Shown here piece after piece: positions 1 to 64,000 of a stretch of 64,000 nt of DNA. A program made the translations under genes and the position numbers. Origin of the DNA: Ilumatobacteraceae bacterium. GTDB taxonomy: Bacteria; Actinomycetota; Acidimicrobiia; Acidimicrobiales; Ilumatobacteraceae. The DNA is taken from the NCBI GenBank assembly GCA_040081465.1, contig JBEBGL010000007.1, positions 35,976 to 99,975 of the forward strand, in the 5' to 3' direction. How positions within the stretch are numbered: position 1 is the stretch's first letter; each line of letters begins with the position of its first letter. The notes under the pieces were generated by a model. That model saw only the letters and a list, made by a program, of their open reading frames with translations, was not told where the DNA came from and did not search any database.

Positions 1-690
1 GCGGTCGGCGATCAGGTCGAGCTGCGACTCGACGGCAAACCTCTGCCGCTCACCGTGCAAGGGGTGTTCCAGACCACCGACCTGATTCGCGCGTCGCGGA
101 TCTATCACCGCGAGACATTCGTGGGCAGCAGCATCCCAACTCCTGCTGGCATCGTGTCGCTCACCGCGGCCGACGGAGTTTCCGACAGTGATCTGCGTGA
201 AGCGGTTGGCGCGGTGATCGCCGACTACGGCATCGGCGAGCTGCAGAACAAGCGCGAGTTCATCGAAAGTCGAGCCGACATCGTCGATCGAAGTCTCTCG
301 TTTATCTACGGCCTGTTGTTCCTGTCGATCATCATCGCCACCTTCGGCATCGTGATCACCTTGCTGTTGGCGGTCTATGAGCGCCGACGCGAGACGGGTC
401 TGTTGCGGGCAGTCGGCATGAACAAGAGCCAGGTGCGCACGACCGTGCGCTGGGAGAGCGTGATCACCTCTATATATGGTGCCGCCGTCGGTGTGGCCAT
501 GGGCCTCGTACTCGGTTACGTGGTCATCGTCGCGCTGCGCGACCAGGGCTTGACTACCTATTCGGTGCCCGTGAGCAGCATCGTGTGGATCATGGTGTTG
601 GCCTTTATCGCTGGTGTGATCGCCGCGGTGGTGCCGGCCTGGCGAGCCACACGCCTTGGCATTCTCAGCGCAATCGCCGCCGACGGCTGA
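1..690 (+). CDS. ABC transporter permease, FtsX/MacB-like, C-terminal part (5' end outside window)
   Basis: The frame of ORF 55..690 is open back to nt 1. The C-terminal hydrophobic helices and the ERRRETGLLRAVGM segment are typical of the FtsX-like permease domain. Confidence 0.75.
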   Translation, partial: AVGDQVELRLDGKPLPLTVQGVFQTTDLIRASRIYHRETFVGSSIPTPAGIVSLTAADGVSDSDLREAVGAVIADYGIGELQNKREFIESRADIVDRSLSFIYGLLFLSIIIATFGIVITLLLAVYERRRETGLLRAVGMNKSQVRTTVRWESVITSIYGAAVGVAMGLVLGYVVIVALRDQGLTTYSVPVSSIVWIMVLAFIAGVIAAVVPAWRATRLGILSAIAADG

Positions 691-708
691 TGTGCAACAG
701 TTGACAGC

Positions 709-1128
709 GTGAGCGCTGGTTATTCCGGTACGCCGTTGCCCAAGAAGTTGGGAATCGTTGGCGATGCAGTGTTTACCGTGCTGCACGCGCCTGCCGACTT
801 TGCCGAAACTCTCGGCGACTACGGCGACGCCGTTTGGCAACGCAGTTTGTTAGCGCCTATCGATGTTGTGATCGCCTTCTTCACCCAACGCAAAGCGCTT
901 GCCGCGGAGTGGCGAGCGCTCACCGAAGCTGCGCAACCGGCTGGCGGTGTGTGGGTGGCGTGGCCGAAGAAGGCGAGCGGTGTTGCCACCGACATCACTG
1001 AAGACGTGCTGCGCGCACAACTGCTGCCGACCGGATGGGTCGACAACAAGGTGTGCGCGATTGACACCACGTGGAGCGGTCTGCGCTTCGTGATGCGCAA
1101 AGACAACCGCCCGCCGCGCTTGCGCTAG
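709..1128 (+). CDS. DUF3052-like conserved protein
   Basis: The N-terminus GYSGTPLPKKLGI and the overall length match my recollection of the DUF3052 family. No search was run. Confidence 0.55.
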   Translation: MSAGYSGTPLPKKLGIVGDAVFTVLHAPADFAETLGDYGDAVWQRSLLAPIDVVIAFFTQRKALAAEWRALTEAAQPAGGVWVAWPKKASGVATDITEDVLRAQLLPTGWVDNKVCAIDTTWSGLRFVMRKDNRPPRLR

Positions 1129-1131
1129 CGG

Positions 1132-1764
1132 CTACTTGGGCTGCGGCAGTACCCGTAGGTACGGCTTCACCGTTGTCCAGCCTTGTGGGAACAACTTCTC
1201 GGCTTCCTCATTGGTAACGGCACCGCCGATAATCACGTCGTCGCCGTTCTTCCAGTTGACCGGAGTTGCCAGCTTGTACTTGGCAGTCAACTGCAGGCTG
1301 TCGATCACGCGCAAGATCTCATCGAAGTTGCGACCGGTGCTTGCCGGATAGGTGATGGTCAGCTTCACCTTCTTGTCGGGGCCAATCACGAAGACGGAAC
1401 GCACGGTGAGCGTGTCGTTCGCGTTCGGGTGGATCATGTCGTAGAGGTCGGCAACTTTGCGATCGGGGTCTCCAATCATCGGGAAGTTCACCGGCGTGCC
1501 TTGCGTCTCGCCAATGTCGCCTTCCCACTTCTCGTGCGACTCGACGCTGTCGACTGAGAGGCCGATGACTTTCACGTTGCGCTTGTCGAACTCGGGCTTG
1601 ATCTTCGCGACGTAACCCAACTCGGTGGTGCACACCGGCGTGAAGTCTTTGGGATGACTGAACAACACTCCCCACGAATCTCCCAGCCATTCGTGAAAGT
1701 TGATCTCGCCCTTTGTCGTGGGGGCGGTGAAGTCGGGCGCAATGTCTCCGAGGCGGACGGCCAT
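1132..1764 (-). CDS. 1-Cys peroxiredoxin (Prx6-type, AhpC/TSA family)
   Basis: DFTPVCTTELG peroxidatic Cys motif. 210 aa with the C-terminal extension typical of 1-Cys Prx. Confidence 0.9.
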   Translation of the reverse strand: MAVRLGDIAPDFTAPTTKGEINFHEWLGDSWGVLFSHPKDFTPVCTTELGYVAKIKPEFDKRNVKVIGLSVDSVESHEKWEGDIGETQGTPVNFPMIGDPDRKVADLYDMIHPNANDTLTVRSVFVIGPDKKVKLTITYPASTGRNFDEILRVIDSLQLTAKYKLATPVNWKNGDDVIIGGAVTNEEAEKLFPQGWTTVKPYLRVLPQPK

Positions 1765-1852
1765 GGTGGAACTCCTTGTCGTTTAGGTGAAGAGCGATGA
1801 GTAGAGGACAGAGAATATCTAATACCCGACCATTTCGGTCAAGATTCTTGGA

Positions 1853-1882
1853 TTGACAGGTGACTAAATGGTCACGTAATAT
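1853..1882 (+). promoter_or_regulatory. Sigma-70-like promoter for the ArsR gene with an operator-like inverted repeat in the spacer
   Basis: TTGACA (1853..1858), an 18-nt spacer, then TAATAT (1877..1882). GTGAC-N6-GTCAC lies at 1860..1875. The ATG at 1891 is only 8 nt past the -10 hexamer, implying a leaderless or near-leaderless mRNA. Confidence 0.4.
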
Positions 1883-1890
1883 TCAAGCCG

Positions 1891-2205
1891 ATGGAACTGG
1901 TATTCAAGGCCCTCGCCGACAACACCCGTCGTGCTCTGCTCGATGCATTGGTCGAGCACGACGGGCAGTCGGTATTGGCCCTCTGCGAACAGTTCCCCGA
2001 GATGACGCGCTTCGGTGTGATGAAGCATCTCGCGGTGCTCGAGGCTGCGAACCTCGTCACCACTCAGCGGCAGGGCCGCAACAAGCTGCACTTTCTCAAC
2101 CCTGTCCCGATTCAACAGGTCGCCGACCGCTGGATCAGCAAGTACGCACAACCGTTCACTCGTTCTCTCGTCGATTTGAAAACAACAGTCGAAAAGACTG
2201 CTTAA
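1891..2205 (+). CDS. ArsR/SmtB family transcriptional regulator
   Basis: Winged-HTH pattern FKALADNTRRALLDAL...RFGVMKHLAVLEAANLV. 104 aa. Confidence 0.85.
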   Translation: MELVFKALADNTRRALLDALVEHDGQSVLALCEQFPEMTRFGVMKHLAVLEAANLVTTQRQGRNKLHFLNPVPIQQVADRWISKYAQPFTRSLVDLKTTVEKTA

Positions 2206-2220
2206 GACAAGGAGCCCAAC

Positions 2221-3129
2221 GTGGCCGTTACCCGACACCAATACCGCATCTACATCAAGGCTCCGATCGAGCAAGTGTGGAACGCCGTCATCGATCCGAC
2301 GTTCACCCGCCGGTACTTCCACGGCACAGCGTTCGACGCGCCACCTAAGAACGGTGAGCCGTACTCGACGTCGACTGCCGATGGCCGTCCCGCTGTCGAC
2401 GGCACGATTGAAGTACTCGAGCCGCCGACACGCTTGGTGATGACGTGGCACACGCTCTACGACACCGCACTTGCTGCCGAGCCGCCCTCGCGCGTTGAGT
2501 GGACGCTGTCGGCCGCGGGTGATGGGTTGACGCAGGTCGATCTCTTGCATGGCGATCTCGCGCGCAGTCCGCTCACGTGGGCCAACGTTCGCTACGGCTG
2601 GGTTTGGATTCTCGACGGTCTCAAGACGCTGATCGAAACGGGCGAGGACTTGCCGCCTGTCGCTAATGGAGAAGAACAAGGTGGAGAAGACACCGCAGCC
2701 GAGTGGCATCGCGCGCAAGGCATCGAGTGCAACAACACCGCGTGGGAAATGATTGAGGGCGAGCGCACGCCAGAGAACGACGAAGAGATGTTGCGCAGGG
2801 CTTACGCCTCGACCTACCACTGGGCACGAGCGAAGGGTCGCACGCCGGCGAATGACGCTCGTGGGCAATGGATGCTCGCCAAGGTTCAACTCTTGGCCGG
2901 CTTCCCCGAGCGCTCGCTGCACTATGCCGACGCGTGCATGCGCTTGTGCAAGGAGCACGGGCTCGTCGACTTCGACCTGGCGTACGCGCACGAGGCCCGC
3001 GCGCGGGCGCTACGTGCGCTTGGGCACGAGCAAGAAGCGATGAGCGAATGGGCGGCTGCGAAGGCAGTTCCAATTGCTGACGACGAAGATCGTGAGATCT
3101 TGGAGAAAGACCTGGCAGAGGGACCGTGA
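2221..3129 (+). CDS. SRPBCC (AHSA1/START-like) domain protein with a helical C-terminal extension
   Basis: The N-terminal ~150 aa (IKAPIEQVWNAVIDP...) resemble the Aha1/SRPBCC fold. It commonly sits downstream of ArsR genes. Confidence 0.65.
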   Translation: MAVTRHQYRIYIKAPIEQVWNAVIDPTFTRRYFHGTAFDAPPKNGEPYSTSTADGRPAVDGTIEVLEPPTRLVMTWHTLYDTALAAEPPSRVEWTLSAAGDGLTQVDLLHGDLARSPLTWANVRYGWVWILDGLKTLIETGEDLPPVANGEEQGGEDTAAEWHRAQGIECNNTAWEMIEGERTPENDEEMLRRAYASTYHWARAKGRTPANDARGQWMLAKVQLLAGFPERSLHYADACMRLCKEHGLVDFDLAYAHEARARALRALGHEQEAMSEWAAAKAVPIADDEDREILEKDLAEGP

Positions 3130-3148
3130 CTCAGGCAGCCCAGATCGC

Positions 3149-3802
3149 CTAGGCAGCGATCTGACCATCAACCATTGCGATGGTGCGTTGGGCGATGTCG
3201 TCGACCCAGCGCCGGTCGTGAGTCGCGACGACGATTGTCGTGTCTGTGGCTCGCTCGTGCAACGTGCGCGTTAGTCGTGCAAGCTGTTCGTCGTCGAGAT
3301 GGGCGTCTGGCTCGTCGAGTACCAGAATGTCGGATCGGCCAGCGAGCGCTGCCGCAAGCGCGACGCGCCGACGCTGGCCGCCAGACAGCTTTCCGCAGCG
3401 CTCACTCGCAAGATCAACAAGGTCGACATCGTGCAGCGCGCGATGCACCGCGCCGCGCCGCACGCGTTCGTTCGGTGCCAGTTCACGCATGACGGCAATC
3501 AGATCGACGTGATCGAACACTGACAAGCGACGCGGCACACTGTCGTCCTGCGGCAGGTAACCCAAGCGGCGGCGAACGGCAGCAAGGTTGTTGTCCACAA
3601 CGTGTTCGCCGCCCACGACCAGCGTTCCCGCAGACGGCGCAGTCACCGTCGCAAGCAAGCGCAACAATGTTGTCTTGCCGCAACCGTTGGCGCCGATGAC
3701 AACAGTGATACCGGCACCGATCGTCAACGACGGAACGTGCAACTCGAAGCGAGGCCCGTTGCGAAAGGCGACGCCTTCGAGGTGGATGACTGGCGCCGTC
3801 AT
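3149..3802 (-). CDS. ABC transporter ATP-binding protein
   Basis: Walker A GANGCGKTT, signature LSGGQRRRV, Walker B ILVLDEP. The start is set at ATG 3802 (MTAPVIHLEG), which overlaps the upstream stop as ATGA. Confidence 0.85.
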   Translation of the reverse strand: MTAPVIHLEGVAFRNGPRFELHVPSLTIGAGITVVIGANGCGKTTLLRLLATVTAPSAGTLVVGGEHVVDNNLAAVRRRLGYLPQDDSVPRRLSVFDHVDLIAVMRELAPNERVRRGAVHRALHDVDLVDLASERCGKLSGGQRRRVALAAALAGRSDILVLDEPDAHLDDEQLARLTRTLHERATDTTIVVATHDRRWVDDIAQRTIAMVDGQIAA

Positions 3803-4500
3803 GCGTCGCTCCAACGGTCGAGTCTCCGACGGCCGATTACCAGCGTCACGGCCCCGGCAACCGCGACCACGGCGGCGCCCACTTGACCAATCACACCGAA
3901 CGGTGCGGTCGCGTCGTCGTTGATCTGTGCGACGAAGACGACCAGCGTCAGCCATCCCAATCCAACGCCGATTGCAGCGCGACGGACGCCGACATACGCG
4001 CCGACAGCGAGGGCCATCGATGTGGTTGCAAGCGCCGGCAGCATCCAAGCCAATCGCAGCCAGCCTTCGGTCGGCGAAGTCAGAACGGTCAAGAGCGAAA
4101 GCGCGGCGGCCGCGACGACCACTGTGACTGTGCGCAACAAGATCAAGCGCAGGCCCGAGAGCGGTGTTGCGACCGTCACTTCGTAGGCCCGGTCACTGTG
4201 CGGTCCGTACGCGAGTGCAACGCCAAGCACTGGAACGATCGGCGCGAGCGCGAGGAACACCGCGAGTTGGTCACCGGCTTCCCACTGTTTCGACCCGGCA
4301 CCGGCGGCCATCAGCAACACCAAGCCGACGGCGGCGAACCACGCCCATCGCAGTACTGGTGTCGCCGCCATCAGTCGCGCGGTTGGTTCCGGCACTCGCA
4401 AAGCCAGCAGCGCGCGTTCGAAGCGACTGCGCTTTGGCGCCGTGATCTCGCCCATGATCGCGTCGAGGTTGTTTGCCAAGCGCTCTTCGATCGTCCTCAT
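3799..4500 (-). CDS. Polytopic membrane protein coupled to the ECF sigma (putative anti-sigma or ABC-2-like permease)
   Basis: About 6 hydrophobic segments. It has 4-nt overlaps with both the sigma gene and the ATPase gene. I recognise no specific motif. Confidence 0.5.
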   Translation of the reverse strand: MRTIEERLANNLDAIMGEITAPKRSRFERALLALRVPEPTARLMAATPVLRWAWFAAVGLVLLMAAGAGSKQWEAGDQLAVFLALAPIVPVLGVALAYGPHSDRAYEVTVATPLSGLRLILLRTVTVVVAAAALSLLTVLTSPTEGWLRLAWMLPALATTSMALAVGAYVGVRRAAIGVGLGWLTLVVFVAQINDDATAPFGVIGQVGAAVVAVAGAVTLVIGRRRLDRWSDA

Positions 4501-5036
4501 TGGTTCACCTCTCGTAGCAGATCGCGGGCGCGTGAGAGTCGACTCTTAACCGTGCCTTGGGGAATGGCGAGCAGCACGGCGGCCTCGGCAGTCGTGAGTT
4601 CATCGATGTACACGGCGCTGACCACAGCGTGCAGTTCGGTCGGTAGTCGCGACAGCAAGTCGTACGTACGCGTGCCCGGCGCGGGTAGCGGCTCGGGTTC
4701 TGGCAGTTGCGCAACCGGAGTTGGGTGCGGGTGGCGCCGCAGATGATCGATCAGCCGACGCAGCGCAATCGACCACAGCCATGCGCCGACCTCGCCAGCT
4801 TCTGGGCGAAAGTTGCGAGCACTGCGCCACGCGCTTATGAACGTGTCTTGCAGCGCCGAGTCGACCAGGTCGTCGTCCGAGCATCGCGCCTGAAGCCGCA
4901 GCAGCAGCCAACGCGAGTGCCGGTGATATAGCGCCTCGAGCGCGTGCCGATCGCCCGCCGCCACGTCGGCGAGCAGCTCGGCGTCGGTGCGCTCGGGTGC
5001 TGCCACACACAACAGCGTGCCAGTTCCGGCGCTCAC
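4497..5036 (-). CDS. ECF-type RNA polymerase sigma-70 factor
   Basis: Region 2 (LVDSALQDTFISAWR) and region 4 HTH (LTTAEAAVLLAIPQGTVKSRLSRAR). Confidence 0.85.
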   Translation of the reverse strand: MSAGTGTLLCVAAPERTDAELLADVAAGDRHALEALYHRHSRWLLLRLQARCSDDDLVDSALQDTFISAWRSARNFRPEAGEVGAWLWSIALRRLIDHLRRHPHPTPVAQLPEPEPLPAPGTRTYDLLSRLPTELHAVVSAVYIDELTTAEAAVLLAIPQGTVKSRLSRARDLLREVNQ

Positions 5037-5992
5037 GCGTTGGCACGGCGACGCTGTTTGCGACTTTGCCGCCAGCCCCGCCAGTCTGAGCGAAGGCCGC
5101 GCATGGGAAATGCGAGTTGCTGCACGATGCCGTTGGGCATCTCAGTCGGGATGCCGTAGTGCTCTGGCCGCTGATCGCGAGGCATGCGGTAAGTGCCGAA
5201 CATGATGTCCCAAATCGGCAGGAAGATCGAGAAGTTGCTGTTGTGTGCTTCTTTGCGGAGCTCGTGATGCCAATGGTGGAACTCGGGTGTCATCACAACT
5301 GGCCACAGTGGGCGCAGTCGAAAGCGCACGTTGAGATGTGCGCCGAGGCCGACGAGAAACTGGATGATGGCCAGTGCACCCGTGATGCGGTTGTCGATGC
5401 CGGCAGCGACAAACAGCACGACGATCGGAATGATGAAGATTCCGTCGAATGGGTGCGCACGGAAGCCCGAGACCCAGTCGAGGTGGCGGGTGCTGTGGTG
5501 CACCTGGTGGAAACGCCAGAAGACGGGAACCTTGTGCGACCAACGGTGTGTCCAATACGCAAGGAAGTCGAACATCAGGAAGCCGCCGATGACCTGCGCG
5601 AGGGGCGGCAGCGAAGTGACAACTGGCCGCAGCAGCAAGCCGGGTATCCAGGCAAGTGACAAGAGGCCAAAAAAGAGTCCGACGACCAATCCGACGAACT
5701 GCAGTAATGGCTGCGTAGCGGCGTAGGCCAGATCGGTGCGCAACGCAAGGCGTCGGATGGGCACAGGGTGACGCCGGAAGAAACGTTCGAGCGGCCAAGA
5801 GACAACGAACAGCCCGAAGATGCCCGTCACCGCTTCGTTACCGACGAAGGCGCTGCCGATCGCGATCGCTGCCGCGATTGCTACGAGGATTGTGCCCCGA
5901 CGCGTGCGAGGGGCGGGTTGCCGTGTGTTGGCAGCGGGCGGTGGGAGTGCAACTGCAGGTGAAACGGGCGATGCAGTGAGGGTGAGGCTCAT
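5033..5992 (-). CDS. Fatty acid hydroxylase / sterol desaturase family membrane protein
   Basis: Three histidine boxes: HRWSH, HQVHH and HHWHH. Confidence 0.8.
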   Translation of the reverse strand: MSLTLTASPVSPAVALPPPAANTRQPAPRTRRGTILVAIAAAIAIGSAFVGNEAVTGIFGLFVVSWPLERFFRRHPVPIRRLALRTDLAYAATQPLLQFVGLVVGLFFGLLSLAWIPGLLLRPVVTSLPPLAQVIGGFLMFDFLAYWTHRWSHKVPVFWRFHQVHHSTRHLDWVSGFRAHPFDGIFIIPIVVLFVAAGIDNRITGALAIIQFLVGLGAHLNVRFRLRPLWPVVMTPEFHHWHHELRKEAHNSNFSIFLPIWDIMFGTYRMPRDQRPEHYGIPTEMPNGIVQQLAFPMRGLRSDWRGWRQSRKQRRRANA

Positions 5993-6025
5993 ACCCTCTC
6001 TATCGGGGCGAGGCGCCCGCTCGGT

Positions 6026-6904
6026 TCAGATCTCGAGGCCGAATCTTTCGGCAAATGCCTGCGAGTAATCGCTGTCGTCGTCGATGTTGCCCAGCGCAAC
6101 CCAGTCTTCGTCGGTCATGGCCGCTCGACCGTCGATCAGTTCCTTTGCACCCCAACTGACGGCATAACGCAATTGCGGCTGATCGGTGGTGATCGCGTGA
6201 TGAACGATCTTGCCGACCTCGAAAGGATCGGTGGCCTTCGCGATTCCGGCCGCGTACATGAGGAACATTCGTCGGTAGGCCGCGTCGTACGCGCCTGACT
6301 GGTTCGGCGCGTCGATGTTCTTGGCGAAGATCGCGCTCTTGGTCACGCCTGGTTCGACGATGGCGACGCGAATTCCAAACGGAGCGACCTCTTGCGCGAG
6401 CCCCTCGCTCAACCCCTCGAGTGCCCACTTGGAAGTCACGTAAGGACTCTGCGCCAGCGCCGCTACCTTGCCGACCACCGACGTGATGTTGACGATCGTG
6501 CCGCGGCGCCGCTGACGCATCCCCGGCAACACGTGTCGTTGGCAGCGAACTGCGCCACAAAGATTGATGTTCATGACGTCGAGGTACAGCTGCGTCGGGC
6601 ATTCCTCGGCAACAGCATTGCCACCGACGCCAGCGTTGTTCACCAACACGTCGACGACGCCGTTGGTCTCGGCGAGGATGCGCGCGAAGCCCGTCGCGAC
6701 CGAGTCGTCGGACGCGACATCGAGTTCGACCAAGTTCATCTCGACACCCGCTTGCTCCGCCATCGCGTTCAACTTGGTTGCTTTGTCGAGGCTGCGCACG
6801 GTGCCGTACACGACGAAACCTTGCGCGGCCAGATGAATCGCGGTGGCGCGGCCAATGCCGCTGTTGGCGCCGGTAACAACGGCGATGGGTGCAGAGTCGC
6901 TCAT
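6026..6904 (-). CDS. Short-chain dehydrogenase/reductase (SDR)
   Basis: TGANSGIGRA cofactor motif and YVTSK catalytic motif. The start is set at ATG 6904 (MSDSAPIAVVTG). Confidence 0.85.
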   Translation of the reverse strand: MSDSAPIAVVTGANSGIGRATAIHLAAQGFVVYGTVRSLDKATKLNAMAEQAGVEMNLVELDVASDDSVATGFARILAETNGVVDVLVNNAGVGGNAVAEECPTQLYLDVMNINLCGAVRCQRHVLPGMRQRRRGTIVNITSVVGKVAALAQSPYVTSKWALEGLSEGLAQEVAPFGIRVAIVEPGVTKSAIFAKNIDAPNQSGAYDAAYRRMFLMYAAGIAKATDPFEVGKIVHHAITTDQPQLRYAVSWGAKELIDGRAAMTDEDWVALGNIDDDSDYSQAFAERFGLEI

Positions 6905-6937
6905 GGCCGCCGATCGTAGGCGCAAAGGCTGCGCGAC

Positions 6938-7459
6938 CTATTCGGCAGCGTCTTCGCCGCCCAGGAACTCGTCATGCCAAACGGGGTCGGGGTCGCAGCC
7001 AAGTGCAAGGCTGCGCACGCGATTGCCGTCGGTTAGCAGCACATCGAGCAGCAGTAGGCCCTGCGCCATGTGTGCTCGCCGAAGTGCGTGGTACCCGCGA
7101 CGATCAACGTCCGAGGGAGGGCCGTCGGGCACGTCGGGGTCGATGACGACGCTGATCGTTTGGCAGAACGGCGCTTCAACGCCGGGCAACTGCGCCACGC
7201 CGACCAAGAGGCCGACTTCGGCAGGTGGGTCGAGCAGCATCGCCGTAATGCGGCGGCGCTCGTCGAGAAGCACGAGAACTTCGTGGCACACCGGCATGTC
7301 GAAGATTTCGGTAGCCAACATCACCGCATCGGAGAACTCGGCGATGACGATCGGGTCGTCGGGACTTGGGTGGAAGATGCTCCACGAGTGATCGTCGGAC
7401 TGCAGTTGCAACGACTGCTGGCGACGACGAGGCAAGCGCAAACGCGGCTTGAACGACAT
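6938..7459 (-). CDS. Hypothetical protein
   Basis: ATG 7459 is preceded by a GGAGGAAG ribosome-binding site. No family is recognised. It has a faint RadC/JAB-like layout but lacks the metal motif. Confidence 0.45.
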   Translation of the reverse strand: MSFKPRLRLPRRRQQSLQLQSDDHSWSIFHPSPDDPIVIAEFSDAVMLATEIFDMPVCHEVLVLLDERRRITAMLLDPPAEVGLLVGVAQLPGVEAPFCQTISVVIDPDVPDGPPSDVDRRGYHALRRAHMAQGLLLLDVLLTDGNRVRSLALGCDPDPVWHDEFLGGEDAAE

Positions 7460-7538
7460 ACTTCCTCCAAGGACTGCATGGCCAAGAGCGACCAAAGCTG
7501 GTTCCGGGGGAAGCCGTTGCGGCGAGACTACCGGTGCG

Positions 7539-8003
7539 TTAAAGCAGTTCCGCTATGCGCGGTGCTAGTTCTTCCGGGGTTACCTTCGTGCCGAAGCGCT
7601 GCACGTTGCCTTCGCGGTCGACCAAGAACTTTTCGAAGTTCCACTTGATGTCTTCACCGTCGGTTTGCGCCTTCAGCCACGAGTACAGCTCGCAGGCACC
7701 TTCGCCATTGACTTCGATCTTGGAAAACATCGGGAAGGCAACGTTGTACTTAGTTTGGACGAACTTGAGAATGTCGGCTTCCGGGTCGGGTTCTTGCTTG
7801 CCGAACTGGTTGCACGGGAAACCCATCACGGCGAAGCCCGCAGCTTTGTTGTCTTCGTGGAGCGTACGCAGACCTGCGTACTGAGGAGTAGCGCCTCAAT
7901 AAGTGGCGACGTTGACGAGCAACAACACTTGGCCGCGATAGTCGGCCAGGTTCACGTCTTCGCCCGTGATCGACTTCATCGTGAGGTCGTACATGTCGCT
8001 CAT
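7539..8003 (-). CDS. Glutathione peroxidase with in-frame TGA (probable selenocysteine) at codon 36
   Basis: The frame from ATG 8003 reads ...LLLVNVATY-TGA-GATPQYAGL... and continues into tracked ORF 7539..7829 (FPCNQFG, WNFEKFLV motifs). The TGA at 7898..7896 aligns with Cys36 of the paralog. It is 154 codons long versus 155 for the paralog. Confidence 0.65.
7864..7881 (-). other. SECIS-like stem-loop downstream of the GPx UGA
   Basis: The mRNA forms GUACGC-AGGUCU-GCGUAC (perfect inverted repeat) starting 14 nt after the UGA. The loop contains GGU. Confidence 0.5.
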
Positions 8004-8470
8004 TAGATCACCTCGGCGATCGGGTCGGCCAGCTCTTCTGGCTTGGTGAGCGGGCTAAAGCGCTGCACCTTGCCCTCGCGATCGACGAGGAACTTTTCGA
8101 AGTTCCACTTGATGTCGCTGTCGTCGCCGCTCTCGGCCTTCAGCCACGAGTAGAGCTCGGCCTGGCCATCGCCGTTGACATCGATCTTGGAGAACATCGG
8201 AAAGTTGGCGCTGTACTTCGCTGTTGCGAACTCACAGACTTCGGCGTCGGTGCCGGGCTCTTGTGCGCCGAACTGATTGCACGGGAACGCCAAGACGCTA
8301 AAGCCGGCTGCCTTGTTCGCTTCGTGCAGCGCAACCAGACCCGTGTACTGGTCGGTGAGGCCGCATTGGCTCGCAACGTTGACGACCAGAGCCACCTTGC
8401 CCCGGTAGTCGGCGAGGTTCACCTGCTCGCCGGTAATCGACTTCATCGTCAGGTCATACATCGAGGTCAT
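8003..8470 (-). CDS. Glutathione peroxidase (Cys type)
   Basis: VNVASQCGLT active site, FPCNQFG and WNFEKFLVDREG motifs. 155 aa. Confidence 0.9.
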   Translation of the reverse strand: MTSMYDLTMKSITGEQVNLADYRGKVALVVNVASQCGLTDQYTGLVALHEANKAAGFSVLAFPCNQFGAQEPGTDAEVCEFATAKYSANFPMFSKIDVNGDGQAELYSWLKAESGDDSDIKWNFEKFLVDREGKVQRFSPLTKPEELADPIAEVI

Positions 8471-10863
8471 GTTTTCACCCTATCCCGCTCGGCAATCCGA
8501 CTGCCGAGCTCGAGCAACGGCCATGCGGCGACGATGACACCAGCTGCAAGCCCATACGCCCAACCCGCGGTTTGCGGCAGTTCGAACCAGTCGCGGCCCA
8601 AGGGAATGACAAACGCCAACGCGAAGAGTGCGGTCATCGCGATAACGAGGCCGCGTCGAAGGTGATTGAGCGGCCTCGCCACGCGGTAGAGGTTCATCAG
8701 CGCAACGGAGCCAGCGACGAGAACAGCGATCGTGCGCGCGTGGTCCGAGTCGATCGACTCGTCGAGTTGGGCGATCGCAAACACCGTCATCGTCGCTGCG
8801 GCAATGACGATGCCGGCTGGCACGGCACGGCCGAGCACGCGTGGCATGAACCCTTTCGCGACTCGTTGGTCGTTTGGTTCCAGCGCGAGGAAGAACGCGG
8901 GTACCCCAATCGTGAACCAACTGAGGATCGAGAGGTGGATCGGGCGCAATGGGTAAGCGAGCGCGAACACACCAGTGAGAATCGAAAGAAGGACTGAGTA
9001 GACGGTCTTTGCCAGAAACAGGCTGGCGACGCGTTCGATGTTGTTGATGACACGTCGACCTTCGCTAACGACAGCCGGCATCGCCGAGAAGTTGGAATCC
9101 ATCAGCACCAGTTGTGCGACACCACGTGTGGCTTCGCTTCCCGACGCCATTGCAATACCGCAATCACTGTCCTTGAGTGCCAGCACGTCGTTGACGCCAT
9201 CGCCGGTCATTGCGACGGTGTGGCCGCGAGCTTGCAGCGCTCTCACCATGGCTCGCTTCTGGTGCGGAGTCACGCGACCAAAGACTGTGCCGTTCTCGAT
9301 CGCGTCCGAGAATTCCTGGCTGTCCTCGTGCGGCAGCGTTGTCGCGTTGACGTTGTCTTCCCAGCCCACAAGTCCTGCGCGCTGAGCGACTGCGCCGACG
9401 GTCACGTTGTTGTCGCCGCTGATCACCTTCACGATCACGCCCTGATCGGCGAAGTACTTCAGTGTCGCCGGCGCATCGGCGCGCATGATGTCTTCCAGCA
9501 ACACGAGTGCGACGGGGCGCACCTTCGGCAGGTCGGGTTCTTCGCCGGTGAATGCGGTGTCGGTCGCAGCTAACACCAGTACCCGCTCGCCTTTCGCCGC
9601 GTGTCCTTCGACCTGCTCCTTCAGCGCGCCGGAGTACGCGTCGCCGAGCACGTTCTCCGGAGCGCCGAGTACCCAACTGCCACACGGCTTGCCTTCCTGC
9701 GTGGTGAAGGTCATGCCGCCCCACTTGCGGCCCGACGAGAACGGAACGCGGCCGGTGACGATCCATGTGGTCGGTTCGGTGAAGTGCGTGCCGAGCGCGG
9801 CGGTGGTTGCATTCGGGTCGGGGTCTAGTTGCGCGAGGGCGCACAACACGGGGTCGATAATGGCTCGATCTTCGCCGTCGATTGCATGCACGTCGGAGAG
9901 AGCGAGCGAACCCTCGGTGATGGTGCCGGTCTTGTCGGCGCAAAGCACATCGACACGCGCAAGCACTTCGATCGCTGGCAACTCTTGTACGAGGCAGCGT
10001 TGACGGGCGAGTCGCACTACGCCGACCGCGAACGCAACGCTGGTTAGAAGAACGAGACCCTCTGGCACCATTCCGACCAAGCCAGCGACGGTGCTGATGA
10101 TTGATTCCTGCCAGCCCTCGTGGCGGCGCAAGAACTGACTGCTAGCGAGTAGCAGGCCGACGGGGATGATGAGGTAGCCGACCCAGGTCACGATGCGGTT
10201 GATGTCGTTACGCAGCGGCGAGTTGACCAGCGTGAAGCGGCGAGCTTCTTCGGCGAGTTTGATCGCGTAGTTCTCGGCGCCGACCTTGGTGACCAACATT
10301 CGGCCCGTGCCAGCGATCACGGCGCTACCACTCAATACTCCGTCGCCCGGAGCCTTCGTAACAGCATCGGCTTCGCCCGTGAGATGCGACTCGTCGAGTT
10401 CGAGGTTCTCGCCGATCAGCACTATCCCGTCGGCGACGACCTGTGCACCTGAGCGCAACTCGGCCACATCATCGAGTACCAGTTCGTGTACCGCTAGCTC
10501 AACGACATTGCCGTCGCGCACGACATGGGCTTTGGGAGCGCTGATCACGCTCAGAGAATCGAGCACTCGCTTCGCGCGCAGTTCCTGCACGACACCGATG
10601 ACGCTGTTGGCGATGATGACGCCACCGAACAAAGCGTCCTTCGGTGAGCCGGCGGCGATGACCAAGGCGGCGAGAACACCGATGACGAGGTTGATTGGCG
10701 CCAGCACGTTGGCGCGAATGATCTGGCCAACGGTGCGGGTCGGCGCGGCCGGGATGGCGTTGGTTTGGCCACGGGCAACTCGCTGAGCGACTTCGGCGAC
10801 CGTCAAGCCGATCGACGGATCGGTCTGGGCCACGTTTGCTACATCAGCGGGGGAGTTGGTCAC
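8467..10863 (-). CDS. Cation-transporting P-type ATPase (HAD-IC family)
   Basis: Phosphorylation motif CADKTGTITEG, hinge motif MTGDGVNDVLALK, about 10 TM segments. 798 aa. Confidence 0.9.
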   Translation of the reverse strand: MTNSPADVANVAQTDPSIGLTVAEVAQRVARGQTNAIPAAPTRTVGQIIRANVLAPINLVIGVLAALVIAAGSPKDALFGGVIIANSVIGVVQELRAKRVLDSLSVISAPKAHVVRDGNVVELAVHELVLDDVAELRSGAQVVADGIVLIGENLELDESHLTGEADAVTKAPGDGVLSGSAVIAGTGRMLVTKVGAENYAIKLAEEARRFTLVNSPLRNDINRIVTWVGYLIIPVGLLLASSQFLRRHEGWQESIISTVAGLVGMVPEGLVLLTSVAFAVGVVRLARQRCLVQELPAIEVLARVDVLCADKTGTITEGSLALSDVHAIDGEDRAIIDPVLCALAQLDPDPNATTAALGTHFTEPTTWIVTGRVPFSSGRKWGGMTFTTQEGKPCGSWVLGAPENVLGDAYSGALKEQVEGHAAKGERVLVLAATDTAFTGEEPDLPKVRPVALVLLEDIMRADAPATLKYFADQGVIVKVISGDNNVTVGAVAQRAGLVGWEDNVNATTLPHEDSQEFSDAIENGTVFGRVTPHQKRAMVRALQARGHTVAMTGDGVNDVLALKDSDCGIAMASGSEATRGVAQLVLMDSNFSAMPAVVSEGRRVINNIERVASLFLAKTVYSVLLSILTGVFALAYPLRPIHLSILSWFTIGVPAFFLALEPNDQRVAKGFMPRVLGRAVPAGIVIAAATMTVFAIAQLDESIDSDHARTIAVLVAGSVALMNLYRVARPLNHLRRGLVIAMTALFALAFVIPLGRDWFELPQTAGWAYGLAAGVIVAAWPLLELGSRIAERDRVKT

Positions 10864-10889
10864 CCCTTGAACCTATAGCGTCCAGCCGC

Positions 10890-11276
10890 ATGGCAATCAG
10901 CGATGAGAAATACGTTCTGCTCACCACTTTCCGCAAGTCAGGCGAGGCCGTTGCGACACCCGTGTGGATCGCACCGCTGCCCGACGGCGGGGCCGGCTTC
11001 ACGACCGAGTCCAACGCAGGCAAGGTGAAGCGCATTCGCAACACGCCGCGCGTGACGTTGCAGGCATGTTCTGTGAGCGGAAAGGTGACGCCCGACTCAG
11101 CCGTTGTTGAGGCGACGGCCGCAGTGCGAGATGGTGCCGATGCACGACCGATTCACAAGGCGATTCGCCGCAAGTATCCGGTAATGGTCTCGTTACTGAG
11201 TGTTCCGTCGTTCTTCAAGAAGCTCGTTCGTCGCAAGCCTGCTGCTGAGTGTGCGATCCATCTCACCTTCGAGTGA
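10890..11276 (+). CDS. PPOX-class (pyridoxamine 5'-phosphate oxidase-like), probably F420-dependent, protein
   Basis: The pattern YVLLTTFRKSGEAVATPVW...GKVKRIRNTPRVTL is typical of small PPOX-class split-barrel proteins. The start is set at MAISDEK. Confidence 0.7.
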   Translation: MAISDEKYVLLTTFRKSGEAVATPVWIAPLPDGGAGFTTESNAGKVKRIRNTPRVTLQACSVSGKVTPDSAVVEATAAVRDGADARPIHKAIRRKYPVMVSLLSVPSFFKKLVRRKPAAECAIHLTFE

Positions 11277-11309
11277 GCGGCGCTCTCGCTTATGTAGCGT
11301 TGGGGCCAA

Positions 11310-11382
11310 GCCCTTGTAGCTCAGTGGATAGAGCAACGGTTTCCTAAACCGCAGGTCGCATGTTCGATTCATGCCAAGGGCG
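11310..11382 (+). tRNA. tRNA-Arg (anticodon CCU)
   Basis: Manual cloverleaf: acceptor GCCCTTG/CAAGGGC, D-arm GCTC/GAGC, anticodon loop TTCCTAA, T-arm GCATG-TTCGATT-CATGC, discriminator G. No CCA is encoded. Confidence 0.85.
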
Positions 11383-11494
11383 CTGAGTAACTTCTTGCGC
11401 GCAGCGGCGCGAACGTACCGCGAACGTCGCGCACGCGGGGAGCCCTGCTTCTCGTCGCAACTCGTCTGGCCGAGAATGAATACGCTCCCGTATC

Positions 11495-12016
11495 GTGATT
11501 CGTGACTGGCGTGCGGCGCAGGAAGTGGCACCATTCCAACTCGACTCTGTGTCGTTGCGCCGACAAATAGCAACGCATGAGGCCGGCCACGCCGTAATAG
11601 GTGATCAATGCGGGTTCACCTTGGTCGAGGTTCGTATCGGCTTTGAGGGTTGGCACGCGAGCGGTGGCCAGATTGCGGGAGGCTGCCTGTGGGATGCGCC
11701 CGACGGCGATCAGAGTCAGCTCGCGAGGATGGAACCTCACAAATTCGCGCTAATGGCTCTGGCCGGGCTAAATGCGGAACGTTGCCTCTGTAACCGCGTC
11801 CTGATGAATGCATACGAGGACGATCTGAAACTTCTTCGCATCGGGCTTGGATGGGTTGGCGGCGAGGCGGCAGAAATGGACCAGTTCCACGAGCTTCTTC
11901 GCGAATGCGAGGCGCTGGTCGAGGCTCATGCCAACGAGGTAGCCGGAGTTGCCTCAGCCTTGGACACGGCTGGGAACCTTTCGCTGGAAGCCGTAAGGGA
12001 TGCAATGCTTCGCTGA
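11495..12016 (+). CDS. Stand-alone FtsH-like (peptidase M41-type) zinc metalloprotease domain protein
   Basis: HEAGHAV (HEXXH) followed by ALAGLNAERC. This resembles the FtsH protease domain, but no AAA module or TM segment is present. 173 aa, lower GC. Confidence 0.5.
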   Translation: MIRDWRAAQEVAPFQLDSVSLRRQIATHEAGHAVIGDQCGFTLVEVRIGFEGWHASGGQIAGGCLWDAPDGDQSQLARMEPHKFALMALAGLNAERCLCNRVLMNAYEDDLKLLRIGLGWVGGEAAEMDQFHELLRECEALVEAHANEVAGVASALDTAGNLSLEAVRDAMLR

Positions 12017-12021
12017 CTCAA

Positions 12022-12684
12022 CTATGACGTTGAGCCCTTCGGCGGAACCCCTCGCGCACGATGTTTCGTTGCCAACTCTTCGAGGTCACGTTCGAGAGCG
12101 AAGAGCGCAGCGTGGAGCTCGGGCAACGACAACATTCCGCCCACCAAGCCTACGGACGCGTGTCCTTCTGTGACTTCTACCATCGTCGCCCCTGGTGGGG
12201 GAAAGTATCCGAGAATCTCCGAATCGATTGAGCCATCGGGGAGTTGAATGCCGAGCCGTGAGTACGTGTCAATCACGTGCGGAGTATGCCTTGCGGTCAG
12301 GCGTCGATAGAGCACACGTTGATCACGGTGTTCAGCGAGCAGATTTCGTGCTTCCCGCAGCCGAAGTCGAAGAACGGGGTCCGGGGGTAGAGACTGAGTC
12401 TCGCCCAGCTGGCCGAGCAGTCGCTCGACCAATTCGGTGTGTGAGACCGCCTCGTGCGCAACGACGAGCAACAGATGAAGATCTGCGTGTTGAAGGCCAA
12501 AGCCCTTAGGTGTTCGAGCTACGTGTAGTCCAAACTTGCGGTCGTATTGTCGCAACGCTGCCCAACAGAACGATTGTGTATCACCGATGGTTCCGTCCAA
12601 CGCATAGCGCAGATGATCCTCAGTCGCGTCCGTAATTGCATCGGTCAGCAGAGCGTCCTGCTCTTGTAGGTGGCGGCGTCCCAT
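12022..12684 (-). CDS. Hypothetical protein (island gene)
   Basis: An ORF with coding-like composition. The start is uncertain (ATG 12684 or TTG 12729). No family is recognised. Confidence 0.4.
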   Translation of the reverse strand: MGRRHLQEQDALLTDAITDATEDHLRYALDGTIGDTQSFCWAALRQYDRKFGLHVARTPKGFGLQHADLHLLLVVAHEAVSHTELVERLLGQLGETQSLPPDPVLRLRLREARNLLAEHRDQRVLYRRLTARHTPHVIDTYSRLGIQLPDGSIDSEILGYFPPPGATMVEVTEGHASVGLVGGMLSLPELHAALFALERDLEELATKHRARGVPPKGSTS

Positions 12685-12787
12685 CAGGTACGAACATCCT
12701 GGGCTGAATGAGCGCTCGGGGAGGGGCAATTCAACGCCGTGTGTCCCCTCAAGCCGATCGATACGAATTGAGCCTCACAGAGGTTCA

Positions 12788-13978
12788 TTACAGTACTTTC
12801 GCGAGGTCGCGTAGTTTGGTGTGGAGATTGTCTGATTCGTCTAGTCGAGCGAGGCCTCGGCGCATGTGAGAAACGTGGCCCTTTTCGCCCACAAGGTGAT
12901 CGCAGTAGGCGGCTCCTGCCGTGAGATACATCATGTCCGTGAGGTCGTTGTCACGCCAACGAAGGTTCGGGTTGCAAAGTTTCTCGTGCATGACTTCGCG
13001 GTAGAGGCGCAGGGCCGGCATTTGGTCCACGTCCGAATGTGCGTGCTGCACGAACCACTCGCTCAATTGTGATGGGCTGAGACCGCTCTCGTGAGCAGCG
13101 TGAGCCACCTCGATGGACGAGTCCGCAAGGAATTTGGCACCGGTTCGTACGCGTTTCACCTCGGGACCGGTGGGATCGGTTGCGAGAAAGGCCGCAAACT
13201 TCTGAAATTGCGATGCCCATCCAGCTGTTGGCTCTGCAGGAATGTGCTCTGCATCTAGCAGTACGTCGAACGTCGCGCAAATGCACGACAGCACGTGCGT
13301 GGCCCACCTCACGGGTTCCGGTAGGTCGCTGTCGTCATCCTGCGGTGACCAGACTCGTTGGGTCAACGACGCCTCCGGAGCGAGCGTGACGGCAGTGGGC
13401 GGCGGCAGCGTCACGTCCTGGTACCGCTGCTTCATCGCACGCACTAGTTCGAATCGTCGAAGGGCCAGCGGGTCTGCGAATTGCCAGCCTGCAGACAGCT
13501 GGGCCATCGTGACTCCTCTTTGATATCTCTCGTGTGGATCGACCTGCTTGCACGTTTCGCTTAGATGCGCCCATGAAAGCGGTAGCAGTATTTCTCGTCT
13601 CTGAGCTCGATCGATGATGGCGGTGGCGGCGGCTAGTTCATCAGTGTTCTTGACGCGGCTGGGGTCATGGATCGCGTCACTCAGGGTGCTCCAGTGGTTC
13701 TGGTCGAGGTAGACGGTTGGACGACCCTGTGTTGGCGCGAGGTCGGAAGGAGATGGAAGGTCGATCAGGATGAGATCTCCGCGAGTCGTCAGAAACTGCA
13801 TGACCGAAGAGTTGGGAAGATACGTCGTCATGAAAATCGAACTGGTTTCGGTGAAGGCTGGGCGCCCGAGGCGCGCAGTGAAGGACCGCCCATCAATGAG
13901 GGTGACCGACATAACGCCGTCTCGGTTGAATTGCAGTGCGCCAACGCGATCGAAGGGAGACTGATTCATTGTTCTCAT
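12788..13978 (-). CDS. Hypothetical protein (island gene), possibly with a PIN-like acidic motif pair
   Basis: Long ORF, with the start set at MRTMNQ. It contains VYLDQNHW near the N-terminus and DNDLTDMMYLTAGAAYCDHLVGEKG near the C-terminus. Confidence 0.5.
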   Translation of the reverse strand: MRTMNQSPFDRVGALQFNRDGVMSVTLIDGRSFTARLGRPAFTETSSIFMTTYLPNSSVMQFLTTRGDLILIDLPSPSDLAPTQGRPTVYLDQNHWSTLSDAIHDPSRVKNTDELAAATAIIDRAQRREILLPLSWAHLSETCKQVDPHERYQRGVTMAQLSAGWQFADPLALRRFELVRAMKQRYQDVTLPPPTAVTLAPEASLTQRVWSPQDDDSDLPEPVRWATHVLSCICATFDVLLDAEHIPAEPTAGWASQFQKFAAFLATDPTGPEVKRVRTGAKFLADSSIEVAHAAHESGLSPSQLSEWFVQHAHSDVDQMPALRLYREVMHEKLCNPNLRWRDNDLTDMMYLTAGAAYCDHLVGEKGHVSHMRRGLARLDESDNLHTKLRDLAKVL

Positions 13979-14196
13979 CGTTGCGCATGTTTCGTGGGGC
14001 CCGTGTGGATTTGGAGCACGAGAGGTTGACGTCACGTTCCAGGTCCCCGGATTGAGGACAGAGCGTTGGCTGTGGGTCGGAGATTCCGTCCCCACCGGCT
14101 GTCGTGAATACCTGACCCGCAAACTCGCTTGTGGGTCGCCCTAGAAGAAACCGAACGTGTCAACTGTCCACAGGTTTCGTGATTGAGACGGGACGA

Positions 14197-15339
14197 TCAG
14201 CGCTCCTTTCGGTAGCGATGATGGCCACGGCGAGTAGGCGGGCTATTCATGCCATCGGCAGTCGCTTTCACCCAGTCACCACCGTCCATGGTTAGGAGCG
14301 GTCTGCGTGAGTGCGGAAGCTCCAGGTCGTCGAGGCGCCACACGTCATCTGGGTGACAGTAGATTTCTCGATGCGCCTGACTCGCGATCAGTTGATTTAG
14401 TTCGTCTACGGAGAACTCGAGCGGAGCATCTACGACGACTTCTTCAAGCCCTTCGTCATTGTGGAGAACTAGAGCCGTTGAACGGTTCATAGGAATCCAG
14501 ACCTCGTCCGCTGTCGCTAGCCCTAAACCCAACCCATGAGTAAGTGTCCCTGCACTTACGTCCATAACGACGGGGTTGTCACTGATCATCAGCCCTTCTT
14601 CCGGGAACCTCACGACCGTCACTTTTCGACCTAGGAAGTACGGCATGCTGTGCAGACCGACGTCCAACATCGTGCGCACCATTTCATTTTGGTGTGGAAC
14701 TACCTCCCATTGGTCCATGTTCGCAACAGCCTCCAGCAGCGCCTCAACGGCTAACTCATCCGGCTCAATTCCGATTTGGCGGAGATGCGCTCTCGCCGAA
14801 TCCTCGTCGGTGATCAGAGACAGTTGCATCTTAGTGAGACTGTCTGCGACCACCTCGAATTGTCGCCGCATCGTCGGCGTGCGCACTCGCTGCAGCGACG
14901 CCCATGTCGCTAACGCCATGCGATCCTCGCGCGTCGGCGGCCAGGGCTCTCCGGAGATGAAGTGGTCTAGGACTCGCACGAAATCGCCATCAACCTGCGC
15001 AAAGATTCGTTCAATAGCGACTGTCTCGCCGACGTCCTTGGCGATCGTCGTGTAGAGATCCTTCATGACGGCGACGGACTTGATCGGGAGAATCTCGCGA
15101 CTAATCGGTTCGTCTAACACAACTCGGACGATTTCGCCCTGCTTGGCAAAGCGTGCTTGGTACGAACGAGCAACGTAGTGGTGCAAGCGAGGATCACCCG
15201 CTGCGAGAGGCGTTCGTATTGCGCCAGCCAGCCTCTCGACGGTCGCACGACCTTCGGCTGACAGTTCGAGTAGCGGCCGTAAGTCAAACGGATATTGGTC
15301 TCCTGGACCTTCTTCAGCGGAAGCACCCAGGAACTGCAT
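14197..15339 (-). CDS. DUF4238-like protein
   Basis: The HHYVARSYQARF motif near the N-terminus resembles the DUF4238 signature (HHYVPxFYL). The start is set at MQFLGAS. Confidence 0.55.
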   Translation of the reverse strand: MQFLGASAEEGPGDQYPFDLRPLLELSAEGRATVERLAGAIRTPLAAGDPRLHHYVARSYQARFAKQGEIVRVVLDEPISREILPIKSVAVMKDLYTTIAKDVGETVAIERIFAQVDGDFVRVLDHFISGEPWPPTREDRMALATWASLQRVRTPTMRRQFEVVADSLTKMQLSLITDEDSARAHLRQIGIEPDELAVEALLEAVANMDQWEVVPHQNEMVRTMLDVGLHSMPYFLGRKVTVVRFPEEGLMISDNPVVMDVSAGTLTHGLGLGLATADEVWIPMNRSTALVLHNDEGLEEVVVDAPLEFSVDELNQLIASQAHREIYCHPDDVWRLDDLELPHSRRPLLTMDGGDWVKATADGMNSPPTRRGHHRYRKER

Positions 15340-15566
15340 GATGTCACGATAGAAGTGCGAAGGGCCGACTGAACAGAAGCACTCCAACGTTGGGACTGGG
15401 CGCCCATAGACTCGCCGAAACAGCGTGGTCCGCTGCGCAGACCTGCCATGAGATCGACCAACTGGGGACAAGCGACGCCTGATCGCGCGATTGGGCTATG
15501 TCGTCGGGGAATACCTCCCAGAGATCAGCGGTTGATTCGGCTCACCCGCCAATCCTTAGGACTCAA

Positions 15567-15992
15567 ATGCAACTCACCGCCCACTTACCCGACGATCGAC
15601 GCGCTCGGGTTGACGCGCGACTTCAGACGAACTTGATGGCTTGGCTTACGACAGTGAACACGGCCGGTCGGCCGGACACCGTACCCGTGTGGTTTCTGCT
15701 CCGCGACGACGGCAGCTTCTTGGTCTACAGCCAGCCCAACAAGGCGAAGCTGCGCAACATTGACGGCAACCCACATGTCGCTTTGGGACTCGACGTCACC
15801 GACATTGGTCGCGACATCATTCGCATTGAGGGCACGGCCGCACGAGTGGCCGACCACCCGCGGGCCGATCAAGTTCCGGCGTACGCGGCCAAATACGCCG
15901 AGCGCATCGGTGCCATCTTTGGCACGGTCGAGAACTTTGGTGAAGCCTTCTCGGACGCGATTGTCATCACGCCGAGCCGGCTTCACGCGTAA
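15567..15992 (+). CDS. PPOX-class, probably F420-dependent, oxidoreductase
   Basis: WLTTVNTAGRPDTVPVWF...KLRNIDGNPHVAL split-barrel pattern. The start is set at MQLTAHL. Confidence 0.7.
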   Translation: MQLTAHLPDDRRARVDARLQTNLMAWLTTVNTAGRPDTVPVWFLLRDDGSFLVYSQPNKAKLRNIDGNPHVALGLDVTDIGRDIIRIEGTAARVADHPRADQVPAYAAKYAERIGAIFGTVENFGEAFSDAIVITPSRLHA

Positions 15993-15998
15993 GGGCGC

Positions 15999-16082
15999 TT
16001 AGCGGCCGCGCCTGCTGAAGCCGAAGCCTCCGCCAAGAAGCAGCACAATGACGATGATGATCAAGAGGGTGGTCATGCCCAT
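15999..16082 (-). CDS. Possible 27-aa hydrophobic micro-protein
   Basis: Encodes MGMTTLLIIIVIVLLLGGGFGFSRRGR. Its ATG overlaps the stop of the upstream membrane-protein gene. It is below the ORF-track length cutoff. Confidence 0.25.
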   Translation of the reverse strand: MGMTTLLIIIVIVLLLGGGFGFSRRGR

Positions 16083-17269
16083 CAGGTACCCCGCGGCGGT
16101 CTGGGCGAAACACTGATCGCGTCGGACAGACTTCGCATGTCGTTGTCGTGAGCCGCTCGATCGGTGTCGCTCTGTTCTAGGCGCCAGTCGGCCACGGTCA
16201 TGAACACGAACATGATGGTGAAGACGGCGGTGGCGACGAGATGGCGGCCGAAGAACTCAACACCACTGCGCACGAGCATCGTCACCGTCAGCACACCATC
16301 GGGTCCGACGATTCGTCGGCCCAAGAAGCGGGCGGTCAGCGCGTAAAGCACGATGCACGCGACGCCGGCATAGGTCACGATCCACCCGATGCGATTGGCG
16401 CGGCCGAGCTCTTCGTCGGCCTCGGCCGGGCTGAGCGGTCGCGTGTACGTCTTGCGATGGAACAGGAATAGCAGCGGCACCACCGCGATGAGCCCGATCC
16501 CCAACACGAGCACCCCGTTGCCGATGAGCTGATTGACGATCACGAACGCGATTGCGACGATCAGTGTGTAGAAGGGCGCGACGGCCACGAGGAACCAACC
16601 GGGGAACCGCGAGCCTGGCATCAGCGCCTTTGCTCGCAGCGCTCCCTTTAGGACGCCGCCTGGAATCGAGATAAGCACCGGCAACAGTTGGACGAAGTAG
16701 TTCACCGCAACGAAGACTCGCAGCAGCAGCAATTCCAACTCGAGGGTTTCAAGTGCGACTGTCGGGTCGGTGCCTTTGACGGCCGAATCGATGACGACCA
16801 CGGCGCGCAGCTTGTCGATGTCGATCCAACCGTCGATCGGCACGAGCGCCGCAAGCAATGGCAGGGCAATGGACGCGACCCATGTAAAGAGCAACACGCG
16901 CGAGGTCGCCCGCAGGTTCGTCCAAGTGATTACGCAATAGAGGGCAGCGGCGGGAATCAAGCCAAGCGAAATGGTCGGAACCCACTGCAGTAACTTGCCG
17001 AACGAAGTCAGTTGCGAGGTGTCGTTATCCAACACGGCGACGACCGATAGCGCAGTCGCGATGATCAGCACCGGGACGCTGAGCAACAGCACGCTGCGAC
17101 GCCACGCGGCAAGTCCCTGCACATGCGGCTCGAGCACGCCTGCCGTCGCGAGTTGCTCGCGCTCGGCATCGCTTACTCGTACGGACCTCGTTCGCCAGCT
17201 GAAGGCGCGCTTCAGGTGGCCAGCGAGGGTGACGCGCATGCGCAGGGACCGTACTGCACTTGCTACCAA
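16082..17269 (-). CDS. Polytopic membrane protein, unknown function
   Basis: About 8 hydrophobic segments. No motif is recognised. The start is uncertain. Confidence 0.5.
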   Translation of the reverse strand: MVASAVRSLRMRVTLAGHLKRAFSWRTRSVRVSDAEREQLATAGVLEPHVQGLAAWRRSVLLLSVPVLIIATALSVVAVLDNDTSQLTSFGKLLQWVPTISLGLIPAAALYCVITWTNLRATSRVLLFTWVASIALPLLAALVPIDGWIDIDKLRAVVVIDSAVKGTDPTVALETLELELLLLRVFVAVNYFVQLLPVLISIPGGVLKGALRAKALMPGSRFPGWFLVAVAPFYTLIVAIAFVIVNQLIGNGVLVLGIGLIAVVPLLFLFHRKTYTRPLSPAEADEELGRANRIGWIVTYAGVACIVLYALTARFLGRRIVGPDGVLTVTMLVRSGVEFFGRHLVATAVFTIMFVFMTVADWRLEQSDTDRAAHDNDMRSLSDAISVSPRPPRGT

Positions 17270-17272
17270 TCG

Positions 17273-18478
17273 TCAGGCGGCGTAGGCGATCTCCGAGTGC
17301 TCGGACACATCAAGGCCACCTTGCTCGGCCACCTCTGAAACTCGCACACCGATCGTGTACTTCAGCGCCAGCATGATCACGGTGGTCACTGCGAAGCAAT
17401 AGGCCATCGTCGCTGCGTTGGCCAAAGCCTGTTCGCCGAGCAGCTTGAACCCGCCGCCGAAGAACGTGCCGGCCAGGAACTCGCCGCCGAAGAACTCGGG
17501 GTCGGCGAAGAGTCCGACTGCCAATGAGCCAACGAGGCCGGCACCGAGGTGCACGCCGACGACATCGAGTGCGTCGTCGTAACCCACCTTGCGCTTCAAT
17601 CCGACGGCGAAGCAGCAGATGACGCCCGTGCCCAAGCCGATGTAGATCGGCGACATGCCCGAAACGAAACCGGCGGCGGGGGTGATGGCTACCAGTCCGG
17701 CCACGATTCCAGATGCCACACCGAGGTTCGTGAAGTGTCCGTCGCGGAGACGCTCGACGATCGTCCACGACAAACCTGCCGCGGCTGCCGCGAGAAAGGT
17801 GTTGATGAACGCTTGCACCGCTTGGCCGTTTGCATGAAGCGCCGAGCCCGCATTGAAGCCGAACCAGCCGAACCAAAGGATGCCCGTACCTAGCATCACC
17901 AGTGGCATCGAGTGCGGTGGCTGAATCTTGTCTGGCCAGCCTTTGCGCTTGCCCAACACGAGAATTGCGGCGAGTGCGGCGATGCCTGCGTTGACGTGAA
18001 TGGCGGTGCCACCCGCAAAGTCGAGTGCGCCGCGGTCGCCGATCCATCCGCCGTACACCCACTTGAAGACGGGCACAAAGACGAGCAGTAACCAGACCGG
18101 CGCGAAGATCGCCCATGCAGAGAACTTCATGCGACCAGCGACCGCACCCGAGATGAGAGCCGGAGTGATCACCGCGAACATTCCGAGGAACACCATCGTA
18201 AGCAATCCGGCGCCACCGTCTTCGCCCGTGATGCTGAGCCCGTCGAGAAACGCAAGGTCGAAGTTGCCGATGAACGATCCGTCACCTGACTGTGCCAGCG
18301 AGTAGCCGACGACCGCCCAGACGATCGGGATGGTGAGCAGACACCAGAAGTTCATCATCAGCATGTTCATGACGTTGCGCGTCTGATCCATGCCTCCGTA
18401 GAACAGCGCGAGCCCAGGTGTCATGAACAACACAAGGGCCGCAGAGACCAACACCCACGCCGCATCACCAGTATCCAT
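17273..18478 (-). CDS. amt: Ammonium transporter
   Basis: Amt/MEP signatures (DFAGGTAIHVNAGIAALAA, GVHLGAGLVGSL). 401 aa, 11 TM-like segments. Confidence 0.9.
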   Translation of the reverse strand: MDTGDAAWVLVSAALVLFMTPGLALFYGGMDQTRNVMNMLMMNFWCLLTIPIVWAVVGYSLAQSGDGSFIGNFDLAFLDGLSITGEDGGAGLLTMVFLGMFAVITPALISGAVAGRMKFSAWAIFAPVWLLLVFVPVFKWVYGGWIGDRGALDFAGGTAIHVNAGIAALAAILVLGKRKGWPDKIQPPHSMPLVMLGTGILWFGWFGFNAGSALHANGQAVQAFINTFLAAAAAGLSWTIVERLRDGHFTNLGVASGIVAGLVAITPAAGFVSGMSPIYIGLGTGVICCFAVGLKRKVGYDDALDVVGVHLGAGLVGSLAVGLFADPEFFGGEFLAGTFFGGGFKLLGEQALANAATMAYCFAVTTVIMLALKYTIGVRVSEVAEQGGLDVSEHSEIAYAA

Positions 18479-18592
18479 TAGTGCTCCCTCTTAGTCAGTG
18501 GATTTCGTGCGCAGTGTGACGCACCACTGTTTCAGAGGTGTTTCTGTCCGACGAACTAGGCATGAACACGATCGGCGCTCAGCCACTGCCGT

Positions 18593-19279
18593 TCAGTCGT
18601 TGAGGTAGCCCTCGATGGCTCCGACGTGACGGCGCAGTCGGCGCTCGGCCGCGTCGGCATCACGCGCAAGGATCGCCTCGGCGATTCGCATGTGCACGCG
18701 ATGGATTTGCTCGGCGCGCTCTTTCAAATCTTCTGCCGAACCGACGGGACTCGAGTGTCGACTGGTGACGCGACTGAGGATCTGCACGAACATCACCATC
18801 GCCGGGCTGCCGGTGAGTTCGGCGAGTAGTAGATGGAAGCGATTGGACGGGTAGTCCTCGCTCGGTTCGTCGGGGTTCCAGCCGGCGAGGATCATCTCGA
18901 CTTCGTTGTCCATGTGTTCGCGAATGGCGGCTTCGCCAGCCTTAGTCAGCGCCTTGATCGCGGCGCGCACGCATGCGACTTCGATTGCCGACCGTGCTTC
19001 GGTCATCTGGCTCGGACTGATCTTGCGGTACTCGAGGTTCAGCAACACGGCGCGCACAGCGGCATCGACACTTGGTTCAACAACAACAAGTCCGCCACCG
19101 GGACCGCGCCGCATCTCGGCGACTCCGTGATGGCCGACGAGGCGAATCGCTTCGCGGAACACGGCGCGGCTCACCCCGTAGCGCTCGCACAGCTCGGCCT
19201 CAGAACCGATGACCTCGCCGACCTTCCAGCCGGAGGCAACGATCTCGTTTTCAATCCGCTCGGCCAGCAACTCGCCCAT
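18593..19279 (-). CDS. GntR family (FadR/FCD subfamily) transcriptional regulator
   Basis: N-terminal winged HTH (SEAELCERYGVSRAVFREAIRLV) plus a helical FCD-like C-terminal domain. The start is set at ATG 19279 (MGELLAER). Confidence 0.85.
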   Translation of the reverse strand: MGELLAERIENEIVASGWKVGEVIGSEAELCERYGVSRAVFREAIRLVGHHGVAEMRRGPGGGLVVVEPSVDAAVRAVLLNLEYRKISPSQMTEARSAIEVACVRAAIKALTKAGEAAIREHMDNEVEMILAGWNPDEPSEDYPSNRFHLLLAELTGSPAMVMFVQILSRVTSRHSSPVGSAEDLKERAEQIHRVHMRIAEAILARDADAAERRLRRHVGAIEGYLND

Positions 19280-19385
19280 CTTCCGGCCGCCTGCGGGCGC
19301 GCTTAGACGGGTTGGCACTGAACTCACATTGAGGACACTAATCTGCTGCACGCCACGGCCGCGCGTACAGCGAGAAAGCAAGATC

Positions 19386-20105
19386 ATGTCGACACTCCAA
19401 GGACGCACAGCGGTGATCATCGGAGGAACCTCCGGCATGGGGTTTGCGACCGCCCAGCGACTGATCGCCGACGGAGCGCACGTCGCGATCGTCGGCCGCG
19501 ATCGCGCGAAGGCCGTGCAGGCTGGTGAGGCGCTCGGTGCCGCCGCGACGGTAGGTGTGTTCGATGCCGCGGATGAAGCCGCTCTACGCAAGTTCGCCGA
19601 ACAACTGGGCTCGGTCGACCACGTGGTCTCGTTCGCCGGGCTGCAACCGGCGGTCGCGATCGGAAAGTCGACCCACGACGACTTCTTGTCGGCATTCGAC
19701 GCTCGAGTTTGGGCGGCGCGCAACTGCTGCGCGGTTCTTGCGCCGCTCATGCCGGTCGACGGCTCGTTCACCTTTTGTTCTGGCGTCTCCGCGGTGCGGC
19801 CCCGTGCGGGTCGCTCGCCAGGAGCGGTAGCCACAGCGGCGGTCGAGTCGTTCTGTCGCGCGATGGCCGTCGAGCTCGCGCCGATTCGCGTCAACGCGAT
19901 CTGCCCAGGCGCCGTGGAGACAGACGTACTGCGTCGCGCGCTCGGCACAGATCCAGACGCTGCCCTCGCGCGACTCGCGGCATCGATGCCTGTTGGGCAC
20001 GTTGGTCAACCCGCAGAGATCGCGCACGCTGTTCAGTTTCTGATGACCAACACGTTCACCACCGGAATCACGTTGCGAGTCGACGGCGGCGCGCTGCTGA
20101 CATGA
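19386..20105 (+). CDS. Short-chain dehydrogenase/reductase (SDR)
   Basis: GGTSGMGFA cofactor motif. The start is set at MSTLQGRTAVIIGG. Confidence 0.85.
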   Translation: MSTLQGRTAVIIGGTSGMGFATAQRLIADGAHVAIVGRDRAKAVQAGEALGAAATVGVFDAADEAALRKFAEQLGSVDHVVSFAGLQPAVAIGKSTHDDFLSAFDARVWAARNCCAVLAPLMPVDGSFTFCSGVSAVRPRAGRSPGAVATAAVESFCRAMAVELAPIRVNAICPGAVETDVLRRALGTDPDAALARLAASMPVGHVGQPAEIAHAVQFLMTNTFTTGITLRVDGGALLT

Positions 20106-21343
20106 CGAACCTTCTAAGCGGTGTGCGCGTTCTTGAGTCGGCGATCTTGCTGAACGGCGACACGCTTGGCATGCACCTTGCCGATCTCGGTGCCGACGTA
20201 GTCAAGATCGAGTCACCGGGTACTGGCGACTATCTGCGCGACATCCTCGGCCAAATCGAACCGCGTCACAGCCCAGCGCATCTGCAGGTCAACAAGAACA
20301 AGCGCAGCATCGCGCTCGACCTGCGCGCCGAGGGCGGGCTCGACGTGTTCTGGGATCTGCTGCGCACCGCCGACGTCTTCATCGACGGTTTCGCTGGCGC
20401 GGCGACCGACAAGCTGGGAATCGGTTACGACGCGCAACGCCAACACAAGCCCGACATCATCTATTGCCAGTACACCGGCTTCGGTCGCAACGGTCCCTAC
20501 GCGGCGATACCGACTCACGGACAGATGATGAATGCCGAGGCGGCAGCGATTGCGTTGAAGACGAGCGACGACGGGTTTGTCCGCATCGTCGAGAACCGCG
20601 AACTAATGGGCGGCACAACGATTGGTGGCGACGGGACTTCGGCCGGAGCGATCCACGCTGCGCTACGCGTTGTCGCCGCGCTGTTCCGCCGCGATCGCAC
20701 AGGTGAAGGCGCCTTCCTCGATGCGTCCGCAGCGGATGCCGTCATCTCGCAAGGTTGGATCGCCGCGGTCTACGGACTCAACCACGATCGCATCAAAGAC
20801 CACACCGGTCTGCGCCAACCGGGCAGCGAGCCGTTCACCGGAGCGAAGTATCAGTACTACGGAACGGCCGACGGTAAGTACGTGCTGTTCTGCTGCATCG
20901 AGCCCAAGTTCTGGACTCGCTTTTGCGAAGTAGTCGACCGTCACGACTTGATCGATCGTCAGACCGAAGCTGGTGCAGTCGACTTTGGTCGCGACGACCA
21001 CGACTTGCGTCGACAACTGCAGACCATCCTCGGCGCCGAGTCGCAGCAACACTGGATCGAGTTAGCGATTCGCGAGCGGCTACCAATCGGGCCGGCGCAT
21101 CAAGGTGTCGCAAGTCTGCGCGACGACGCACACATCGCCGAGCGCCAGATCATCGTTGAAGGCAATCATCCGATCGCCGGTCCGTTCACATATGTCGGTG
21201 AACCCGTGATCGTCGATCATCAGGCATACGAAACTCCGCGGCCAGCGCCAACCGTGGGAATGCAGACGCGTGAGGTGCTAGCGGAGATCGGTTACGACGC
21301 CACTCGAATCGACGACTTGCTCAGCAAGCACGTCGTCAGCTGA
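20102..21343 (+). CDS. Family III CoA-transferase (CaiB/BaiF-like)
   Basis: N-terminal GVRVLESAILLNGDTLGMHLADLGADVVKIESP pattern. ATGA overlap with the SDR stop. Confidence 0.85.
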   Translation: MTNLLSGVRVLESAILLNGDTLGMHLADLGADVVKIESPGTGDYLRDILGQIEPRHSPAHLQVNKNKRSIALDLRAEGGLDVFWDLLRTADVFIDGFAGAATDKLGIGYDAQRQHKPDIIYCQYTGFGRNGPYAAIPTHGQMMNAEAAAIALKTSDDGFVRIVENRELMGGTTIGGDGTSAGAIHAALRVVAALFRRDRTGEGAFLDASAADAVISQGWIAAVYGLNHDRIKDHTGLRQPGSEPFTGAKYQYYGTADGKYVLFCCIEPKFWTRFCEVVDRHDLIDRQTEAGAVDFGRDDHDLRRQLQTILGAESQQHWIELAIRERLPIGPAHQGVASLRDDAHIAERQIIVEGNHPIAGPFTYVGEPVIVDHQAYETPRPAPTVGMQTREVLAEIGYDATRIDDLLSKHVVS

Positions 21344-21527
21344 TTTGAATTGCCTGCTCGGGGCAACCGAGGGCGGCGCGCCGAACATCGTTCTCTAGCT
21401 CGGGAGGAATGTCGGCGAGTAGAAGGAATGCGTGGCCATCTTCCTCGCGCAGGCCGAACACTTGCGGTGCCGATGTCGCGCACAACGTGTGCCCCTGGCA
21501 GACGTCTTCGAGCACTCGTACCTGCAT
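21336..21527 (-). CDS. Small ferredoxin (P450-type, 3Fe-4S/4Fe-4S-like)
   Basis: MQVRVLEDVCQGHTLC...GCPEQAI matches the CxxHxxC...CP pattern of actinobacterial Fdx. Confidence 0.65.
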   Translation of the reverse strand: MQVRVLEDVCQGHTLCATSAPQVFGLREEDGHAFLLLADIPPELENDVRRAALGCPEQAIQIS

Positions 21528-21553
21528 CTCACTCCCGTCCGGCAATGTGACAA

Positions 21554-21569
21554 ATTCAGTATGCTCTAT
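21554..21569. promoter_or_regulatory. Operator-like 16-bp quasi-palindrome, site 1 (ATTCAGTATGCTCTAT)
   Basis: It fills the 17-nt spacer between GTGACA (21547..21552) and TATAGT (21570..21575), upstream of the amidohydrolase gene at 21605. Confidence 0.4.
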
Positions 21570-21604
21570 TATAGTCGGATGCGAGCAACGAGGTAGGGGG
21601 CAGC

Positions 21605-22774
21605 ATGGTTCTGCAACACGATTTCGACTTGATCAGCGTTGACGATCACATCATCGAGCCGCCGAAGGTTTGGTCGGATCGACTTCCCGCCAAGTATCAA
21701 GAGGCAGGACCGCGCGTCGTGAACAAAGACGACGGCAGCGAGGCATGGGAATTCGAAGGCGAGCTCGTTGCGACGATGGGCCTGAACGCCGTCGCCGGCA
21801 AAGAGTTCAAAGACTTCGCGATGGACCCGATGACCTACGCCGACATGATCGAGGGTTGCTACAACCCGGTGCAGCGCGCCCGCGACCTTTTGCAGGACGG
21901 CGTTCGCGGCAGCTTGTGCTTCCCGACGTTCCCGCGATTCGCTGGCCAACGATTCACCACCGCGAAAGACAAGACGCTCGGCGATCTGTGCGTGAAGGCC
22001 TACAACGACTGGATGCTCGACGAGTGGTGTGCATCGGTGCCAGGGCTGTACATCCCGATGATGATCGGCCAACTGTGGGATCCAAAAGCGATGGCGGCCG
22101 AGATTCATCGGTGCGCGGCGCGCGGTGTGCGAGCAGTCAGCTTCCCCGAGAGCACTACGCCGTTCGACTTGCCGTCATTCCATACCGATTTCTGGGATCC
22201 CGTGTGGCAGGCAGTCGTCGACGCTGACATTGCTGTGTGCATTCACATCGGCACCAGCGGACGCACACATCTGCCGTCGCCAGATGCTCCGTACTCGGTG
22301 GCCGTCGCGCTCGGCCCGGTGAACGCGCAGATCACGTTCATGGACCTGCTGCTCTCCGGAATTCCAGAGCGCTTTCCGAAGATCAAGATCGCATTGTCGG
22401 AAGGCGGAATCGGTTGGGTGCCGTTTGCGCTCGAGCGAGTCGATCGCACGTGGGAGCGCCATCGCTTCTGGGCGAAGATGGGCGACACACCACCATCGGA
22501 ACTCTTCCGTCGCAACTTCTGGGTCTGCTTCATCGACGAGTACGCCGGTCTCGATTCGCGCGAGCGCATCGGTGTCGATCGCATCATGTGGGAGTGCGAC
22601 TATCCGCACGCCGACACACCGTGGCCGAATAGCCAGGCCGAGGTCACCAAGATGCTGTCGGACTTGCCGGCTGATGACGTTGCCGCGATGACGCACGGCA
22701 ACGCCGAGAAGTTGTTCCGGTGGACCGAGCGTCCCGACGTCGAGGCGATCCTCGGCAATGGCAAGAGTGCGTAG
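21605..22774 (+). CDS. Amidohydrolase-2 family protein (ACMSD-like metal-dependent hydrolase/decarboxylase)
   Basis: ISVDDHIIEP N-terminus, then later ECDYPHADTPWP. This is the typical amidohydrolase_2 layout. Confidence 0.8.
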   Translation: MVLQHDFDLISVDDHIIEPPKVWSDRLPAKYQEAGPRVVNKDDGSEAWEFEGELVATMGLNAVAGKEFKDFAMDPMTYADMIEGCYNPVQRARDLLQDGVRGSLCFPTFPRFAGQRFTTAKDKTLGDLCVKAYNDWMLDEWCASVPGLYIPMMIGQLWDPKAMAAEIHRCAARGVRAVSFPESTTPFDLPSFHTDFWDPVWQAVVDADIAVCIHIGTSGRTHLPSPDAPYSVAVALGPVNAQITFMDLLLSGIPERFPKIKIALSEGGIGWVPFALERVDRTWERHRFWAKMGDTPPSELFRRNFWVCFIDEYAGLDSRERIGVDRIMWECDYPHADTPWPNSQAEVTKMLSDLPADDVAAMTHGNAEKLFRWTERPDVEAILGNGKSA

Positions 22775-22784
22775 AGTGAGCGTG

Positions 22785-23312
22785 ATGCGCACCAAACTCT
22801 CAGTCGCGTTTGCCAGTGTGGTCTTGATTGCCGCGTGTGGCGGAAGCGACGATTCAACTTCTGGCGACACCGACGCACCAACGACTGTCGCCGCCGACAC
22901 GACAGTGGCCGACCCGACAACGACTGTGGCCAGCGGGGAAGTCGTCAACGCCGATCCGGTGTTGGTCGATCTCAGCGGTGACTTTGTGATCGGTGTGGAC
23001 ACGATCACGTACAAAGCTGGCACGATCAACTTCCTCGCGACCAACGCCAGCGACACGCCGCACGAGTTCGGAATCGCGCGCGGCAACAGTTACGAAGAAC
23101 TGCCCTTGCTTGCCAACGGCAGCATCGATGAAGACGCGCTCGGCGACGACTTCCTCGGCAAGACGCCAGTCGTCGATCAGATTCTGTCGCCAGAACGCGA
23201 GATCAGCTTCGACCTCACGCCCGGCAGTTATGTGATGTTCTGCAACCTGGTGGTGGGTCCGTCGTCTCACGCTGCTCGCGGCCAGGTCTTGTCGATCACA
23301 GTCATCGAGTGA
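22785..23312 (+). CDS. Cupredoxin-like lipoprotein
   Basis: Lipobox VVLIAAC-G. Candidate Cu ligands are HEF...FCNLVVGPSSH. Confidence 0.5.
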   Translation: MRTKLSVAFASVVLIAACGGSDDSTSGDTDAPTTVAADTTVADPTTTVASGEVVNADPVLVDLSGDFVIGVDTITYKAGTINFLATNASDTPHEFGIARGNSYEELPLLANGSIDEDALGDDFLGKTPVVDQILSPEREISFDLTPGSYVMFCNLVVGPSSHAARGQVLSITVIE

Positions 23313-23315
23313 GCA

Positions 23316-23777
23316 ATGGGTGAGCTGTTCGGAACACCCGCCCATCCGCTGCTAGTCCACATTCCGATTGTTCTGCTGCCGCTGCTATCGGTGATAGCGA
23401 TTGTGATGGCCGCAAAGCCAGCGTGGCGTAGTCGACTGACATGGCCGCTGTTGGCGGCGACGCTGATCACTGCCGCAGTGACCGTCTGGGCAACGCAGGC
23501 GGGCGAGCAACTTCAAGATGCGTTACAACCGGCGCTCGGTTCGAAGGGCGACCGGCACGCAGAGCTCGGCGATCAAACAGCGCTACTGGCAACCATCTTC
23601 TTCGTAGGCACGCTGGCGATGGCCGTGATGGACCGCTGGTTCAAGCGACTAACGCGTTCAGCAGTCGCGCTCGCGTGGGTCGTGGCAGTGGTCGGTGTTG
23701 TCACTGCGGTGTGGGTGATTCGGACAGGCCACGAAGGCGCCCGCATCACATGGGACGGCGTAAACGTCGGCGGCTGA
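23316..23777 (+). CDS. DUF2231-like membrane protein
   Basis: HPLLVHIPIVLLPL N-terminus and four TM segments. Confidence 0.55.
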   Translation: MGELFGTPAHPLLVHIPIVLLPLLSVIAIVMAAKPAWRSRLTWPLLAATLITAAVTVWATQAGEQLQDALQPALGSKGDRHAELGDQTALLATIFFVGTLAMAVMDRWFKRLTRSAVALAWVVAVVGVVTAVWVIRTGHEGARITWDGVNVGG

Positions 23778-23830
23778 CGAGCACCTGTGGGTCGGCGGTC
23801 CGCCAGATCAGTTCGTGGAATACTGAGCAC

Positions 23831-25048
23831 GTGGCAGATGACGCTGATATCGATATTGACGACGCAACCTTGGATGACTCCGAGCTCCCGTCAGAAGACG
23901 ACGACCAGCTATCGGAAGAGTCCGGTGAGCTGAGTGCGGCGGATGTCGAGCCACTTGTGCTCTACACCCTTGACTGGAGCGTTCAGTCTCTCCTCGAGCG
24001 AATCGGATCCACCTTCGACATCAGCCCAGCATTTCAGCGTCGGGACGCGTGGGACCGAACGCGCAAGAGCCTCTACATCGAGTCGCTTATGGCCGGCCTG
24101 CCAGTGCCACAAATCGTTCTAGCGGAAGATCGCGAATTGCGAGGTCGTTTCATCGTGCTGGATGGCAAGCAGCGACTCGTCACGATGAAGCAATTTGCGT
24201 CACCATCATTGACGTTTCCGTCGTTCCGGCTTCGGGGTCTCCAGTTCCTTCCCGAGCTGGACGGTAAGACGTTTGACGAGATCTTTAGCTCGATGGAAAC
24301 GAGCGAATACGCCGAGGCATTCCTAGCCCAACCAGTTCGGACAATCGTCGTCCGCAACTGGAAACGGGTCGAAGTGCTCTACCACATCTTCGTGCGACTG
24401 AATCAAGGAAGTGTTTCGCTCTCACCCCAGGAACTGCGGCAGGCCTTGTTCCCAGGACAGTTCACGCGTTGGATTGACGAAAGATCAGCGAAGAGCACGC
24501 CCATTCAGGGGGCGCGTCGGCTGAAACGTGAAGACTTTCGCATGCGTGACGCAGAGATGCTTCTGAGATACGTCGCGCTGGAAGATTCATTAGAGACATA
24601 CGGCGGAAACCTGCGATCGTTCTTGGACGACGCGTGCGCGACGGGTAACAAAAAGTGGCCAACTCGCGCGGACCATTACGCAGCGCTGGCAGATCGGTGT
24701 GAGCAGTCGATCGGCTCGGTCTTCGAGGTCTTCGGTGAAAATAGCTTCCTGCGATTCGACGGCGAACGCTACGTGCGTCGATTCAACATTGCAGTGTTTG
24801 ATGCTATGACCGTGGTTTTTTCCGATCCGGCTGTCGCAGCAATTCACCCCTTGCCGGCCGCCGAGCTACAAGCGGCTTACGAGCGCCTATCGATCGAAAA
24901 CGAGACATTCCATCGGTCCCTCATTTCGACGACGAAGACAACCTCCGCAACATTGGGACGCATCCTCTGGCTTGCGGAAGCGGTCGGAGCGGTGCTCGGA
25001 GTCAAGCCCGCGGTTATCGACCGAATTGACCAATCTAAAGTCAACTGA
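23831..25048 (+). CDS. DUF262 (ParB/Srx-fold, GmrSD N-terminal-like) domain protein
   Basis: FQRRDAW...YIESLMAGLPVPQIVL...VLDGKQRLVTM (DGQQR-type motif). The start is set at GTG 23831, where the composition drops. No DUF1524/HNH-like C-terminus is recognised. Confidence 0.75.
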   Translation: MADDADIDIDDATLDDSELPSEDDDQLSEESGELSAADVEPLVLYTLDWSVQSLLERIGSTFDISPAFQRRDAWDRTRKSLYIESLMAGLPVPQIVLAEDRELRGRFIVLDGKQRLVTMKQFASPSLTFPSFRLRGLQFLPELDGKTFDEIFSSMETSEYAEAFLAQPVRTIVVRNWKRVEVLYHIFVRLNQGSVSLSPQELRQALFPGQFTRWIDERSAKSTPIQGARRLKREDFRMRDAEMLLRYVALEDSLETYGGNLRSFLDDACATGNKKWPTRADHYAALADRCEQSIGSVFEVFGENSFLRFDGERYVRRFNIAVFDAMTVVFSDPAVAAIHPLPAAELQAAYERLSIENETFHRSLISTTKTTSATLGRILWLAEAVGAVLGVKPAVIDRIDQSKVN

Positions 25049-25058
25049 AAATCACCCA

Positions 25059-25670
25059 ATGGCGTCTCCACTCTTCGTGGGTCTCAAGACTTATCTTGCC
25101 CGGCTGGAGACGAGCCTCATCGCGGCAGTGAACGACGACAACATTTACTCGGACGCGGATCACGACCGCGCGTTGGGATACCGAGTCCTGTCCGCGGCCG
25201 CAATCGAGGAATTCATAGAGCAGAGGATTGGCGAGGGTGCCAAGGAAGGCACGTCCAGGTTCCTCAAGAATAAACCGACGCGTACGGGCCGATGTCTACT
25301 GATTTGGCACCTCGCTACGACATCGGTCGCCGCAATGCCGGTCAAAGAAGTGGAGCAGGTTCCGCACAAGGACCTCGTCGACTCGGCCCTCGATGCGTTT
25401 GAGAGCCGAATCAAGAACACACATGGCGCTAACCGAAGGGATGTCCGCAAACTTATCTATCCCATTGGCCTGGAGTCCGCACCTCAGATTGAATCGCTGC
25501 TCGATAAACTGCAGGCACTCGCGGATGCTCGCGACCCAGCGGTGCATGTAAGAATCAACCGGGCAAAGCTCATGGTGCCTCCAGCTGCGGAGGCGGAGAA
25601 CGTAAGGCAGATCGTAAGCGACCTGGAATATCTCGACGACGCGGTCGAGATCGCCGCTCAAGCCTTCTAG
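25059..25670 (+). CDS. HEPN-like protein (resembles the MAE_28990/MAE_18760-type HEPN family)
   Basis: All-helical, about 200 aa. An Rx4H motif RDPAVH is encoded at 25530..25547. It begins 10 nt downstream of the DUF262 gene. Confidence 0.55.
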   Translation: MASPLFVGLKTYLARLETSLIAAVNDDNIYSDADHDRALGYRVLSAAAIEEFIEQRIGEGAKEGTSRFLKNKPTRTGRCLLIWHLATTSVAAMPVKEVEQVPHKDLVDSALDAFESRIKNTHGANRRDVRKLIYPIGLESAPQIESLLDKLQALADARDPAVHVRINRAKLMVPPAAEAENVRQIVSDLEYLDDAVEIAAQAF

Positions 25671-25910
25671 TAGCGCGTTGATTCAACGACGGGATGCCGA
25701 CCTCTGCGGCACAGCATCCCCAAACTGCGTCACCCTTCGCCGGCGAAGTCTGAAAGAGGTGAACCCGGCGCAATGCTGCGCTGGCTCGCTGAACACAGAG
25801 CAATAGTCGGCAGATTCAGCCGAAATCGGCCGGTACCAGAAACAGCTGTCGGAGGACCGAATACTGCGATCTCCCCCGAGCGCAGGCTGTCTCTGTGGAG
25901 CTAGCCGCTG

Positions 25911-26186
25911 TTAACCGCGCCTTGAGAACAAGAAGTAGATGTACTGCGTGGAACTGCTGCTGGTCACTGCACCTGACCAAGCCTGGTGAGGTGTGCTCGC
26001 GGAGACGAACTTCCAGCCAATTTTCTCGATCTCCCCAATCCAGGTGTGGGCGACCGTTGAGACAAGATCGATGCCGAAGTACATGTGGCCCTCGGCCAGG
26101 GCGGCACGAGCTTGCCCTCTAGGCCCTACCCGCTCTGCCTCCTGTTCTCGCTCCTGTTGCTTCCTTTGCGCTCTGTTCATTTCCAT
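25911..26186 (-). CDS. Questionable small hypothetical ORF
   Basis: It is the only sizeable ORF in the 0.8-kb stretch 25671..26471. It has a charged N-terminus (NRAQRKQQEREQEAER). No family is recognised. Confidence 0.2.
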   Translation of the reverse strand: MEMNRAQRKQQEREQEAERVGPRGQARAALAEGHMYFGIDLVSTVAHTWIGEIEKIGWKFVSASTPHQAWSGAVTSSSSTQYIYFLFSRRG

Positions 26187-26471
26187 GCTGGCGCAGAGTA
26201 TCAATCGCTGTGGCCCCCTCGTTGCCGACTTCTCGTGCTCGACAGCGCTGCTCGCGCCGATAGACATTCCGGCGTTGTGGGCGAACGATCAAGGACGAAG
26301 GCAACGCCGCTGAGTGAGCTTGAAGCGAACGACCGCTTGATGGGCCGAGAAGTCGGTCGCTCACAATGGCAATGGTTCGCCCGTCACTCACGTCACCCGC
26401 GAGTCAACGTCGCTATTTCCGAGGTGGAAGCGTTCCGGAGAGTGTGAAATCGCTCGTGTCGGAGGACTGAC

Positions 26472-26954
26472 CTAGCTGCGCAGCTTCACCACTGTGTCGA
26501 TCTCGACGCTTGCGCCGCTTGGCAGCGCGGCTACGCCGATTGCTGAACGTGCTGGCAGGTGGTCGGCTCCGAAGATCGACAACAGCAACTCCGATGCGCC
26601 GTTCATCACTAGCGGCGGGTCTTTGAACTCGGGCTTGCAGCGAACGAAACCCATCAGCTTCACGAAGCGGTCGACGCGGTCGAGGCTGCCGCCCAGCGCG
26701 CCCTTCAGATTCGCGAGCGTGCACAACATCGCCAGCGCGGCTGACTTCTTGGCTTCTTCAACATCTAGTTCGTCACCCACCGAGCCTGCGTAGGCGAGCT
26801 TCCACGGCGGACCCTCCACAGCGACGATGCCAGACGTGTATGCGGTTAAGCCATCGAACGCGACACCAGGAAATAGAGCATGAGCCGGCAGTGGCGGCGG
26901 AATCACGATGCCTGCAGCTTCTACACGTTCGTCCCAACTCGGTTGCTTGGTCAT
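26472..26954 (-). CDS. RidA/YjgF family protein
   Basis: The C-terminal ARSAIGVAALPSGASVEIDTVV pattern is typical of RidA. The start is ATG 26954 or 26966. Confidence 0.8.
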   Translation of the reverse strand: MTKQPSWDERVEAAGIVIPPPLPAHALFPGVAFDGLTAYTSGIVAVEGPPWKLAYAGSVGDELDVEEAKKSAALAMLCTLANLKGALGGSLDRVDRFVKLMGFVRCKPEFKDPPLVMNGASELLLSIFGADHLPARSAIGVAALPSGASVEIDTVVKLRS

Positions 26955-26957
26955 GGA

Positions 26958-26973
26958 AATCAGCATACTCAAT
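26958..26973. promoter_or_regulatory. Operator-like quasi-palindrome, site 2 (AATCAGCATACTCAAT)
   Basis: It lies in the divergent region between the RidA and CMD-family genes. Confidence 0.35.
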
Positions 26974-26996
26974 TGCAATAGGGCTAATCTCAAGCG

Positions 26997-27578
26997 GTGA
27001 CGCGACTTGATCCGGTGCCGACCGATACCGACGACGCGATTCTGAGTCCGGTGTTCGACGTCTTTCGTAACGCCGATCGCGAGATACCGATGTTGTATCG
27101 GCTGCTCGGAAACTCGCCGGCGATGCTCGAAGCATGGGTTGGCTTGGCGTGGCCGCTGCGGTCGAAGCCGGTGACAAGTCGCGCGTTGCGCGAGTTGCTG
27201 ATCATGCAACTCGCCGTGCTTACTCGCGCCAGCTTCGAATGGTCGGCGCATTGGCCGGCAGCTGTGAAGGCCGGAGTGACTCCGGCTCAACTGGCGGCGC
27301 TCGGAAGTTGGTTGAACTCGGATCTGTTCGATGCGCCGACGAAAGCTGCGCTGCGCTGCGGCGCCGAGATGATCGCTAACGGTGGTGCTTCTGCCGAGGC
27401 AGTCACAGAGCTACGCACGCACTTCAGCGATGGCGAATGCATCGAGTTGATTCTCACGTCGGCGTTCTACTCGTGCGTGTCGCACGTGCTGCTGACAATC
27501 GGTATCGACGCCGACTCGGGCGGGCACGGCGAGGTTTCCGAAGAGTGCCTCGCGACTTACGCCGCGCTGACGGCGTAG
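26997..27578 (+). CDS. Carboxymuconolactone decarboxylase (AhpD-like) family protein
   Basis: NSPAMLEAW...LRELLIMQLAVLTRASFEWSAH helical CMD pattern. Confidence 0.75.
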   Translation: MTRLDPVPTDTDDAILSPVFDVFRNADREIPMLYRLLGNSPAMLEAWVGLAWPLRSKPVTSRALRELLIMQLAVLTRASFEWSAHWPAAVKAGVTPAQLAALGSWLNSDLFDAPTKAALRCGAEMIANGGASAEAVTELRTHFSDGECIELILTSAFYSCVSHVLLTIGIDADSGGHGEVSEECLATYAALTA

Positions 27579-27581
27579 TAG

Positions 27582-28025
27582 CTACTCGGATTTGATTAGC
27601 GCGTCGAATGCATCGACGACAGCCTGCGCGACCTTGACGTCGTCGTCGTAGTGACCGCCGCTCACGCCGACTGCTCCGACAGATTGGCCGTCCACTTTGA
27701 ACGGAATGCCACCGGGCACGAACATGCGCTCGGGATTGTTCGACAACGCCTTCCACAACACTTCGTCCTGCTTCAAACGCTTTTCGAGAAACATCTCGGT
27801 GGAGATGCCTAGACCGGCAGCGGCACTTGCCTTGGCCAACCCGCCTCGCCAGCCACGCGGGTTCACACCGACAGTCGACGCGACGGCCACGATTTCTCCG
27901 GTGCCGTCGGTAATCACGATCGCCGCGCCAGTCTTTAGCTCGGCGGCCTTCGCGAGCCCGGCGGTGATCACTTCGGTCGCGGTTGCGTACGTGATGTGAC
28001 TGCGGCTGACGATGTGCTTCGACAT
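27582..28025 (-). CDS. GlcG/HbpS-like heme-binding protein (DUF336)
   Basis: GAAIVITDGTGEIVAV...GGIPFKVDGQSVGAVGVSGG pattern. The start is set at MSKHIV. Confidence 0.75.
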   Translation of the reverse strand: MSKHIVSRSHITYATATEVITAGLAKAAELKTGAAIVITDGTGEIVAVASTVGVNPRGWRGGLAKASAAAGLGISTEMFLEKRLKQDEVLWKALSNNPERMFVPGGIPFKVDGQSVGAVGVSGGHYDDDVKVAQAVVDAFDALIKSE

Positions 28026-28051
28026 TGCTGAACCTCCAACGGTTTCGATTG

Positions 28052-29461
28052 TTATTCGATCACAACTGCGTGCCCGCCGCGGCGGGCGTCTGCTCCGGCA
28101 CTCAGCTGGCCATCGTGCCATCCGATCATTTGCGCGGCACCGAAACCCTCCGGCCCAGGATTCTTGTTCAGCGCGTCCGGGTACATCGCCGCCAGCGCGT
28201 GACCTGGCTCGAGGGCGAGGTCGCCACCGAAACAGATCTTGAAGCGCGGCATGTCGATCGCAGCTTGCGGCGCGTGATTCTCCAACAGCGTCCGCAAGGT
28301 GAGTTGCACCTGCGTTTGCGGCTGCATCACTCCGCCGGCGACACCCACGACGAAACGCAGTGTGCCGTCCGCCCTCGTGATCACTCCTGGAATCGTCGTG
28401 TGCGGTGGCTTGCCTGGCCCGAGCGGCTTCGTCACCAGACGGAAAGTCGTCGCCCGATTATGAATCGGGCCGCCCAGTGCCTTCACTCCCAGATGCGAAC
28501 CGAAGTCTCCGAACACCGATGTGATCAGCGACGCACCGCGACCTTCGTGATCGACGGCAGCGATGAATGTTGTGTCGCCTTTGGCCGGGCTGGGTGCACC
28601 GGTACTCACGTTGCGCGGATCGAAGCCCGCTTCGGCCATGCCCGCGTCGACGGCGTGATACACCGCATCCCAATCGATCTCGCTGTCGGCAGAAATGTCG
28701 CGTAGCGCGGCCAATACAGCCGGACCCTGCGTCGGCGATGGCATCTGCCACATGCGGTGCCCGGCGAAGTCGACGTAGTCGGGGATAACCGTCGTCGTGT
28801 GGTGCGCAGCCAGATCGGCGCGCGACATGTAACCGCCCCCCGCCTCAACGGCCTGCACGATCGCGTCAGCCAGTGCGCCGGTCAGGATTGCGGCTGAACC
28901 CTCTGCTGCGATCAGCGACAATGCGTCGGCGAGATCGGGGTTAGTGACGGTTGCGCCTTCAATGACCGCCTTGCCATCCGGCCAATACAGCGGTCCCAGC
29001 ACCGGTTCGTTCGCAAGTTCGGCGGTTGCTTTCCTCGCCGCGATCGCGAGAGTGCTGCGTACCTCGAATCCGTCGCGAGCGAATCGCACCGCTGGCGCAA
29101 GTGCGTCGCGCAGGCTGATCGTTCCGAACTGCTTCAGCGCCGACTCGAGCAGCGCAACAGCGCCGGGGGGCGTCGCTGTTTTCGCTCCTCGAGATGGCAC
29201 GTTGTCGAGGCCATCGGCCGCGAGTGCTTCGCGGGTCAGGCCTGCTGGCACTGCACCGGATCCGTCCAATCCGATCGGTGGCCCGGTGTGGTTGTGCACG
29301 AACATGAATCCGTCGCCGCCGATTCCGCACGACTGCGGCTCGACCACGTACAACACGAATGCCGCAGTGACCGCAGCATCGATCGCGTTGCCGCCAGCAC
29401 GGATGACGTCGGCCGCGGCCTTTGTTGCTCGTGGGTCGCTGGTGGCGACGGCGGCGGTCAC
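28052..29461 (-). CDS. Gamma-glutamyltransferase family protein
   Basis: GGNAIDAAV and the autoprocessing-site pattern GDTTFIAAVD. 469 aa. Confidence 0.85.
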   Translation of the reverse strand: MTAAVATSDPRATKAAADVIRAGGNAIDAAVTAAFVLYVVEPQSCGIGGDGFMFVHNHTGPPIGLDGSGAVPAGLTREALAADGLDNVPSRGAKTATPPGAVALLESALKQFGTISLRDALAPAVRFARDGFEVRSTLAIAARKATAELANEPVLGPLYWPDGKAVIEGATVTNPDLADALSLIAAEGSAAILTGALADAIVQAVEAGGGYMSRADLAAHHTTTVIPDYVDFAGHRMWQMPSPTQGPAVLAALRDISADSEIDWDAVYHAVDAGMAEAGFDPRNVSTGAPSPAKGDTTFIAAVDHEGRGASLITSVFGDFGSHLGVKALGGPIHNRATTFRLVTKPLGPGKPPHTTIPGVITRADGTLRFVVGVAGGVMQPQTQVQLTLRTLLENHAPQAAIDMPRFKICFGGDLALEPGHALAAMYPDALNKNPGPEGFGAAQMIGWHDGQLSAGADARRGGHAVVIE

Positions 29462-30615
29462 AGAATTCGCATGTACCTCTCGGCGTTGGTGGACATGATC
29501 TTCTTCATCGTGTCCTTACCGAGTGTGGGCTCCCACGCGAAGACGTGATCCGGCGAGTTCGGGAACTCGGCCTGATTGTGCGGGTAGTCGGACGAGTACA
29601 TCAGCACTCCGTCGCCGAGTAGATCCGTGACCGATTTCGCAATGCCGGCACCTTCGTACAACTCGATGCCACAGAAGATGCGTCCGTTCTGCGCGTACTC
29701 GGTGGGAGTCATCTTGCGATACGGCACCTTCTTCGACATGTACGAAGCCTGCCCCTCGAGTCGGTTTAGCCACGCGGGCAACCAACCGGCGCTGCACTCG
29801 GCGAAGCCGATACGCAGCTTCGGATACACGTCGAACAAACCCGACAGCGTGAGATACGCGAGCAAGCGCTGCGCGCCCCACGGATGCGCGGCCGCACGAG
29901 CAATGACGACGTTGCCCCAAATATCGCGGTAGCCCGGGAAGTACGGCGGCTCGTAGAAGAACGAGTGATGCAGCAACGGCAGGTCGTAGTCGCCGATGGC
30001 TGACCAGATCGGGTAAAGCGACGGATCGTCGATCGGTGTGCCCTCGGGAAGCACCACGCTGACAGCGGCAAGCCACTTCTTGTCGCCGTACTCCTTCACC
30101 ATGCGCACGGCTTCCTCCGGCGCGTTTGCGGGCAGCTGCAGTGATGCCTTCAAGCGATCTTGGTCGGCCGAGCAGTATTCGTCGATGTAGCGGTGGTACG
30201 CGTCGTACAGCTCGACGGCTAGCGGAACGTCGAACGTGGTGGCCGCGTTGCCGAACGTGCCGGGAATGATCAGGTTGACGTCGATGCCCTCGATGTCCAT
30301 GTCATCGAGCCGACCCTTCGAGTCGAGGTTCGAGCCTTCCGGCGCCGGCGGCTGCACGAAGGTCTTCGTGACCGCGCCACGCAGCGGCGAGTCGCCACCC
30401 TTCTGCGCCGCTTCGATGGTCTGTTCGGTGCCCAACTCTCGCCCGTACTTAAACGGCGCAACGCTGAGGAAGTGTCCGCCAAGCGTCACCGGTTGAAGAA
30501 ACGGATCGAACTCGGACCAGCGAGCTAAGAGCGCGTCGGACGCGTACAGCTTCAGCGTTTCCAGGTTCGGCCCAACGTGTGTATCGGTATCAATGATCTT
30601 GTAACCGTTCTTCAC
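29458..30615 (-). CDS. Amidohydrolase-2 family protein
   Basis: IIDTDTHVGP N-terminus and later SDYPHNQAEFP. The GTG 30615 start is preceded by an AGGAGA ribosome-binding site. Confidence 0.8.
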   Translation of the reverse strand: MKNGYKIIDTDTHVGPNLETLKLYASDALLARWSEFDPFLQPVTLGGHFLSVAPFKYGRELGTEQTIEAAQKGGDSPLRGAVTKTFVQPPAPEGSNLDSKGRLDDMDIEGIDVNLIIPGTFGNAATTFDVPLAVELYDAYHRYIDEYCSADQDRLKASLQLPANAPEEAVRMVKEYGDKKWLAAVSVVLPEGTPIDDPSLYPIWSAIGDYDLPLLHHSFFYEPPYFPGYRDIWGNVVIARAAAHPWGAQRLLAYLTLSGLFDVYPKLRIGFAECSAGWLPAWLNRLEGQASYMSKKVPYRKMTPTEYAQNGRIFCGIELYEGAGIAKSVTDLLGDGVLMYSSDYPHNQAEFPNSPDHVFAWEPTLGKDTMKKIMSTNAERYMRIL

Positions 30616-30632
30616 ACGGTCTCCTCTCACCT

Positions 30633-30648
30633 ATTCGGTATACTCAAT
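30633..30648. promoter_or_regulatory. Operator-like quasi-palindrome, site 3 (ATTCGGTATACTCAAT)
   Basis: It lies about 18 nt upstream of the amidohydrolase start at 30615 (minus strand). Confidence 0.4.
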
Positions 30649-30677
30649 GCTACGACAAGGCATGATCTCCTGCCAAG

Positions 30678-31304
30678 TTAAGCAGGCCTAATAAAGATTG
30701 CCTCGGCCGTCGCACACGCTTCACCGTTCACCACTATCTCTCCGGTGACTATTACCTTGCGTCCCTCGGTCGATTCAACGCGAGCGGCAAGATCGAGATC
30801 GGTCGCGATCGGAGTCGGCCGCAAGTAACGAACCGTCAGCGTCCCCGTGAAGCCGCCGACTCCGGCGACGACGCCCGCCATCCCCAACAACTCGTCCAAG
30901 ATCGCGGCGACGAATCCGCCGTGCACGGCAGCCGGGGGTCCATTCATCGACGTCGGGATGCGGCCGTTACCGCGCACGGTTGCTCCGTCGCGCCACATGT
31001 TGATCGGCGGCGCGATGGGGTTCAACCGACCGGTGATTGGGCTGTAAGGAAAGATGTCGAGCACCTCACCGTCGGCGACGCTGCCGAATCTTTCGACACC
31101 GACGCGTGCGACCTCGTGGCGCAGGCCGATTTGCGTCGGTATCGCCTCGACAGCGAAGGGCGTTAGTTGGTCGACGTGAGCTTGCAGCTGAGCTGCGATC
31201 TGGGCGAGGTCGACGCCGGCAGCTTCGGCCTGTTCGAGATCGGCAGTACGCACCGTCTCGATCAACGCGCGCAACTGTGCGGCGAGTTGCGTGCTCGAGT
31301 CCAT
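30678..31304 (-). CDS. PaaI/hotdog-fold thioesterase family protein
   Basis: AVHGGFVAAILDELLG motif. The start is set at MDSSTQL. Confidence 0.7.
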   Translation of the reverse strand: MDSSTQLAAQLRALIETVRTADLEQAEAAGVDLAQIAAQLQAHVDQLTPFAVEAIPTQIGLRHEVARVGVERFGSVADGEVLDIFPYSPITGRLNPIAPPINMWRDGATVRGNGRIPTSMNGPPAAVHGGFVAAILDELLGMAGVVAGVGGFTGTLTVRYLRPTPIATDLDLAARVESTEGRKVIVTGEIVVNGEACATAEAIFIRPA

Positions 31305-31336
31305 CGCACCGCACTCTAATTGGTATCCTGATTTCT

Positions 31337-31765
31337 GTGACGAACACCGCTGCAACGACCCAAGTTCCGTTCGTCGGCTATCTCGAATTGAACGCGGGAG
31401 ATCCACATCTCGTCGCCCACGAGTGTCGGAAGTGTCACGCTCGTTTCTTCGATCGCCGGAATCTGTGTGCCAGTTGTTCAGGCGCCGACTTCGATCTCGT
31501 TCGCGTGGCGACGCGCGGCACGCTGCGTTCGTTCAGCATCGTTGCGTTCGCCGGCCCTGGTGTTGAGGTGCCCTTCGTTGCTGCACTGGTCGATTGCGAT
31601 GGCACGACGGTGCGCGGCAACCTGATCAATTGCGAACCGACGCCAGACGCTGTCCACCTCGGAATGCCTGTGCGGCTCGCTACCTACTCGCTTGGTACTG
31701 ACTCGAACGGTGTCGAAGCGATCAACTACGGATTCGAACCCGATCTCGGTGAGGAGAAGCGATGA
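31337..31765 (+). CDS. DUF35 OB-fold / zinc-ribbon protein (thiolase partner)
   Basis: CRKCHARFFDRRNLCASCSG zinc ribbon followed by an OB-fold-like region. Its stop overlaps the thiolase start. Confidence 0.75.
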   Translation: MTNTAATTQVPFVGYLELNAGDPHLVAHECRKCHARFFDRRNLCASCSGADFDLVRVATRGTLRSFSIVAFAGPGVEVPFVAALVDCDGTTVRGNLINCEPTPDAVHLGMPVRLATYSLGTDSNGVEAINYGFEPDLGEEKR

Positions 31766-32970
31766 GTGCCAGCGAAGAAATTTGGGTGCTTGGCATCAAC
31801 ATGACCAAGTTCGGCAAGCATCCCGACCTCGACGCCGTCGACCTTGCTTCGAACGCGGCGATTGCAGCGCTTGCCGACGGCGGAGTCACGATGGCCGACA
31901 TCGGCGTAGTCGCTGCCGGCAACTTGCTAGGTAATGGTGCCGCGTCGGGGCAGAACATTCTTAAGCAGATCGGGCAGACCGGCGTTCCGATCTACAACGT
32001 GTCGAACGCGTGCGCAACCGGGGCCACCGCGCTGCGCACGGTCGTGATGGCGATTCGCGCCGGCGAAACCGACATGGGTCTTGCGATCGGTGTTGAGAAG
32101 TTGTCCGGTGTGGGGCTGCTCGGACCGGCAGCGTCGGGTAACAAGGACGCGCCGTGGGAACCAAAGGGCCGTTACGACGCGGTTGGTGGCATTGACGGTC
32201 GACTCGGCACACAAGCAATGCCGGGCGTGTTCGCGCAAGTCGGCATGGAGTACTTGCACACGTACGGACAGACCGACGTCAGTGTGTTCGCGAAGATCAG
32301 TGAGAAGAACCATTCGCACTCGACGTTGAATCCCCTTGCCGCCTATAGCAAGGCGATGACGTACGACCAGATCGTCAACGACGTGATGATCTCGTACCCG
32401 AACACGCGGGCGATGTGTTCCGCGAACTGCGATGGAGCGGCAGCAGCGGTGTTAGTCAGCGGCAGCAAGCTGAAGACGATGTCGCTCGAGCAGCGCCGAC
32501 GTGCAGTGAAGATTTCGGCTTCGGTGCTGACAAGCGATCCGTATCAGGAGGCGTGTCAGGTGTTGCCCGACGTGAACACGCTGACTCGCAACGCGGCGAA
32601 GATTGCGTACGAGCAAGCCGGTGTTGGCCCACAAGACCTCGACCTAGTCGAACTGCACGACTGCTTCGCCACCGCGGAACTGGTGCACTACGACAACTTG
32701 ATGCTGTGCGCCGAAGGCGATGCCGTTGCCTTCTTCGAGTCGGGTGCGCCTTGGCGCGACGGTTCGACACCGGTCAACGTTTCGGGCGGACTGCAGTCGA
32801 AGGGGCATCCGATCTCGGCCACGGGTATCGCCAACGTGTGGGAAATCTGCCATCACCTGCGCGGCGAGGCCGGCGATCGCCAGATCGAAGGCGCCAAGGT
32901 CGGCTTGGCTCACGTGATTGGTCTCGGATCGGCGTGTGGGGTACACGTCCTCGAGAAGTCATCCGTGTAG
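31762..32970 (+). CDS. Thiolase-like protein (SCP-x/lipid-transfer-protein type)
   Basis: NVSNACATGATAL active-site Cys region and C-terminal GLGSACGVHVLE. Confidence 0.85.
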   Translation: MSASEEIWVLGINMTKFGKHPDLDAVDLASNAAIAALADGGVTMADIGVVAAGNLLGNGAASGQNILKQIGQTGVPIYNVSNACATGATALRTVVMAIRAGETDMGLAIGVEKLSGVGLLGPAASGNKDAPWEPKGRYDAVGGIDGRLGTQAMPGVFAQVGMEYLHTYGQTDVSVFAKISEKNHSHSTLNPLAAYSKAMTYDQIVNDVMISYPNTRAMCSANCDGAAAAVLVSGSKLKTMSLEQRRRAVKISASVLTSDPYQEACQVLPDVNTLTRNAAKIAYEQAGVGPQDLDLVELHDCFATAELVHYDNLMLCAEGDAVAFFESGAPWRDGSTPVNVSGGLQSKGHPISATGIANVWEICHHLRGEAGDRQIEGAKVGLAHVIGLGSACGVHVLEKSSV

Positions 32971-35108
32971 TGCAAAAGAAGGCAGACCTGCAGGTCGACG
33001 AACAACTTGTCGACTTTGTGGAGAATGAAGTCCTCCCGGCGATAGGCCTCGAGCCGTTACGGTTCTGGTCGGGCCTTAGCGGTTTGATTGCTGCGATGTC
33101 GGCGCGCAACCGGGAGTTGCTCGCCGAGCGAGACTCGCTGCAATCGTCGATCGATTCGTGGCACCGAGCCCAAGTCGGCCGTCCGCACGATGCAGATGCC
33201 TACCGGGCGTTCCTTTCGGAGATTGGTTACCTCCACACGGATGGCGAGCCGTTCAGCATCGAAACCACGAATGTCGATCCCGAGATCTCGATGATCGCCG
33301 GTCCACAGTTGGTGGTACCTGTCACCAACGCGCGCTACGCGTTGAACGCAGCCAACGCCCGTTGGGGTTCGCTCTACGACGCGGTTTACGGAACCGATGT
33401 GCTGGGTGTCTCGCCATCCGCCGGACCCTACGACCGCGTGCGCGGCGACCGGGTCATCGCATGGGTGCGCCGCTTCCTTGACGACGTCGTGCCGTTGCAA
33501 GGCGCGTCGCACGTTGACATCACGAGTTACACCGTCGATGGTTCGCGACTGGTCGCGCACCTTGACGATCATCCGCACGAGTTGCGCGATGACTCCGCGT
33601 TCGTTGGACATCGGGGAGCTGCCGACGACCCATCCGCGATCGTGCTCGTTCATCACGGTTTGCACATCGAGCTGATCATTGACCGCACAACCGAGGTTGG
33701 CGCGGCCGACCGCGCTGGAGTGTCCGACGTGTTGCTCGAATCAGCCGTCACCACGATCATCGACTTCGAGGACTCCGTCGCCACGGTCAGCGTTGCGGAG
33801 AAGGTCGATGCGTATCGCAACTGGCTCGGGCTGATGGCCGGATCGCTGACAGCGTCGGTCGCTAAGGACGGTTCGTCTTTCGTCCGCCGCCTGAACTCAG
33901 ACCGGACTGCGATCGGTGCCGACGGATCTACTGCGCAGCTGCGCGGCCGATCGCTTCTGCTCTGTCGCAACGTCGGTTTGCACATGCAGACGGATGCCGT
34001 TCGTGACAGCGACGGCAATCCGATCTTCGAGGGCTTGCTCGACGCGATGCTGACCGTGGCGATTGCAATGGTCGACCTTTGCCGAGCGTCGACGGACGCG
34101 AACTCGCCAGCGAGGTCGATCTACGTGGTCAAGCCGAAACTACATGGCCCCGACGAAGTGTCGTTCGCTGTCGAAACGTTCGCTCAGGTTGAGGCCACGC
34201 TCGGCTTGCCTGCGGACACCGTCAAGATCGGCATCATGGACGAAGAACGGCGCACCACCGTCAACCTGATGGAGTGCATCCGCCGAGCCTCGTCGCGAGT
34301 TGTCCTTATCAACACCGGCTTCCTCGATCGAACTGGAGACGAGATCCACACTGCGATGGAAGCTGGCCCCATGGTGCCTAAGCCCGACATGAAGAATGCG
34401 GTCTGGATCAAGGCGTACGAGAACCGCAACGTCGACGTCGGTCTTGCGTGCGGCTTCCCCGGTCGAGCCCAGATTGGTAAAGGGATGTGGGCTGCCCCCG
34501 ACCTGATGGCCGACATGCTCACGCAGAAGATTGCTCACCTCGAAGCTGGCGCCAATTGTGCGTGGGTGCCTTCACCTACAGCCGCGACGTTGCACGCAAC
34601 GCACTATCACCGCGTCGATGTGTTCGCGCGGCAGGACCAGTTACGTTCGCGGCCGATGGCGTCGCTCGACGATGTGCTGAAGTTGCCGTTGATGACTGGG
34701 GCGCCCGCCGATCGCGAGCGCGAGGTCGACAACAACGTCCAGAGCATTCTCGGCTACGTGGTGCGTTGGGTCGATCAAGGCGTGGGCTGCTCGAAGGTTC
34801 CCGACATCAACAATGTGGCGTTGATGGAGGATCGTGCAACCTGCCGTATCTCGTCGCAGCATGTCGCCAACTGGCTGCGCCACGGTGTTGTGACGCGTGC
34901 ACAGGTGGAAACGTCGCTGTGCCGAATGGCCGAGGTTGTCGATCGTCAGAACGCGGGTGATCCGCGATATCGCGCGATGGCACCGAGGTTCGACGGTGTC
35001 GCGTTTCGCGCTGCAAGCAGCCTGATCTTCGACGGCTGCAGTCAGCCGAACGGCTACATCGAACCGATCCTGATCGCTCATCGGCGAGAGCAGCTCCAAT
35101 GCACTTAG
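32970..35108 (+). CDS. glcB: Malate synthase G
   Basis: About 712 aa from GTG 32970 (VQKKADLQVDEQLVDFVENEVLP). It has the typical MSG N-terminus and internal IGIMDEERRTTVNL and WVPSPTAATLHA motifs. Confidence 0.9.
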   Translation: MQKKADLQVDEQLVDFVENEVLPAIGLEPLRFWSGLSGLIAAMSARNRELLAERDSLQSSIDSWHRAQVGRPHDADAYRAFLSEIGYLHTDGEPFSIETTNVDPEISMIAGPQLVVPVTNARYALNAANARWGSLYDAVYGTDVLGVSPSAGPYDRVRGDRVIAWVRRFLDDVVPLQGASHVDITSYTVDGSRLVAHLDDHPHELRDDSAFVGHRGAADDPSAIVLVHHGLHIELIIDRTTEVGAADRAGVSDVLLESAVTTIIDFEDSVATVSVAEKVDAYRNWLGLMAGSLTASVAKDGSSFVRRLNSDRTAIGADGSTAQLRGRSLLLCRNVGLHMQTDAVRDSDGNPIFEGLLDAMLTVAIAMVDLCRASTDANSPARSIYVVKPKLHGPDEVSFAVETFAQVEATLGLPADTVKIGIMDEERRTTVNLMECIRRASSRVVLINTGFLDRTGDEIHTAMEAGPMVPKPDMKNAVWIKAYENRNVDVGLACGFPGRAQIGKGMWAAPDLMADMLTQKIAHLEAGANCAWVPSPTAATLHATHYHRVDVFARQDQLRSRPMASLDDVLKLPLMTGAPADREREVDNNVQSILGYVVRWVDQGVGCSKVPDINNVALMEDRATCRISSQHVANWLRHGVVTRAQVETSLCRMAEVVDRQNAGDPRYRAMAPRFDGVAFRAASSLIFDGCSQPNGYIEPILIAHRREQLQCT

Positions 35109-36550
35109 CGTCGCTAGTCGACATGGTCGAATCAGGTTTCGACGACCGCGTCCTGCTGGGAAGTGGCGATGCCGCAGTGACCGGTCGGGGAGTCGGGTCG
35201 CTGGTTCGTCGGGGAGCATCAACGCTGCGCGGAGTCGAAGCCGTGGTGTACGCAGGGGAGAACCATCCGCTGCTGCCCGTCGCGCTACTCGCGTCGGCTT
35301 GCGCAGGAGTGCCTTTCGTGCCGGTCAACTATCGGCTCGAGGACGCACAGCTCAATGGCCTGATCGCGCGCTATCCGACGGCGTTGGTGTTGGCCGACGA
35401 CCGGACCGTTGCGCGCATCACGGCTGGCGGCAAGGTCGTCAGGTTCGACGATTGGCTGGCAACCCTTCCGGAAGATGCGCCCGAGGCGGAGGTGCCCTCG
35501 GACGACGACTCGGTCGCGGTTGTGTTGTTCACGAGTGGCACAACGTCCGAACCAAAGGCCGCCCTTTTGCGCCACCGACACTTGATGGCGTACCTGCTCG
35601 GTTCGGTCGAGTTCGGCAGCGCTGGTGAGGACGAAGCGATGCTCGTCGCTGTTCCGCCGTACCACGTCGCCGGCGTTGCGAACATGTTGTCGAATCTGTT
35701 TGCCGGTCGTCGACTTGTATATTTGCGCGCGTTCGAGCCACAGGTCTGGCTCGACACCATTCGTGGCGAACGTGTCACCAACGCGATGGTTGTGCCAACA
35801 ATGCTTTCGCGAATCGTCGACGTGCTTCATGGTGAGGAAGCGAACGTACCCAGCCTTCGCACGCTCTCGTACGGCGGCGCCAGGGTTTCGGAACGAGTCA
35901 TCACCGAAGCGCTACGAGCGTTTCCCGACACGGGCTTCGTTAATGCATACGGACTAACGGAAACCGCGTCGACGATTGCAGTGCTTGGGCCGGAGGATCA
36001 CCGCGCGGCTGTCGAGTCCAATGATCCGGAGATCAGTCGCCGGCTGTCATCGGCCGGGCAAGTTCTGCCCACGGTCGAGTTCGAGATCCGCGACGAAGTG
36101 ATCTTCGTTCGAGGGGAACAGATCGCTGGTGAGTACGCAACTGGCAGCCTGCTTGATGCGGACGGGTGGTTCTGTACGAATGATCGCGGGTGGGTCGACT
36201 CCGGTGGTTACTTGTTCATCGACGGACGCATCGATGACACGATCATTCGCGGTGGCGAGAACATCGCGCCGGCCGAGATCGAGACGGTTTTGCTTGCTCA
36301 CGAAGCGGTCGCCGACGCATGTGTGGTGGGAGTGCCCGACGACGAATGGGGCCAGCGAATTGTCGCAGTAGTCGTCTTGCGCGAGGGCGAAACAGTCGCA
36401 GCCGATGAACTTCGCGAGAGTGTTCGCGCCGAACTGCGCGGTTCGAAGACGCCAGAGCAGATTGTGTTCCGCAGCGAACTGCCACACACCGAAACAGGCA
36501 AGGTGCTGCGCCGTATCGTGTTGCAGCAACTCAATGAGGAGAACAACTAG
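35099..36550 (+). CDS. AMP-dependent acyl-CoA synthetase/ligase
   Basis: AMP-binding motif FTSGTTSEPKAA, YGLTE, and C-terminal GKVLRR. Confidence 0.85.
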   Translation: MHLASLVDMVESGFDDRVLLGSGDAAVTGRGVGSLVRRGASTLRGVEAVVYAGENHPLLPVALLASACAGVPFVPVNYRLEDAQLNGLIARYPTALVLADDRTVARITAGGKVVRFDDWLATLPEDAPEAEVPSDDDSVAVVLFTSGTTSEPKAALLRHRHLMAYLLGSVEFGSAGEDEAMLVAVPPYHVAGVANMLSNLFAGRRLVYLRAFEPQVWLDTIRGERVTNAMVVPTMLSRIVDVLHGEEANVPSLRTLSYGGARVSERVITEALRAFPDTGFVNAYGLTETASTIAVLGPEDHRAAVESNDPEISRRLSSAGQVLPTVEFEIRDEVIFVRGEQIAGEYATGSLLDADGWFCTNDRGWVDSGGYLFIDGRIDDTIIRGGENIAPAEIETVLLAHEAVADACVVGVPDDEWGQRIVAVVVLREGETVAADELRESVRAELRGSKTPEQIVFRSELPHTETGKVLRRIVLQQLNEENN

Positions 36551-36865
36551 ATGTCGGTGATGGTGAAGCCCGGAACTCGGCTGTTCAGCACAGTGTGCTC
36601 AACAGAGATGATCGCGGTGAAGGCTTCCGGCGTTGTGGTCGACGTAACAATCGGAGGCGCAACACCGGTGCTTGCAGCGGCCGATCGAACCGGCAGCGGC
36701 GCAGTGGCCGACGGACACGGAGGTGGCGCTGCGATGGGCAAGCGTTACGTCGATGCCGACGACACAATCGAGTTGCTGTGCACGAAGCCCGGCGAAGGCG
36801 TACCTGCGGTGGCCGGAGTGCTGCTGCAGTTGAAGGACGCCAAGCCAATGCCGGCAAGCGACTAG
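36551..36865 (+). CDS. Hypothetical small protein
   Basis: The ORF directly abuts the ligase stop. No family is recognised. Confidence 0.35.
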   Translation: MSVMVKPGTRLFSTVCSTEMIAVKASGVVVDVTIGGATPVLAAADRTGSGAVADGHGGGAAMGKRYVDADDTIELLCTKPGEGVPAVAGVLLQLKDAKPMPASD

Positions 36866-36977
36866 CGCAGATCGGCAGCCCGCGTAGGACAAACCGACCT
36901 CAGGTTGCTGGTGTCGGTCGGCATCGGATAACGCGATGGTGATTCGGCGAGGAGATCGCCAGTTCTCGCGCATCTAT

Positions 36978-37244
36978 TTAGGATCGGACTGCAACGACAA
37001 ACATCCAGGCAACGACCGCCGCATACAAGACGGCTCCAACTGGATACACCCAGCGACCTTTGCGCAACGTCTGATACTCCTCCTCGGGATCACCCGTTCC
37101 ACCAAGAAATCTCACGACCCGACCACTCGCGCGCTTTGCTGCCATCCGTCGCAGCTCACCGTCGGGATCCTTAAAGGCCTTTCGGTTCACAACCGCTAGG
37201 AGGATGCCCCAGCCGAGAAACAGAATTGGAACGTATAAGGGCAC
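36978..37244 (-). CDS. Small two-TM membrane protein
   Basis: GTG 37244 is preceded by a GGGGGAG ribosome-binding site. It has hydrophobic N- and C-terminal segments. Confidence 0.4.
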   Translation of the reverse strand: MPLYVPILFLGWGILLAVVNRKAFKDPDGELRRMAAKRASGRVVRFLGGTGDPEEEYQTLRKGRWVYPVGAVLYAAVVAWMFVVAVRS

Positions 37245-37332
37245 GTTCTAATGCTCCCCCGCCATACCGCGCATATTGCTCGCTGTGTACGCACAACACA
37301 AGTGCCGCATCGACCGTTTGGACGGAGGAAGG

Positions 37333-37375
37333 GGTGCTATTAGGAGTTGATCAGGTTGCCGGTGGCGGTTGGGCG
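37333..37375 (-). repeat. C-rich repeat family, copy D (inverted relative to copies E, A, B, C)
   Basis: The reverse complement is CGCCCAACCGCCACCGGCAACCTGATCAACTCCTAATAGCACC. A 27-nt run is identical to 55086..55112. Confidence 0.7.
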
Positions 37376-37438
37376 TTCTGGGGCCAATTTGTTGCGGAAG
37401 CCGGAACAGATCAGCCCCAGATAACGAATTGGGACGAT

Positions 37439-38287
37439 TTAGACGACGATCTCGTCTACTAAGCCCCACTCCCTCGCGGTCTCGGCGTTGATTCGCCTAT
37501 CGGTGAGCGCAAGCGCGGCGGTGCGTTGGCGGCCTATTCGGCGCGGCACGCTCACGGTTCCTCCGGCGCCGGGGATTAGGCCTAGTCCGACCTCTGGTAG
37601 GCCGATTGACGTATCGCGCAGCGCGACGACGCGGCTGGCGAACGCGGCCATCTCGATGCCTCCGCCCAGGGTGTTGCCGTGAATCTCTGCACTCAATCGA
37701 TCGCGCAGCTGATGAAGTAGTCGCGCTGGGCTTTGGGCCAATCGCGTGATGTGGGCAGTCGCGGGATCGGTGCGCGATCCGAACTCGGAGAGGTCGCCGC
37801 CACTGCAGAACGACGGACCGCGACCGCGCAGCACGACGCGGCGGATTGAATCGTCGGCCACAGCGATCGCGAGTGCTTCGCAGAGTTCGTCGCGCATCCG
37901 AGTTGTAATCGCGTTGTGTCGCTGCGGGCGGTCGAGTGTCACCACTAGGTCGTCGTCGTGACGCTCGATCGAGATCGTGCTCGGCCCGTTGTCGGTGGCC
38001 GCTGTGCTCGTCGTTGCTGCACGCCACGCGGCGAACTCGGGACCGGCCTGCAACATCGAATAGGCGGCCGACTCTTGCGCAAGGGCCGCGGCCACGGTCA
38101 AATCGAGAGACGAACGCAAGAGAACGGCGAGCGTCGTTGCCGCCAGCGGATTTCGATCGACAGTGGCTGCGAGTTCGACGACATCGGCGGCGCCGATGAC
38201 GAGGTCGGCTTCCTCTGGGCCATCGCCGCCGAACACATCGCCAACCCAACACACGATCACGGGGAGCGAGCCAGGGGACTGCAGCAC
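37439..38287 (-). CDS. Enoyl-CoA hydratase/isomerase family protein (start uncertain)
   Basis: Crotonase core FCSGGDLSEF...GGGIEMAAF...GLIPGAGGT. The tracked ORF extends to 38590 but overlaps the divergent gene. GTG 38287 is chosen tentatively. Confidence 0.6.
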   Translation of the reverse strand: MLQSPGSLPVIVCWVGDVFGGDGPEEADLVIGAADVVELAATVDRNPLAATTLAVLLRSSLDLTVAAALAQESAAYSMLQAGPEFAAWRAATTSTAATDNGPSTISIERHDDDLVVTLDRPQRHNAITTRMRDELCEALAIAVADDSIRRVVLRGRGPSFCSGGDLSEFGSRTDPATAHITRLAQSPARLLHQLRDRLSAEIHGNTLGGGIEMAAFASRVVALRDTSIGLPEVGLGLIPGAGGTVSVPRRIGRQRTAALALTDRRINAETAREWGLVDEIVV

Positions 38288-38447
38288 GCTTCCTCGCGGC
38301 CCGGTGACCAGCAGAGTGGTGGTGCGATCGGCGCCGGCAAGGGACTCTTGTACCCAGGGCGAAGTAATGAACGCGTTGTACTTGCTGGCAGAAAGCTCGA
38401 GGGAACCGATGCACTCATCGTAGATCGCGGCGACGAAGATAGGTCCC

Positions 38448-39671
38448 GTGACGTGGGAGCCGTTCGTGCCCGACTGGTCGGTAAGCGAAGTCGACGCGGC
38501 CGGACTGTGGGCCGACTGCGGTGGGCAGTGGTTGACCGATCCGGAGGTTGGGGTTCCCGTCGACCTTGTCGCCCGCGTCGTCGGAATCACGACTTGGCTC
38601 GACCAAGCTGGCGCGGGCCTTACTGATCTGTTCGGAAACCTCGGAACCGGAGTGCTGACAGAGCGCGCCGCGACGCAGCGGCTGCGCCGCTCTGGTCGAG
38701 TGAGCTGCGGCGAAGCGTCGCGACTTGTCCGCTGCGTTGACGGTTGGCTTGCCGTTTCCTTGGCTCGCCCAGACGACTTTGCTGCAGTGCCGGCTTGGTT
38801 GGGAATCGATTCATGTGAGTGGTCGGCCGTTGAGAGCGCGCTCGCGGCAACGACGGTTAAGGCAACGGTGGAGCGCGCGGCTTTGCTCGGAATCGCGTGC
38901 GCGGAGGTTGGCGAGCGCGTAGCGAGCGGTTCCGGACTTCAACTCGAATCGCTTGGCGCTGCGGCGCCCGCGCCGTTGCGGGAACTCGTGGTGGCGAACC
39001 TGGCATCCCTCTGGGCGGGACCACTCGCGGCGGATGTACTCGCGCGCTGCGGGGCGAGGGTGATATCGATCGAGAGCACGTCGCGTCCTGATGGAGCGCG
39101 CGCATGGCCAGCTTTCTTCGACGACTTGCACGGCCGTTGCGAATCGGTCGCGCTCGATTTCACCGACGAGGGCGATCGCCGCCGACTCGCTGCGTTGCTA
39201 CAACACGTCGACGTTGTGATCGAAGGCTCGCGGCCGAGAGCACTCGAACAACTCGGGATCGATGCTCGCGCTCTCACGCATAACGGACCACGGCTGTGGG
39301 TCTCGATCACCGGTCATGGTCGCGAAGAGCCATACGCACATCGGATCGGTTTTGGTGATGACGCGGCTGCGGCTGGCGGTTTGGTCGGCTGCGTGAACGG
39401 TGAACCTCGATTTCTCGCCGACGCAATCGCCGACCCACTCACTGGTCTTACGGTCGCCGCCGCCGTGGTCCAACTCGCTGCACGTGGCGGCCGTTGGTTG
39501 ATCGACGCGCCCTTAGCTGGTGTCGCAGCAGCTCACGTCGGAAGCGCGCCGACAGTCGTTGCGCGTCCGGATCCCAAACCGCCGATGCGACGACGCGAGC
39601 GCGGTAACACGGTCCCGCTCGGACGCGACACCAAGCGAGTCCTTGCGGAGTTCGGCATAATCAATCAATGA
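38448..39671 (+). CDS. Family III CoA-transferase-like protein (atypical domain order)
   Basis: The LASLWAGPLAADVLARCGARVISIES motif lies about 175 aa from the N-terminus instead of at the N-terminus. The start is uncertain. Confidence 0.65.
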   Translation: MTWEPFVPDWSVSEVDAAGLWADCGGQWLTDPEVGVPVDLVARVVGITTWLDQAGAGLTDLFGNLGTGVLTERAATQRLRRSGRVSCGEASRLVRCVDGWLAVSLARPDDFAAVPAWLGIDSCEWSAVESALAATTVKATVERAALLGIACAEVGERVASGSGLQLESLGAAAPAPLRELVVANLASLWAGPLAADVLARCGARVISIESTSRPDGARAWPAFFDDLHGRCESVALDFTDEGDRRRLAALLQHVDVVIEGSRPRALEQLGIDARALTHNGPRLWVSITGHGREEPYAHRIGFGDDAAAAGGLVGCVNGEPRFLADAIADPLTGLTVAAAVVQLAARGGRWLIDAPLAGVAAAHVGSAPTVVARPDPKPPMRRRERGNTVPLGRDTKRVLAEFGIINQ

Positions 39672-40585
39672 CGCCGATCCTCGATACGCACGTTCACTTC
39701 TGGGATCACGATGTTGCTGGCATGCGCTGGCCGTGGCTCGAGAAAGGCTTCAAGAGTTCTCAGCACAGTTGGACGACCGAGTCTGCGAGCAAGCGTCTCG
39801 CCGCGATGCACGGTGCACGTCGCTTCACCGTTGCAGAGTTTTGTGAGGAAGTCGCAGGTGTCGGCGTTGCAGGAATGATTCACGCACACGCTGCGTCGGG
39901 CATGGCAGACCCTGCGTTCGAGACGCAATGGGTCGCCGAGATGGCGCGCACGGACGGTTGGCCGGTCGGAATCATCGGGTCGTGCAACCTGGCTTCGGCC
40001 GACGGCCCCGATCTACTGCGCAGGCATCGGGCGGCGAGCGAACGCTGCCGATCTGTTCGGGATATGAACGGCCCGAAAGGTTTGGATGTCGATGCTTGTG
40101 CCGCCACCCTCGCTGTCGCCGATGAACTCGGCTTCTCGATCGAGTTGCGCACCGCGCCGGAGAAGTTCGGCATGTTTGCCGAGTTCGCCGACCGTTTTCC
40201 GAACGTGACGTTCGTTCTGAGCCACGCCTCGCTACCACTCGAACGCACACCACAATCGCTGGAAGCTTGGATCGCCGCCGCGACGACGATCGCCAAGCGT
40301 CCGAACTTCGTTTGCAAGATCTCGGCACTCTGCGGAGGCTCGGACCCGAACTGGACGATCGACTCGATCCGTCCATGGGCCGAGGCGTGCTACGAGGTGT
40401 TCGGCCCGGACCGCGTAATGCTCGGTACCAATTGGCCGGTGGATCGCTTGTTCGGCAACTACGCCGACGTCGTCAATGCGTATCGAACGATCTTCTCGCC
40501 ACTTAGCGACGGTGACAGAACTGCGCTGTTCTACGGCAACGCTGCTGTGTTGTACGGAGTCGCGCTCGCCGATCTCGCGTTATAG
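39668..40585 (+). CDS. Amidohydrolase-2 family protein
   Basis: ILDTHVHFWD N-terminus and the LGTNWPVD motif. Confidence 0.8.
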   Translation: MTPILDTHVHFWDHDVAGMRWPWLEKGFKSSQHSWTTESASKRLAAMHGARRFTVAEFCEEVAGVGVAGMIHAHAASGMADPAFETQWVAEMARTDGWPVGIIGSCNLASADGPDLLRRHRAASERCRSVRDMNGPKGLDVDACAATLAVADELGFSIELRTAPEKFGMFAEFADRFPNVTFVLSHASLPLERTPQSLEAWIAAATTIAKRPNFVCKISALCGGSDPNWTIDSIRPWAEACYEVFGPDRVMLGTNWPVDRLFGNYADVVNAYRTIFSPLSDGDRTALFYGNAAVLYGVALADLAL

Positions 40586-40586
40586 G

Positions 40587-41543
40587 TCAGCGCGTCAGCT
40601 CGTGATGCATCTTCTCGCCCGCTAGATACAGCGCGAGATTGGCGAAGAAGATCTCGACGACTGCTTTCGGGCCGCCGAGGCTGGAACCAGCGTTGTGTGG
40701 CGTAATCAACACGTTCGGCAAATCCCATAGCGGATCACCGTCGGGCAGCGGCTCAGTCTCGAGGACATCCAGCCCTGCACCGGCGATGCGTCTCGCAGCC
40801 AACGCCTCGGTGAGTGCAGCTTGATCGACCAATGCGCCACGGGCGACATTGATGAAGAGCGCATGCGGTGGCATGCAATCGATCACACGTCGCGAAATGA
40901 TGCCTTTGGTTTCGTCGGTGATCGGAAGCGCTAGCACCATCACGTCGTGTTGCGCGGCAACGTCTTCGAGCTCGGCCAAGGTGCGTGTCGGGCACGGTTC
41001 GTCGCCGCGCACGGTTCGACGAACGATCGTCGGCTGCATGCCATACGCAAGTGCTAGCTCGGTGATGCGCTGACCGATTTGGCCGTACCCGAGCACAGCG
41101 ATCGAGCGACCTTCTAGCTCGCGCCATTCATGCCACTCGAAGTGATGCTGCGCTTGCGACTCGACAACGCGGCGAAGATCGCGTGAGAGACCGTGCAAGA
41201 ACATGAACACGCTCTCCGCGATCGCATTCGCCGAAGCGCCTGCGGAGCGCGTGACCCGAACCCCTCGTTCGCGCAGGCGATCGAAGATCGGACCTTCTGC
41301 TCCCGCCGAAAAGATGTGGAACCAATCGAGCTTCGGGGCCGTTTCGACTACATCCATAAATTGCTGAGCGAGTTTCGGCCAGGTGTCCTTCGACATGAAT
41401 GCGATCGTCACGCGTGCGAGATCGTCAGCCGAGATCTCGCCGGCCACACCGAGCGGCACAACTTCGACCTCAGGAGCTGTCGCGGCCAAACGTTGACCGT
41501 ACTGAACAAGGAAGTGATCGGTGCAGAACAGGACTGGCTTCAT
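40587..41543 (-). CDS. D-isomer-specific 2-hydroxyacid dehydrogenase family protein
   Basis: NAD-binding motif VLGYGQIGQR, plus NVARG and TPHNAG motifs. Confidence 0.85.
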   Translation of the reverse strand: MKPVLFCTDHFLVQYGQRLAATAPEVEVVPLGVAGEISADDLARVTIAFMSKDTWPKLAQQFMDVVETAPKLDWFHIFSAGAEGPIFDRLRERGVRVTRSAGASANAIAESVFMFLHGLSRDLRRVVESQAQHHFEWHEWRELEGRSIAVLGYGQIGQRITELALAYGMQPTIVRRTVRGDEPCPTRTLAELEDVAAQHDVMVLALPITDETKGIISRRVIDCMPPHALFINVARGALVDQAALTEALAARRIAGAGLDVLETEPLPDGDPLWDLPNVLITPHNAGSSLGGPKAVVEIFFANLALYLAGEKMHHELTR

Positions 41544-41557
41544 CCAGCGTCCAGTCG

Positions 41558-43024
41558 TTACTTGCGCGATCCGATGTCGACGTAGATGTTCTTGTCCTGC
41601 AAGAACTCCTTGACGCCAACGAGACCGCCTTCTCGTCCGTACCCGCTGTGCTTCATGCCGCCAAACGGTGCGCTTGGAGGCATTGGGGCGAATGCATTCA
41701 CGCCGACCGAGCCGACTTTCAAACTGTGTGCAACTCGATGTGCCCGACCGATGTCGCGCGTAAACACGAGTCCGCCGAGACCGTAAAGCGAATCGTTGGC
41801 AAGCCGAACGGCTTCGTCCTCATCAGTGAACCGCACCAGGCTGAGCACTGGCCCGAAAACCTCGTCCTGCGCAATCGGCGACGCGTTGTCGACGCTGCCG
41901 AAAACCGTTGGTGCAACGAAAAATCCAGAAGCAAGGTCGCCTTCCAATCGTTGGCCACCGGTGAGCAACGTGCCGTCGCCACGCTTACGCGCGCCTTCGA
42001 TCATCGAAAGAATCCGCTCCAAAGAAACCTGCGAAATCACCGGACCAGCCTGCACGCCGGCGTCGAATGGCCGCCCGACCGAGAGCGCTGACGCTGCTGC
42101 GACGATGCGCTTTTCGACTTCGTCGTACACGCCAGCTTGAACCAATAACCGAGTCGGCAACACACATCCCTGGCCGCTCATGCCGCCCAGCGCAGAGAAG
42201 ATTGTCGTCGCCACGGCAGCGTCGAGATCGCCGTCGTCGAAGATGATGTTTGCCGACTTACCGCCGAGTTCGAGAATCACGGGTGTCAGGTTCGCCGCGG
42301 CGCCGCGCAGGACATGACGCGCAGTCGCGGTGCCGCCGGTGAAACTGATCTTGTTGACACCGGCGTGCGCCACCAGCGCTTCGCCAGCAGCGACGCCGCC
42401 AGGGACAACGTTCAACACTCCAGGCGGAATGCCAGCTTCCAGTGCGAGCTCGCCGAATCGCAGCGGCGCCAACGTCGCCAACTCGGATGGCTTCAGCACT
42501 ACACAGTTGCCGGCCACCAGCGCGGGCACAACCTTCATCGCGACCGACACGACGCCACCGTTCCATGGCGTCAGAGCGGCAACCGTTCCGTACGGCTCGG
42601 GAACTGTGTAATCGAGCACCGTCGAGCTGATCGGAATTGTGGTGCCCTCAAGCTTGTCGACCCAGCCAGCGAAGTAGCGGATGTACTCGACCGCCATGTT
42701 GAGGCCCTTGCCTTGCTTCTTCGGTGCACCGAGTTCGAGCGAGCGCAGGATCGACAGCTCCTCGTGGTGCTCGTCGAGCGTGTCGGCAAGCGCCATGATC
42801 AAGTCGCGACGTCGAGCGGGCGCCAACGCGCGCCAACCCGCTTCGGCCTCGTTGGCGGCGCGCACGGCGTCGTCGATCTCGCTCGAGCCAGCAAGAGTGA
42901 TTGGCGCGAGGACTTCACCGGTCGACGGGTCGATTTGCTCGAACACACCAGCGTCGGTGCGCGCTACACGACCGTCGCCGATCAGCAACGAACCCTTAGG
43001 TAACTCGATTCCGTGAACGGTCAC
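41558..43024 (-). CDS. Aldehyde dehydrogenase
   Basis: ELGGKSANII, GQGCV catalytic Cys region and EVFGPVL motifs. 488 aa. Confidence 0.9.
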   Translation of the reverse strand: MTVHGIELPKGSLLIGDGRVARTDAGVFEQIDPSTGEVLAPITLAGSSEIDDAVRAANEAEAGWRALAPARRRDLIMALADTLDEHHEELSILRSLELGAPKKQGKGLNMAVEYIRYFAGWVDKLEGTTIPISSTVLDYTVPEPYGTVAALTPWNGGVVSVAMKVVPALVAGNCVVLKPSELATLAPLRFGELALEAGIPPGVLNVVPGGVAAGEALVAHAGVNKISFTGGTATARHVLRGAAANLTPVILELGGKSANIIFDDGDLDAAVATTIFSALGGMSGQGCVLPTRLLVQAGVYDEVEKRIVAAASALSVGRPFDAGVQAGPVISQVSLERILSMIEGARKRGDGTLLTGGQRLEGDLASGFFVAPTVFGSVDNASPIAQDEVFGPVLSLVRFTDEDEAVRLANDSLYGLGGLVFTRDIGRAHRVAHSLKVGSVGVNAFAPMPPSAPFGGMKHSGYGREGGLVGVKEFLQDKNIYVDIGSRK

Positions 43025-43036
43025 ACGGTCACGCGG

Positions 43037-44362
43037 TCACGAAAGGGAGATGGTGGCGAATTCGCCTTCTGCAGTCCAGCAACCGCACTCGGTCGTCCAG
43101 GTGATGGTTCGAACCTGATCGACACCCGCATGATCGTCGGCGCTATACGACACGTTGCCCCACCAAGCCATCTCGAGGTCGGTAATCATCTCGAGCGATG
43201 CAGCGAAGCTCTCGGGTGTGATGTCGGCTCCGCCTGCATTGCGCAGGCCTTCCAGCAGGATCGCCATCAGGTCGCAGGTAAACAACAACTGGCCCGTCGC
43301 GGCTGTCACCGGCACACTCAAGTCGACGTCTTCGCCGGCGTACGACTCGTAGTTCTCGATGCAAGTCGCCGCCGCGGCGCTGGGTTCGATTCCGGCCGCG
43401 AGTTCACCAACGCGACTGAACGTCATCGCCTGCACGCCATCAATCAGGTCTTGAGGGAGTGCGTCCGTTGAAACGTCGTTCAAATGGCTCGCCCATTCAA
43501 ACCACAGCAAATCGGGCGAGTAGCCCTGCGTGTTCGCACCGTCGAGGAAGGCCGTCATGCTGCTAGTGCCGACCATCAGAATCGGAAAGTCGACGCCGTC
43601 CTCGATGAAGCGAGGAACGAGAATCGCGTCCTGCGGGCTGCCAATACCCTCACCGTCAGACGGCAGATCCGAGACAACCTCAACGCCCAGCTCCGCAAGC
43701 GCGGCTTTCAAGTCGTCGGCAGCTTCCTCGGAGCGCGTGTCCCAGTAGATGCCAACCCTCTTGCCCTCAAGGGCGCCTCTCTCATTGGCCCACTCGACGA
43801 ACGACAAGATGGCCTGCGATTGAGTGGGCTGCACCGAAAACAGCCACGGTGCGCCGCGCTCGTAATCGGATGTGGACAAACCCATCGACGTGATGATCGG
43901 GATACCAAAGCGCTCGGCGAGGCACGTGGAACCGACTGGGAAGTCGCGGCTCGCGATCGCCGCGAATATTTCATCGTCCTGAGCAAACTTGGTGCACGCA
44001 CCCAGCATGTCGTCGGGGTTAAGCGTGTTGAACTTCGCGAACACCAACTCGATGTCGATGCCAGCCGGAAGGAGTCCGTCGCGCCGCCAACCCTCGAGAA
44101 CCGACTGCGCCTGAAGCTCGATGTCACCGAGCGAGAACTTGTCACTCAGAATCGTGAACGCCGAGACGTCTTGATAGGCGTAACCAATCTTCAGAGTGCG
44201 GGTTTCCCCAGTGGGTGCAGTCGTATCGCTCGTCGAGTCGCCGGTGCTAGTCGGTGCCGCGGTGTCGGAGGTGTTCGGCGAGTCGGCGTCTTTGTCGTCG
44301 CTGCACGCGATTGCGATCAGCGAAAGAGCCATTAATGCTGCGATCCGAGATTTGCGCTTCAC
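43037..44362 (-). CDS. ABC transporter substrate-binding lipoprotein (branched-chain amino acid/amide type)
   Basis: Lipobox LIAIAC-S. Type-I periplasmic binding protein layout. The start is set at GTG 44362. Confidence 0.75.
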   Translation of the reverse strand: MKRKSRIAALMALSLIAIACSDDKDADSPNTSDTAAPTSTGDSTSDTTAPTGETRTLKIGYAYQDVSAFTILSDKFSLGDIELQAQSVLEGWRRDGLLPAGIDIELVFAKFNTLNPDDMLGACTKFAQDDEIFAAIASRDFPVGSTCLAERFGIPIITSMGLSTSDYERGAPWLFSVQPTQSQAILSFVEWANERGALEGKRVGIYWDTRSEEAADDLKAALAELGVEVVSDLPSDGEGIGSPQDAILVPRFIEDGVDFPILMVGTSSMTAFLDGANTQGYSPDLLWFEWASHLNDVSTDALPQDLIDGVQAMTFSRVGELAAGIEPSAAAATCIENYESYAGEDVDLSVPVTAATGQLLFTCDLMAILLEGLRNAGGADITPESFAASLEMITDLEMAWWGNVSYSADDHAGVDQVRTITWTTECGCWTAEGEFATISLS

Positions 44363-44413
44363 GATCAACCCCCATTGTTCACGAACGAATAGTGCACGAC
44401 ACATGGTCGGATA

Positions 44414-44429
44414 ATTCAGTATGCCGAAT
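44414..44429. promoter_or_regulatory. Operator-like quasi-palindrome, site 4 (ATTCAGTATGCCGAAT)
   Basis: It lies about 50 nt upstream of the substrate-binding-protein start at 44362 (minus strand). Confidence 0.4.
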
Positions 44430-44530
44430 CTAGCACCGGTGAATATTAGGTGCCGAAAAATGAACGACCGCCGGTCACGTCGGAGTGATCCGACGCGGCC
44501 GACGGCCGTTGTTAGAAACCTGCTACTGGA

Positions 44531-45526
44531 CTACGCGTCGATCCCGCCCATTGCGAGGAATGCTGCCCAGATATCGGCTGAGAGCTTCCAGACGCCGTTC
44601 TCGAGTACCGACACACCGTTCGCCTTGTCGAGTTGCGACGGTGCGCCGAAGCTGAGGGCGCTGAAGAGGTAGGTGGCCTCGGTGCCATCGGCGTTGAAGG
44701 TCGGTGCTTCGTCGATGATGAGCGTCAACTCAGCAGCGGCGGCCAGACCGGCGATAGCGGGAATGTGTTGCGAGACTTCTTCGGTGTCGCCACCCTGAAT
44801 CAAGCAAGCTGCTGCACGCAATGCGGGCTCAACCAGTCGCGGATCGGAGTCCGGATTGCCTGCGATTGCGAGGTGGTCGAACAATGCAACCACGTTTGCC
44901 TCGACTTCCGGGCCTGCTACGGCCGCATCGAACGGTGCGTCCGGGTCGGGAGGCGTTCCGCCACCCATTCCGATGAACGCAGCCCAGATGTCGGACGAGA
45001 GCTTCCAGACGCCACCTTCGAGAACCGAGATGCCGTTGGCGTGGTCGAGTTGCGACGGTGCTCCGAAGCTGAGGGCGCTGAAGAGGTAGTTGGCCTCGGT
45101 GCCTTCCGCGTTGAACGTTGCCGCTTCATCGATGACGAGCGTCAACTCGGCAGCGGCGGCGAGACCGGCGATGGTCGGAATTGTCGACAGGGTTGCCGGG
45201 CAGTCGCCGCCCTCGACGAGCAGTGCTGCTGCCCCGACTGCGGCTGCGGCATCTTCGGCTGACGAGTCGGGGCTGCCTGCGATGGCGAGCTGGTCGAACA
45301 GACCGACAACGTTGGCCGCGACTTCAGCAGCAGCGGCATCGGCATCAAAGGTCGGGCCGGCCTCTGTCGTCGTTGGCGCATCGGTTGGCGGTGTTGTGTC
45401 GGCGACGGTGGTGGGCGCGTCGGTTTCGGCGACTGTTGTATCCGCCGAATCCTTGTCGTCACCGCATGAGGCCAGGATCAGAACGCTTGCGAATGCAGCC
45501 GCCTGAACCTTTCTGAAACTGATCAT
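44531..45526 (-). CDS. Secreted lipoprotein with an internal tandem domain duplication
   Basis: Lipobox LILASC-G. Two ~135-aa repeats share ...AIAGLAAAAELTL.IDEA.TFNA.GTEA.YLFSALSFGAPSQLD.ANG.SVLE.GVWKLS.DIWAAF. Confidence 0.55.
   Translation of the reverse strand: MISFRKVQAAAFASVLILASCGDDKDSADTTVAETDAPTTVADTTPPTDAPTTTEAGPTFDADAAAAEVAANVVGLFDQLAIAGSPDSSAEDAAAAVGAAALLVEGGDCPATLSTIPTIAGLAAAAELTLVIDEAATFNAEGTEANYLFSALSFGAPSQLDHANGISVLEGGVWKLSSDIWAAFIGMGGGTPPDPDAPFDAAVAGPEVEANVVALFDHLAIAGNPDSDPRLVEPALRAAACLIQGGDTEEVSQHIPAIAGLAAAAELTLIIDEAPTFNADGTEATYLFSALSFGAPSQLDKANGVSVLENGVWKLSADIWAAFLAMGGIDA
44534..45349 (-). repeat. Intragenic tandem duplication (two units of about 399 and 417 nt)
   Basis: Unit boundaries are about 44534..44932 and 44933..45349. 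Long near-identical nucleotide runs occur, e.g. gagttgcgacggtgc.ccgaagctgagggcgctgaagaggtag in both units. Confidence 0.8.
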
Positions 45527-45641
45527 TTGTGGGTCCCCCTGGGATTTTGGACGTTCGAACAGTCTCGCTCGATCCATCGGGATGCCCCCGCATCCGTAAA
45601 TCAGTACACTACATAGCGTCCGTTGAGTAAATCAAGACCCG

Positions 45642-45671
45642 CTTGAACAATCAGTCCTTGAACAATCAGTC
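45642..45671. repeat. Perfect 15-bp direct tandem repeat, two copies (cttgaacaatcagtc)
   Basis: Read directly from the sequence. The second copy overlaps the stop codon of the 45666..46367 gene. Confidence 0.9.
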
Positions 45672-46367
45672 GAGCCCAGCTCGGTTCTCGTCCCAGTACG
45701 CCTTCACCTTCGTGGGCCGACTGTTGACGCCGGCGTTCTTCAGAGCGCGGCGAACTAGAGCGATTGTCTGCGCTCGACCAGAGATGATCAACGGTGCTGA
45801 CGGGTTACCGCGGGCGGCCTCGACCGCGACTGCGATCAGCGCTTCGCGATTCGTTTCAACGTTCGCTGGCGCGACGCCGATTGCGCGTGCCGCCGCCCGA
45901 CAGGCCGCGCGGTCGGTGGCTTCCAGCAAGACGGTGGCGGGTGTGCCTGGGTGCGCGGTGTTCCAAGCCGCACACAACCCAAGTGTTGTCTCGTCGCCGA
46001 CGATGATGGGCGCGCCCTCTTCGAGGCGAAGGTCGATGCTCTTCTTCGGGCCGATCAACTGCACTTCAGAGCCGACGGCGAGCGTGTTGAGAAAGCGAGT
46101 GCCCGGCCCGCTCGCGTGCCCGGCACACAGCAACCGTGCACGACCAGCAGTTGCATCCCAATCGAACGGCGTGTAGTTGCGCAGATTGTCGTCGGGGGTG
46201 CGTATCGACACTCGGTCGCCTGCGTTCCACGCGTGCTCGGTAAGCCCGGTTCCGCCGAGCGTGATGAGCATGAATTCCGGTGCGGGTTCGCTGAGCGCGA
46301 CAACGTTGACACGAAATCCGAAGCGGTCGAGACCTGCAGACTTCACGCGACCGAACAGACCGGCCAT
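45666..46367 (-). CDS. Siderophore-interacting protein-like FAD-binding reductase
   Basis: Two-domain ferredoxin-reductase-like layout (RNYTPFDWD..., IISGRAQTI...). The start is set at MAGLFGR. Confidence 0.65.
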   Translation of the reverse strand: MAGLFGRVKSAGLDRFGFRVNVVALSEPAPEFMLITLGGTGLTEHAWNAGDRVSIRTPDDNLRNYTPFDWDATAGRARLLCAGHASGPGTRFLNTLAVGSEVQLIGPKKSIDLRLEEGAPIIVGDETTLGLCAAWNTAHPGTPATVLLEATDRAACRAAARAIGVAPANVETNREALIAVAVEAARGNPSAPLIISGRAQTIALVRRALKNAGVNSRPTKVKAYWDENRAGLD

Positions 46368-46369
46368 GC

Positions 46370-48028
46370 TCAGCTGTTGTCCATTTGTCCGGCGCGCCAA
46401 CTGTCGCCGCCGTTGTCACTAACAAATATGCCGACGCTCGTCGCCGCCGCAAGCAGTCCGTCTGGTCCTTCGCGCAGGTCGTAGACACTTACTCCGTCGA
46501 TTCCTTCATCGAGAACTGTCCAACTCTTCGCCCCGTCGTCGCTACGCAAGAGTTGGCCACCGGCTCCGAGGAATAGTCGGCCAGCGCGGTCACCGACCAG
46601 CGAGTACATCTTCGACTCTTTCCCGAGTGGGAGCGGACAGACGTCCCACGTGTTGCCGTCGTCGGTTGAGCGTGAGATGTAGCAGCGCCGACCGCCGGCG
46701 TAGATAGTTCCGTCCGCAGTTTGAGTCATCTTGTAGAAGCTGCGGCCAGACAACCTCGACACCCAAGAACGACCTTCGTCGTCTGACGAGTAGATGCTGC
46801 CGTCCTTTTCGCCGTTGATGATGGCGCCGCTGCACGCGAGTATGCGACCAGTTTGCGAGCGGATGATTTGGTAGATCTGCCAATCGGGTGGCCCATCGAC
46901 GACCGGCCCCCACTCGCCACGCGCGTATTGGTACAAGCCCTCGCTCAATGTGCCAGCTAGCAAGTGGCCTGGCGCGACTTCGAATAGTGAGTACACGCGT
47001 GGTCCGACTTCGCCAACTGATTGCCAGTCGGGTCCGCTGCGTACTCCCGCGTTGCCGCCAGCCAAGATTTCGCCCGACGCGGTCTTGGCGAGTGCAAACA
47101 CGACCGAGCCTGGCGCAACGGTGCGCCAGGTCGCGCCGCGATCGTCCGAGCGCACCACACCAGCTTTAGTTCCGGCGTAGATCTCTCTGTTCTCGCCGAA
47201 CAACACTGCCCACGCTTCGTCGGGGGTAAGGCCGGCGTCGACCTGCTTCCACGCTTCATCGCGTCCGATCCACATGTGCGCGTAACTGCCCGCCGCGATT
47301 CGCCCATCGGCAAGTTCGCGCACGGCAAACACTCTGTGGCCGTGAAGCTCGCTGGCATACGAACCCCACGTTCGACCATCGTCGGTCGAAATCGAAATGC
47401 CGAGGCCGCTGCCGGCAAGCAACGAGCCGTCGCGAAGTTGCACCAAGCAGTGGACATACGAGTCAGGGACCGGTGTGTTTGACGGCGACGACCATGTGGC
47501 GCCGCGATCATCCGAGCGCAACACGCCATCGCCGCGCGTCCCGGCCAACAAAGTTCCGGATGACGTTTCGAGAAGGCTGTACACGATTGCGCCGGGCATC
47601 CCCAGACGCGACCACTTTCCGTCTTCGCTGACCCACACGCCTTCGCCGTCTGTGCCCGCCAGTTTTCTGCCGTCGGCCAACTCGAGTAGTCGAAGCGTCG
47701 TCGTTCCTGGTGGTCCGTCGGCGCCATCGGCCAGTACCGCATACACCGGTTCGTCTGTGATGAGCGCCCAAGTTGTGCCGTCGTCCGCCGAGCGCCACAA
47801 GCCGCCCGAAGTCGCGGCCAGCAGTCGCCCATCGGGTTCGATAGCGAAGGTGTTGACGCTGATGTGATCAAGCTGACCGACCGGTTGCCACGTCGCGCCG
47901 CCGTCTTGCGACCTCGAAATGCCGCGGACGCAACTGCCGACCAACAGGGCGCCAGATGGGGTCTCCACAAACGTGTAGAACTTTGGCGGACCACCGGCAA
48001 GTCCCTCATTGTGGAGAGACGGCGCCAT
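46370..48028 (-). CDS. BNR/Asp-box repeat beta-propeller protein (Ycf48/sialidase-like fold)
   Basis: Repeated SxDxGxTW boxes: SQDGGATW, SADDGTTW, SDDRGATW (twice), STDDGRTW, SDDEGRSW, STDDGNTW, SDDGAKSW, SDNGGDSW. Confidence 0.7.
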   Translation of the reverse strand: MAPSLHNEGLAGGPPKFYTFVETPSGALLVGSCVRGISRSQDGGATWQPVGQLDHISVNTFAIEPDGRLLAATSGGLWRSADDGTTWALITDEPVYAVLADGADGPPGTTTLRLLELADGRKLAGTDGEGVWVSEDGKWSRLGMPGAIVYSLLETSSGTLLAGTRGDGVLRSDDRGATWSSPSNTPVPDSYVHCLVQLRDGSLLAGSGLGISISTDDGRTWGSYASELHGHRVFAVRELADGRIAAGSYAHMWIGRDEAWKQVDAGLTPDEAWAVLFGENREIYAGTKAGVVRSDDRGATWRTVAPGSVVFALAKTASGEILAGGNAGVRSGPDWQSVGEVGPRVYSLFEVAPGHLLAGTLSEGLYQYARGEWGPVVDGPPDWQIYQIIRSQTGRILACSGAIINGEKDGSIYSSDDEGRSWVSRLSGRSFYKMTQTADGTIYAGGRRCYISRSTDDGNTWDVCPLPLGKESKMYSLVGDRAGRLFLGAGGQLLRSDDGAKSWTVLDEGIDGVSVYDLREGPDGLLAAATSVGIFVSDNGGDSWRAGQMDNS

Positions 48029-48032
48029 GGGG

Positions 48033-48048
48033 GTTCAGGATACTCTTT
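48033..48048. promoter_or_regulatory. Operator-like quasi-palindrome, site 5 (GTTCAGGATACTCTTT, weaker)
   Basis: It lies in the divergent region between the BNR-propeller gene and the ACAD operon. Confidence 0.3.
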
Positions 48049-48099
48049 CTTGTGGGTGCCAACTAGAGTCCGTTCCGTGAAGGGCCTCAGGGGGACAGA

Positions 48100-49041
48100 T
48101 TGAATCTGAAACTGTCGTACGACGATGAGCAGCTCGCGCTTCAAGATTCGATCGACGGCTTCTGCAAGCGCGCTGGCACCGGGCCACTCTTCGCAGTCGA
48201 CGAGGCTCTGCCTGCTTCGTTTTGGTCTGGGCTCGCATCGCTCGGCGTCCTCTATCTAGGGACCGACGTTGGGGGAGGCGGGGTGCTCGAGATCGCCGCC
48301 GCAATGGAAACACTTGGCAAGCACGGTGCTCCGGGACCGCTCGTCGGAACTCTTTGTGCGACGGCGCTACTGGCTGGCGACGAGATCGAACGAATCGGCA
48401 GCGGCGAAGCCCTTGTCAGTGTCGGCCAGGATCGGCTGTTCCCGTGGGCACCGGTCGCCGCGCTGTTTGTCGAACTCGACGGTGTCGAAGCGTGGTTAGT
48501 TGTACCGCACGGAGCGATAAATCCGCTCGACACCACGGGTAACGAGCCGTGGGGATACATCGAGCCGGTGCGCGTTCGATCGCTCGGCGACGCGCGTCGC
48601 GCGCTTGCGCGAACTCAAGTCGCCGCTGCCGCCTATCTCGTCGGCGCCGCGCAAGAATTGGTCGACCTTGCGGCCGAGTACGCGAGAGATCGCGTGCAGT
48701 TCAACAAGCCGATCGCAACATTCCAAGCGGTCTCGCATCCGTTGGCTGCCGTCTCTGTGCGTTTGAACGCGTCGCGCATTTTGGCGCGCGGTGCTGCGCA
48801 ACGACTCGATAGCAACAACGGGGGCGCCGAGGTCGCGGCAGCGACCGCGCGACTTTCCGCGATTGGTTCCGCGATGGCTGCGGCGTATCAAGTGCATCAG
48901 CTTTTCGGTGCGATGGGTTTCACTGTCGAAGGGCCGGTCGGTCACTTGAGTCATCGCATCCGACAAGTCGGACTGTTGCCTCCGAATCAGAACTACTCGC
49001 ACGAGCTCGTGCTCGATCACTTATTGGAAAGGACTGCGTAA
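48100..49041 (+). CDS. Acyl-CoA dehydrogenase family protein (short, 313 aa)
   Basis: ACAD C-terminal helical pattern (FQAVSHPLA..., YQVHQLFGAMGFT). It is shorter than canonical ACADs. TTG start. Confidence 0.7.
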   Translation: MNLKLSYDDEQLALQDSIDGFCKRAGTGPLFAVDEALPASFWSGLASLGVLYLGTDVGGGGVLEIAAAMETLGKHGAPGPLVGTLCATALLAGDEIERIGSGEALVSVGQDRLFPWAPVAALFVELDGVEAWLVVPHGAINPLDTTGNEPWGYIEPVRVRSLGDARRALARTQVAAAAYLVGAAQELVDLAAEYARDRVQFNKPIATFQAVSHPLAAVSVRLNASRILARGAAQRLDSNNGGAEVAAATARLSAIGSAMAAAYQVHQLFGAMGFTVEGPVGHLSHRIRQVGLLPPNQNYSHELVLDHLLERTA

Positions 49042-49850
49042 TGATTGATCTCACTGCCCCACTCGAGGGTCTGAAGTACGAACGCAAGGATCACATCGCG
49101 TACATCACGATCGACCGACCCGACCGCGGCAACGCACTCCACAAGACGATGGTTGAACCCATCAAAGCGATTTGGGCGGAAGTGCGCACCGATCCTTGGA
49201 TCAGGTGCGCGATCGTCACTGCATCAGGCGATCGCCACTTCTGCACCGGCGCCGACGTTGGTGCCGTTGCAAGTCGCGGCGGAGTCTCCGCTGGCAAGGG
49301 ACCGATGAGCGAAGAGGTGCATTGGTCGCCTCGACACAACCGCGTGTGGAAGCCAGTGATCTGCGCCGTCAACGGAACCGTTGCTTCGGCCGGACTGCAC
49401 TTCGTCGTCGACTCCGACATCATCGTCGCTAGCAAGACCGCACTGTTCCTCGACACGCACGTAAACGTCGGAATGGTCGGCGCGCTCGAGAACATCGGCC
49501 TCGCCAAGCGTCTGCCGCTCGGCTCGGCATTGCGCATGACGTTGTGCGGCAAGGCCTATCGCATGACTGCTGAGCGCGCGTATCAACTCGGTCTCGTCGA
49601 CGAACTCTGTGAGCCGGCCGATCTGATGAAGACTGCCGAAGAGATTGCTCGCCAGATCTGCGCCAACTCGCCAGCTGCGGTCAGTCTTTCGCAGCAGGCA
49701 GTGTGGAGTTCGGTCGAGTTGGGTTATCGCGACAGCCTCGAGTACGGCTGGGCGTTGCTGCGTATGCACTGGGATCACCCCGACTTCAAGGAAGGACCCA
49801 AGGCCTTCGTCGAAAAGCGCGACCCGGTGTGGGCCACTGGTGAGGAATGA
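49041..49850 (+). CDS. Enoyl-CoA hydratase
   Basis: Crotonase motifs FCTGADVG and NGTVASAGLHF. Confidence 0.85.
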   Translation: MIDLTAPLEGLKYERKDHIAYITIDRPDRGNALHKTMVEPIKAIWAEVRTDPWIRCAIVTASGDRHFCTGADVGAVASRGGVSAGKGPMSEEVHWSPRHNRVWKPVICAVNGTVASAGLHFVVDSDIIVASKTALFLDTHVNVGMVGALENIGLAKRLPLGSALRMTLCGKAYRMTAERAYQLGLVDELCEPADLMKTAEEIARQICANSPAAVSLSQQAVWSSVELGYRDSLEYGWALLRMHWDHPDFKEGPKAFVEKRDPVWATGEE

Positions 49851-50968
49851 ATCTTGATCTCGGGCCGGAGCTAGAAGCCTTCAGGACCGAAGTCCGCGAC
49901 TTCCTCGACGACTACAAGGACACGCAGGGCTTCTTCCATCACGAAGGCGACTATCACGCTGCGACGACGAAGCTGTATCGCGCACTCGGTGAGCGCAACT
50001 GGTTGGCGCTCGCGTGGCCGCGTGAAGTCGGCGGCGAAGGCAAGCACCCGCTGTATGAGTTCGTGTTGTGGAACGAGATGGCTCGCTACCGCGCGGCGCG
50101 TCCGCCGCTCGGTTCGGGAATCGTGGCCAAGACGATCATCGCGGCGGGCAACGACGAGCAGAAGGCTCGCTTCCTTCCGGGACTACGCACTGCGCAGATC
50201 GCATTCTCACTCGGCTATTCGGAACCCGAAGCGGGTTCCGATCTTGCTTCCGTACGCACGAAGGCCGTGCGCGATGGTGACAACTATGTGCTCACCGGCG
50301 AGAAGCGGTGGACGTCGGGCGGGCATCGTGCCGATTACCTGTGGGTCTTGTGTCGCACCGGCACGCAGGAAGATCGCGGTCGCGGGTTGACCATCCTGAT
50401 CGTCGATCGCCGCTCGCCAGGGATCACGATCTCACCAATCCCTGCGGTTACCGGCGAGCGCTTCAACGAGATCTTCTTTGATGACGTGCTTGTGCCGGTT
50501 GCAAATCGTGTAGGCGACGAGAACGGCGGCTGGGGCTTGATCAGCGTTGCGCTCGCGACCGAGCGTCACGTTCAGTTTTCACCCGCGCGCGTTGCACAGG
50601 ACTTCGACGACTTGGTCGCGTGGCTGACCGAACGTGGCCTTACCAATGATCCGGTCGTGCGGCGTCGTCTCAGCGAAACGGCCGTCATCGTCGCCGAGGT
50701 CGAGGCCCACGCGCTCGCAATGTTGGAAGCCGTGCAAGACGGCAGAGACGCAGTCGTCGAGGCCGCCGCCAACAAACTCGCCGGCAGCGAAGCCGCGCAG
50801 GCAGTCGCGCGCGTCGCCGGCGATCTCGGTGTTCCCGACTCAGTGATCGCCGGTTCGCAGATCGAATACCTCTGGCGGCAATCGATCAGCGAAACGATCG
50901 GTGGCGGCACATCCGAGATCATGCGCGGTGTGATCGCCGGCCAAGGCCTGAAACTTCCCATCCGCTAA
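49847..50968 (+). CDS. Acyl-CoA dehydrogenase
   Basis: SEPEAGSDLAS, KRWTSGG and C-terminal GGGTSEIMRGVIA motifs. Confidence 0.85.
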   Translation: MNLDLGPELEAFRTEVRDFLDDYKDTQGFFHHEGDYHAATTKLYRALGERNWLALAWPREVGGEGKHPLYEFVLWNEMARYRAARPPLGSGIVAKTIIAAGNDEQKARFLPGLRTAQIAFSLGYSEPEAGSDLASVRTKAVRDGDNYVLTGEKRWTSGGHRADYLWVLCRTGTQEDRGRGLTILIVDRRSPGITISPIPAVTGERFNEIFFDDVLVPVANRVGDENGGWGLISVALATERHVQFSPARVAQDFDDLVAWLTERGLTNDPVVRRRLSETAVIVAEVEAHALAMLEAVQDGRDAVVEAAANKLAGSEAAQAVARVAGDLGVPDSVIAGSQIEYLWRQSISETIGGGTSEIMRGVIAGQGLKLPIR

Positions 50969-50979
50969 CAGAAAAGAAT

Positions 50980-51762
50980 GTGATGACTACAGATTCTCAG
51001 ACTCCAAACAGTGTTGAAGGAAGGGTCGTAATCGTTACGGGTGCCGCCCGCGGGCTCGGTCGCGACTATGCACGGATGTTCGCGCGCGACGGTGCCAAGG
51101 TCGCGTTGGCCGACGTCAACTCGGAAGCAGTGTCCGCGGCTGCGAGCGAAATCGCATCGGACGTTCCCCGCTCGGAAGTGGTTGGCCTCACCGTCGATGT
51201 CACCGACGCCGACAGCATTGCCGCGATGGTTGCCGGTGTAGTCGAGCGATGGGGAACGGTCGAGATTCTGGTCAACAACGCTGGTATCTGGGGCGATCTC
51301 GAACCAGCGCCGCTGTCAGCGACGAAGCCGAGTTATTTCGATCTCGTGTTGTCGGTGAACCTGCGCGGTCCGTTGCTGTGTACGCAGGCTGTGCTCGAGC
51401 CAATGCGTAAGCAGGGCTGGGGCCGCATCATCAACATCTCGTCGATGGGGGCGTACATGCCGTCGGGTGTGTACGGCGTTTCCAAGTTGGGTCTCAACCA
51501 GATGACGTATGCGCTTGCAACAGAGCTCGGGCCAACGGGCATCACCGTCAACGCTGTTGCACCCGGCCCGATCGACAACGAGGCGACGCGCGGTCAATTG
51601 CCCGAGGCGGGTATTCAGAAGATGATTGCCGGCACGGCACTCAAGCGGATGGGCACCTCGCAAGATCTCTACGGAATGATCCGGTATCTCGCCAGCACGG
51701 AGGCCGATTGGGTCACCGGTCAAACATTCATGGTCAACGGTGGCTACAACAGTCGCTGCTGA
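50980..51762 (+). CDS. Short-chain dehydrogenase/reductase (SDR)
   Basis: TGAARGLGRD, NNAG and YGVSK motifs. Confidence 0.85.
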   Translation: MMTTDSQTPNSVEGRVVIVTGAARGLGRDYARMFARDGAKVALADVNSEAVSAAASEIASDVPRSEVVGLTVDVTDADSIAAMVAGVVERWGTVEILVNNAGIWGDLEPAPLSATKPSYFDLVLSVNLRGPLLCTQAVLEPMRKQGWGRIINISSMGAYMPSGVYGVSKLGLNQMTYALATELGPTGITVNAVAPGPIDNEATRGQLPEAGIQKMIAGTALKRMGTSQDLYGMIRYLASTEADWVTGQTFMVNGGYNSRC

Positions 51763-51763
51763 G

Positions 51764-52954
51764 ATGAGTGAGCTGACCGACGATCAGTTCCGCGAAAAGG
51801 TTCGCGACGTCCTCGCGCAATACGCCGACGAGGAAGGTTGGCGACGCGATCGGTACGGCCGCGCGCCTTTGGATAGCGCACCGAACGATGTTCGGCTCGC
51901 GCGCAATCGTCGTTGCTTGTCGCTGCTGCACGCACACGGTCTCGGCGCGATCTCGTGGCCGCGCAAGTACGGCGGTCAAGGCCTCACCAATCGGCACTCA
52001 GTGATCTTCAACCAAGAGATCGCCAGTTACTCGCTACCACTTGGCATGTTCATCATTGGCCACGGCATGTGCGGTCCAACGGTGTTGGCCTACGGCACCG
52101 AGGCGCAGAAAGATCGCCACCTTCCGCCGTTGCTCAGCGGCGATGAAGTTTGGTGCCAGCTGTTTTCCGAGCCCGGCGCAGGGTCAGATCTCGCGAGCGT
52201 GCAATGTCGAGCGGACCGAGACGGTGATGGCTGGATCGTCAACGGACAGAAGGTCTGGACGTCGGGCGCGCACAACGCGGCGTTCGGCCTGCTGCTTGCG
52301 CGCACGGACACTGCTGCCGCACGGCATGGCGGCTTGACGACGTTCATCGTCGCGATGGACAACCCCGGCATCGAGATTCGCGGGTTGGTCGACATGAACC
52401 GGGCCTCCAAGTTCAACGAGGTGTTCTTCTCCGATTGCCGACTCGGTCCCGAAGCAGTGCTTGGCGATGTGGGTGCAGGTTGGCGTAACGCGATCACCAC
52501 GCTGATGAACGAACGAGTGACGATTGGTACCAACTCGCCAGGTGGCTTTGGCTTCCCTTCGTCTGTCTTGATTGAGGAAGCGAAGCTGAACGGCAAGGCC
52601 AACAATCGAGTAATGGTCGACAAGATCGTGTCGATTGTCATCGCCGAGCGCATCGTGAAGTTCCTCGGAATGCGAGTCACTGAAGCGCTGCTCAGTGGTG
52701 CCGAGCCTGGCCCGGAGGGTTCGATCGCCAAGCTTGCAGGTACGCGCTTGTCGAAGACCTCTGCTGCACTCGCGTTGGAACTTGTCGGTCCTGCCGCGCT
52801 CGCATGGGATCACGATGATGCTGCCGGCGCAACGTGGGCAGACATCGCGGTCGCTACACCTGGACTCTCGATCGCCGGCGGCACCGACGAAGTAATGCGC
52901 AATATTCTCGCCGAACGTGTGCTCGGCCTTCCGCGCGAACCGCGCCCTAGCTAG
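51764..52954 (+). CDS. Acyl-CoA dehydrogenase
   Basis: SEPGAGSDLAS, QKVWTSGA and GGTDEVMRNILA motifs. Confidence 0.85.
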   Translation: MSELTDDQFREKVRDVLAQYADEEGWRRDRYGRAPLDSAPNDVRLARNRRCLSLLHAHGLGAISWPRKYGGQGLTNRHSVIFNQEIASYSLPLGMFIIGHGMCGPTVLAYGTEAQKDRHLPPLLSGDEVWCQLFSEPGAGSDLASVQCRADRDGDGWIVNGQKVWTSGAHNAAFGLLLARTDTAAARHGGLTTFIVAMDNPGIEIRGLVDMNRASKFNEVFFSDCRLGPEAVLGDVGAGWRNAITTLMNERVTIGTNSPGGFGFPSSVLIEEAKLNGKANNRVMVDKIVSIVIAERIVKFLGMRVTEALLSGAEPGPEGSIAKLAGTRLSKTSAALALELVGPAALAWDHDDAAGATWADIAVATPGLSIAGGTDEVMRNILAERVLGLPREPRPS

Positions 52955-52967
52955 ACGGAGTTACCAA

Positions 52968-54614
52968 ATGACGACCATGACCGGCGGCGAAGCAGTAGTC
53001 GCAGCACTCGAAGCGCTGGGCGTCGACACAGTCTTTGGCATTGTCAGCATTCACAACGTGCCGACACTTGATGCGATCGGGCGATCGAAGTCGATCGAGT
53101 TCATTGCCTGTCGTCACGAACAGGGCGCGGTACACGCGGCCGACGGGTACGCGCGGGCGAGCGGCAAGCTCGGCGTCGCACTCACAAGCACCGGACCCGG
53201 TGCAGCCAACGCGATGGGTGGTTTGTTCGAGGCCAACTACGCATCGTCGCCGGTGCTGATGATCACTGGTCAGGTCGAGACGACCGAGTTCGGTCGCGGG
53301 CGCGGCACGATCCACCAGGCTGAGCAGCAACTGACGATGATGCGCACAGTTACGAAACGCGCCGAACACATCGATAGCGCCGACGAGATCGTTCCCGTGA
53401 TCATGTCGGTGGGGCTCGACATGCTGAGCGATCGGCCCGGGCCGGGCGCAATCGAGATTCCGATCGACCAGCAGTACGCGAAGACAGAGGTCGCCGATCT
53501 ACGCGCAGAGCCGCCGCGGCGCGCTACTCCATCGAAGGCGTTGCTCGATGAGGCGCGCTCATTGATGGCTTCAGCGCAGCGACCGTTGATCATCGCTGGT
53601 GGTGGAGTCGGGCTCGCGAACGCCGCCGCCGAACTCACCAAGCTCGCCGAGACATTGTCGGCGCCAGTCCTCACGACCGTCGAAGGTCGGGGAGCCATCC
53701 CTGAAACACATCCGCTCGCGCTCGGCCCGAACATCGACATGTCAGCGATGGATCCAGTGCTCGCGCAAGCCGACGTAGTCATTGCGGTCGGAACGCGTTT
53801 TCAGCAGAACACGAACGTGCTCAAGTGGCTGCGCTTCAACGGCAAGCTGATTCACCTCGATGCCGATCCGGCGATGATCGGCCTTGTGCATCCGGCTGAG
53901 GTGTCGCTTGTGGGCGACGCGCGGCTCGGGCTGCAAGCACTCCTCGCAGCGGACATTGCGTCGTCATCAAGTCCCGAGTGGGTTGCAACATGTCAGGCGC
54001 GACGCGATGAAGTGGTCGCGTCGAACCGCAACGACATTGGCCCGGACATCGCTGCAATCATGGACGCGATGTCCGCCGCCTTGCCGCCGGATGCAGTCAT
54101 CGCCAAGGATGCAACGATCTCCGCGTACCTCTGGGGAAACCGACTGCTACCCGTTCACTTGCCGCGCACCGCGATTCGTCCGACGTCAGCTGCGATCGGG
54201 CCTGGTGTTCCACTCGGCCTCGGGGCAGCGGTTGCAACGCGCAAGCCAACCGTTGTCATTCAGGGCGACGGAGGGCTGATGCTCAGCATCGGCGAGTTGG
54301 CGACGGCCGCGCAATACGGGCTGCCGCTGATCGTGTGCGTGTTCAACGATCGTGGTTATGGAATGCTGCGCTTCATCCAAGACATGGCGGTGAGTGGTCG
54401 GCGCACCGGAGTCGAACTAGCCACGCCCGATTTCGAAGCCGTCGGTTCAGCGTTCGGAATCAACTCCGCCAGCATCAGCTCGGTCGCGCAGTTCGTCGAG
54501 ACGTTCACTCAGGCTGTAGCGCAAGGCGGACCATGGATCCTCGACATCGACCTCAACGCGATGTCGCCAATGAAGATTACCCCCCAGCCAAAACCCGAAC
54601 GATCAAATACCTAG
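52968..54614 (+). CDS. Thiamine-pyrophosphate-dependent enzyme (acetolactate synthase large-subunit-like)
   Basis: N-terminal GGEAVVAALEALGVDTVFG and the TPP-binding motif GDGGLMLSIGEL...NDRGYG. Confidence 0.85.
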   Translation: MTTMTGGEAVVAALEALGVDTVFGIVSIHNVPTLDAIGRSKSIEFIACRHEQGAVHAADGYARASGKLGVALTSTGPGAANAMGGLFEANYASSPVLMITGQVETTEFGRGRGTIHQAEQQLTMMRTVTKRAEHIDSADEIVPVIMSVGLDMLSDRPGPGAIEIPIDQQYAKTEVADLRAEPPRRATPSKALLDEARSLMASAQRPLIIAGGGVGLANAAAELTKLAETLSAPVLTTVEGRGAIPETHPLALGPNIDMSAMDPVLAQADVVIAVGTRFQQNTNVLKWLRFNGKLIHLDADPAMIGLVHPAEVSLVGDARLGLQALLAADIASSSSPEWVATCQARRDEVVASNRNDIGPDIAAIMDAMSAALPPDAVIAKDATISAYLWGNRLLPVHLPRTAIRPTSAAIGPGVPLGLGAAVATRKPTVVIQGDGGLMLSIGELATAAQYGLPLIVCVFNDRGYGMLRFIQDMAVSGRRTGVELATPDFEAVGSAFGINSASISSVAQFVETFTQAVAQGGPWILDIDLNAMSPMKITPQPKPERSNT

Positions 54615-54636
54615 CGCTACTCCAGAGGATCAGTTA

Positions 54637-55020
54637 ATGCGCATCTTCCGAATCGCGATCCCGGCTTCAGACATCGATCGGTCTTGCGAGTTTTACGAGA
54701 CCGTGCTCTCGATCGAGGCGGACGACACAGTTCCAAGTCGACTTTATTTCCATTGCGGTGAGGTGATCTTGGCACTCATCGACTGGAACGTCGAAGAGCA
54801 AGGACCTTTACGGCCAACGCCCGATGACCTGTACTTGGCAACGGGAAGCCTCGAGTCCGCATTTCAACGAGCGGTAGCGGCTGGTGCCCGCGAGCTGTCT
54901 TCTATCGAGCAACGCCCGTGGGGCGAGCGTTCTTTTTACTGCCTAGATCCCGACGGAAATCGACTTTGCTTTGTGGACGACTCGACGCTGTTCCTGGGGA
55001 GGGGTGCAGCTTGGTCTTGA
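54637..55020 (+). CDS. VOC/glyoxalase family protein
   Basis: 127 aa with paired beta-alpha-beta-beta-beta modules. The C-terminal FYCLDPDGNRLCF segment is typical. Confidence 0.8.
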   Translation: MRIFRIAIPASDIDRSCEFYETVLSIEADDTVPSRLYFHCGEVILALIDWNVEEQGPLRPTPDDLYLATGSLESAFQRAVAAGARELSSIEQRPWGERSFYCLDPDGNRLCFVDDSTLFLGRGAAWS

Positions 55021-55085
55021 GCAGCCATAGCTGTGGTCTGCGCGCAAATGTTGCCATGTCGTCGTGTTGGGGCCGACGAGCATCA

Positions 55086-55112
55086 GCAACCTGATCAACT
55101 CCTAATAGCACC
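55086..55112 (+). repeat. C-rich repeat family, copy E (3' half only)
   Basis: GCAACCTGATCAACTCCTAATAGCACC is identical to the reverse complement of part of copy D at 37333..37375. Confidence 0.7.
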
Positions 55113-55260
55113 GCTTCCGATGGCGTGACTCTTGCGAACGCGCGCCGGTCGCGACTCCGTGTTGCAGCCCGTGACACTCCCGGGAGCCCATGGGTGCGGG
55201 TGCGCCTCGATTTCGATTCGAAGACGCACCCTTGGGCGGCGGGAGGTGTCACCGATACGG

Positions 55261-55289
55261 CCAACCTCACACACTCTTAGTACGACCCT
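55261..55289 (+). repeat. C-rich repeat family, copy A
   Basis: CCAACCTCACACACTCTTAGTACGACCCT aligns with copies B and C. It lies 77 nt upstream of the deaminase ATG. Confidence 0.65.
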
Positions 55290-55295
55290 GCTCCT

Positions 55296-55339
55296 CAAGA
55301 CTGAGTGGGAACAGCCTGCTACCTTTTCGCTCAGTCTTG
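55296..55339 (+). other. Perfect 10-bp inverted repeat (hairpin, 24-nt loop) in the deaminase 5' leader
   Basis: CAAGACTGAG at 55296..55305 pairs with CTCAGTCTTG at 55330..55339. It ends 26 nt before the ATG at 55366. Confidence 0.6.
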
Positions 55340-55365
55340 GTCGCTCATTTGATGCTGGAACAACA

Positions 55366-56373
55366 ATGGATGAAAGAAAACAACTGATTGCGGGTTTGCC
55401 TAAGGCAGAGCTGCATATTCACATTGAAGGCAGCCTTGAGCCTGAGTTGATGTTTGAGTTGGCGCAGCGCAACGGCATCACTCTGCCTTACGCCGATGCT
55501 GAGGCGCTCCGCACGGCCTATCGCTTTGAGAGCCTGCAGGACTTTCTCGACTTGTTGTACCAGAGCATGTCGGTTCTGATCACGCAGCAGGACTTTCACG
55601 ACATGACCTGGGCCTACCTGCAGCGCTGCAAGGCGGACAATGTTGTGCACACCGAAATCTTCTTCGACCCACAAGCACATACCGAGCGGGGTGTTTCTTT
55701 CGCCACGGCGTTTGAGGGGATCTGGTCCGGACTGCAACAGGGTAAACAGGAGTTGGGCATCACCAGCCGGGTGATCATGTGCTTCTTGCGCCATCTCGAC
55801 GAACACAGCGCGTTTGCCACGCTGGAGGAGGCCTTGCCTTACTTGGACCGCATCGTCGGGGTGGGATTGGATTCATCCGAGTTAGGCCACCCACCCAGCG
55901 ATTTTTACCGTGTCTTTGAACGTGCTGCGGGCCTCGGACTCAGACGCGTAGCCCACGCCGGAGAAGAAGGGCCGCCCGAGTATGTGTATGAAGCCCTGCA
56001 CGGCCTGAAGGTAGACCGCATCGACCACGGCAACCGTGCGCTCGAGGACGAAAACCTGGTGGCGGAACTGGTTGAGCGACAGATGCCGCTGACGGTCTGC
56101 CCGCTATCCAATCTGCGGCTTGCCGTGATCAACGACATGGCGCACCATCCCATACGCCGCATGCTGGAGGCAGGGCTTATTGCCACGGTCAACTCCGATG
56201 ATCCAGCCTATGGCGGTTACATCAATGACAATTTCAATGCCCTGGTGGATGCGGTGAATCTCGAAAGAAGCGAAATCATCCAGCTGGTCAGGAACAGCTT
56301 TTCCGCTTCCTTTCTCGACTCGCATGCGAAACAGCGTCACCTCGATGAAGTGCAGCGCATGGTTTCAGCCTGA
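55366..56373 (+). CDS. Adenosine/adenine deaminase family protein (proteobacterial Ade-like)
   Basis: LPKAELHIHIEGSLEPELMF metal-binding HxH, HAGEEGPPEY and VNSDDPAY motifs. GC is visibly lower and codon choice differs from the flanks. Confidence 0.85.
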   Translation: MDERKQLIAGLPKAELHIHIEGSLEPELMFELAQRNGITLPYADAEALRTAYRFESLQDFLDLLYQSMSVLITQQDFHDMTWAYLQRCKADNVVHTEIFFDPQAHTERGVSFATAFEGIWSGLQQGKQELGITSRVIMCFLRHLDEHSAFATLEEALPYLDRIVGVGLDSSELGHPPSDFYRVFERAAGLGLRRVAHAGEEGPPEYVYEALHGLKVDRIDHGNRALEDENLVAELVERQMPLTVCPLSNLRLAVINDMAHHPIRRMLEAGLIATVNSDDPAYGGYINDNFNALVDAVNLERSEIIQLVRNSFSASFLDSHAKQRHLDEVQRMVSA

Positions 56374-56398
56374 CGGAAGCCTGCTTGCAGCCTGTCAC

Positions 56399-56443
56399 CA
56401 CCCACCGCCACCGCCAACCTCAATACGTTCTTAATGCGACCCT
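56399..56443 (+). repeat. C-rich repeat family, copy B
   Basis: CACCCACCGCCACCGCCAACCTCAATACGTTCTTAATGCGACCCT lies between the deaminase stop and the kinase-like start. Confidence 0.7.
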
Positions 56444-56479
56444 CAAAATAGCCGTCCTGAGATCTGACAATCTGGTCCT

Positions 56480-56986
56480 GTGGAAGCGGTCTTGCTCACA
56501 GGCGTCTTCGGCGTGGGTAAGTCGACGGTTGCAGCTGAGATCGCCGATCTGTTGGAGGGTGTGGGTGTGCCCTATGCAGCTATCGACCTTGATTGGTTGA
56601 CGTGGTGCAACGTTGGCAGTCCGGATCTGAGAAACGGGGATGCGGTTCTACCGCGCAACCTCGCCTCCGTCATGGGCAACTATGCCGATGCCGGGGTTCG
56701 CTACTTCGTGCTTGCGCTATCGGTCCGCGATCAGGATCAGCTTGACATTCTGGCCGACACCGTGGCGATGCCGCTATACGTCGTTGAACTCGTTGTCTCC
56801 CTTGACGAGATCAAGGGCAGGTTGGGAACCGATCCGACAACTGGACGACGCGACGACCTGGCGGAGACGATTGCATGGATTGAGCAAGGGCACGGTACCG
56901 GATTCGCCGACCATGTCGTCGACAACACACGTCCAGTTCGCGTTGTCGCGACAGACATCCTCCAACGACTGGCGTGGCCGTCTTAG
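56480..56986 (+). CDS. P-loop NTPase / small-molecule kinase-like protein (AAA_33/CPT-like)
   Basis: Walker A GVFGVGKST at the extreme N-terminus, followed by AAIDLDW. 168 aa, GTG start. Confidence 0.65.
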   Translation: MEAVLLTGVFGVGKSTVAAEIADLLEGVGVPYAAIDLDWLTWCNVGSPDLRNGDAVLPRNLASVMGNYADAGVRYFVLALSVRDQDQLDILADTVAMPLYVVELVVSLDEIKGRLGTDPTTGRRDDLAETIAWIEQGHGTGFADHVVDNTRPVRVVATDILQRLAWPS

Positions 56987-57020
56987 CCGAGTCGCGCTGC
57001 AGATCGCAGCCGCTTGCGCA

Positions 57021-57065
57021 CACCCACCGCCACCCAACAACCTCGTCCACTCTTAATACGACCCT
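57021..57065 (+). repeat. C-rich repeat family, copy C
   Basis: CACCCACCGCCACCCAACAACCTCGTCCACTCTTAATACGACCCT begins 34 nt after the kinase-like stop and is preceded by a GCGCTGC-AGATC-GCAGCCGC hairpin. Confidence 0.7.
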
Positions 57066-57078
57066 GACGGGCAGGTAC

Positions 57079-57432
57079 TCAACGGGGCGTAATCTTCTTC
57101 GCGACCGAGGAGAACGTGAGGATCGGCTGCGCGTTCTGTTGCAACTCGGCCTGTACAAACACCATCGACTTCGTGTCACGCACGACGCGCCCCGTCGCAT
57201 GGATCGGAGTACCGGCAACCCCCGCGCCCACGAACTCGCAGTTGAAGGTCACGGTCACAGCGAACTGACCGTTCGAGGTGATGTACACCAGTGCGCCCAG
57301 CATGGCGTCGGCGAACGACATCAGCGCGCCGCCATGCACGATGCCGCCGCCGTTCGCATGCTTGCCTTCCGGTACGAACGCTCCACGCGTGCTTCCGTCC
57401 TTCTCGGTTCGGAAATAGAACGGACCGATCAT
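57079..57432 (-). CDS. PaaI/hotdog-fold thioesterase
   Basis: GGGIVHGGALMSFADAMLG motif. 117 aa. Confidence 0.8.
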   Translation of the reverse strand: MIGPFYFRTEKDGSTRGAFVPEGKHANGGGIVHGGALMSFADAMLGALVYITSNGQFAVTVTFNCEFVGAGVAGTPIHATGRVVRDTKSMVFVQAELQQNAQPILTFSSVAKKITPR

Positions 57433-57649
57433 GTCCTCGTAGGGATCACCGACCCAGCGCAGCTAGCCCTCGAATTCGCCGCCAGCAACGGTCTGCCAGC
57501 CATCTGTCCTACCAGTCGGACTCATGTCAGGACAGTACACGTCGATTCCGAATCGGCATCAGAATGCGCTTCGCCGCTGACAAAAACCACCAACCTGAGG
57601 TCGGTGACACCACTTGGTTTGACCTGGTGAACCCGGCGCGGCTCTGGCT

Positions 57650-58027
57650 CTAGTCAGTGTTGGAGTTCTGGGCGAAGACGGTTTGCCACTTTCCGTCGCG
57701 TCTTACCCATACGTGGGCGTAGCGATTTGAGCGGACGATCTTCTTTTCCGTTCCATCGGCTTGCGGCATCCGGCCGTGCAAAGTCGCGCGGCCAGTTGAG
57801 ATCGCCGTGTCGCCGTACACCTCAATCTTGGTGTCCTCGCGTGGGTACTCGTCGACGATCATCGGGTTTGCGGCAAGGCGCTCTAACACCATTGCTCGCG
57901 TCACTCGTTCGCCGCTCGGAGACACTTCCCAGAACTCGGGCGCAAGCAAGTGACCGACGTTTGCGCGGTTGGAGGGATCGGCGTAGATGCTTTCCTCGAG
58001 AGCGCGGACTTCGTCTTCGGCGCTCAT
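57650..58027 (-). CDS. SnoaL-like / DUF4440 (NTF2-fold) protein
   Basis: 125 aa. The C-terminal RYAHVWVRRDGKWQTVFAQ segment is typical of DUF4440. Confidence 0.7.
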   Translation of the reverse strand: MSAEDEVRALEESIYADPSNRANVGHLLAPEFWEVSPSGERVTRAMVLERLAANPMIVDEYPREDTKIEVYGDTAISTGRATLHGRMPQADGTEKKIVRSNRYAHVWVRRDGKWQTVFAQNSNTD

Positions 58028-59160
58028 CGGCCGGCAATCAGGATCGGGTCGCCGAGCAGTTCCGGCCGAGGGGTTGCACCCATGCCGGGCGCATCGGGGT
58101 TGCGAAGTTTGGCGGTACCGCCGTCCATGTACACGCCCTCATCTCCTTTGACGATGTCTTCGATAGTGCGTGTGAACTGCGTGCCACCGCAGTCGGGCAG
58201 CGACGCGTGATAGGTGGTCGAGAAGTGGATCATCATCGTCGAGGCAAGACGCGTCTGAATCACGTTGTCGTGTCGATACCCGAGGCCCGCGGCCTCACAC
58301 ATGTCGAGCATCTTGCATGCTTCGAATATTCCACCGGTGCGCAGGATCTTTAGGTTGATCAGGTCTGCGATGTCGCGCCGAATGATCTCAGCCACAACGC
58401 TCGACGTGCCGCAACTTTCGTCGGCGATCACTGGAATCTTGATCGCGGCGTGGACTAGCGCGAGTTCCTCGAGCCCTTTGACCGGCTGCTCGACGTAGAC
58501 ATTGAATTCCTCGAGTCGCGGCAGCACTGCAATCGCCTCGTCAACGGTCCAACCCTGGTTCGGGTCGGCAACGATGACGACGTCGGGGCCGGCGGCTTCG
58601 CGAATTGCAGCGATGCGCGCGATCTCGGTTTCAAGATCAAGTTCACCCTGGAACCGGCCGAGCTTGACCTCGATCGTTCGGAACCCTTCAGCGACGCGCG
58701 CTGCTGTGTCCTCACCCATTTCCTCGGGCGTGCGAATGCTGATCGAGAAGTGCATCGGCACGCCGTCGTCGTAGCTGCCGCCTAGCAACTTGTACACGGG
58801 CACACCTGCGGCCTTGCCCATCAGATCGTGCAGCGCGAAATCGAGGCTGCCTTTCAGCAGTAGCTCGCGACTCGTGCGCTCTTCGCTGATTGTTCCGTCG
58901 ATGCGAGCGTAAATCTCGCGAAGGTTGAACGGGTCTTGACCGATGATCGCCGCGGCTAACGGCTTGAGTTCTTCGATGCACTTGGCGCGGTCGTTGAGTG
59001 GCAGTGGCATCAGTTCGCCATAACCGACTAAACCGTCGTCGGTGGTCACGCGCACGATTGCGTTCTGCATCGCATCGATAACGCCGTATGAAACCAGGAA
59101 CTCTTTGCCCGGCTTGTAGCGCAGGTCGACCGGGAAGGCTTCAACGCGAACGATCTTCAT
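58024..59160 (-). CDS. Mandelate racemase / muconate lactonizing enzyme (enolase superfamily)
   Basis: MKIVRVEAFPV N-terminus. Metal-ligand regions VIVADPNQGW, VEQP and ADES are present. Confidence 0.85.
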   Translation of the reverse strand: MKIVRVEAFPVDLRYKPGKEFLVSYGVIDAMQNAIVRVTTDDGLVGYGELMPLPLNDRAKCIEELKPLAAAIIGQDPFNLREIYARIDGTISEERTSRELLLKGSLDFALHDLMGKAAGVPVYKLLGGSYDDGVPMHFSISIRTPEEMGEDTAARVAEGFRTIEVKLGRFQGELDLETEIARIAAIREAAGPDVVIVADPNQGWTVDEAIAVLPRLEEFNVYVEQPVKGLEELALVHAAIKIPVIADESCGTSSVVAEIIRRDIADLINLKILRTGGIFEACKMLDMCEAAGLGYRHDNVIQTRLASTMMIHFSTTYHASLPDCGGTQFTRTIEDIVKGDEGVYMDGGTAKLRNPDAPGMGATPRPELLGDPILIAGR

Positions 59161-60377
59161 GAGCGGAACCACCGAGTGCCAGGCGAGAACGTCGCGGGCA
59201 AATCGAACATGCCGTACACAATGCCGACTGTCTCGGGTCGGGTAGCGGCGTCCATATCGATCTCGTAATCCGGCATTCTCTGCAGCACACCGTTGAGCGT
59301 TATCTCAATCTGGCGACGCGCAAGGTTTGAACCAAGACAACGATGGGCGCCGAGTCCGAACGTCATGTGACGGTTCGGGAACCGATCGAGCTGCAACTCG
59401 TCTGGGTTTTCGAATGCGTCGGCATCGCGATTGCCCGAAGCCCACATCAGAAGCAGTTTGTCGCCGGCTTTGATCTGTTTGCCGCCAACAACGGCGTCGA
59501 CCATTGCTGTTCGCGCAAGCGCAACCTGCGGCGCCTCGAACCGCAAGAACTCTTCCATTGCAGCGACCATCAGGCTCGGGTCGTCGATCAAACGCTTACG
59601 AGCATCGCGATCGCGGTCGAGATGAATCAGCGCGTTCGAAATTGCCGAGCCCGTCGTGTCGAAGCCGCCTTGGATGGTGAGGTACGCCATCTCCTTGACT
59701 TCGGCGTCGGTCACCGGTCGTCCGTCGACCGTGCACCCAATGAGATACGAGATCATGTCGTCGCGCGGCGATTCACGACGCGACGCGATCGTCTCGTAAA
59801 GCAGATCGGAGATCGCGCCGAGTTTCGCGATGGCCCCCGCGCGCTCGGGATTCTCTTGCCGCAGGAAGACAACCTGATGCATGGGTTCCGCGATCTCTTT
59901 CCAGCGCTCGACTGGCAAGCCGAGCTTGTACAGCGTCGACATCGCGGGCACCGGCTCGGCAAGATCGTGCACAAAGTCACAACTACCCGACTCGATGAAG
60001 CTGTCAATCGCCCCGTGCACAAACCGTTCGATCACCGGCGTCATGCGATCGACGGCTGCTGGCGACAGCATCGGATGCAGAATCCGTCGGAACATCAGGA
60101 AGTCGGGCGGATCCATTTCGATTGGAATCGATCGTTGTCCAACATTCTTCTTGTCGGGGACTGTTAGGCCATTCGCCGATGAAAACCGCAGGTCGTCGCT
60201 CGCAACTTCTTTGATGTCGGCGTACGACGTGAGTATCCAAAAGCCGCCGTAATTCTCGGAGTACGCGACGGGGCACGTCTCGCGAAGTTCGCGCAACGGC
60301 GTCCACGGGTCGGCTGCGAACTCGCGCGAGTGATGATCGAAAACAACAGGGCAGCGCGCGTCAGCCTCTGGGCTCAT
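59157..60377 (-). CDS. Cytochrome P450
   Basis: Heme-binding loop FGLGAHRCLGSNLA, an EEFLRF (ExxR) motif and a GGFDTT I-helix. Confidence 0.9.
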   Translation of the reverse strand: MSPEADARCPVVFDHHSREFAADPWTPLRELRETCPVAYSENYGGFWILTSYADIKEVASDDLRFSSANGLTVPDKKNVGQRSIPIEMDPPDFLMFRRILHPMLSPAAVDRMTPVIERFVHGAIDSFIESGSCDFVHDLAEPVPAMSTLYKLGLPVERWKEIAEPMHQVVFLRQENPERAGAIAKLGAISDLLYETIASRRESPRDDMISYLIGCTVDGRPVTDAEVKEMAYLTIQGGFDTTGSAISNALIHLDRDRDARKRLIDDPSLMVAAMEEFLRFEAPQVALARTAMVDAVVGGKQIKAGDKLLLMWASGNRDADAFENPDELQLDRFPNRHMTFGLGAHRCLGSNLARRQIEITLNGVLQRMPDYEIDMDAATRPETVGIVYGMFDLPATFSPGTRWFRS

Positions 60378-60412
60378 TCGGCAAACATATCAGTCTGGAC
60401 ATGATCAAATTG

Positions 60413-60429
60413 ATTTGAGTACACTCAAT
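60413..60429. promoter_or_regulatory. Operator-like quasi-palindrome, site 6 (ATTTGAGTACACTCAAT, one extra nt)
   Basis: It lies in the divergent region between the P450 gene and the MFS::ABC fusion gene. Confidence 0.3.
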
Positions 60430-60463
60430 CACGCGTCTCACCGGCGCCAGATGGGGGCAGGCC

Positions 60464-62656
60464 GTGACGGCAACGGAGCAAGTGAGTCGTTCGATTTTGT
60501 CGCCGACGCTCACGCCGCGCCCCGACTTTCACATCACTCGCAAGCTCGTCGGAGTTCCCAAGTGGCCGCTCGCGCTGCTGACGATGATCTACACGATCAA
60601 CGTCAGCGATCAGTACGTGCTGCCAGCAATGTTTCCGTTGTTGAAGCGTGAGTTCGGACTCTCCGACACGGGCCTTGGAGTTCTTGCCGGTTCGTACCTC
60701 ATCAGCGTGACGCTGTTTACGGTTCCGTTCGGAGTTGTTGCTGACCGCTTCAACAGAACGCGCATCATCGCGTGGGGGACCACGGCCTGGGGCATGACGA
60801 TGATTTTCACGGGGGCGGCGAACGGCTTCGCCATGTTGCTCATCGGCCGCATGGTGCTGGGTATGTGGGACCCGTGCGACAACCCGACATCGCAATCGCT
60901 GCTCGCCGACTACTACCCGGTGAACCAACGCTCGAAGGTGATGGGCATCTATCAGGTGGGGCAACTCGCCGGATTCGTGTTGCTGCCGATCGCCGGAATC
61001 ATGAGCCAGGCGTGGGGTTGGCGCGCAACGTTCTACTTCTTCGCGCTTCCCGCCTTCGTCGTTGCCGCGCTTGCATGGCGATTGCAGGAACCGATCCGCG
61101 GCAACCAAGATCGCAAGCATCAGCGGTTGGCCGAGATTACCGATGAACAGCGAGTGGCTGAGGCAACGCCGCAGGTTGCAGTCGAAGGATTCGCTGCGTA
61201 CAAGGGCCTGTTCAGAATCAAGTCGTACATGGCGATGCTCATCTCGGCTTCTGCGGGCAGCTTGTTCTTCGGTGGCATCGGAGTCTGGGCGCCAACGTTC
61301 CTCATCCGCTATCACGACCTCTCCATCGCGGCCGCGACTTCCAGCATCGCGGTGGTTGCGGTCGGTGGTCTGATCGGTGCCCTCGTCTCAGGGAACCTTG
61401 CTGACTATCTGACGCAGCACAAGCATCCTTCGGCTCGCATCACCGTCGCCGGTTTCGCTCGAGTGCTCTCGGTGCCGTTCTTCCTCATTGCCTTCAGTGT
61501 TCCGCAGATCTCGCTGGTGCTGCTTTCGCTCGCGATCGCAGCGATGTTCCTTGTCGCAGGCATCCCGCCTACAAATGCGGCTCGCGTCGACGTGTTGCAC
61601 CCCCACCTTCGCGGCCGGGGTTCGTCGCTCGATGCTGTTTGCCAAGGCTTGGCATCGGCGTTCGCACCAATCCTGTTCGGAATTCTCTCGGATGCGACGA
61701 ACCTTCGAACGACCTTCCTAATTCTCTCGCCACTGGCCGCCGTCGCCGGCATCATGCTGTTGACGCTCGGCCTCGCGAGCTACAGCAAGGACGCGAGAGC
61801 AGTTCGCGATCAGGTTCGTCGTGAGCACTTCGCCAGTCTCGGTTTCGCCGATGGCGGGGCGCACGAAGAGATCGGCGTCGCAGAACCCGACGACGAGCCC
61901 ACGCTGTCCGAGGCCGTCAAGGCTTGGGTGCCCACGGACGGTGCGATGCTCGACGTGAAGTCGCTGGACTTCTCGTACGGGCCGATCCAGGTTTTGTTCG
62001 GTGTCGACATGGCTATTCCGCAAGGTGGCTGTCACGCGCTGGTTGGCCGCAACGGCGTCGGCAAGACCACGCTCTTGTCGAACATTGGCGGGCTGCTAGA
62101 TGCGCAGGGCGGCCAGATCTTCTATCGCGGTCAGGACCTGACGGGTATCCCGCCCGATCAGCGAACCAAACTCGGCATCACGCTGATGGCGGCCGGTCGA
62201 TCGACGTTTCCATCGCTCAGTGTTCGCGACAACCTGATGTTCGGCTCGTATCCATTCACTGGTAGCCATGAGCTTGCCGCACAACGCCTTGAGGAGATCT
62301 TGGAAATCTTCGCGCCGCTGAAGGGACGACTCGATCAGCGCGCTGGAACACTTTCGGGTGGCGAACAACAGATGGTCGCACTCGGCCGCGCGCTTGTTGC
62401 CGGGCCAGATCTGCTGCTGATCGACGAACTCAGCTTGGGCTTGGCGCCGACGATCACCAGCCAATTGCTCGACGTGCTCGATCAGGTGCTTGAGTTCGGA
62501 ACAACGATTCTGCTTGTGGAGCAATCAATTGGCGTTGCGTTAGCCGTCGCCGACACCGTGTTCTTCATGGACCGCGGCGTTGTTGAACCGCTCGGCCCGG
62601 CAGACAATCTCGATGCCGCTGCGCTAACACGTCGCCTGATTGAGGGTCGTGTATGA
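60464..62656 (+). CDS. Fusion protein: N-terminal MFS transporter (~12 TM) plus C-terminal LivF-type ABC ATPase
   Basis: A single uninterrupted 730-codon ORF. MFS loop motif GVVADRFNRTRII. The ABC part has Walker A GRNGVGKTT, signature LSGGEQQM and Walker B LLLIDELS. Confidence 0.75.
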   Translation: MTATEQVSRSILSPTLTPRPDFHITRKLVGVPKWPLALLTMIYTINVSDQYVLPAMFPLLKREFGLSDTGLGVLAGSYLISVTLFTVPFGVVADRFNRTRIIAWGTTAWGMTMIFTGAANGFAMLLIGRMVLGMWDPCDNPTSQSLLADYYPVNQRSKVMGIYQVGQLAGFVLLPIAGIMSQAWGWRATFYFFALPAFVVAALAWRLQEPIRGNQDRKHQRLAEITDEQRVAEATPQVAVEGFAAYKGLFRIKSYMAMLISASAGSLFFGGIGVWAPTFLIRYHDLSIAAATSSIAVVAVGGLIGALVSGNLADYLTQHKHPSARITVAGFARVLSVPFFLIAFSVPQISLVLLSLAIAAMFLVAGIPPTNAARVDVLHPHLRGRGSSLDAVCQGLASAFAPILFGILSDATNLRTTFLILSPLAAVAGIMLLTLGLASYSKDARAVRDQVRREHFASLGFADGGAHEEIGVAEPDDEPTLSEAVKAWVPTDGAMLDVKSLDFSYGPIQVLFGVDMAIPQGGCHALVGRNGVGKTTLLSNIGGLLDAQGGQIFYRGQDLTGIPPDQRTKLGITLMAAGRSTFPSLSVRDNLMFGSYPFTGSHELAAQRLEEILEIFAPLKGRLDQRAGTLSGGEQQMVALGRALVAGPDLLLIDELSLGLAPTITSQLLDVLDQVLEFGTTILLVEQSIGVALAVADTVFFMDRGVVEPLGPADNLDAAALTRRLIEGRV

Positions 62657-63081
62657 GCAAGTCAGCGCTATCGACGAAGTTTTGGACTCCCAGGATTCAA
62701 CGCGGCATCTTTCTTGCCATTGTCACGCTCGGAACAGGTTTGGGTTTCGTGCTTGGGGTCCGCGAAGCGACGCAGACGCCGGTGTTGAAGATCGGCGAGC
62801 CACGTGTTCGCGTCGAGGGCACAACCGCCACGATCCAGATCACGGTCAAGAACATGTCCGAGAACACCATCTACTGCCCCCGTGTTGGGATCGCTGCCGT
62901 GGACAGAGACGGTCTCGATCTCGACTCTGGCGTTGCCGAGCCGGATTCGACCGACGGCCGACTCGAGCCACGCGCGAGCGCGAACTTCATTGGCACACTG
63001 ACCGAGCTCACACAAGAAGAGCTCGACGAAGAGCTCGACGAGTACGTGGCCTTCATCATCGACAAGAATCCGTGCGAGTGA
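62653..63081 (+). CDS. Membrane-anchored hypothetical protein
   Basis: One N-terminal TM segment and an acidic C-terminus. It has a 4-nt overlap with the upstream gene. Confidence 0.45.
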   Translation: MSKSALSTKFWTPRIQRGIFLAIVTLGTGLGFVLGVREATQTPVLKIGEPRVRVEGTTATIQITVKNMSENTIYCPRVGIAAVDRDGLDLDSGVAEPDSTDGRLEPRASANFIGTLTELTQEELDEELDEYVAFIIDKNPCE

Positions 63082-63085
63082 TGGC

Positions 63086-64000
63086 ATGAGTCAAGCGCTA
63101 GTCAGTTTCACCATTCCGCTGATCGACTTCGAGGTACCGCTCAGCATTGTGATCATTGGTCTGATCCGCGGATTGATCTACGCGCTGCTCGGAATCGGCA
63201 TCACGCTTGTTTACCGATCGTCACGCGTCATCAACTTTGCTCACGGCGAGATGGGTGCGCTGCCCGCTCTGTTGATTCCGATCTTCGTCATCAACTTGGG
63301 CTGGCCTTACTTCCTCGCACTCGGACTCGCGCTGGTTGCCTCCGCAGTTCTCGGCGGAGCATTCGAGTTCAGCATCGTGCGCCCATTGCGCAAGGCGTCG
63401 CGACTGACAGTGCTAGTCGCGACTATTGGTGCCGCGCAGCTTCTGTTTTTCGCCGGCGCGCTATTGCCGAAGGGCGGCGGAGATCTTGCCGGCAAGAGCT
63501 ACCCGACACCGTTCAAGGGCTCACTCAAGATCGGCGACCTCACACTGACTTCCGGTGACTTGACCATTCTCGTTGCCGTTCCAATCCTGACGATCGCACT
63601 TGCCACGTTCCTCGGCACAAGCAAGTTGGGCAAGGCAACACGCGCGTCTGCCGAGAACTCGGATGCCGCTCGTCTCGCGGGAATCCCCGTCGAACGCGTG
63701 TCGCTAGCGATCTGGACAATTGCCGGGCTACTCGCGGGTATCTCGGCGATTCTGATCGGACCAACGCGACCACTAAGCCTGAGTGCGGCGCTCGGCCCAA
63801 TCCTCATGCTGCGCGCGCTCGCGTCCTCGATGCTCGGCGGATTGCATGGCTTCTTCGCCGTGTTCGCGGCTGGCCTGGGAATTGGTCTGCTCGAGAACCT
63901 GGTGATCTGGAACTATCCGATCGGTGGCGCGCTCGACATCGTGTTCCTGGTCGCGATCGCACTCAGCTTCCTTTTGAAGAAGGGGCTCGGGAACCTCGTT
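63086..64000 (+). CDS. Branched-chain amino acid ABC transporter permease (LivH-type), 3' end outside window
   Basis: My own translation from ATG 63086 reads MSQALVSFTIPLIDFEVPLSIVIIGLIRGLIYALLGIGITLVYRSSRVINFAHGEMG..., open to the window end. It is absent from the ORF track because there is no stop codon. Confidence 0.85.
   Translation, partial: MSQALVSFTIPLIDFEVPLSIVIIGLIRGLIYALLGIGITLVYRSSRVINFAHGEMGALPALLIPIFVINLGWPYFLALGLALVASAVLGGAFEFSIVRPLRKASRLTVLVATIGAAQLLFFAGALLPKGGGDLAGKSYPTPFKGSLKIGDLTLTSGDLTILVAVPILTIALATFLGTSKLGKATRASAENSDAARLAGIPVERVSLAIWTIAGLLAGISAILIGPTRPLSLSAALGPILMLRALASSMLGGLHGFFAVFAAGLGIGLLENLVIWNYPIGGALDIVFLVAIALSFLLKKGLGNLV

Follow-up and report, generated by a model that had tools for sequence, protein, structure and literature searches.

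A probable selenocysteine-containing glutathione peroxidase gene with an in-frame UGA and an fdhF-like SECIS hairpin in an Ilumatobacteraceae bacterium

In the stretch of DNA analyzed here (64,000 nucleotides, hereafter the window), positions 8003..7539 of the minus strand very probably constitute one gene, encoding a 154-residue homologue of the GPx4-type glutathione peroxidases (GPx) whose peroxidatic residue would be a selenocysteine (Sec) inserted at UGA-36 by a SelB-mediated mechanism. The anatomy of the gene is complete on both sides of the TGA, and the same TGA, accompanied by a hairpin, recurs in other genomes. The part after the TGA is under purifying selection, the hairpin is constrained at the level of the RNA, and it was lost where TGA had changed to TGC or TGT. 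In the proposed mechanism, the hairpin within the open reading frame (ORF) would direct the SelB-mediated insertion of Sec at UGA-36, release factor 2 would compete with this delivery of Sec, and the remaining 118 codons would then be translated. An earlier note on this DNA, made from the letters alone, had favored Sec decoding over decay of the gene, and this preference is now supported by the recurrence of the TGA, the dN/dS ratios, and the constraint on the hairpin.

Gene anatomy and the tandem pair

The features of the locus, all on the minus strand, are as follows:
7539..8003, minus strand: complete gene of the probable Sec-GPx, 154 codons plus TAA (Pfam GSHPx, E = 5.6e-40, residues 4-111)
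7896..7898, minus strand: in-frame UGA, codon 36, the predicted Sec codon, aligned with the catalytic Cys of 93 Cys homologues
7864..7881, minus strand: predicted bacterial SECIS hairpin within the coding sequence, with stem 7881..7876 pairing with 7869..7864 and apical AGGUCU at 7875..7870
7539..7829, minus strand: 96-aa ORF from a mechanical ORF listing, with an internal GTG start, in the same frame as the Sec-GPx gene
8008..8014, minus strand: Shine-Dalgarno-like GAGGTGA, found by direct reading 4 nt before ATG 8003 and thus within the 3' end of the Cys paralog gene
8003..8470, minus strand: tandem Cys paralog, 155 aa, with Cys36 and without the hairpin (Pfam GSHPx, E = 2.4e-41)
8467..10863, minus strand: P-type cation ATPase, the first gene of the apparent operon (Pfam E1-E2_ATPase, Hydrolase, and Cation_ATPase_C; NCBIfam P-type ATPase subfamily)

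The frame that starts at ATG 8003..8001 reads MSDMYDLTMKSITGEDVNLADYRGQVLLLVNVATY-TGA-GATPQYAGLRTLHEDNKAAGFAVMGFPCNQFG... and ends at the TAA at 7541..7539. The TGA at 7898..7896 is its codon 36 and the sole internal stop between these two points. The ORF at 7539..7829 corresponds to the C-terminal portion of the predicted selenoprotein and not to a separate gene. This layout, with the frame running from ATG 8003 through the TGA into the tracked ORF, had been described in the earlier note, and all of its coordinates were reproduced. The same holds for the alignment of the TGA with Cys36 in the NVASQCG motif of the adjacent paralog, as both fall on codon 36 by direct reading, and for the downstream motifs said to be intact (FPCNQFG and WNFEKFLV), both of which were found in the read-through frame.

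A Pfam search with the read-through protein, in which a Cys was put at position 36, placed a GSHPx domain (PF00255) across the in-frame UGA. In the read-through translation, U36 lies in a UxxT motif (U-G-A-T), and FPCNQFG and KWNFEKFLV follow intact downstream of the TGA. The nearest solved structures were monomers of the GPx4 type (2v1m, 3cmi, and 2p5q, with E = 1e-32 to 1e-41). Alignment with 2v1m indicated a complete catalytic tetrad, composed of U36, the Gln of FPCNQFG, and W121-N122 of KWNFEKF. At the position of the resolving Cys of yeast Hyr1/Gpx3 (Cys82), an example of the thioredoxin-dependent, atypical 2-Cys GPx, the alignment showed no Cys in either copy, with a Val in the Sec copy and an Ala in the Cys copy; the latter has one Cys three residues before this position, in EVCEF. 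Among the 38 Pfam-supported ORFs of the window, 21 are ended by TGA, so that the code in use is the standard one and UGA-36 requires a special mechanism.

The genes at this locus overlap one another. The ATG of the Cys paralog overlaps the TGA of the ATPase gene (ATGA), and its TAA overlaps the ATG of the Sec-GPx gene (TAATG). The ATPase, Cys-GPx, and Sec-GPx genes thus apparently form a translationally coupled operon in which the Sec-GPx is the last, and GAGGTGA at 8008..8014 may serve as the Shine-Dalgarno sequence of this last gene. The two GPx paralogs are 68% identical, with a dS of 1.13 and a dN/dS of 0.21; the pair is old, and both copies have long been maintained.

The Cys paralog is missing from three related loci (L001-L003), where one Sec gene lies directly against the ATPase gene. 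In two of them, L001 and L003, the ATPase gene overlaps the single Sec-GPx gene (ATGA), such that the adjacency of ATPase and GPx is conserved. Both GPx copies of the window align to the single GPx gene of L001 and L003, which points to a tandem duplicate in the window, and the Cys copy is best explained as a secondary Sec-to-Cys derivative of this duplicate. The duplicate would be either older than the split from L001-L003 and lost there, or acquired. A second tandem Cys/Sec pair was not found among 161 loci, many of which have short flanks, and the Cys paralog had no match better than 67% identity in the metagenome scan described below.

The hairpin downstream of the UGA

The perfect palindrome GTACGC-AGGTCT-GCGTAC occupies 7881..7864 and begins 14 nt (7895..7882) past the UGA, and both the sequence and the spacing agreed with what had been claimed for it. 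Its minimum free energy (MFE) was -8.5 kcal/mol for 18 nt and -9.9 kcal/mol for 24 nt. The corresponding position of the Cys paralog reads CAGTACACGGGTCTGGTTGCGCTG and folds at only -2.4 kcal/mol, versus -9.9 in the Sec copy, which bears out the earlier statement that the paralog has no comparable palindrome.

Constraints on bacterial SECIS (bSECIS) elements have been compiled in a 2026 review of prokaryotic selenoproteomes (PMC13188914, Fig. 2 legend). They include an apical loop of 3-9 nt on an upper stem of 4-16 bp, a G among the first two loop positions that is usually followed by G or U, a distance of 16-37 nt from the UGA to the loop, and an MFE of -7.5 kcal/mol or lower. The window hairpin agrees with four out of these four. 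Specifically, its loop is GGUC (4 nt) on a stem of 7 bp if the A-U pair closes, or else AGGUCU (6 nt) on 6 bp; the loop begins with GGU; and it lies 21 nt from the UGA. The loop variants CGGGUU and AGGCUU, found in other Sec genes, also follow the rule on the loop G.

The folding energy of the 61-nt region after the UGA was ordinary for its composition when compared with shuffled sequences (z = -0.39), and that of the Cys paralog region was also non-significant (z = -0.80). With such a z value, the hairpin alone is no more than chance would give, and its weight comes from the comparative data. No SECIS family was matched by Rfam, either at the gathering threshold across the whole window or at E <= 10 on 7780..7960, and bacterial SECIS elements are poorly represented in that database. 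The sole match on 7780..7960 was a weak Hammerhead_II on the opposite strand, which was dismissed as meaningless. RNAalifold additionally proposed a mini-helix in which the UGA is paired with a CA before the stem, and this helix rests on invariant coding positions.

A crude scan of the window found five in-frame TGAs with coding-like flanks, of which only the one at 7898..7896 is followed by a bSECIS-like hairpin. The other four are ordinary boundaries of genes in the same frame. The decamer GCAGGTCTGC, which forms the apex of the hairpin, occurs three times in the window, versus 0.21 expected. The two additional copies, at 15437..15446 and 32982..32991 (both on the minus strand), were rejected as SECIS elements, as they have no TGA in the 70-80 nt upstream and no extended stem. 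One of these two copies lies opposite or between plus-strand genes.

The apex had been described in the earlier note as identical to that of the E. coli fdhF SECIS, and this identity was confirmed against fdhF records. The fdhF SECIS query (TGACACGGCCCATCGGTTGCAGGTCTGCACC...) matched fdhF at 99% identity or more in 5413 E. coli records and at 100% in three listed ones. Common to the two elements is the 10-nt apex GCAGGUCUGC with its GGUC loop, read in the same frame (Ala-Gly-Leu), and both hairpins lie in the ORF directly 3' of the UGA. The fdhF hairpin has a bulged U in its upper stem, and 11 nt separate its UGA from the minimal hairpin. The window stem, in contrast, is a perfect helix of 6-7 bp without the bulged U, starts 14 nt after the UGA rather than 11, and presents its loop one codon (3 nt) farther away, with GGU at +25..27 versus +22..24 in fdhF. 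The host protein of the latter, formate dehydrogenase H, is unrelated to GPx, and its hairpin is an experimentally defined SelB-binding element.

TGA genes and Cys genes in other bacteria

A scan of one genome per species identified 80 GPx loci, 19 of which carry TGA at the catalytic codon. The hosts of these loci included Acidimicrobiia/Ilumatobacteraceae, Kofleriaceae, Nannocystaceae and other Myxococcota, Halieaceae/Pseudomonadales, and one Planctomycetota metagenome-assembled genome (MAG). Metagenome contigs were scanned as a second, independent sample and yielded 49 TGA genes and 31 Cys genes. Together with the 20 TGA genes from the reference genomes (the window gene included), 69 TGA genes were thus collected from at least four phyla, each having a single in-frame TGA that falls on the catalytic codon. 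The reference set also provided 61 Cys genes, which came from 60 loci and included the Cys copy of the window.

The TGA genes do not resemble decaying reading frames. End-to-end reading covered 18 of the 19 reference loci (L012 was missed by the search pattern), and in all 18, as in the window gene, TGA was the sole in-frame stop in a full-length frame, with 118-123 codons from the TGA to a normal C-terminus. When the window gene was compared with its three closest relatives (81-92% amino acid identity), the dN/dS after the TGA was 0.08-0.15 at a dS of 0.5-1.0, and it was the same before the TGA. The part after the TGA is therefore selected as protein. Decay of the downstream half in orthologs, which the earlier note had named as evidence for a pseudogene, was accordingly absent from the 19 genes that were read through.

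The hairpin was found to accompany the TGA with hardly any variation. All 19 reference TGA loci have CAGTA[C/T]GCAGGTCTGCGT[A/G]C at an equal distance from the TGA, and the 61 Cys genes of the reference set vary freely at this position. In the Sec genes, the third-position entropy was 0 bits at five of the codons +5..+10 and 0.29 bits at the remaining TAC, versus 1.4-1.9 bits in the majority of the four-fold codons that flank them. In the Cys genes, codons +5..+10 had 1.0-1.9 bits. The frozen codons (CAG TAC GCA GGT CTG CGT) are not those preferred in GC-rich genomes. The six core stem pairs were all present in 68 of the 69 Sec genes but in none of the 93 Cys genes, among which the maximum was five. 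The co-occurrence of TGA with the hairpin, and of TGC or TGT with its absence, had been proposed as a check in the earlier note, and it came out as expected from Sec decoding. However, the Sec genes form one clade in a neighbour-joining tree (no bootstrap), and the association is hence not made of independent data points.

Among the 49 metagenome TGA genes, 39 have the exact apex, and the ten variants retain the helix. In four variants the stem reads GTACAC...GTGT[A/G]C, i.e. a double change from G-C to A-U, and two of the ten have a G.U intermediate. The loop is altered in five of the ten with a G kept near its start (CGGGUU alone in four), and one variant has a single stem mismatch. For example, L086 combines the CGGGUU loop with the double stem change, and L107, also a double-change variant, has an AGGCUU loop. 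Across 66 distinct Sec sequences, 98.7% of the stem cells were paired. Pair 22-31 was G-C in 61 sequences, G.U in one, and A-U in four, where the A-U state costs two amino acid changes (Ala to Thr and Arg to Cys). A change from U-A to U.G was observed in 15 sequences and coincided with a change from Thr to Ala. Only one pair thus covaries, possibly through one or two events, and the case for a structure rests mainly on invariance and on wobble-compatible changes.

More informative than this association are three Cys genes, namely the window paralog, L102, and L137. They were nested in the Sec clade beside different Sec neighbours (neighbour-joining, no bootstrap), which suggests that Sec was replaced by Cys at least three times within this clade. 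The hairpin was lost in all three. In L102, QYAGLR is still encoded, with codons that have drifted to GCG GGA CTG CGC, and L137 retains a GCAGGTCT relic with broken flanks. The losses and the codon drift in L102 indicate that the protein has no need of those particular codons, and that only mRNAs with the UGA need them.

Alternative readings and relation to known selenoproteins

If the UGA is decoded as proposed, SelB would bind the hairpin, selenium would be incorporated, and selA, selB, selC, and selD would be encoded elsewhere in the genome. ARAGORN identified no tRNA-Sec in the 64-kb window or the 19 Sec loci, the only tRNA in the window being a tRNA-Arg(CCU), and Pfam identified no SelA, SelB, or SelD among the approximately 47 window ORFs. 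A tblastn search with E. coli SelA, SelB, and SelD queries likewise had no match in the window and the 161 loci (1.2 Mb), which is a weak negative. Such a result is expected for the window, as 64 kb is a small part of a multi-megabase genome. The Sec trait exists in the Acidimicrobiia, as all 84 complete genomes of Actinomarinales are reported to carry selA, selB, selC, and selD (preprint 10.64898/2026.04.03.716425); Actinomarinales being another order, this is context and not proof for the genome of the window.

Four other readings of the TGA were considered. The one with the most to be said for it, though improbable, is that the gene is a conserved selenoprotein gene of its lineage but is no longer decoded in this genome, for example after a recent loss of the Sec machinery, with the Cys copy having taken over and the TGA copy being a young relic that has yet to decay. 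Such a relic would suit the tandem Cys copy, which occurs in this genome only among the 161 loci, the Sec machinery unseen within the 64-kb window, and the repeated replacement of Sec by Cys in the clade (at least three times). However, nothing is broken in the frame, the UxxT motif, the catalytic residues, or the SECIS, comparison with the nearest relatives gave a dN/dS of 0.08-0.10 (dS about 0.6) and no surplus of changes in the window sequence, and the old paralogs (dS 1.13) have long coexisted without decay of the Sec copy. Considerably less probable is a nonsense mutation in a Cys-GPx, from TGC to TGA, beside a palindrome that arose by chance. It would take one substitution, the energy of the hairpin alone is unremarkable, and an intact Cys paralog adjoins, but 68 other genes of several phyla share this TGA (18 read end to end at full length), purifying selection after the TGA is strong, the hairpin has frozen synonymous sites in the TGA genes alone, and TGA and stem are associated in 68/69 versus 0/93 genes. 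A plain pseudogene is effectively refuted already by these data.

The two remaining readings are the least credible of the four. That the TGA is an error of sequencing or assembly, with TGC as the true codon, is opposed by the Logan assembly of SRR29156678, which is 100% identical over window positions 9462..7864, TGA included, although it possibly derives from the same sample. It is also opposed by 68 independent assemblies with TGA at that codon and the hairpin after it, and the base call, on which the earlier note had made its claim depend, is thereby upheld. Lastly, the UGA might be read through without Sec, by a near-cognate Trp or Cys, with the hairpin as a generic stimulator, since read-through in other systems can be promoted by a stem-loop that follows the stop codon. 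Yet the peroxidatic position is functional only with Cys or Sec, the apex matches a known SelB-binding loop exactly, and TGA is the main ordinary stop in this genome.

Insertion of Sec at UGA-36, the preferred reading, would place the window gene in a family of bacterial Sec-GPx that has been predicted since 2004-2005, and the gene shows all features of the family that were examined. In the Sargasso Sea data, five Sec-GPx sequences were described that have UxxT and whose bacterial SECIS conserves an apical G (PMC1088965). More recently, GPx-like selenoproteins of bacteria (PF00255, UxxT) were listed as 'predicted with high confidence', with WP_010957027.1 as an example (PMC13188914); that review credits the first report of bacterial Sec-GPx to its reference 12. 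These proteins belong to the same Pfam family as the window gene, have the peroxidatic Sec in UxxT, and share with it an in-ORF SECIS just past the UGA, a G in the apical loop, and widespread Cys homologues. The window member, compared with the published examples by their described features, differs in coming from an Ilumatobacteraceae-like member of Acidimicrobiia. Animal GPx4 and GPx1 have the fold and the catalytic residues (Sec, Gln, and Trp-Asn) in common with the window protein, but their SECIS is of another architecture, lies in the 3'-UTR, and works with SBP2 and EFSec, whereas that of the window is in the coding sequence. In the literature on bacterial Sec-GPx (PMC1088965, PMC13188914), no description was found of a near-invariant SECIS shared across phyla with an apex identical to that of fdhF, of three Sec-to-Cys natural controls, or of an overlapping Cys/Sec GPx tandem.

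Paralogous Sec and Cys forms kept in one genome are also known from Methanococcus, where the isoforms of hydrogenase and formate dehydrogenase are encoded in separate, selenium-regulated operons with control at transcription. In the window, by contrast, the Cys and Sec genes share one apparent operon and overlap at TAATG, and any dependence on selenium would therefore act at the decoding of the UGA.

The known picture of bacterial selenoproteins is unchanged by this gene, and a specialist would not be surprised by it. It is a clear and well-controlled example of how standard callers of ORFs and genes cut a selenoprotein gene apart. On the Logan contig it was publicly called as a 35-residue N-terminal stub, the mechanical ORF listing gave the 96-aa fragment, and the stub shows how such genes vanish in annotation. 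Ilumatobacteraceae-like Acidimicrobiia are added to the lineages with a predicted Sec-GPx. The three apparently independent Sec-to-Cys reversions, with the hairpin lost each time and one having kept the amino acids and not the codons, serve as natural controls for the constraint on an in-ORF SECIS. Given a SECIS apex that matches fdhF exactly and hardly varies between phyla, E. coli might be able to produce the selenoprotein from this gene with no engineering of the SECIS.

A more tentative proposal, which may well not hold, is that the GPx ORF and its near-invariant fdhF-like SECIS form a self-contained cassette that has moved horizontally among at least four phyla, as it would work with any SelB of the E. 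coli type, and that the Cys/Sec tandem is a selenium-gated pair of isoenzymes on one mRNA. The tandem pair offers a small and testable system of Sec versus Cys isoenzymes from one operon. If it is gated by selenium, the Cys enzyme would be produced at all times, whereas production of the Sec enzyme, which would be the more active one, would require available Sec-tRNA(Sec).

The tandem peroxidase pair and its gene neighborhood

The gene of the probable selenocysteine-containing glutathione peroxidase (Sec copy), with TGA as codon 36, lies directly downstream of a paralog with Cys36 (Cys copy) and shares overlapping stop and start codons with it. The main features of this neighborhood are as follows.

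8003..8470 and 7539..8003, minus strand: Cys and Sec glutathione peroxidase genes in tandem, overlapping at TAATG
8467..10863, minus strand: P-type cation ATPase gene, overlapping the peroxidase start at ATGA
6938..7495, minus strand: ORF immediately downstream of the Sec copy, with a likely true start at ATG 7459, preceded by GGAGGAAG

Among the 161 peroxidase loci compared, such a tandem pair was found only in the genome of the window. The ATPase and peroxidase genes of the window overlap at ATGA, as they also do in two close relatives, L001 (ATPase gene at 3629..6004 of that locus) and L003, and this arrangement suggests a conserved ATPase-peroxidase operon. The downstream ORF had no match in Pfam or NCBIfam, and its position was kept in the close relatives L001-L003 according to the DNA alignment.

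Other genes were identified elsewhere in the window.

1132..1764, minus strand: 1-Cys peroxiredoxin (AhpC-TSA and 1-cysPrx_C domains)
28052..29461, minus strand: gamma-glutamyltranspeptidase
23441..25048, plus strand: ORF with a GmrSD_N restriction-endonuclease domain
14197..15471, minus strand: DUF4238 ORF
11310..11383: tRNA-Arg(CCU)
60464..62656, plus strand: 730-aa ORF with an MFS_1 transporter domain (residues 41-317) and an ABC_tran ATPase domain (residues 513-655)

The peroxiredoxin and the gamma-glutamyltranspeptidase are additional genes of thiol or peroxide metabolism. The GmrSD_N and DUF4238 ORFs, near the tRNA gene, are possible defense or mobile-element-related genes. The 730-aa ORF represents either an unusual MFS_1/ABC_tran fusion or two genes merged by mechanical ORF calling.

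Other occurrences of the hairpin sequence

The decamer GCAGGTCTGC of the predicted SECIS hairpin occurred three times in the window, against an expectation of 0.21. Its two additional exact copies, both on the minus strand (15437..15446 and 32982..32991), had neither a TGA in the 70-80 nt read upstream nor an extended stem and were judged to be probable chance matches. The Logan contig L081 (SRR29156678) corresponds to window positions 9462..7864 and breaks off exactly where the hairpin palindrome finishes on its 3' side (7864), which probably reflects a break of the de Bruijn graph at the palindrome; gene calling on this contig gave a GSHPx stub of 35 aa.

Cysteine-encoding genes within the Sec clade

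The two paralogs differ by a dS of 1.13, with a dN/dS of 0.21. Because the Cys copy is nested within the single clade of TGA-bearing genes (neighbor-joining tree without bootstrap), it looks like a duplicate secondarily converted from Sec to Cys. Two further Cys genes were found in this clade, L102 and L137, whose catalytic codons are TGC and TGT, respectively, each at about 3106 of its locus. The peptide QYAGLR is retained in L102 with codons drifted to GCG GGA CTG CGC, and L137 retains the relic GCAGGTCT with broken stem flanks; both sites look like former SECIS elements in decay.

The paralogs also differ in the placement of other cysteines. The Cys copy carries EVCEF at about residues 76-80, its Cys three residues ahead of the position of the resolving Cys82 in yeast Hyr1, and the Sec copy reads ILKFV at the equivalent site. 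The Sec copy has Cys104 within GACELY, which is common to many, though not all, Sec orthologues. This differing placement may indicate that the catalytic mechanism was altered after the switch from Sec to Cys.

Follow-up and report, generated by a model that had tools for sequence, protein, structure and literature searches.

A DUF262–HEPN gene pair in an inserted segment of an Ilumatobacteraceae chromosome: a divergent, predicted anti-phage module of the PD-T4-2 type

We analysed a 64-kb stretch of an Ilumatobacteraceae chromosome (hereafter the window), in which a pair of genes sits in an otherwise metabolic region. The first gene (gene 1) encodes a ParB-fold DUF262 protein and the second (gene 2) a predicted HEPN-type RNase. 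The pair is a sequence-divergent copy of a validated system type and does not represent a new kind of system. We consider it likely that the two genes form a horizontally acquired, self-contained anti-phage module of the PD-T4-2 type, in which the first protein would act as the sensor and the second as the effector. An earlier note on this DNA had arrived at the core of this reading, namely a two-gene defence module that combines a DUF262 sensor/NTPase lacking a nuclease with a predicted HEPN effector acting in trans. The invariance of the Rx4H residues, the linkage of the two genes and the insertion all support it. The coordinates of both genes, the lengths of their products (405 and 203 aa), the GTG start of gene 1 and the spacing of exactly 10 nt between the two co-directional genes were confirmed from the sequence (Table 1).

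The pair is part of a segment that has been inserted between a DUF2231 gene and a RidA-like gene. In six syntenic metagenome contigs belonging to three lineages (L086–L091), the gene order is intact and the flank proteins are 67–93% identical. There, the DUF2231 gene is followed after 3–48 nt by the RidA-like gene, and gene 1, gene 2 and orf118 (see below) are missing. Because these syntenic relatives lack the segment, the insertion (indel) is demonstrated. A lower-GC insertion behind the DUF2231 gene had been proposed in the earlier note, and the base composition agrees with it. The GC minimum among all 1840-nt windows of the 64 kb starts at position 23801, and the GC content of the pair is 0.568 compared to a mean of 0.612 for the window (z = -2.5), which is a modest drop. 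The 3′ part of the insertion is not conserved. It contains a 118-aa ORF (orf118) that was called by a gene caller and that has neither a Pfam match nor a homolog in 5.8 billion protein clusters nor any similarity to a related locus.

With respect to integration signatures, we detected no nearby tRNA, the flanks encode neither an integrase nor a transposase, and a doubtful 14-nt pair is the sole flanking repeat. The first copy of this repeat (family D7) is located at 25847–25860 and is identical to the second at 13 of 14 positions; the pair may be due to chance, given that 3.4 kb should contain approximately one of this kind. No methylase adjoins the pair either, so that the earlier description of the surroundings holds. 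The flanks consist of metabolic genes, and in this genome the pair lies outside any defence island. A functional link between the pair and the adjoining RidA/L-PSP gene was considered and rejected, as the RidA-like gene is native and occurs in relatives without the pair. Such a link was tempting because the name of the HEPN family derives from L-PSP fusions.

Table 1. Features of the inserted segment and of the gene pair, in positions of the 64-kb window
Feature	Position	Strand	Remarks
Inserted segment, ~2.7 kb	23778–26471		From the DUF2231 stop to that of the convergent RidA-like gene
Gene 1, 405-aa ParB-fold DUF262 protein (NsnA/PD-T4-2_A-like), predicted sensor/NTPase	23831–25048	+	GTG start 23831, stop 25046–25048
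Acidic, predicted-disordered N-terminal tail, residues 1–40	23831–23950	+	pLDDT <50 at residues 1–17 and 23–29
DUF262 (ParB/Srx-fold) domain, residues 53–207	23987–24451	+	Pfam envelope
DUF262 motif I, QRxxxW, Q69–W74 within FQRRDAW	24035–24052	+	Invariant in 65 and 53 homologs
DUF262 motif II, DGxQR (here DGKQR), D111–R115	24161–24175	+	Invariant in both gene 1 alignments (65 and 53 homologs)
DUF262 motif III, FxxxN (here FVRLN), F187–N191	24389–24403	+	F187, R189, L190 and N191 invariant (65 and 53 homologs)
Helical C-terminal domain, residues 208–405	24452–25045	+	Mostly helical, confident model; no nuclease motif
Gene 2, 203-aa all-alpha protein, divergent RiboL-PSP-family HEPN, predicted RNase effector	25059–25670	+	ATG start 25059, stop 25668–25670
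E50 and E54 in helix 2 (IEEFIE)	25206–25220	+	Invariant in alignments of 60 and 64 homologs
HEPN Rx4H motif RDPAVH, R158...H163	25530–25547	+	R158 and H163 invariant
3′ part of the insertion, non-conserved	25671–26471		Holds an orphan 118-aa ORF (minus strand, 25911–26267)
14-nt direct repeat TGTCGGAGGACyGA, second copy	26457–26470	+	Borders on the right junction of the inserted segment

Gene 1 was assigned to PF03235 (GmrSD_N, DUF262) with an E value of 3e-20 and had no other Pfam match. The hallmarks FQRRDAW, GLPVPQIVL and VLDGKQRLVTM, to which the earlier note had pointed, are present in the protein and include the first two of the DUF262 motifs as defined by Li et al. (2025). By analogy with the published members of the family, DGKQR is the predicted nucleotide-binding centre. 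The AlphaFold2 (AF2) model of the protein had a pLDDT of 89.4, and its best fold matches in the PDB were BrxU (E 8.6e-4, probability 1.0), CDP/CTP-bound ParB and SspE; a profile search of PDB sequences with the gene 1 family came back empty. Among the PADLOC models, NsnA matched gene 1 over nearly its full length (E 2.6e-57, 192.8 bits, residues 33–378), and PD-T4-2_A matched residues 61–364 (E 4.3e-32, 109.6 bits, profile positions 51–340 of 363). Both matches reach into the helical C-terminal domain, which corresponds to the DNA-binding domain termed ParBDB in NsnA (Li et al., 2025) and is predicted to bind DNA.

The acidic N-terminal tail noticed earlier is real and conserved. It is net negative in all 115 close homologs inspected, with a median length of 39 aa, 37% D/E and 2% K/R. 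This conservation supports the GTG start at 23831 over the upstream ATG at 23750 chosen by one gene caller.

A DUF1524/HNH domain (PF07510) was found neither in gene 1 nor in gene 2, even at E ≤ 1 in Pfam, nor in the flanking genes, in agreement with the earlier observation that this half is missing from gene 1. GmrSD, BrxU and SspE, which are type IV or phosphorothioate-sensing enzymes, have the DUF262 NTPase/sensor fold in common with gene 1, and BrxU is its best match of solved structure. In these enzymes, cleavage is assigned to a fused DUF1524/HNH DNase half that acts on DNA, and DUF262 serves as the NTPase/sensor. In contrast, the pair described here lacks the nuclease half and has a separate gene for an RNase-type HEPN protein in the effector position.

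The earlier note had read gene 2 as a HEPN-like protein. This holds for the family, but gene 2 alone stays below every threshold of the curated models in Pfam, NCBIfam and PADLOC. It reached an E value of 0.068 with PF18735 (13.5 bits, cut-off 28.4) and of 0.05 with PADLOC PD-T4-2_B (11.6 bits, C-terminal third only). As gene 2 itself passes no curated HEPN model, the assignment rests on its relatives. PF18735 (HEPN_RiboL-PSP) was matched by 62 of the 64 partner proteins derived from the loci described below (best E 4.3e-17) and by 40 of 60 members of the wider gene 2 family (best E 5.5e-15). A hidden Markov model of 62 partner proteins, from which the protein of the window had been excluded, matched gene 2 with an E value of 1.1e-27. 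The gene 2 family was reached only by exhaustive phmmer searches; a word-indexed protein search returned gene 2 itself and nothing else. The AF2 model is all-alpha, with seven helices and a pLDDT of 94.9. Foldseek searches of the PDB and BFVD with this model gave no match with E <0.08 (the HEPN toxin 7ae6_B had a TM score of 0.45 and an E value of 1.5), and a profile search of PDB sequences with the gene 2 family was empty. Judged by sequence profiles only, gene 2 is a divergent HEPN protein of the RiboL-PSP family. The MAE_28990/MAE_18760 family, to which the earlier note had likened it, has to give way to RiboL-PSP (PF18735) as the best supported assignment; MAE_28990 comes second in the published HHpred analysis of PD-T4-2B.

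The motif RDPAVH is present where it had been reported. Both R158 and H163 are invariant in alignment A1 (60 sequences, 22–44% identity) and in the independently collected alignment A2 (64 sequences, 15–36% identity). Their constancy in over 120 homologs favours a catalytically active RNase over a mere scaffold. The likewise invariant E50 and E54 are candidates for additional residues of the active site or the dimer interface.

These data bear on an alternative in which the DUF262 protein itself nicks or cleaves (modified) DNA, as type IV enzymes do, and the HEPN protein is a non-catalytic specificity or scaffold subunit or a nucleotide binder. ParB-like domains have indeed been classed among the endoDNase domains of restriction-modification systems (Anantharaman et al., 2013), the closest solved fold is that of the type IV enzyme BrxU, and PD-T4-2 was selected on T4, whose DNA carries glucosyl-hmC. 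However, gene 1 lacks the DUF1524/HNH half to which cleavage is assigned in GmrSD, BrxU and SspE, and the catalytic R and H of the HEPN protein do not vary. We regard DNA targeting of this kind as quite improbable.

Gene 2 has the Rx4-6H motif in common with the HEPN RNases DARNA/PD-T7-3, ApeA, HepT, Csm6 and Cas13, which are switched on by an infection cue; the HEPN tRNase of DARNA, for instance, responds to an ssDNA ligand. Those enzymes possess a sensor domain of their own or depend on another partner (MNT, cOA, crRNA), whereas the presumed sensor of gene 2 is a separate DUF262 protein. Gene 2 also belongs to a different subfamily, and its model does not resemble any of them significantly in structure.

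To determine how tightly the two families are linked, we gathered loci with gene 1 only, without using gene 2. Of the 77 informative loci, 76 (74 plus two truncated ones) have a gene 2 homolog immediately behind gene 1 and in the same orientation. The informative loci come from at least seven phyla, namely Actinomycetota, Gammaproteobacteria, Cyanobacteria, Acidobacteria, Chloroflexi, Nitrospirota and Planctomycetes. On viral contigs (IMG/VR), it followed gene 1 directly in all 13 informative cases. No third gene, and no ATPase gene either, was conserved across lineages in 80 loci. We conclude that the two families are almost obligately linked. Their distribution among phyla is patchy, and copies of the pair occur on plasmids and in phage records. 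Some loci adjoin BREX genes, type IV restriction enzymes, methyltransferases or DISARM-like genes, and others PycTM and GmrSD_C.

A housekeeping or other non-defence role, such as RNA processing coupled to a DNA binding that resembles chromosome or plasmid partition, appears very improbable in the light of this distribution. It would fit the location of the pair among metabolic genes, 53 nt behind the co-directional DUF2231 gene and with no promoter-like site detected (the promoter and terminator scan was uninformative). Against it stand the absence of the pair from close syntenic relatives, its patchy spread over the phyla, its presence on viral contigs and plasmids and beside BREX and restriction genes, and its homology to a validated defence system.

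The strong match to NsnA calls for a comparison with Menshen (NsnABC; Millman 2022; Li et al., 2025). Gene 1 and NsnA are alike in the ParB-DUF262 domain with QRxxxW, DGxQR and FxxxN and in the helical ParBDB-like C-terminal domain, and both systems are proposed to follow the same logic, in which a DNA sensor acts ahead of an RNase effector. Unlike Menshen, the pair has neither the ABC-ATPase transducer NsnB nor NsnC with its inPIN and nuclease parts; the next gene encodes a single-domain HEPN protein instead. Gene 2 is followed solely by the orphan minus-strand ORF and then by native genes, with no sign of NsnB or NsnC. One might suppose that gene 1 is the remnant of a Menshen system that has lost NsnB and NsnC, with gene 2 as an unrelated neighbour, since NsnA is its strongest PADLOC match (192.8 bits versus 109.6 for PD-T4-2_A). 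However, PD-T4-2_A was matched by all 65 members of the gene 1 family, and NsnA scored higher in every one of them as well as in the DUF262 protein of an E. coli plasmid. As the HEPN partner of this plasmid protein matches PD-T4-2_B, the ranking of NsnA above PD-T4-2_A does not discriminate, and we rejected the claim that the pair is closer to Menshen than to PD-T4-2 on the basis of bit scores. The HEPN gene directly downstream in 76 of 77 loci and the lack of a conserved ATPase or third gene contradict the remnant explanation, which we hold to be extremely improbable.

The E. coli plasmid just mentioned is 3.9 kb in size and contains little beyond the DUF262–HEPN pair, a gene for a VbhA-family antitoxin and a replication gene. 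Its partner protein is annotated as HEPN by RefSeq and has no detectable relationship to the gene 2 family. Such a plasmid invites another explanation, in which gene 2 is a HEPN RNase toxin and gene 1 its protein antitoxin or regulator. Such a toxin-antitoxin or addiction module would mainly serve to stabilise the mobile DNA carrying it rather than to sense phages. Pairs of a HEPN toxin and its cognate partner, such as HepT–MNT, are well established, and the module is compact, co-directional, separated by just 10 nt and mobile. Moreover, gene 2 is the first to decay at some loci, as expected of a costly HEPN protein: at L049 about 11 codons of it are retained, and at L057 and L075 it is disrupted. 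However, the supposed antitoxin comprises approximately 400 aa, and its NTP-pocket motifs and many of its C-terminal residues are invariant across phyla, a degree of conservation that fits an enzyme or sensor better than a protein that simply neutralises a toxin. In addition, the homologous PD-T4-2 confers phage protection. We therefore consider addiction as the main role unlikely. The two readings are compatible, in that many toxin-antitoxin-like systems act as abortive-infection defences.

The earlier note was not aware of any experimental characterisation of this pairing, which has to be corrected. Anantharaman et al. (2013) already listed an operon association of "Ribo L-PSP-HEPN" with ParB. 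Vassallo et al. (2022) demonstrated that PD-T4-2 ("DUF262, HEPN") protects E. coli K-12 against T4, and its deletion in the native strain ECOR65 restores T4 plaquing. In the published HHpred analysis, PD-T4-2A was assigned to PF03235 (99.7%) and PD-T4-2B to PF18735 (97.8%). We found no published mechanism for PD-T4-2 in the literature searched. The pair in the window and PD-T4-2 both consist of two co-directional, tightly spaced genes in the same order, the first for a DUF262 protein without DUF1524 and the second for a small PF18735-type HEPN protein, with no further obligatory gene. They differ in size, with 405 and 203 aa here compared to PADLOC profiles of 363 and 168 positions and an ORF span of 1.54 kb in ECOR65. 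They also differ in host, an actinobacterium here and E. coli ECOR65 in the case of the prototype, the comparison having been made via profiles. PD-T4-2_B was matched by none of the 64 locus-derived partners at 1e-3 and by 21 of 60 members of the wider gene 2 family at E ≤ 0.01 (best 6.4e-6). At the level of these profiles, gene 2 appears to be only remotely related to PD-T4-2_B, as one family of a larger set of families. An enterobacterial pair from Pluralibacter gave no blastn match in complete E. coli genomes. Because the clade is distant from the E. coli prototype, its function is extrapolated.

For the anti-phage module that we favour, we propose the following mechanism. Gene 1 would be the sensor and switch, triggered by invading, possibly modified, phage DNA. 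Its activity would depend on an NTP that is bound or hydrolysed in the pocket formed by QRxxxW, DGKQR and FxxxN. A conformational change in gene 1 would then license gene 2, presumably because the two proteins are physically coupled. In common with other HEPN enzymes, gene 2 would be a dimeric, metal-independent RNase that employs R158 and H163, and its target would be host and/or phage RNA. Cleavage would halt the production of phages, and the infected cell would probably cease to grow; the immunity may be abortive or direct.

A more far-reaching proposal is that the clade represents a "short-circuit" relative of Menshen with a distinct mechanism, in which an NsnA-type DNA sensor is coupled directly to an RNase without an ATPase. 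The acidic tail would then be a nucleic-acid mimic that blocks either the DNA groove of the sensor itself or the active site of the HEPN protein, and phage DNA would lift the block by displacing the tail. We consider this proposal unlikely, though by no means negligible. If true, the pair would be the simplest tractable model of how a ParB-fold NTP switch relays, in trans, a signal from DNA to a nuclease.

The pair provides a clean and dated case of predicted defence genes entering the core metabolic region of an actinobacterium that is uncultured and lives in freshwater or soil, and it belongs to a large clade of DUF262–HEPN pairs that extends across phyla. It also reveals an annotation gap in at least one standard tool, as the PD-T4-2_B models of PADLOC miss the HEPN partner. 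Because this partner is missed and gene 1 alone resembles an orphan Menshen NsnA, defence censuses probably count too few such loci or label them wrongly. For mutagenesis, the pair and the family alignments offer QRxxxW, DGKQR and FxxxN, the residues E50, E54, R158 and H163, and the conserved acidic tail as targets.

Both open reading frames were found as the earlier note had described them, with matching coordinates, lengths and a 10-nt gap, downstream of a DUF2231 gene. The peptides FQRRDAW, GLPVPQIVL and VLDGKQRLVTM are all present in gene 1, the DUF262 gene, and RDPAVH is encoded at 25530-25547 in gene 2, the HEPN-like gene. One public gene call places the start of gene 1 at ATG 23750; this 432-aa version starts within the DUF2231 gene, overlapping its end, and would carry an extra basic MGRRKRRR leader (23750-23830). 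The GTG start leaves a 40-residue acidic tail. Since similar tails occur in 115/115 close homologs (median 39 aa, 37% D/E, 2% K/R), GTG 23831 is the better supported start. Speculatively, judging by its composition and conservation only, the tail could mimic nucleic acid and act in autoinhibition.

Coordinates of the gene pair, the inserted segment and adjoining features
Feature	Position	Strand	Description
Gene 1	GTG 23831 to stop 25046-25048	+	405 aa
Gene 2	ATG 25059 to stop 25668-25670	+	203 aa
Extra DNA in the window	23778-26471		junction alignment against syntenic relatives
14-nt direct repeat, first copy	25847-25860		family D7
orf118	25911-26267	-	118 aa; called by gene caller, inside inserted segment
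14-nt direct repeat, second copy	26457-26470		family D7
RidA/YjgF (Ribonuc_L-PSP) family gene	26475-26960	-	adjoins insertion

Gene 1 matches PF03235 (GmrSD_N/DUF262; E 3e-20, residues 53-207) and no other Pfam family. Thus, the DUF1524/HNH half is missing, as had been proposed. Nearly full-length matches were obtained with the PADLOC models for NsnA, the DUF262 sensor of Menshen (NsnABC; PDLC03877, E 2.6e-57, residues 33-378), and for PD-T4-2_A, component A of the two-gene anti-phage system PD-T4-2 (PDLC04027, E 4.3e-32, residues 61-364). The family comprises 2,487 matches at E<=1e-10, and the nearest relatives are Actinomycetota proteins of ~400 aa with 55-64% identity. The DUF262 motifs defined in the literature, namely motif I QRxxxW (Q69-W74), motif II DGxQR (DGKQR, residues 111-115) and motif III FxxxN (F187-N191), are invariant in alignments of both 65 cross-phylum and 53 close homologs, as are many residues of the C-terminal domain. 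For NsnA, a published analysis described the C-terminal domain as a 'ParBDB' DNA-binding domain. Because the NsnA profile match spans the full length of gene 1, its C-terminal domain probably corresponds to this putative DNA-binding domain. In the AlphaFold2 model (pLDDT 89.4), an alpha/beta ParB-like domain follows the disordered tail and precedes a helical C-terminal domain; the best match of the model among solved structures is BrxU (E 8.6e-4, probability 1.0), with CDP/CTP-bound ParB dimers and SspE among the other best matches. Gene 1 encodes a nuclease-less ParB-fold protein whose nucleotide pocket is intact.

The claim that gene 2 scores as HEPN held for its family; gene 2 alone remained below threshold with every model, scoring E 0.068 with PF18735 (HEPN_RiboL-PSP) and E 0.05 with PD-T4-2_B. 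A word-indexed search returned only gene 2 itself, annotated in an Ilumatobacteraceae MAG as a hypothetical protein, and an exhaustive phmmer search recovered 174 cluster representatives (E<=1e-3), almost all of them ~200 aa long. In an alignment of 60 of these (22-44% identity), E50, E54, G123, G137, R158 and H163 are invariant, R158 and H163 being exactly the Rx4H pair. The same six residues, together with L16 and P175, are invariant in a second set of 64 partners gathered independently through gene 1, which confirms the conservation of the Rx4H motif. PF18735 is matched by 40/60 homologs (best E 5.5e-15) and 62/64 locus-derived partners (best E 4.3e-17). A non-circular HMM of 62 locus-derived partners recognizes gene 2 with E 1.1e-27 (residues 2-196), and HHalign relates the two gene 2 subfamilies with 99.9% probability. 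The AlphaFold2 model (pLDDT 94.9) is all-alpha with seven helices, of which helix 142-163 ends in R158-H163. No significant match came from Foldseek searches of PDB and BFVD, in which the HEPN toxin 7ae6 appeared at E 1.5 only; the HEPN assignment therefore rests on sequence profiles and motif, and at that level it is solid. In the HEPN protein encoded by gene 2, the catalytic-type residues are intact, and an arrangement in which the ParB-fold protein cleaves DNA beside a non-catalytic HEPN protein is less well supported.

Using gene 1 only, we retrieved 80 genome loci from Actinomycetota, Gammaproteobacteria, Cyanobacteria, Acidobacteria, Chloroflexi, Nitrospirota and Planctomycetes. In 74 of them, the gene 1 homolog is followed immediately by a co-directional ORF of the gene 2 family; in two more, the contig end cuts the gene 2 homolog just past its start, and three that end before the gene 2 site were uninformative and left out of the count. 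Hence 76/77 informative loci, and 13/13 informative IMG/VR viral contigs, show the arrangement, so that the predicted linkage of the two families is borne out. The two genes are inherited and transferred together as a unit. In the one exception, a Cronbergia sp. locus (L049; 7134-7290), only the opening 11 or so codons of gene 2 remain next to an intact DUF262 gene, and in L057 and L075 the gene 2 ORFs are truncated or split. This decay of gene 2 while the DUF262 gene stays intact suggests that the HEPN effector is the costly component. A toxin-antitoxin or addiction module is less well supported as an explanation of the pair, and such a reading is compatible with abortive-infection defence.

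The earlier note was correct in outline; the pairing, however, was already known (Anantharaman et al.), and the system type has been validated by experiment. PD-T4-2 was isolated from E. coli ECOR65 and annotated 'DUF262, HEPN'; HHpred assigned component A to PF03235 (99.7%) and component B to PF18735 (97.8%) and PF18737 (MAE_28990; 96.9%). The system shields K-12 from T4, and its deletion renders ECOR65 permissive (Vassallo et al. 2022). Reviews and a 2025 Menshen analysis list PD-T4-2, Menshen and Dazbog as DUF262 systems without DUF1524 and call them largely uncharacterised; our literature search found no later mechanistic paper on PD-T4-2. Its architecture is identical to that of the window pair, but the window clade is distant, with 0/64 locus-derived partners reaching 1e-3 against PD-T4-2_B. 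The pair is a divergent member of this known system type rather than a new pairing. On the 3.9-kb E. coli plasmid pLR-27_3 (L113, NZ_AP027509.1), a DUF262-HEPN pair at 52-1755 shares the replicon with hardly anything beyond a replication gene and an antitoxin gene of the VbhA family. The HEPN protein of this pair (RefSeq 'HEPN domain-containing protein') matches PD-T4-2_B and has no detectable relationship to the gene 2 family. It belongs to another subfamily, so the HEPN effectors that accompany DUF262 sensors are diverse.

That gene 1 scores higher with NsnA than with PD-T4-2_A might be taken as Menshen affinity. We rejected this, as NsnA outscores PD-T4-2_A on every DUF262 protein with a HEPN partner tested (window, L080, L082 and L113), including that of L113, whose partner matches PD-T4-2_B. 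Clustering of all neighbouring ORFs revealed no NsnB-like ATPase (the ABC-ATPase of Menshen) near the pairs and no third gene conserved across phyla, only lineage-specific synteny; a Menshen remnant is a less well supported origin. Because the NsnA model beats PD-T4-2_A on these proteins, two-gene DUF262-HEPN loci can be mislabelled as orphan Menshen NsnA. A rule-based caller requiring both PD-T4-2 components would probably miss the window locus or leave an orphan 'NsnA'.

The pair had been placed in a lower-GC insertion, which both composition and synteny corroborate. Its GC content is 0.568 compared with a window mean of 0.612 (z = -2.5), the lowest among all equal-length windows of the 64 kb (minimum at 23801), and its GC3 is 0.64-0.68 versus 0.69-0.80 in flanking genes. 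The small lipoprotein-like gene that lies upstream of the pair was used to scan metagenome contigs. Six syntenic contigs were obtained, which represent three related lineages with 67-93% identity in the flank proteins, and none of them has gene 1, gene 2 or orf118. All six share the left flank (SDR, CoA-transferase III, ferredoxin, amidohydrolase, lipoprotein, DUF2231) and the right flank (RidA-like, CMD, HbpS-like, gamma-glutamyltransferase, amidohydrolase), and the convergent RidA-like gene follows DUF2231 after only 3-48 nt. This synteny is stronger evidence for the insertion than GC composition. Owing to the low GC and the clean junctions, we favour an insertion in the window's lineage over a deletion in the ancestor of the relatives. 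A search of its surroundings found neither an integrase, a transposase or a tRNA nor flanking repeats that were convincing. The copies of a 14-nt direct repeat (TGTCGGAGGACCGA / TGTCGGAGGACTGA) bracket 610 bp containing orf118, the second ending one base before the right junction. Chance alone would give about one such repeat pair in DNA of this length; the observed pair may be due to chance, or be left over from a nested second insertion or from the integration event. Orf118 has no Pfam match, no homolog among 5.8 billion protein clusters and no counterpart beside the pair in any other locus, and is either spurious or a lineage-specific orphan. Homologs of the last 800 bp of the insertion were found nowhere. 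Fusions to the domain of the adjoining RidA gene (Ribonuc_L-PSP) gave the HEPN family of gene 2 its name, 'RiboL-PSP'; the RidA gene adjoins the insertion by coincidence, since it is native and kept in the six relatives lacking the pair.

Further copies of the pair are found on plasmids and among phage records. Across 31 non-redundant loci, the neighbours include BREX BrxC, type IV restriction enzymes, cytosine methyltransferases and DrmD-like proteins, and a housekeeping role is less well supported. In Amycolatopsis orientalis (L082; CP016174.1, 246-9900), the pair adjoins a PycTM-domain protein, a GmrSD_C (DUF1524) protein that stands alone, and a Prim-Pol/DUF3631 element. The setting resembles a mobile defence island, in contrast to the metabolic context in the window. 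Seven actinobacterial loci (L005, at 2771-5911, L006, L017, L023, L029, L065 and L066) encode a ~1046-aa protein no more than 4 kb from the pair. The conjugative plasmid pWB1 of Rhodococcus sp. WB1 (L114) carries a 40%-identical DUF262 gene (5947-7107) beside an IS5 transposase; the PLSDB gene table shows no gene for ~800 nt downstream.

In GmrSD, BrxU and SspE, DUF262 senses DNA features and controls a nuclease by NTP. By analogy with these proteins and with HEPN defence RNases such as DARNA, gene 1 would sense phage DNA and switch the HEPN dimer on, which would then cut RNA and abort the infection. The analysis supplies residue-level hypotheses for the PD-T4-2 system type. The locus itself is of value as a clean insertion, and its clade as a large, broad and under-annotated one.

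Follow-up and report, generated by a model that had tools for sequence, protein, structure and literature searches.

Between a TPP-dependent enzyme gene and a DUF4440 gene that converge with their 3' ends, the Ilumatobacteraceae genome stretch analyzed here (64 kb in full, hereafter the window) carries a series of short direct repeats set between small genes, and the question is whether these repeats are sites at which gene cassettes are exchanged or elements of gene expression that travel with accessory genes. In our preferred reading, toward which the evidence leans without settling the matter, small mobile gene cassettes, acquired by site-specific capture at a CAACCT core, form an array at 54615-57632; the enzyme is unidentified, and a dedicated recombinase remains unproven. 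By analogy, the system would be integron-like in its working, yet it is not an integron. The features of this first array (locus 1) and its flanks are as follows.

52917..54614, plus strand: TPP-dependent enzyme gene, conserved left flank (Pfam TPP_enzyme_N/M/C); its 3' end is the left edge of the variable segment
54637..55020, plus strand: VOC/glyoxalase gene, first variable segment ("X arm"; Pfam Glyoxalase)
55065..55114, plus strand: internal site 1 (copy E), CAACCT core 55087-55092, GATCAA-type tail (nhmmer E = 3e-13)
55171..55252, plus strand: 82-nt hairpin (inverted repeat; dG -60 kcal/mol, z = -3.8) filling the ORF-less module between copies E and A
55244..55290, plus strand: internal site 2 (copy A), core 55262-55267 (nhmmer match)
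55366..56373, plus strand: adenosine deaminase cassette gene (NCBIfam NF006850, 524 bits; Pfam A_deaminase)
56395..56444, plus strand: internal site 3 (copy B), core 56415-56420 (nhmmer match)
56480..56986, plus strand: P-loop kinase-like cassette gene, 168 aa (P-loop motif visible in the translation; no Pfam match)
57017..57066, plus strand: internal site 4 (copy C), core 57038-57043 (nhmmer match)
57079..57432, minus strand: hotdog-fold thioesterase gene (Pfam 4HBT), reversed cassette between site C and the terminal site
57575..57612, plus strand: terminal site T, CAACCT core 57591-57596, with the same head and the right half GAGGTCGGTG
57650..58027, minus strand: DUF4440 gene (Pfam), conserved right flank, followed by MR/MLE and P450 genes

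The original prediction, made from sequence alone, had claimed four direct repeat copies (E, A, B and C), and all four are real, the weak copy E included. Copies A, B and C match a 16-mer at no more than two mismatches, three matches where 0.10 were expected in 64 kb, and there are no further matches. Copy E is weak on the evidence of the window alone and belongs to a genuine subfamily, CAACCTGATCAACTCCTAATAGCACC, which is also found at 37358-37333 on the minus strand of the window and in the related loci L004, L009, L002 and L011. The consensus that had been read by eye, with its abrupt end after ACCC(T), held across the ~35 copies compared. The identical 14-nt head of copies B and C is exact, although it is not a property of the whole family. 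Nor is the GC-rich hairpin reported upstream of B and C general, an upstream hairpin with z < -2.9 being present in only 8 of 27 copies. The caveats attached to the prediction also held: the sites are not palindromic, they lack attC boxes, and no recombinase family was detected in the window.

Across the family, the site is asymmetric and ~50 bp long, and consists of a head, the CAACCT core and a tail. The core shows no or almost no variation, and conservation of the tail (TCYTAAT..ACC) is strong; similarity stops at ACCC(Y), and the columns from position +29 look random. The head is C/A-rich, loosely conserved and made of CAxCxx hexamers, and heads differ at a mean of 9.5 out of 18 positions. 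The two halves of the site assort independently (distance correlation of heads and tails r = 0.14, P = 0.11), and the head distance of 29 pairs with near-identical tails is average. Between genomes, the 28-nt core-plus-tail is at least 96% identical where the flanking core genes share 73-80% nucleotide identity. The 28-mer of copy A is identical in L003 and lies within a 32-nt match with one mismatch in L004, the core-plus-tail of copy C is identical in L001, and copy B differs by a 1-nt insertion from the CATACG tail type of L007 and L020. Translated in one frame, the site gives ..P-T-x-T-x-N-L-[IVTA]-[HNRS]-S-stop, the stop lying in the tail, and its four conserved codons show 0, 8 and ~30 changes at codon positions 1, 2 and 3, respectively; all third-position variants in these codons are synonymous (AAC/AAT, CTC/CTG, TCT/TCC and TAA/TAG). 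The internal sites contain no inverted repeat or inverted arms as in simple tyrosine or serine recombinase sites, and no GTTRRRY/RYYYAAC pair is visible in the site sequences.

Copy C had been taken as the end of the array and the gene after it as a host gene, and neither claim survived. A fifth site, T, with the sequence CAACCTGAGGTCGGTG at 57591-57606 (0 mismatches), is found beyond the thioesterase gene. Since T lies there and the synteny with relatives resumes only at ~57633, the thioesterase gene is a reversed cassette and not a host gene; it is missing from the corresponding position in L009, L020, L023, L043 and L045. The right-flank synteny is shared with L009, L019-L023 and L043-L045, and T-equivalent sites occupy the same position in L009, L019, L020-L022, L043/L044 and L045. 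T of locus 1 is imperfectly palindromic over 19 bp (CACCAACCTGAGGTCGGTG). On the left, synteny with L011 stops at 54601 of the window; the TPP gene also flanks an array in L020 and L021 and abuts the DUF4440 gene in L023. The VOC gene, previously treated as lying outside the array, falls inside the variable segment: it is missing at the corresponding position in L011, L020 and L023, and no repeat separates it from the TPP gene. The claim of foreign composition held in part, the difference being modest (56.8-58.9% GC in the cassette segments vs 60-62% in the flanks).

The reading as a cassette array or a tandem site-specific insertion is best supported by the gene content of relatives, a comparison which had been proposed along with it. 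The interval between the TPP and DUF4440 genes measures 33 bp in L023, 2.6 kb in L020 and L021, 3.0 kb in the window and more than 6 kb in L009, and yet other content is present in L011, L043 and L045. The locus is empty in one relative and carries differing gene sets, bounded by the repeats, in seven others. In the window itself, five internal and two terminal sites are all that the 64 kb contains; they are confined to 3.6 kb of DNA missing from relatives, and no copies were found in ~55 other intergenic regions of the window.

Three further features, all on the minus strand, make up a second small array of 573 bp at 36866-37438 (locus 2).

37326..37438, minus strand: left part of the array, a truncated ORF-less hairpin cassette (37359-37438) followed by an internal site (core 37358-37353; nhmmer E = 3e-12)
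36978..37244, minus strand: ORF for an 88-aa predicted membrane protein (no Pfam match), the sole cassette gene
36890..36925, minus strand: terminal site T, core 36907-36902, then GAGGTCGGTT

The truncated hairpin cassette could be aligned with the hairpin cassettes of L002, L007 and L020. The T site, the only other close match in the window to T of locus 1, has an orthologue in L013 at 7285, and the orthologue in L013 and L016 is not palindromic. Locus 2 is empty (0-14 bp) in L026-L029, measures 573 bp in the window and exceeds 2 kb in L013. In the assembly GCA_038904715.1, neither locus 1 nor locus 2 is occupied. No T-like sequence is present in the empty alleles of locus 2, which counts against our preferred reading, as the first seeding of an array is left unexplained.

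Outside the window, the repeat family is rare: only a handful of Actinomycetota/Acidimicrobiia MAGs and metagenome contigs were found to carry it, and in these, too, the sites are arrayed in one orientation, with as many as nine per array. The system is confined to a narrow lineage, probably Ilumatobacteraceae-like Acidimicrobiia, with at least two hotspots in the genome of the window. Site orientation is uniform within each array (nine sites and T in L009, six in L002, four and T in L020, four and T in the window), and the cassette genes point either way, ~12 being co-oriented with the sites and 11-12 reversed. Modules range from 0.05 to 1.9 kb. The cargo includes VOC/glyoxalase (four cases), GNAT, SnoaL, SRPBCC, SDR, cupin, APH and DUF2283 proteins, PIN/RHH and Phd toxin-antitoxin (TA) modules, a methylase/Mrr protein and unknowns, and by analogy this content resembles the integron repertoire.

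ORF-less modules of 50-175 nt are flanked by sites in the same way as the gene-bearing ones, and those of ~130 nt recur in four genomes, in tandem in L002. A stretch of 122 nt in the window (55168-55289), which takes in the hairpin, head, core and tail, has an 88.5% identical counterpart in L014 between unrelated flanks. The clearest case of a shared cassette is an ORF-less one present in the unrelated loci L007 and L020, which is 95.7% identical from core to core (139 columns), while identity drops to 53% and 43% in the 60-nt flanks outside it; on the right of the second core, L007 continues with a T half and L020 with an internal tail. This is the sole cassette shared cleanly from core to core. 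The protein-coding cassettes common to two loci (L006/L011, L011/L013 and L001/L009) are each cut short at one end. Tail types differ among the more divergent copies of the hairpin cassette, and homologous recombination or gene conversion inside the conserved site can therefore not be excluded.

From these comparisons we infer that the cassette unit begins with the tail on the right of one core and ends with the head on the left of the following core, and a free circular cassette would consequently hold one full head-core-tail site. The mechanism proposed here is inferred and has not been demonstrated: at or next to the CAACCT core, strands would be exchanged by a site-specific recombinase whose gene lies elsewhere in the genome, T and every internal site would be able to receive cassettes, and excision would take place between two sites. 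A bolder version, which in our judgment has as much against it as for it, would be that of an undescribed gene-capture platform of Acidimicrobiia that follows integron logic with unrelated parts: circular cassettes of one or two genes with an asymmetric head-CAACCT-tail site would be inserted into the palindromic landing site CAACCTGAGGTCGGTG and into each other, by a recombinase of unknown family encoded away from the arrays, and each chromosome would come to have several hypervariable hotspots. A rule of compatibility between T and internal sites, based on the dinucleotide that follows the core (GA, CA or CG), was considered; it fits L020 and does not fit the window or L009.

The obvious objection is the missing enzyme. 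Scans of ~40 ORFs of the window and ~40 ORFs of the related loci (Pfam, NCBIfam and PHROGs) detected no family of recombinases, integrases or transposases, and none was detected in the array-bearing loci examined, ~190 kb in all. A regex search for tyrosine and serine recombinase catalytic motifs gave no hits, and neither the genes flanking the two arrays nor the related loci yielded a match to Phage_integrase or another recombinase family. An HNH (13E12/DUF222-like) gene adjoins the arrays in L007 and L016; because it is missing from the window and from all other loci, it was not adopted as the enzyme. No tRNA, tmRNA or known RNA family was found at the sites (ARAGORN, and Rfam at gathering thresholds), the only such find in the window being a tRNA-Arg at 11310, and a permissive Rfam scan of 54900-57200 returned only chance-level matches. 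Copies of the internal site were absent from the plasmid collections, phage collections and IMG/VR; the matches of the T-site 16-mer in IMG/VR are at chance level, with no family context around them. A literature search by sequence and by concept found no description of this repeat/cassette system.

An earlier alternative, a conserved ECF-like promoter, fails because a co-oriented gene follows the site in only about half of the cases and the -10 element lacks conservation. In many copies, the "-10" CGAC is replaced by GCAC, CCAC, GACA or TCAC, while CAACC is conserved, and the distance to the start codon varies from 20 to 184 nt. Copy C, the sites of L003 and L004 and several sites of L009 and L020 face a reversed gene or none. 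No sigma-70 promoter was found at the sites. By eye, the tail recalls the T7 promoter (TAATACGAC) and the 3' end of 23S rRNA; these likenesses were dropped, since the conserved stretch runs in the wrong direction and Rfam shows no rRNA match.

The rival which survives best, and which remains possible, is that the repeats are lineage-specific expression punctuation (an insulating Rho-dependent terminator with a rut site, a translational stop module or a promoter) travelling with accessory genes, whose turnover occurs by homologous recombination across the 30-50-nt conserved stretches without any dedicated recombinase. In its favor, copies B and C are strongly C-rich and G-poor like rut sites (6 G vs 23-25 C in 51 nt), sites usually follow a stop codon by 20-60 nt and precede a start codon by 20-184 nt, the tail contains the conserved in-frame stop, and T of locus 1 scores on the minus strand as an intrinsic terminator for the DUF4440 gene, with a terminator-like hairpin and a T run behind it. 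The failure to find a recombinase and the tail types swapped between divergent copies of one cassette also fit. Against it, site orientation is uniform in every array even beside reversed genes, roughly half of all sites have no co-oriented gene before or after them, and no copy lies in any of the ~55 remaining intergenic regions of the window. Nor does this rival account for the lack of a sigma-70-like promoter and of a conserved ECF-like -10, for the ORF-less modules bounded by sites, or for a separate terminal site type that recurs at independent loci.

According to a second rival, which we consider unlikely, the repeats are leftover 3' ends of a target gene, duplicated by successive integrase-bearing elements (accretion of the ICE/CIME or SCC type) whose integrase modules were later lost, leaving decayed tandem remnants. 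The gene-end-like frame with its synonymous third-position variation is what would be expected of attP copies mimicking a gene end, and the arrays are co-oriented direct repeats that begin downstream of a gene. Against this, none of 28 copies ends a long ORF, the longest in-frame stretch being 136 codons and overlapping the P-loop kinase-like gene in another frame; the site frame does not match that of the TPP gene; the modules are tiny and none has an integrase; and the two independent hotspots follow unrelated genes. The 3' end of the TPP gene itself was considered as a degenerate first site on account of a loose head-plus-core likeness, but the frames differ and this is unproven; in L020, the end of the TPP gene is intact and the array begins downstream. 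A third rival takes the repeat for an end of a small non-autonomous transposable element, either MITE-like or akin to the single-strand transposons IS200/IS605 and IS91, that inserts beside its own end and thereby gives head-to-tail arrays. In its favor are the abrupt end of similarity at ACCC(Y), a subterminal hairpin 15-33 nt upstream of the core in some copies and the 130-nt ORF-less modules of four genomes, in tandem in L002. It is very improbable, given that there are neither terminal inverted repeats nor target-site duplications, that no locus has an inverted copy, that the hairpins are not universal, that no Y1/HUH or DDE transposase was matched and that unrelated genes rather than a repeated element body lie between the sites.

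The site-specific cassette reading thus preferred can be set beside known systems. Integrons are the textbook system for the capture of single genes as cassettes. The arrays share with integrons and CALINs (IntI, attI and attC) the small, mostly single-gene modules, the n modules with n+1 co-oriented sites, the distinct site at one array end, the variable content among relatives at a fixed locus and a similar cargo (VOC, GNAT, TA modules and unknowns). They differ in that the sites are ~50 bp, asymmetric and without R''/L''/L'/R' boxes or a required hairpin, that no intI is found beside either array end, that about half of the cassette genes are reversed and not read from an attI end, and that the distinct end site is downstream in the head-to-tail direction of the sites. 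Integrons are also reportedly essentially absent from the host phylum Actinomycetota (Cury et al. 2016).

SCC elements are known for Ccr serine recombinases, direct repeats with the end of rlmH/orfX, and modules of 3-60 kb. Like SCC/SCCmec of staphylococci, the arrays consist of tandem modules divided by direct repeats, some modules having no recombinase of their own; in both, the repeats read as last codons and a stop, with insertion at a gene 3' end and possible mobilization in trans. Unlike SCC, the modules measure 0.05-1.9 kb, two or more hotspots exist, the repeat does not form the end of the gene next to it and is not in frame or contiguous with a long ORF, and no ccr-like gene and no serine recombinase motif or family was found. 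The Xer elements (IMEX arrays at dif and pdif modules of Acinetobacter plasmids) are alike in having modules of one or a few genes, short recombination sites and a recombinase not encoded by the module. However, dif-type sites are 28 bp with two 11-bp inverted arms and a 6-bp center, and pdif orientation alternates, whereas the present sites are direct, asymmetric, non-dif-like and located at several chromosomal loci, T of locus 1 alone being palindromic. ICE/CIME accretion and tycheposon-type tRNA islands likewise have direct repeated att sites around tandem cargo at a hotspot, and non-autonomous modules that rely on an integrase in trans; their repeats are, however, the 3' ends of the flanking tRNA or gene, with kilobase modules and integrases nearby, while neither tRNA similarity nor an integrase was found here. 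MIRU of mycobacteria and REP/BIME are also short, lineage-specific intergenic repeats, and MIRU similarly contain short reading frames tied to the stops and starts of their neighbors. In contrast to the present sites, which occur in inserted DNA only, they are spread over core operons, often as tandem repeat copies, and delimit no gene-content polymorphism.

If the preferred reading is true, an independent cassette system with different sites exists in an abundant environmental actinobacterial lineage, and cassette-based genome plasticity evolved more than once. It would explain the short-range variation in gene content at fixed hotspots in these uncultured bacteria, and a new pair of site and recombinase, possibly of use as a tool, would await identification. 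As the sites are short and specific, they could be used as probes for harvesting cassettes from metagenomes, as has been done with attC. Among the cassette genes of the window, that for the P-loop kinase-like protein has widespread homologs at 60-68% identity; L024 and L025 (69% GC), which belong to other lineages, carry one without repeat sites, and this gene family thus exists outside the cassette system.

Locus 1, the variable segment between a TPP-enzyme gene and a DUF4440 gene, is very likely an inserted, repeat-punctuated and hypervariable cassette array. All four repeat copies recognized in the original prediction (E, A, B, and C) were present. The 16-mer CTCTTAATACGACCCT, the conserved right part of the repeat, was found with at most two mismatches at 55274, 56428, and 57050 and nowhere else in the 64 kb (3 observed against 0.10 expected from shuffles), and copies B and C have an exact 14-nt head in common. 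Copy E is more deviant and doubtful taken alone; its exact variant CAACCTGATCAACTCCTAATAGCACC is seen again at 37358-37333 (-) and in several unrelated contigs, and copy E is therefore a genuine subfamily. In total, the window contains seven sites, all within 3.6 kb of DNA absent from relatives, and none in its ~55 other intergenic regions. Protein family searches upheld the gene identifications previously made in the array, which is arranged as follows.

Features of the main array (window positions)
54637-55020: VOC/glyoxalase gene, first gene of the variable segment
55087: CAACCT core of copy E
55262: CAACCT core of copy A
55366-56373: adenosine deaminase gene (NCBIfam NF006850, 524 bits)
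56415: CAACCT core of copy B
56480-56986: P-loop protein gene, 168 aa, without Pfam match
57038: CAACCT core of copy C
57079-57432: hotdog thioesterase gene, opposite strand

The foreign composition attributed to the modules held only modestly, their GC content being slightly below that of the flanks (56.8-58.9% vs. 60-62%). The module separating copies E and A has no ORF and is taken up by an 82-nt hairpin (55171-55252, dG -60 kcal/mol). In the unrelated contig L014 (1361-1240), this hairpin and its neighboring site recur at 88.5% identity, with sharp boundaries at either end.

Beyond the thioesterase gene, CAACCTGAGGTCGGTG is located at 57591-57606, preceded by a head-like CCACC. This terminal (T) site has the head and core of the internal sites and another right half. 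Head, core, and GAGGTCGG also close the second array of the window (locus 2; 36907-36892, -) and the arrays of the related loci L009, L019, L020-22, L043/44, and L045, and end an independent locus in L007, while variants were observed in L013, L016, and L046. Synteny with L011 breaks at the end of the TPP gene (54601), and with L009 it restarts at ~57633. The variable segment is therefore 54615-57632, and the VOC gene and the reversed thioesterase gene both belong inside it. Thus, the claim that a host gene follows copy C on the opposite strand failed, as the thioesterase falls inside the variable segment and the T site lies beyond it. Read on the minus strand, the T site (57586-57608) resembles a terminator, with an 8-10-bp hairpin and then a run of Ts, placed shortly after the end of the DUF4440 gene; its orthologs in L009 and L020 have no T run.

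For the comparison with relatives suggested in the original prediction, homologs of the DUF4440 flank gene were used to reach the same chromosomal position in other genomes, which revealed an empty allele and differing gene content.

Locus 1 in relatives
L023 (GCA_038904715.1; 72% aa): empty, TPP and DUF4440 genes convergent and 33 bp apart
L020/L021 (75% aa): 2.6 kb, four internal sites as separators and a T site at the end; ORF-less hairpin module, two reversed gene pairs (158+62 aa; RHH+PIN), cupin gene
L009 (flanks 80% nt): > 6 kb; SRPBCC, membrane protein, SDR, two small ORFs, DUF2283, reversed 130-aa ORF, VOC, reversed SnoaL
L043/44, L045, and L011: yet other content

No cassettes were common to the window and the compared locus-1 relatives. 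Locus 2, located 17 kb from the first array, is a minimal array of 573 bp in the window (36866-37438, -), made up of a hairpin module in truncated form, a single internal site, the gene for an 88-aa membrane protein, and a T site, with more content in L013 and L001. The neighboring 104-aa protein (36551-36865) has 74% identity to a homolog that its source assigns to Ilumatobacter sp., which points to an Ilumatobacteraceae-like host within the Acidimicrobiia. In L026 (from the L023 genome), L027, L028, and L029, locus 2 is empty, the 104-aa and crotonase-like genes being convergent and 0-14 bp apart, and no T-like sequence was found in these empty alleles. The two empty loci of GCA_038904715.1 (L023 and L026) have just AACGACAAGTCA in common. 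In the empty locus-1 allele, three tandem copies of TAGTTAACCGG were observed (L023 1468-1500); these repeats, or the shared AACGACAAGTCA, may represent a scar or else a landing site that has degenerated.

The internal sites, of which about 35 are known, consist of a ~20-nt C/A-rich head, loosely conserved and with CAxCxx hexamers (e.g., CACCAG-CACCAG or CACCGC-CACCGC), the invariant or nearly invariant core CAACCT, a 6-nt variable block in a few discrete versions (CACACA, GATCAA, CGTCCA, CATCCA, and CATACG), and a tail in which TCYTAAT..ACC is kept and similarity ends at ACCC(Y). A scan of 185,579 species genomes detected the core-plus-tail pattern in just four places, all Actinomycetota/Acidimicrobiia MAGs, and a metagenome scan gave 11 further stretches; a profile built from 25 copies recovered more diverged copies in the same loci. 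Internal sites occur in co-oriented arrays: L009 has nine and a terminal site in 5.5 kb, L020 four and a terminal site, L002 six, and L004 three. Such arrays delimit modules of variable content and sit at fixed hotspots, which relatives have in an empty state. Plasmid, phage, and IMG/VR collections yielded no members of the site family, and searches of the accessible literature by sequence and by concept gave no description of such a system.

The most widespread cassette is an ORF-less hairpin of ~130 nt, TCTGGGGCTG...CAGCCCCAGAAC, followed by head and core. Its consensus fold is kept, with just one compensatory pair among five sequences.

Occurrences of the hairpin cassette
L002 4127-4365: tandem copies
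L007 10798-10908
L020 12930-12818 (-)
Window 37440-37353 (-): truncated (37359-37438)

Aligned over 139 columns, the L007 and L020 modules have 95.7% identity; this stretch begins at the first CAACC(T/C), takes in tail, hairpin, and head, and ends with the next CAA(T/C)CT. The flanks are at background level (53% over 60 nt on the left, 43% over 60 nt on the right). Past the second core, the sequence goes on as the T half GAGGTCGGTGGG in L007 and as the internal tail CACACACTCTTAAGG in L020. The mobile unit is therefore tail-content-head with junctions at the core, and a module has core-to-core boundaries. In agreement with this, head similarity did not correlate with tail similarity (35 sites; r = 0.14, permutation P = 0.11), and 29 site pairs with tails at most 1 nt apart differed at 9.3 of 18 head positions, against an average of 9.5. 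The L007/L020 case contains no ORF; more diverged copies of the module (L002) have a different tail type, and the protein-coding pieces in common (L006/L011, L011/L013, and L001/L009) are each truncated on one side.

Among known systems, the array works like an integron cassette array or CALIN, and has some features in common with SCC composite islands, Xer-dependent modules, and ICE/CIME accretion. However, it fails the defining tests of each of these systems, as intI and attC structure, ccr, dif-like arms, and an identity of the repeat with a tRNA or gene end in the flank are all missing. It belongs to the general kind of site-bounded mobile gene cassettes. The chance of an independent and so far undescribed capture system is substantial, although we consider it a little short of even. 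The alternative first raised, an ECF-like promoter (CAACC-N16/17-CGAC), failed on -10 variation, gene orientation, and start-codon distances: many copies have GCAC, CCAC, GACA, or TCAC in place of CGAC, the gene after the site is co-oriented for ~12 sites, reversed for 11-12, and lacking for four, and the distance to the start codon ranges from 20 to 184 nt. Genes for ECF-type sigma factors are located in the window (4497-5141, -) and next to a site in L003 (1922-2431, -), but could not be connected with the repeats. A MITE or IS element (no inverted copies, terminal inverted repeats, or transposase), a sigma-70 promoter (none found at the sites), and a tRNA or RNA-family origin (no relation found) were rejected. 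As first read, the internal sites are not palindromic; just 8 of 27 copies have an upstream hairpin.

The cassette-array reading held for the variable content between repeats, and we lean slightly toward the repeats being substrates of a dedicated site-specific recombinase. In the inferred mechanism, cassettes would be circles each carrying one head-CAACCT-tail site, and a recombinase acting in trans would exchange strands at or beside the core. Insertion would take place into the T site, as landing site, or any internal site, and excision between sites; the first seeding of a T-bearing array is left unexplained. As first noted, no recombinase was seen in the window: no recombinase, integrase, or transposase families were detected among its ~40 ORFs or the ORFs of array-bearing loci (family scans and precomputed Pfam tables), and a recombinase motif regex was negative. 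By analogy with integrase-less cassette clusters or Xer-dependent elements, any recombinase acting on the sites, itself unproven, would be encoded elsewhere. HNH endonuclease genes of the 13E12/DUF222 kind adjoin the array end in two unrelated contigs, L007 (9026-10240, -) and L016 (1817-2500, +), with 33% identity to each other. Neither the window nor any other locus has such a gene, and as a candidate for the array enzyme it is a lead, no more.

In one frame, all internal sites read ..P-T-x-T-x-N-L-[IVTA]-[HNRS]-S-stop (e.g., window 55263-55280), copy B being frameshifted. Across sites, the four conserved codons AAC, CTS, TCY, and TAR vary 0, 8, and ~30 times at their first, second, and third positions, and every change at the third is synonymous. 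In 28 copies, no long ORF was found to end at the site. Most simply, the site may be derived from the 3' end of a protein-coding gene or imitate one; the target gene was not found. The att sites of elements integrating into gene ends mimic gene ends, as in the direct repeats of SCCmec, and a gene-end-like site thus supports an integrative origin.

Elsewhere in the window, tRNA-Arg(CCT) (11310-11383) is followed by ~4 kb of accessory-looking genes (region 11310-15495; an M41-like fragment, a 450-aa ORF without family match, and a DUF4238 gene) and then a PNPOx gene. In the related contig L046 (1660-3331), the same tRNA and PNPOx regions enclose a methyltransferase gene instead and directly adjoin the locus-2 104-aa gene, indicating a rearrangement or chimeric assembly. 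At 23432-25048, an otherwise metabolic stretch includes a defence gene, whose product has a GmrSD_N (type IV restriction) domain. Two tandem duplications, 75-78% identical, were also observed, at 44544-44908/44961-45325 (~365 bp) and 7594-7994/8058-8461 (~400 bp), the latter spanning two adjacent small ORFs that appear peroxidase/redoxin-like by eye only, without a family search.
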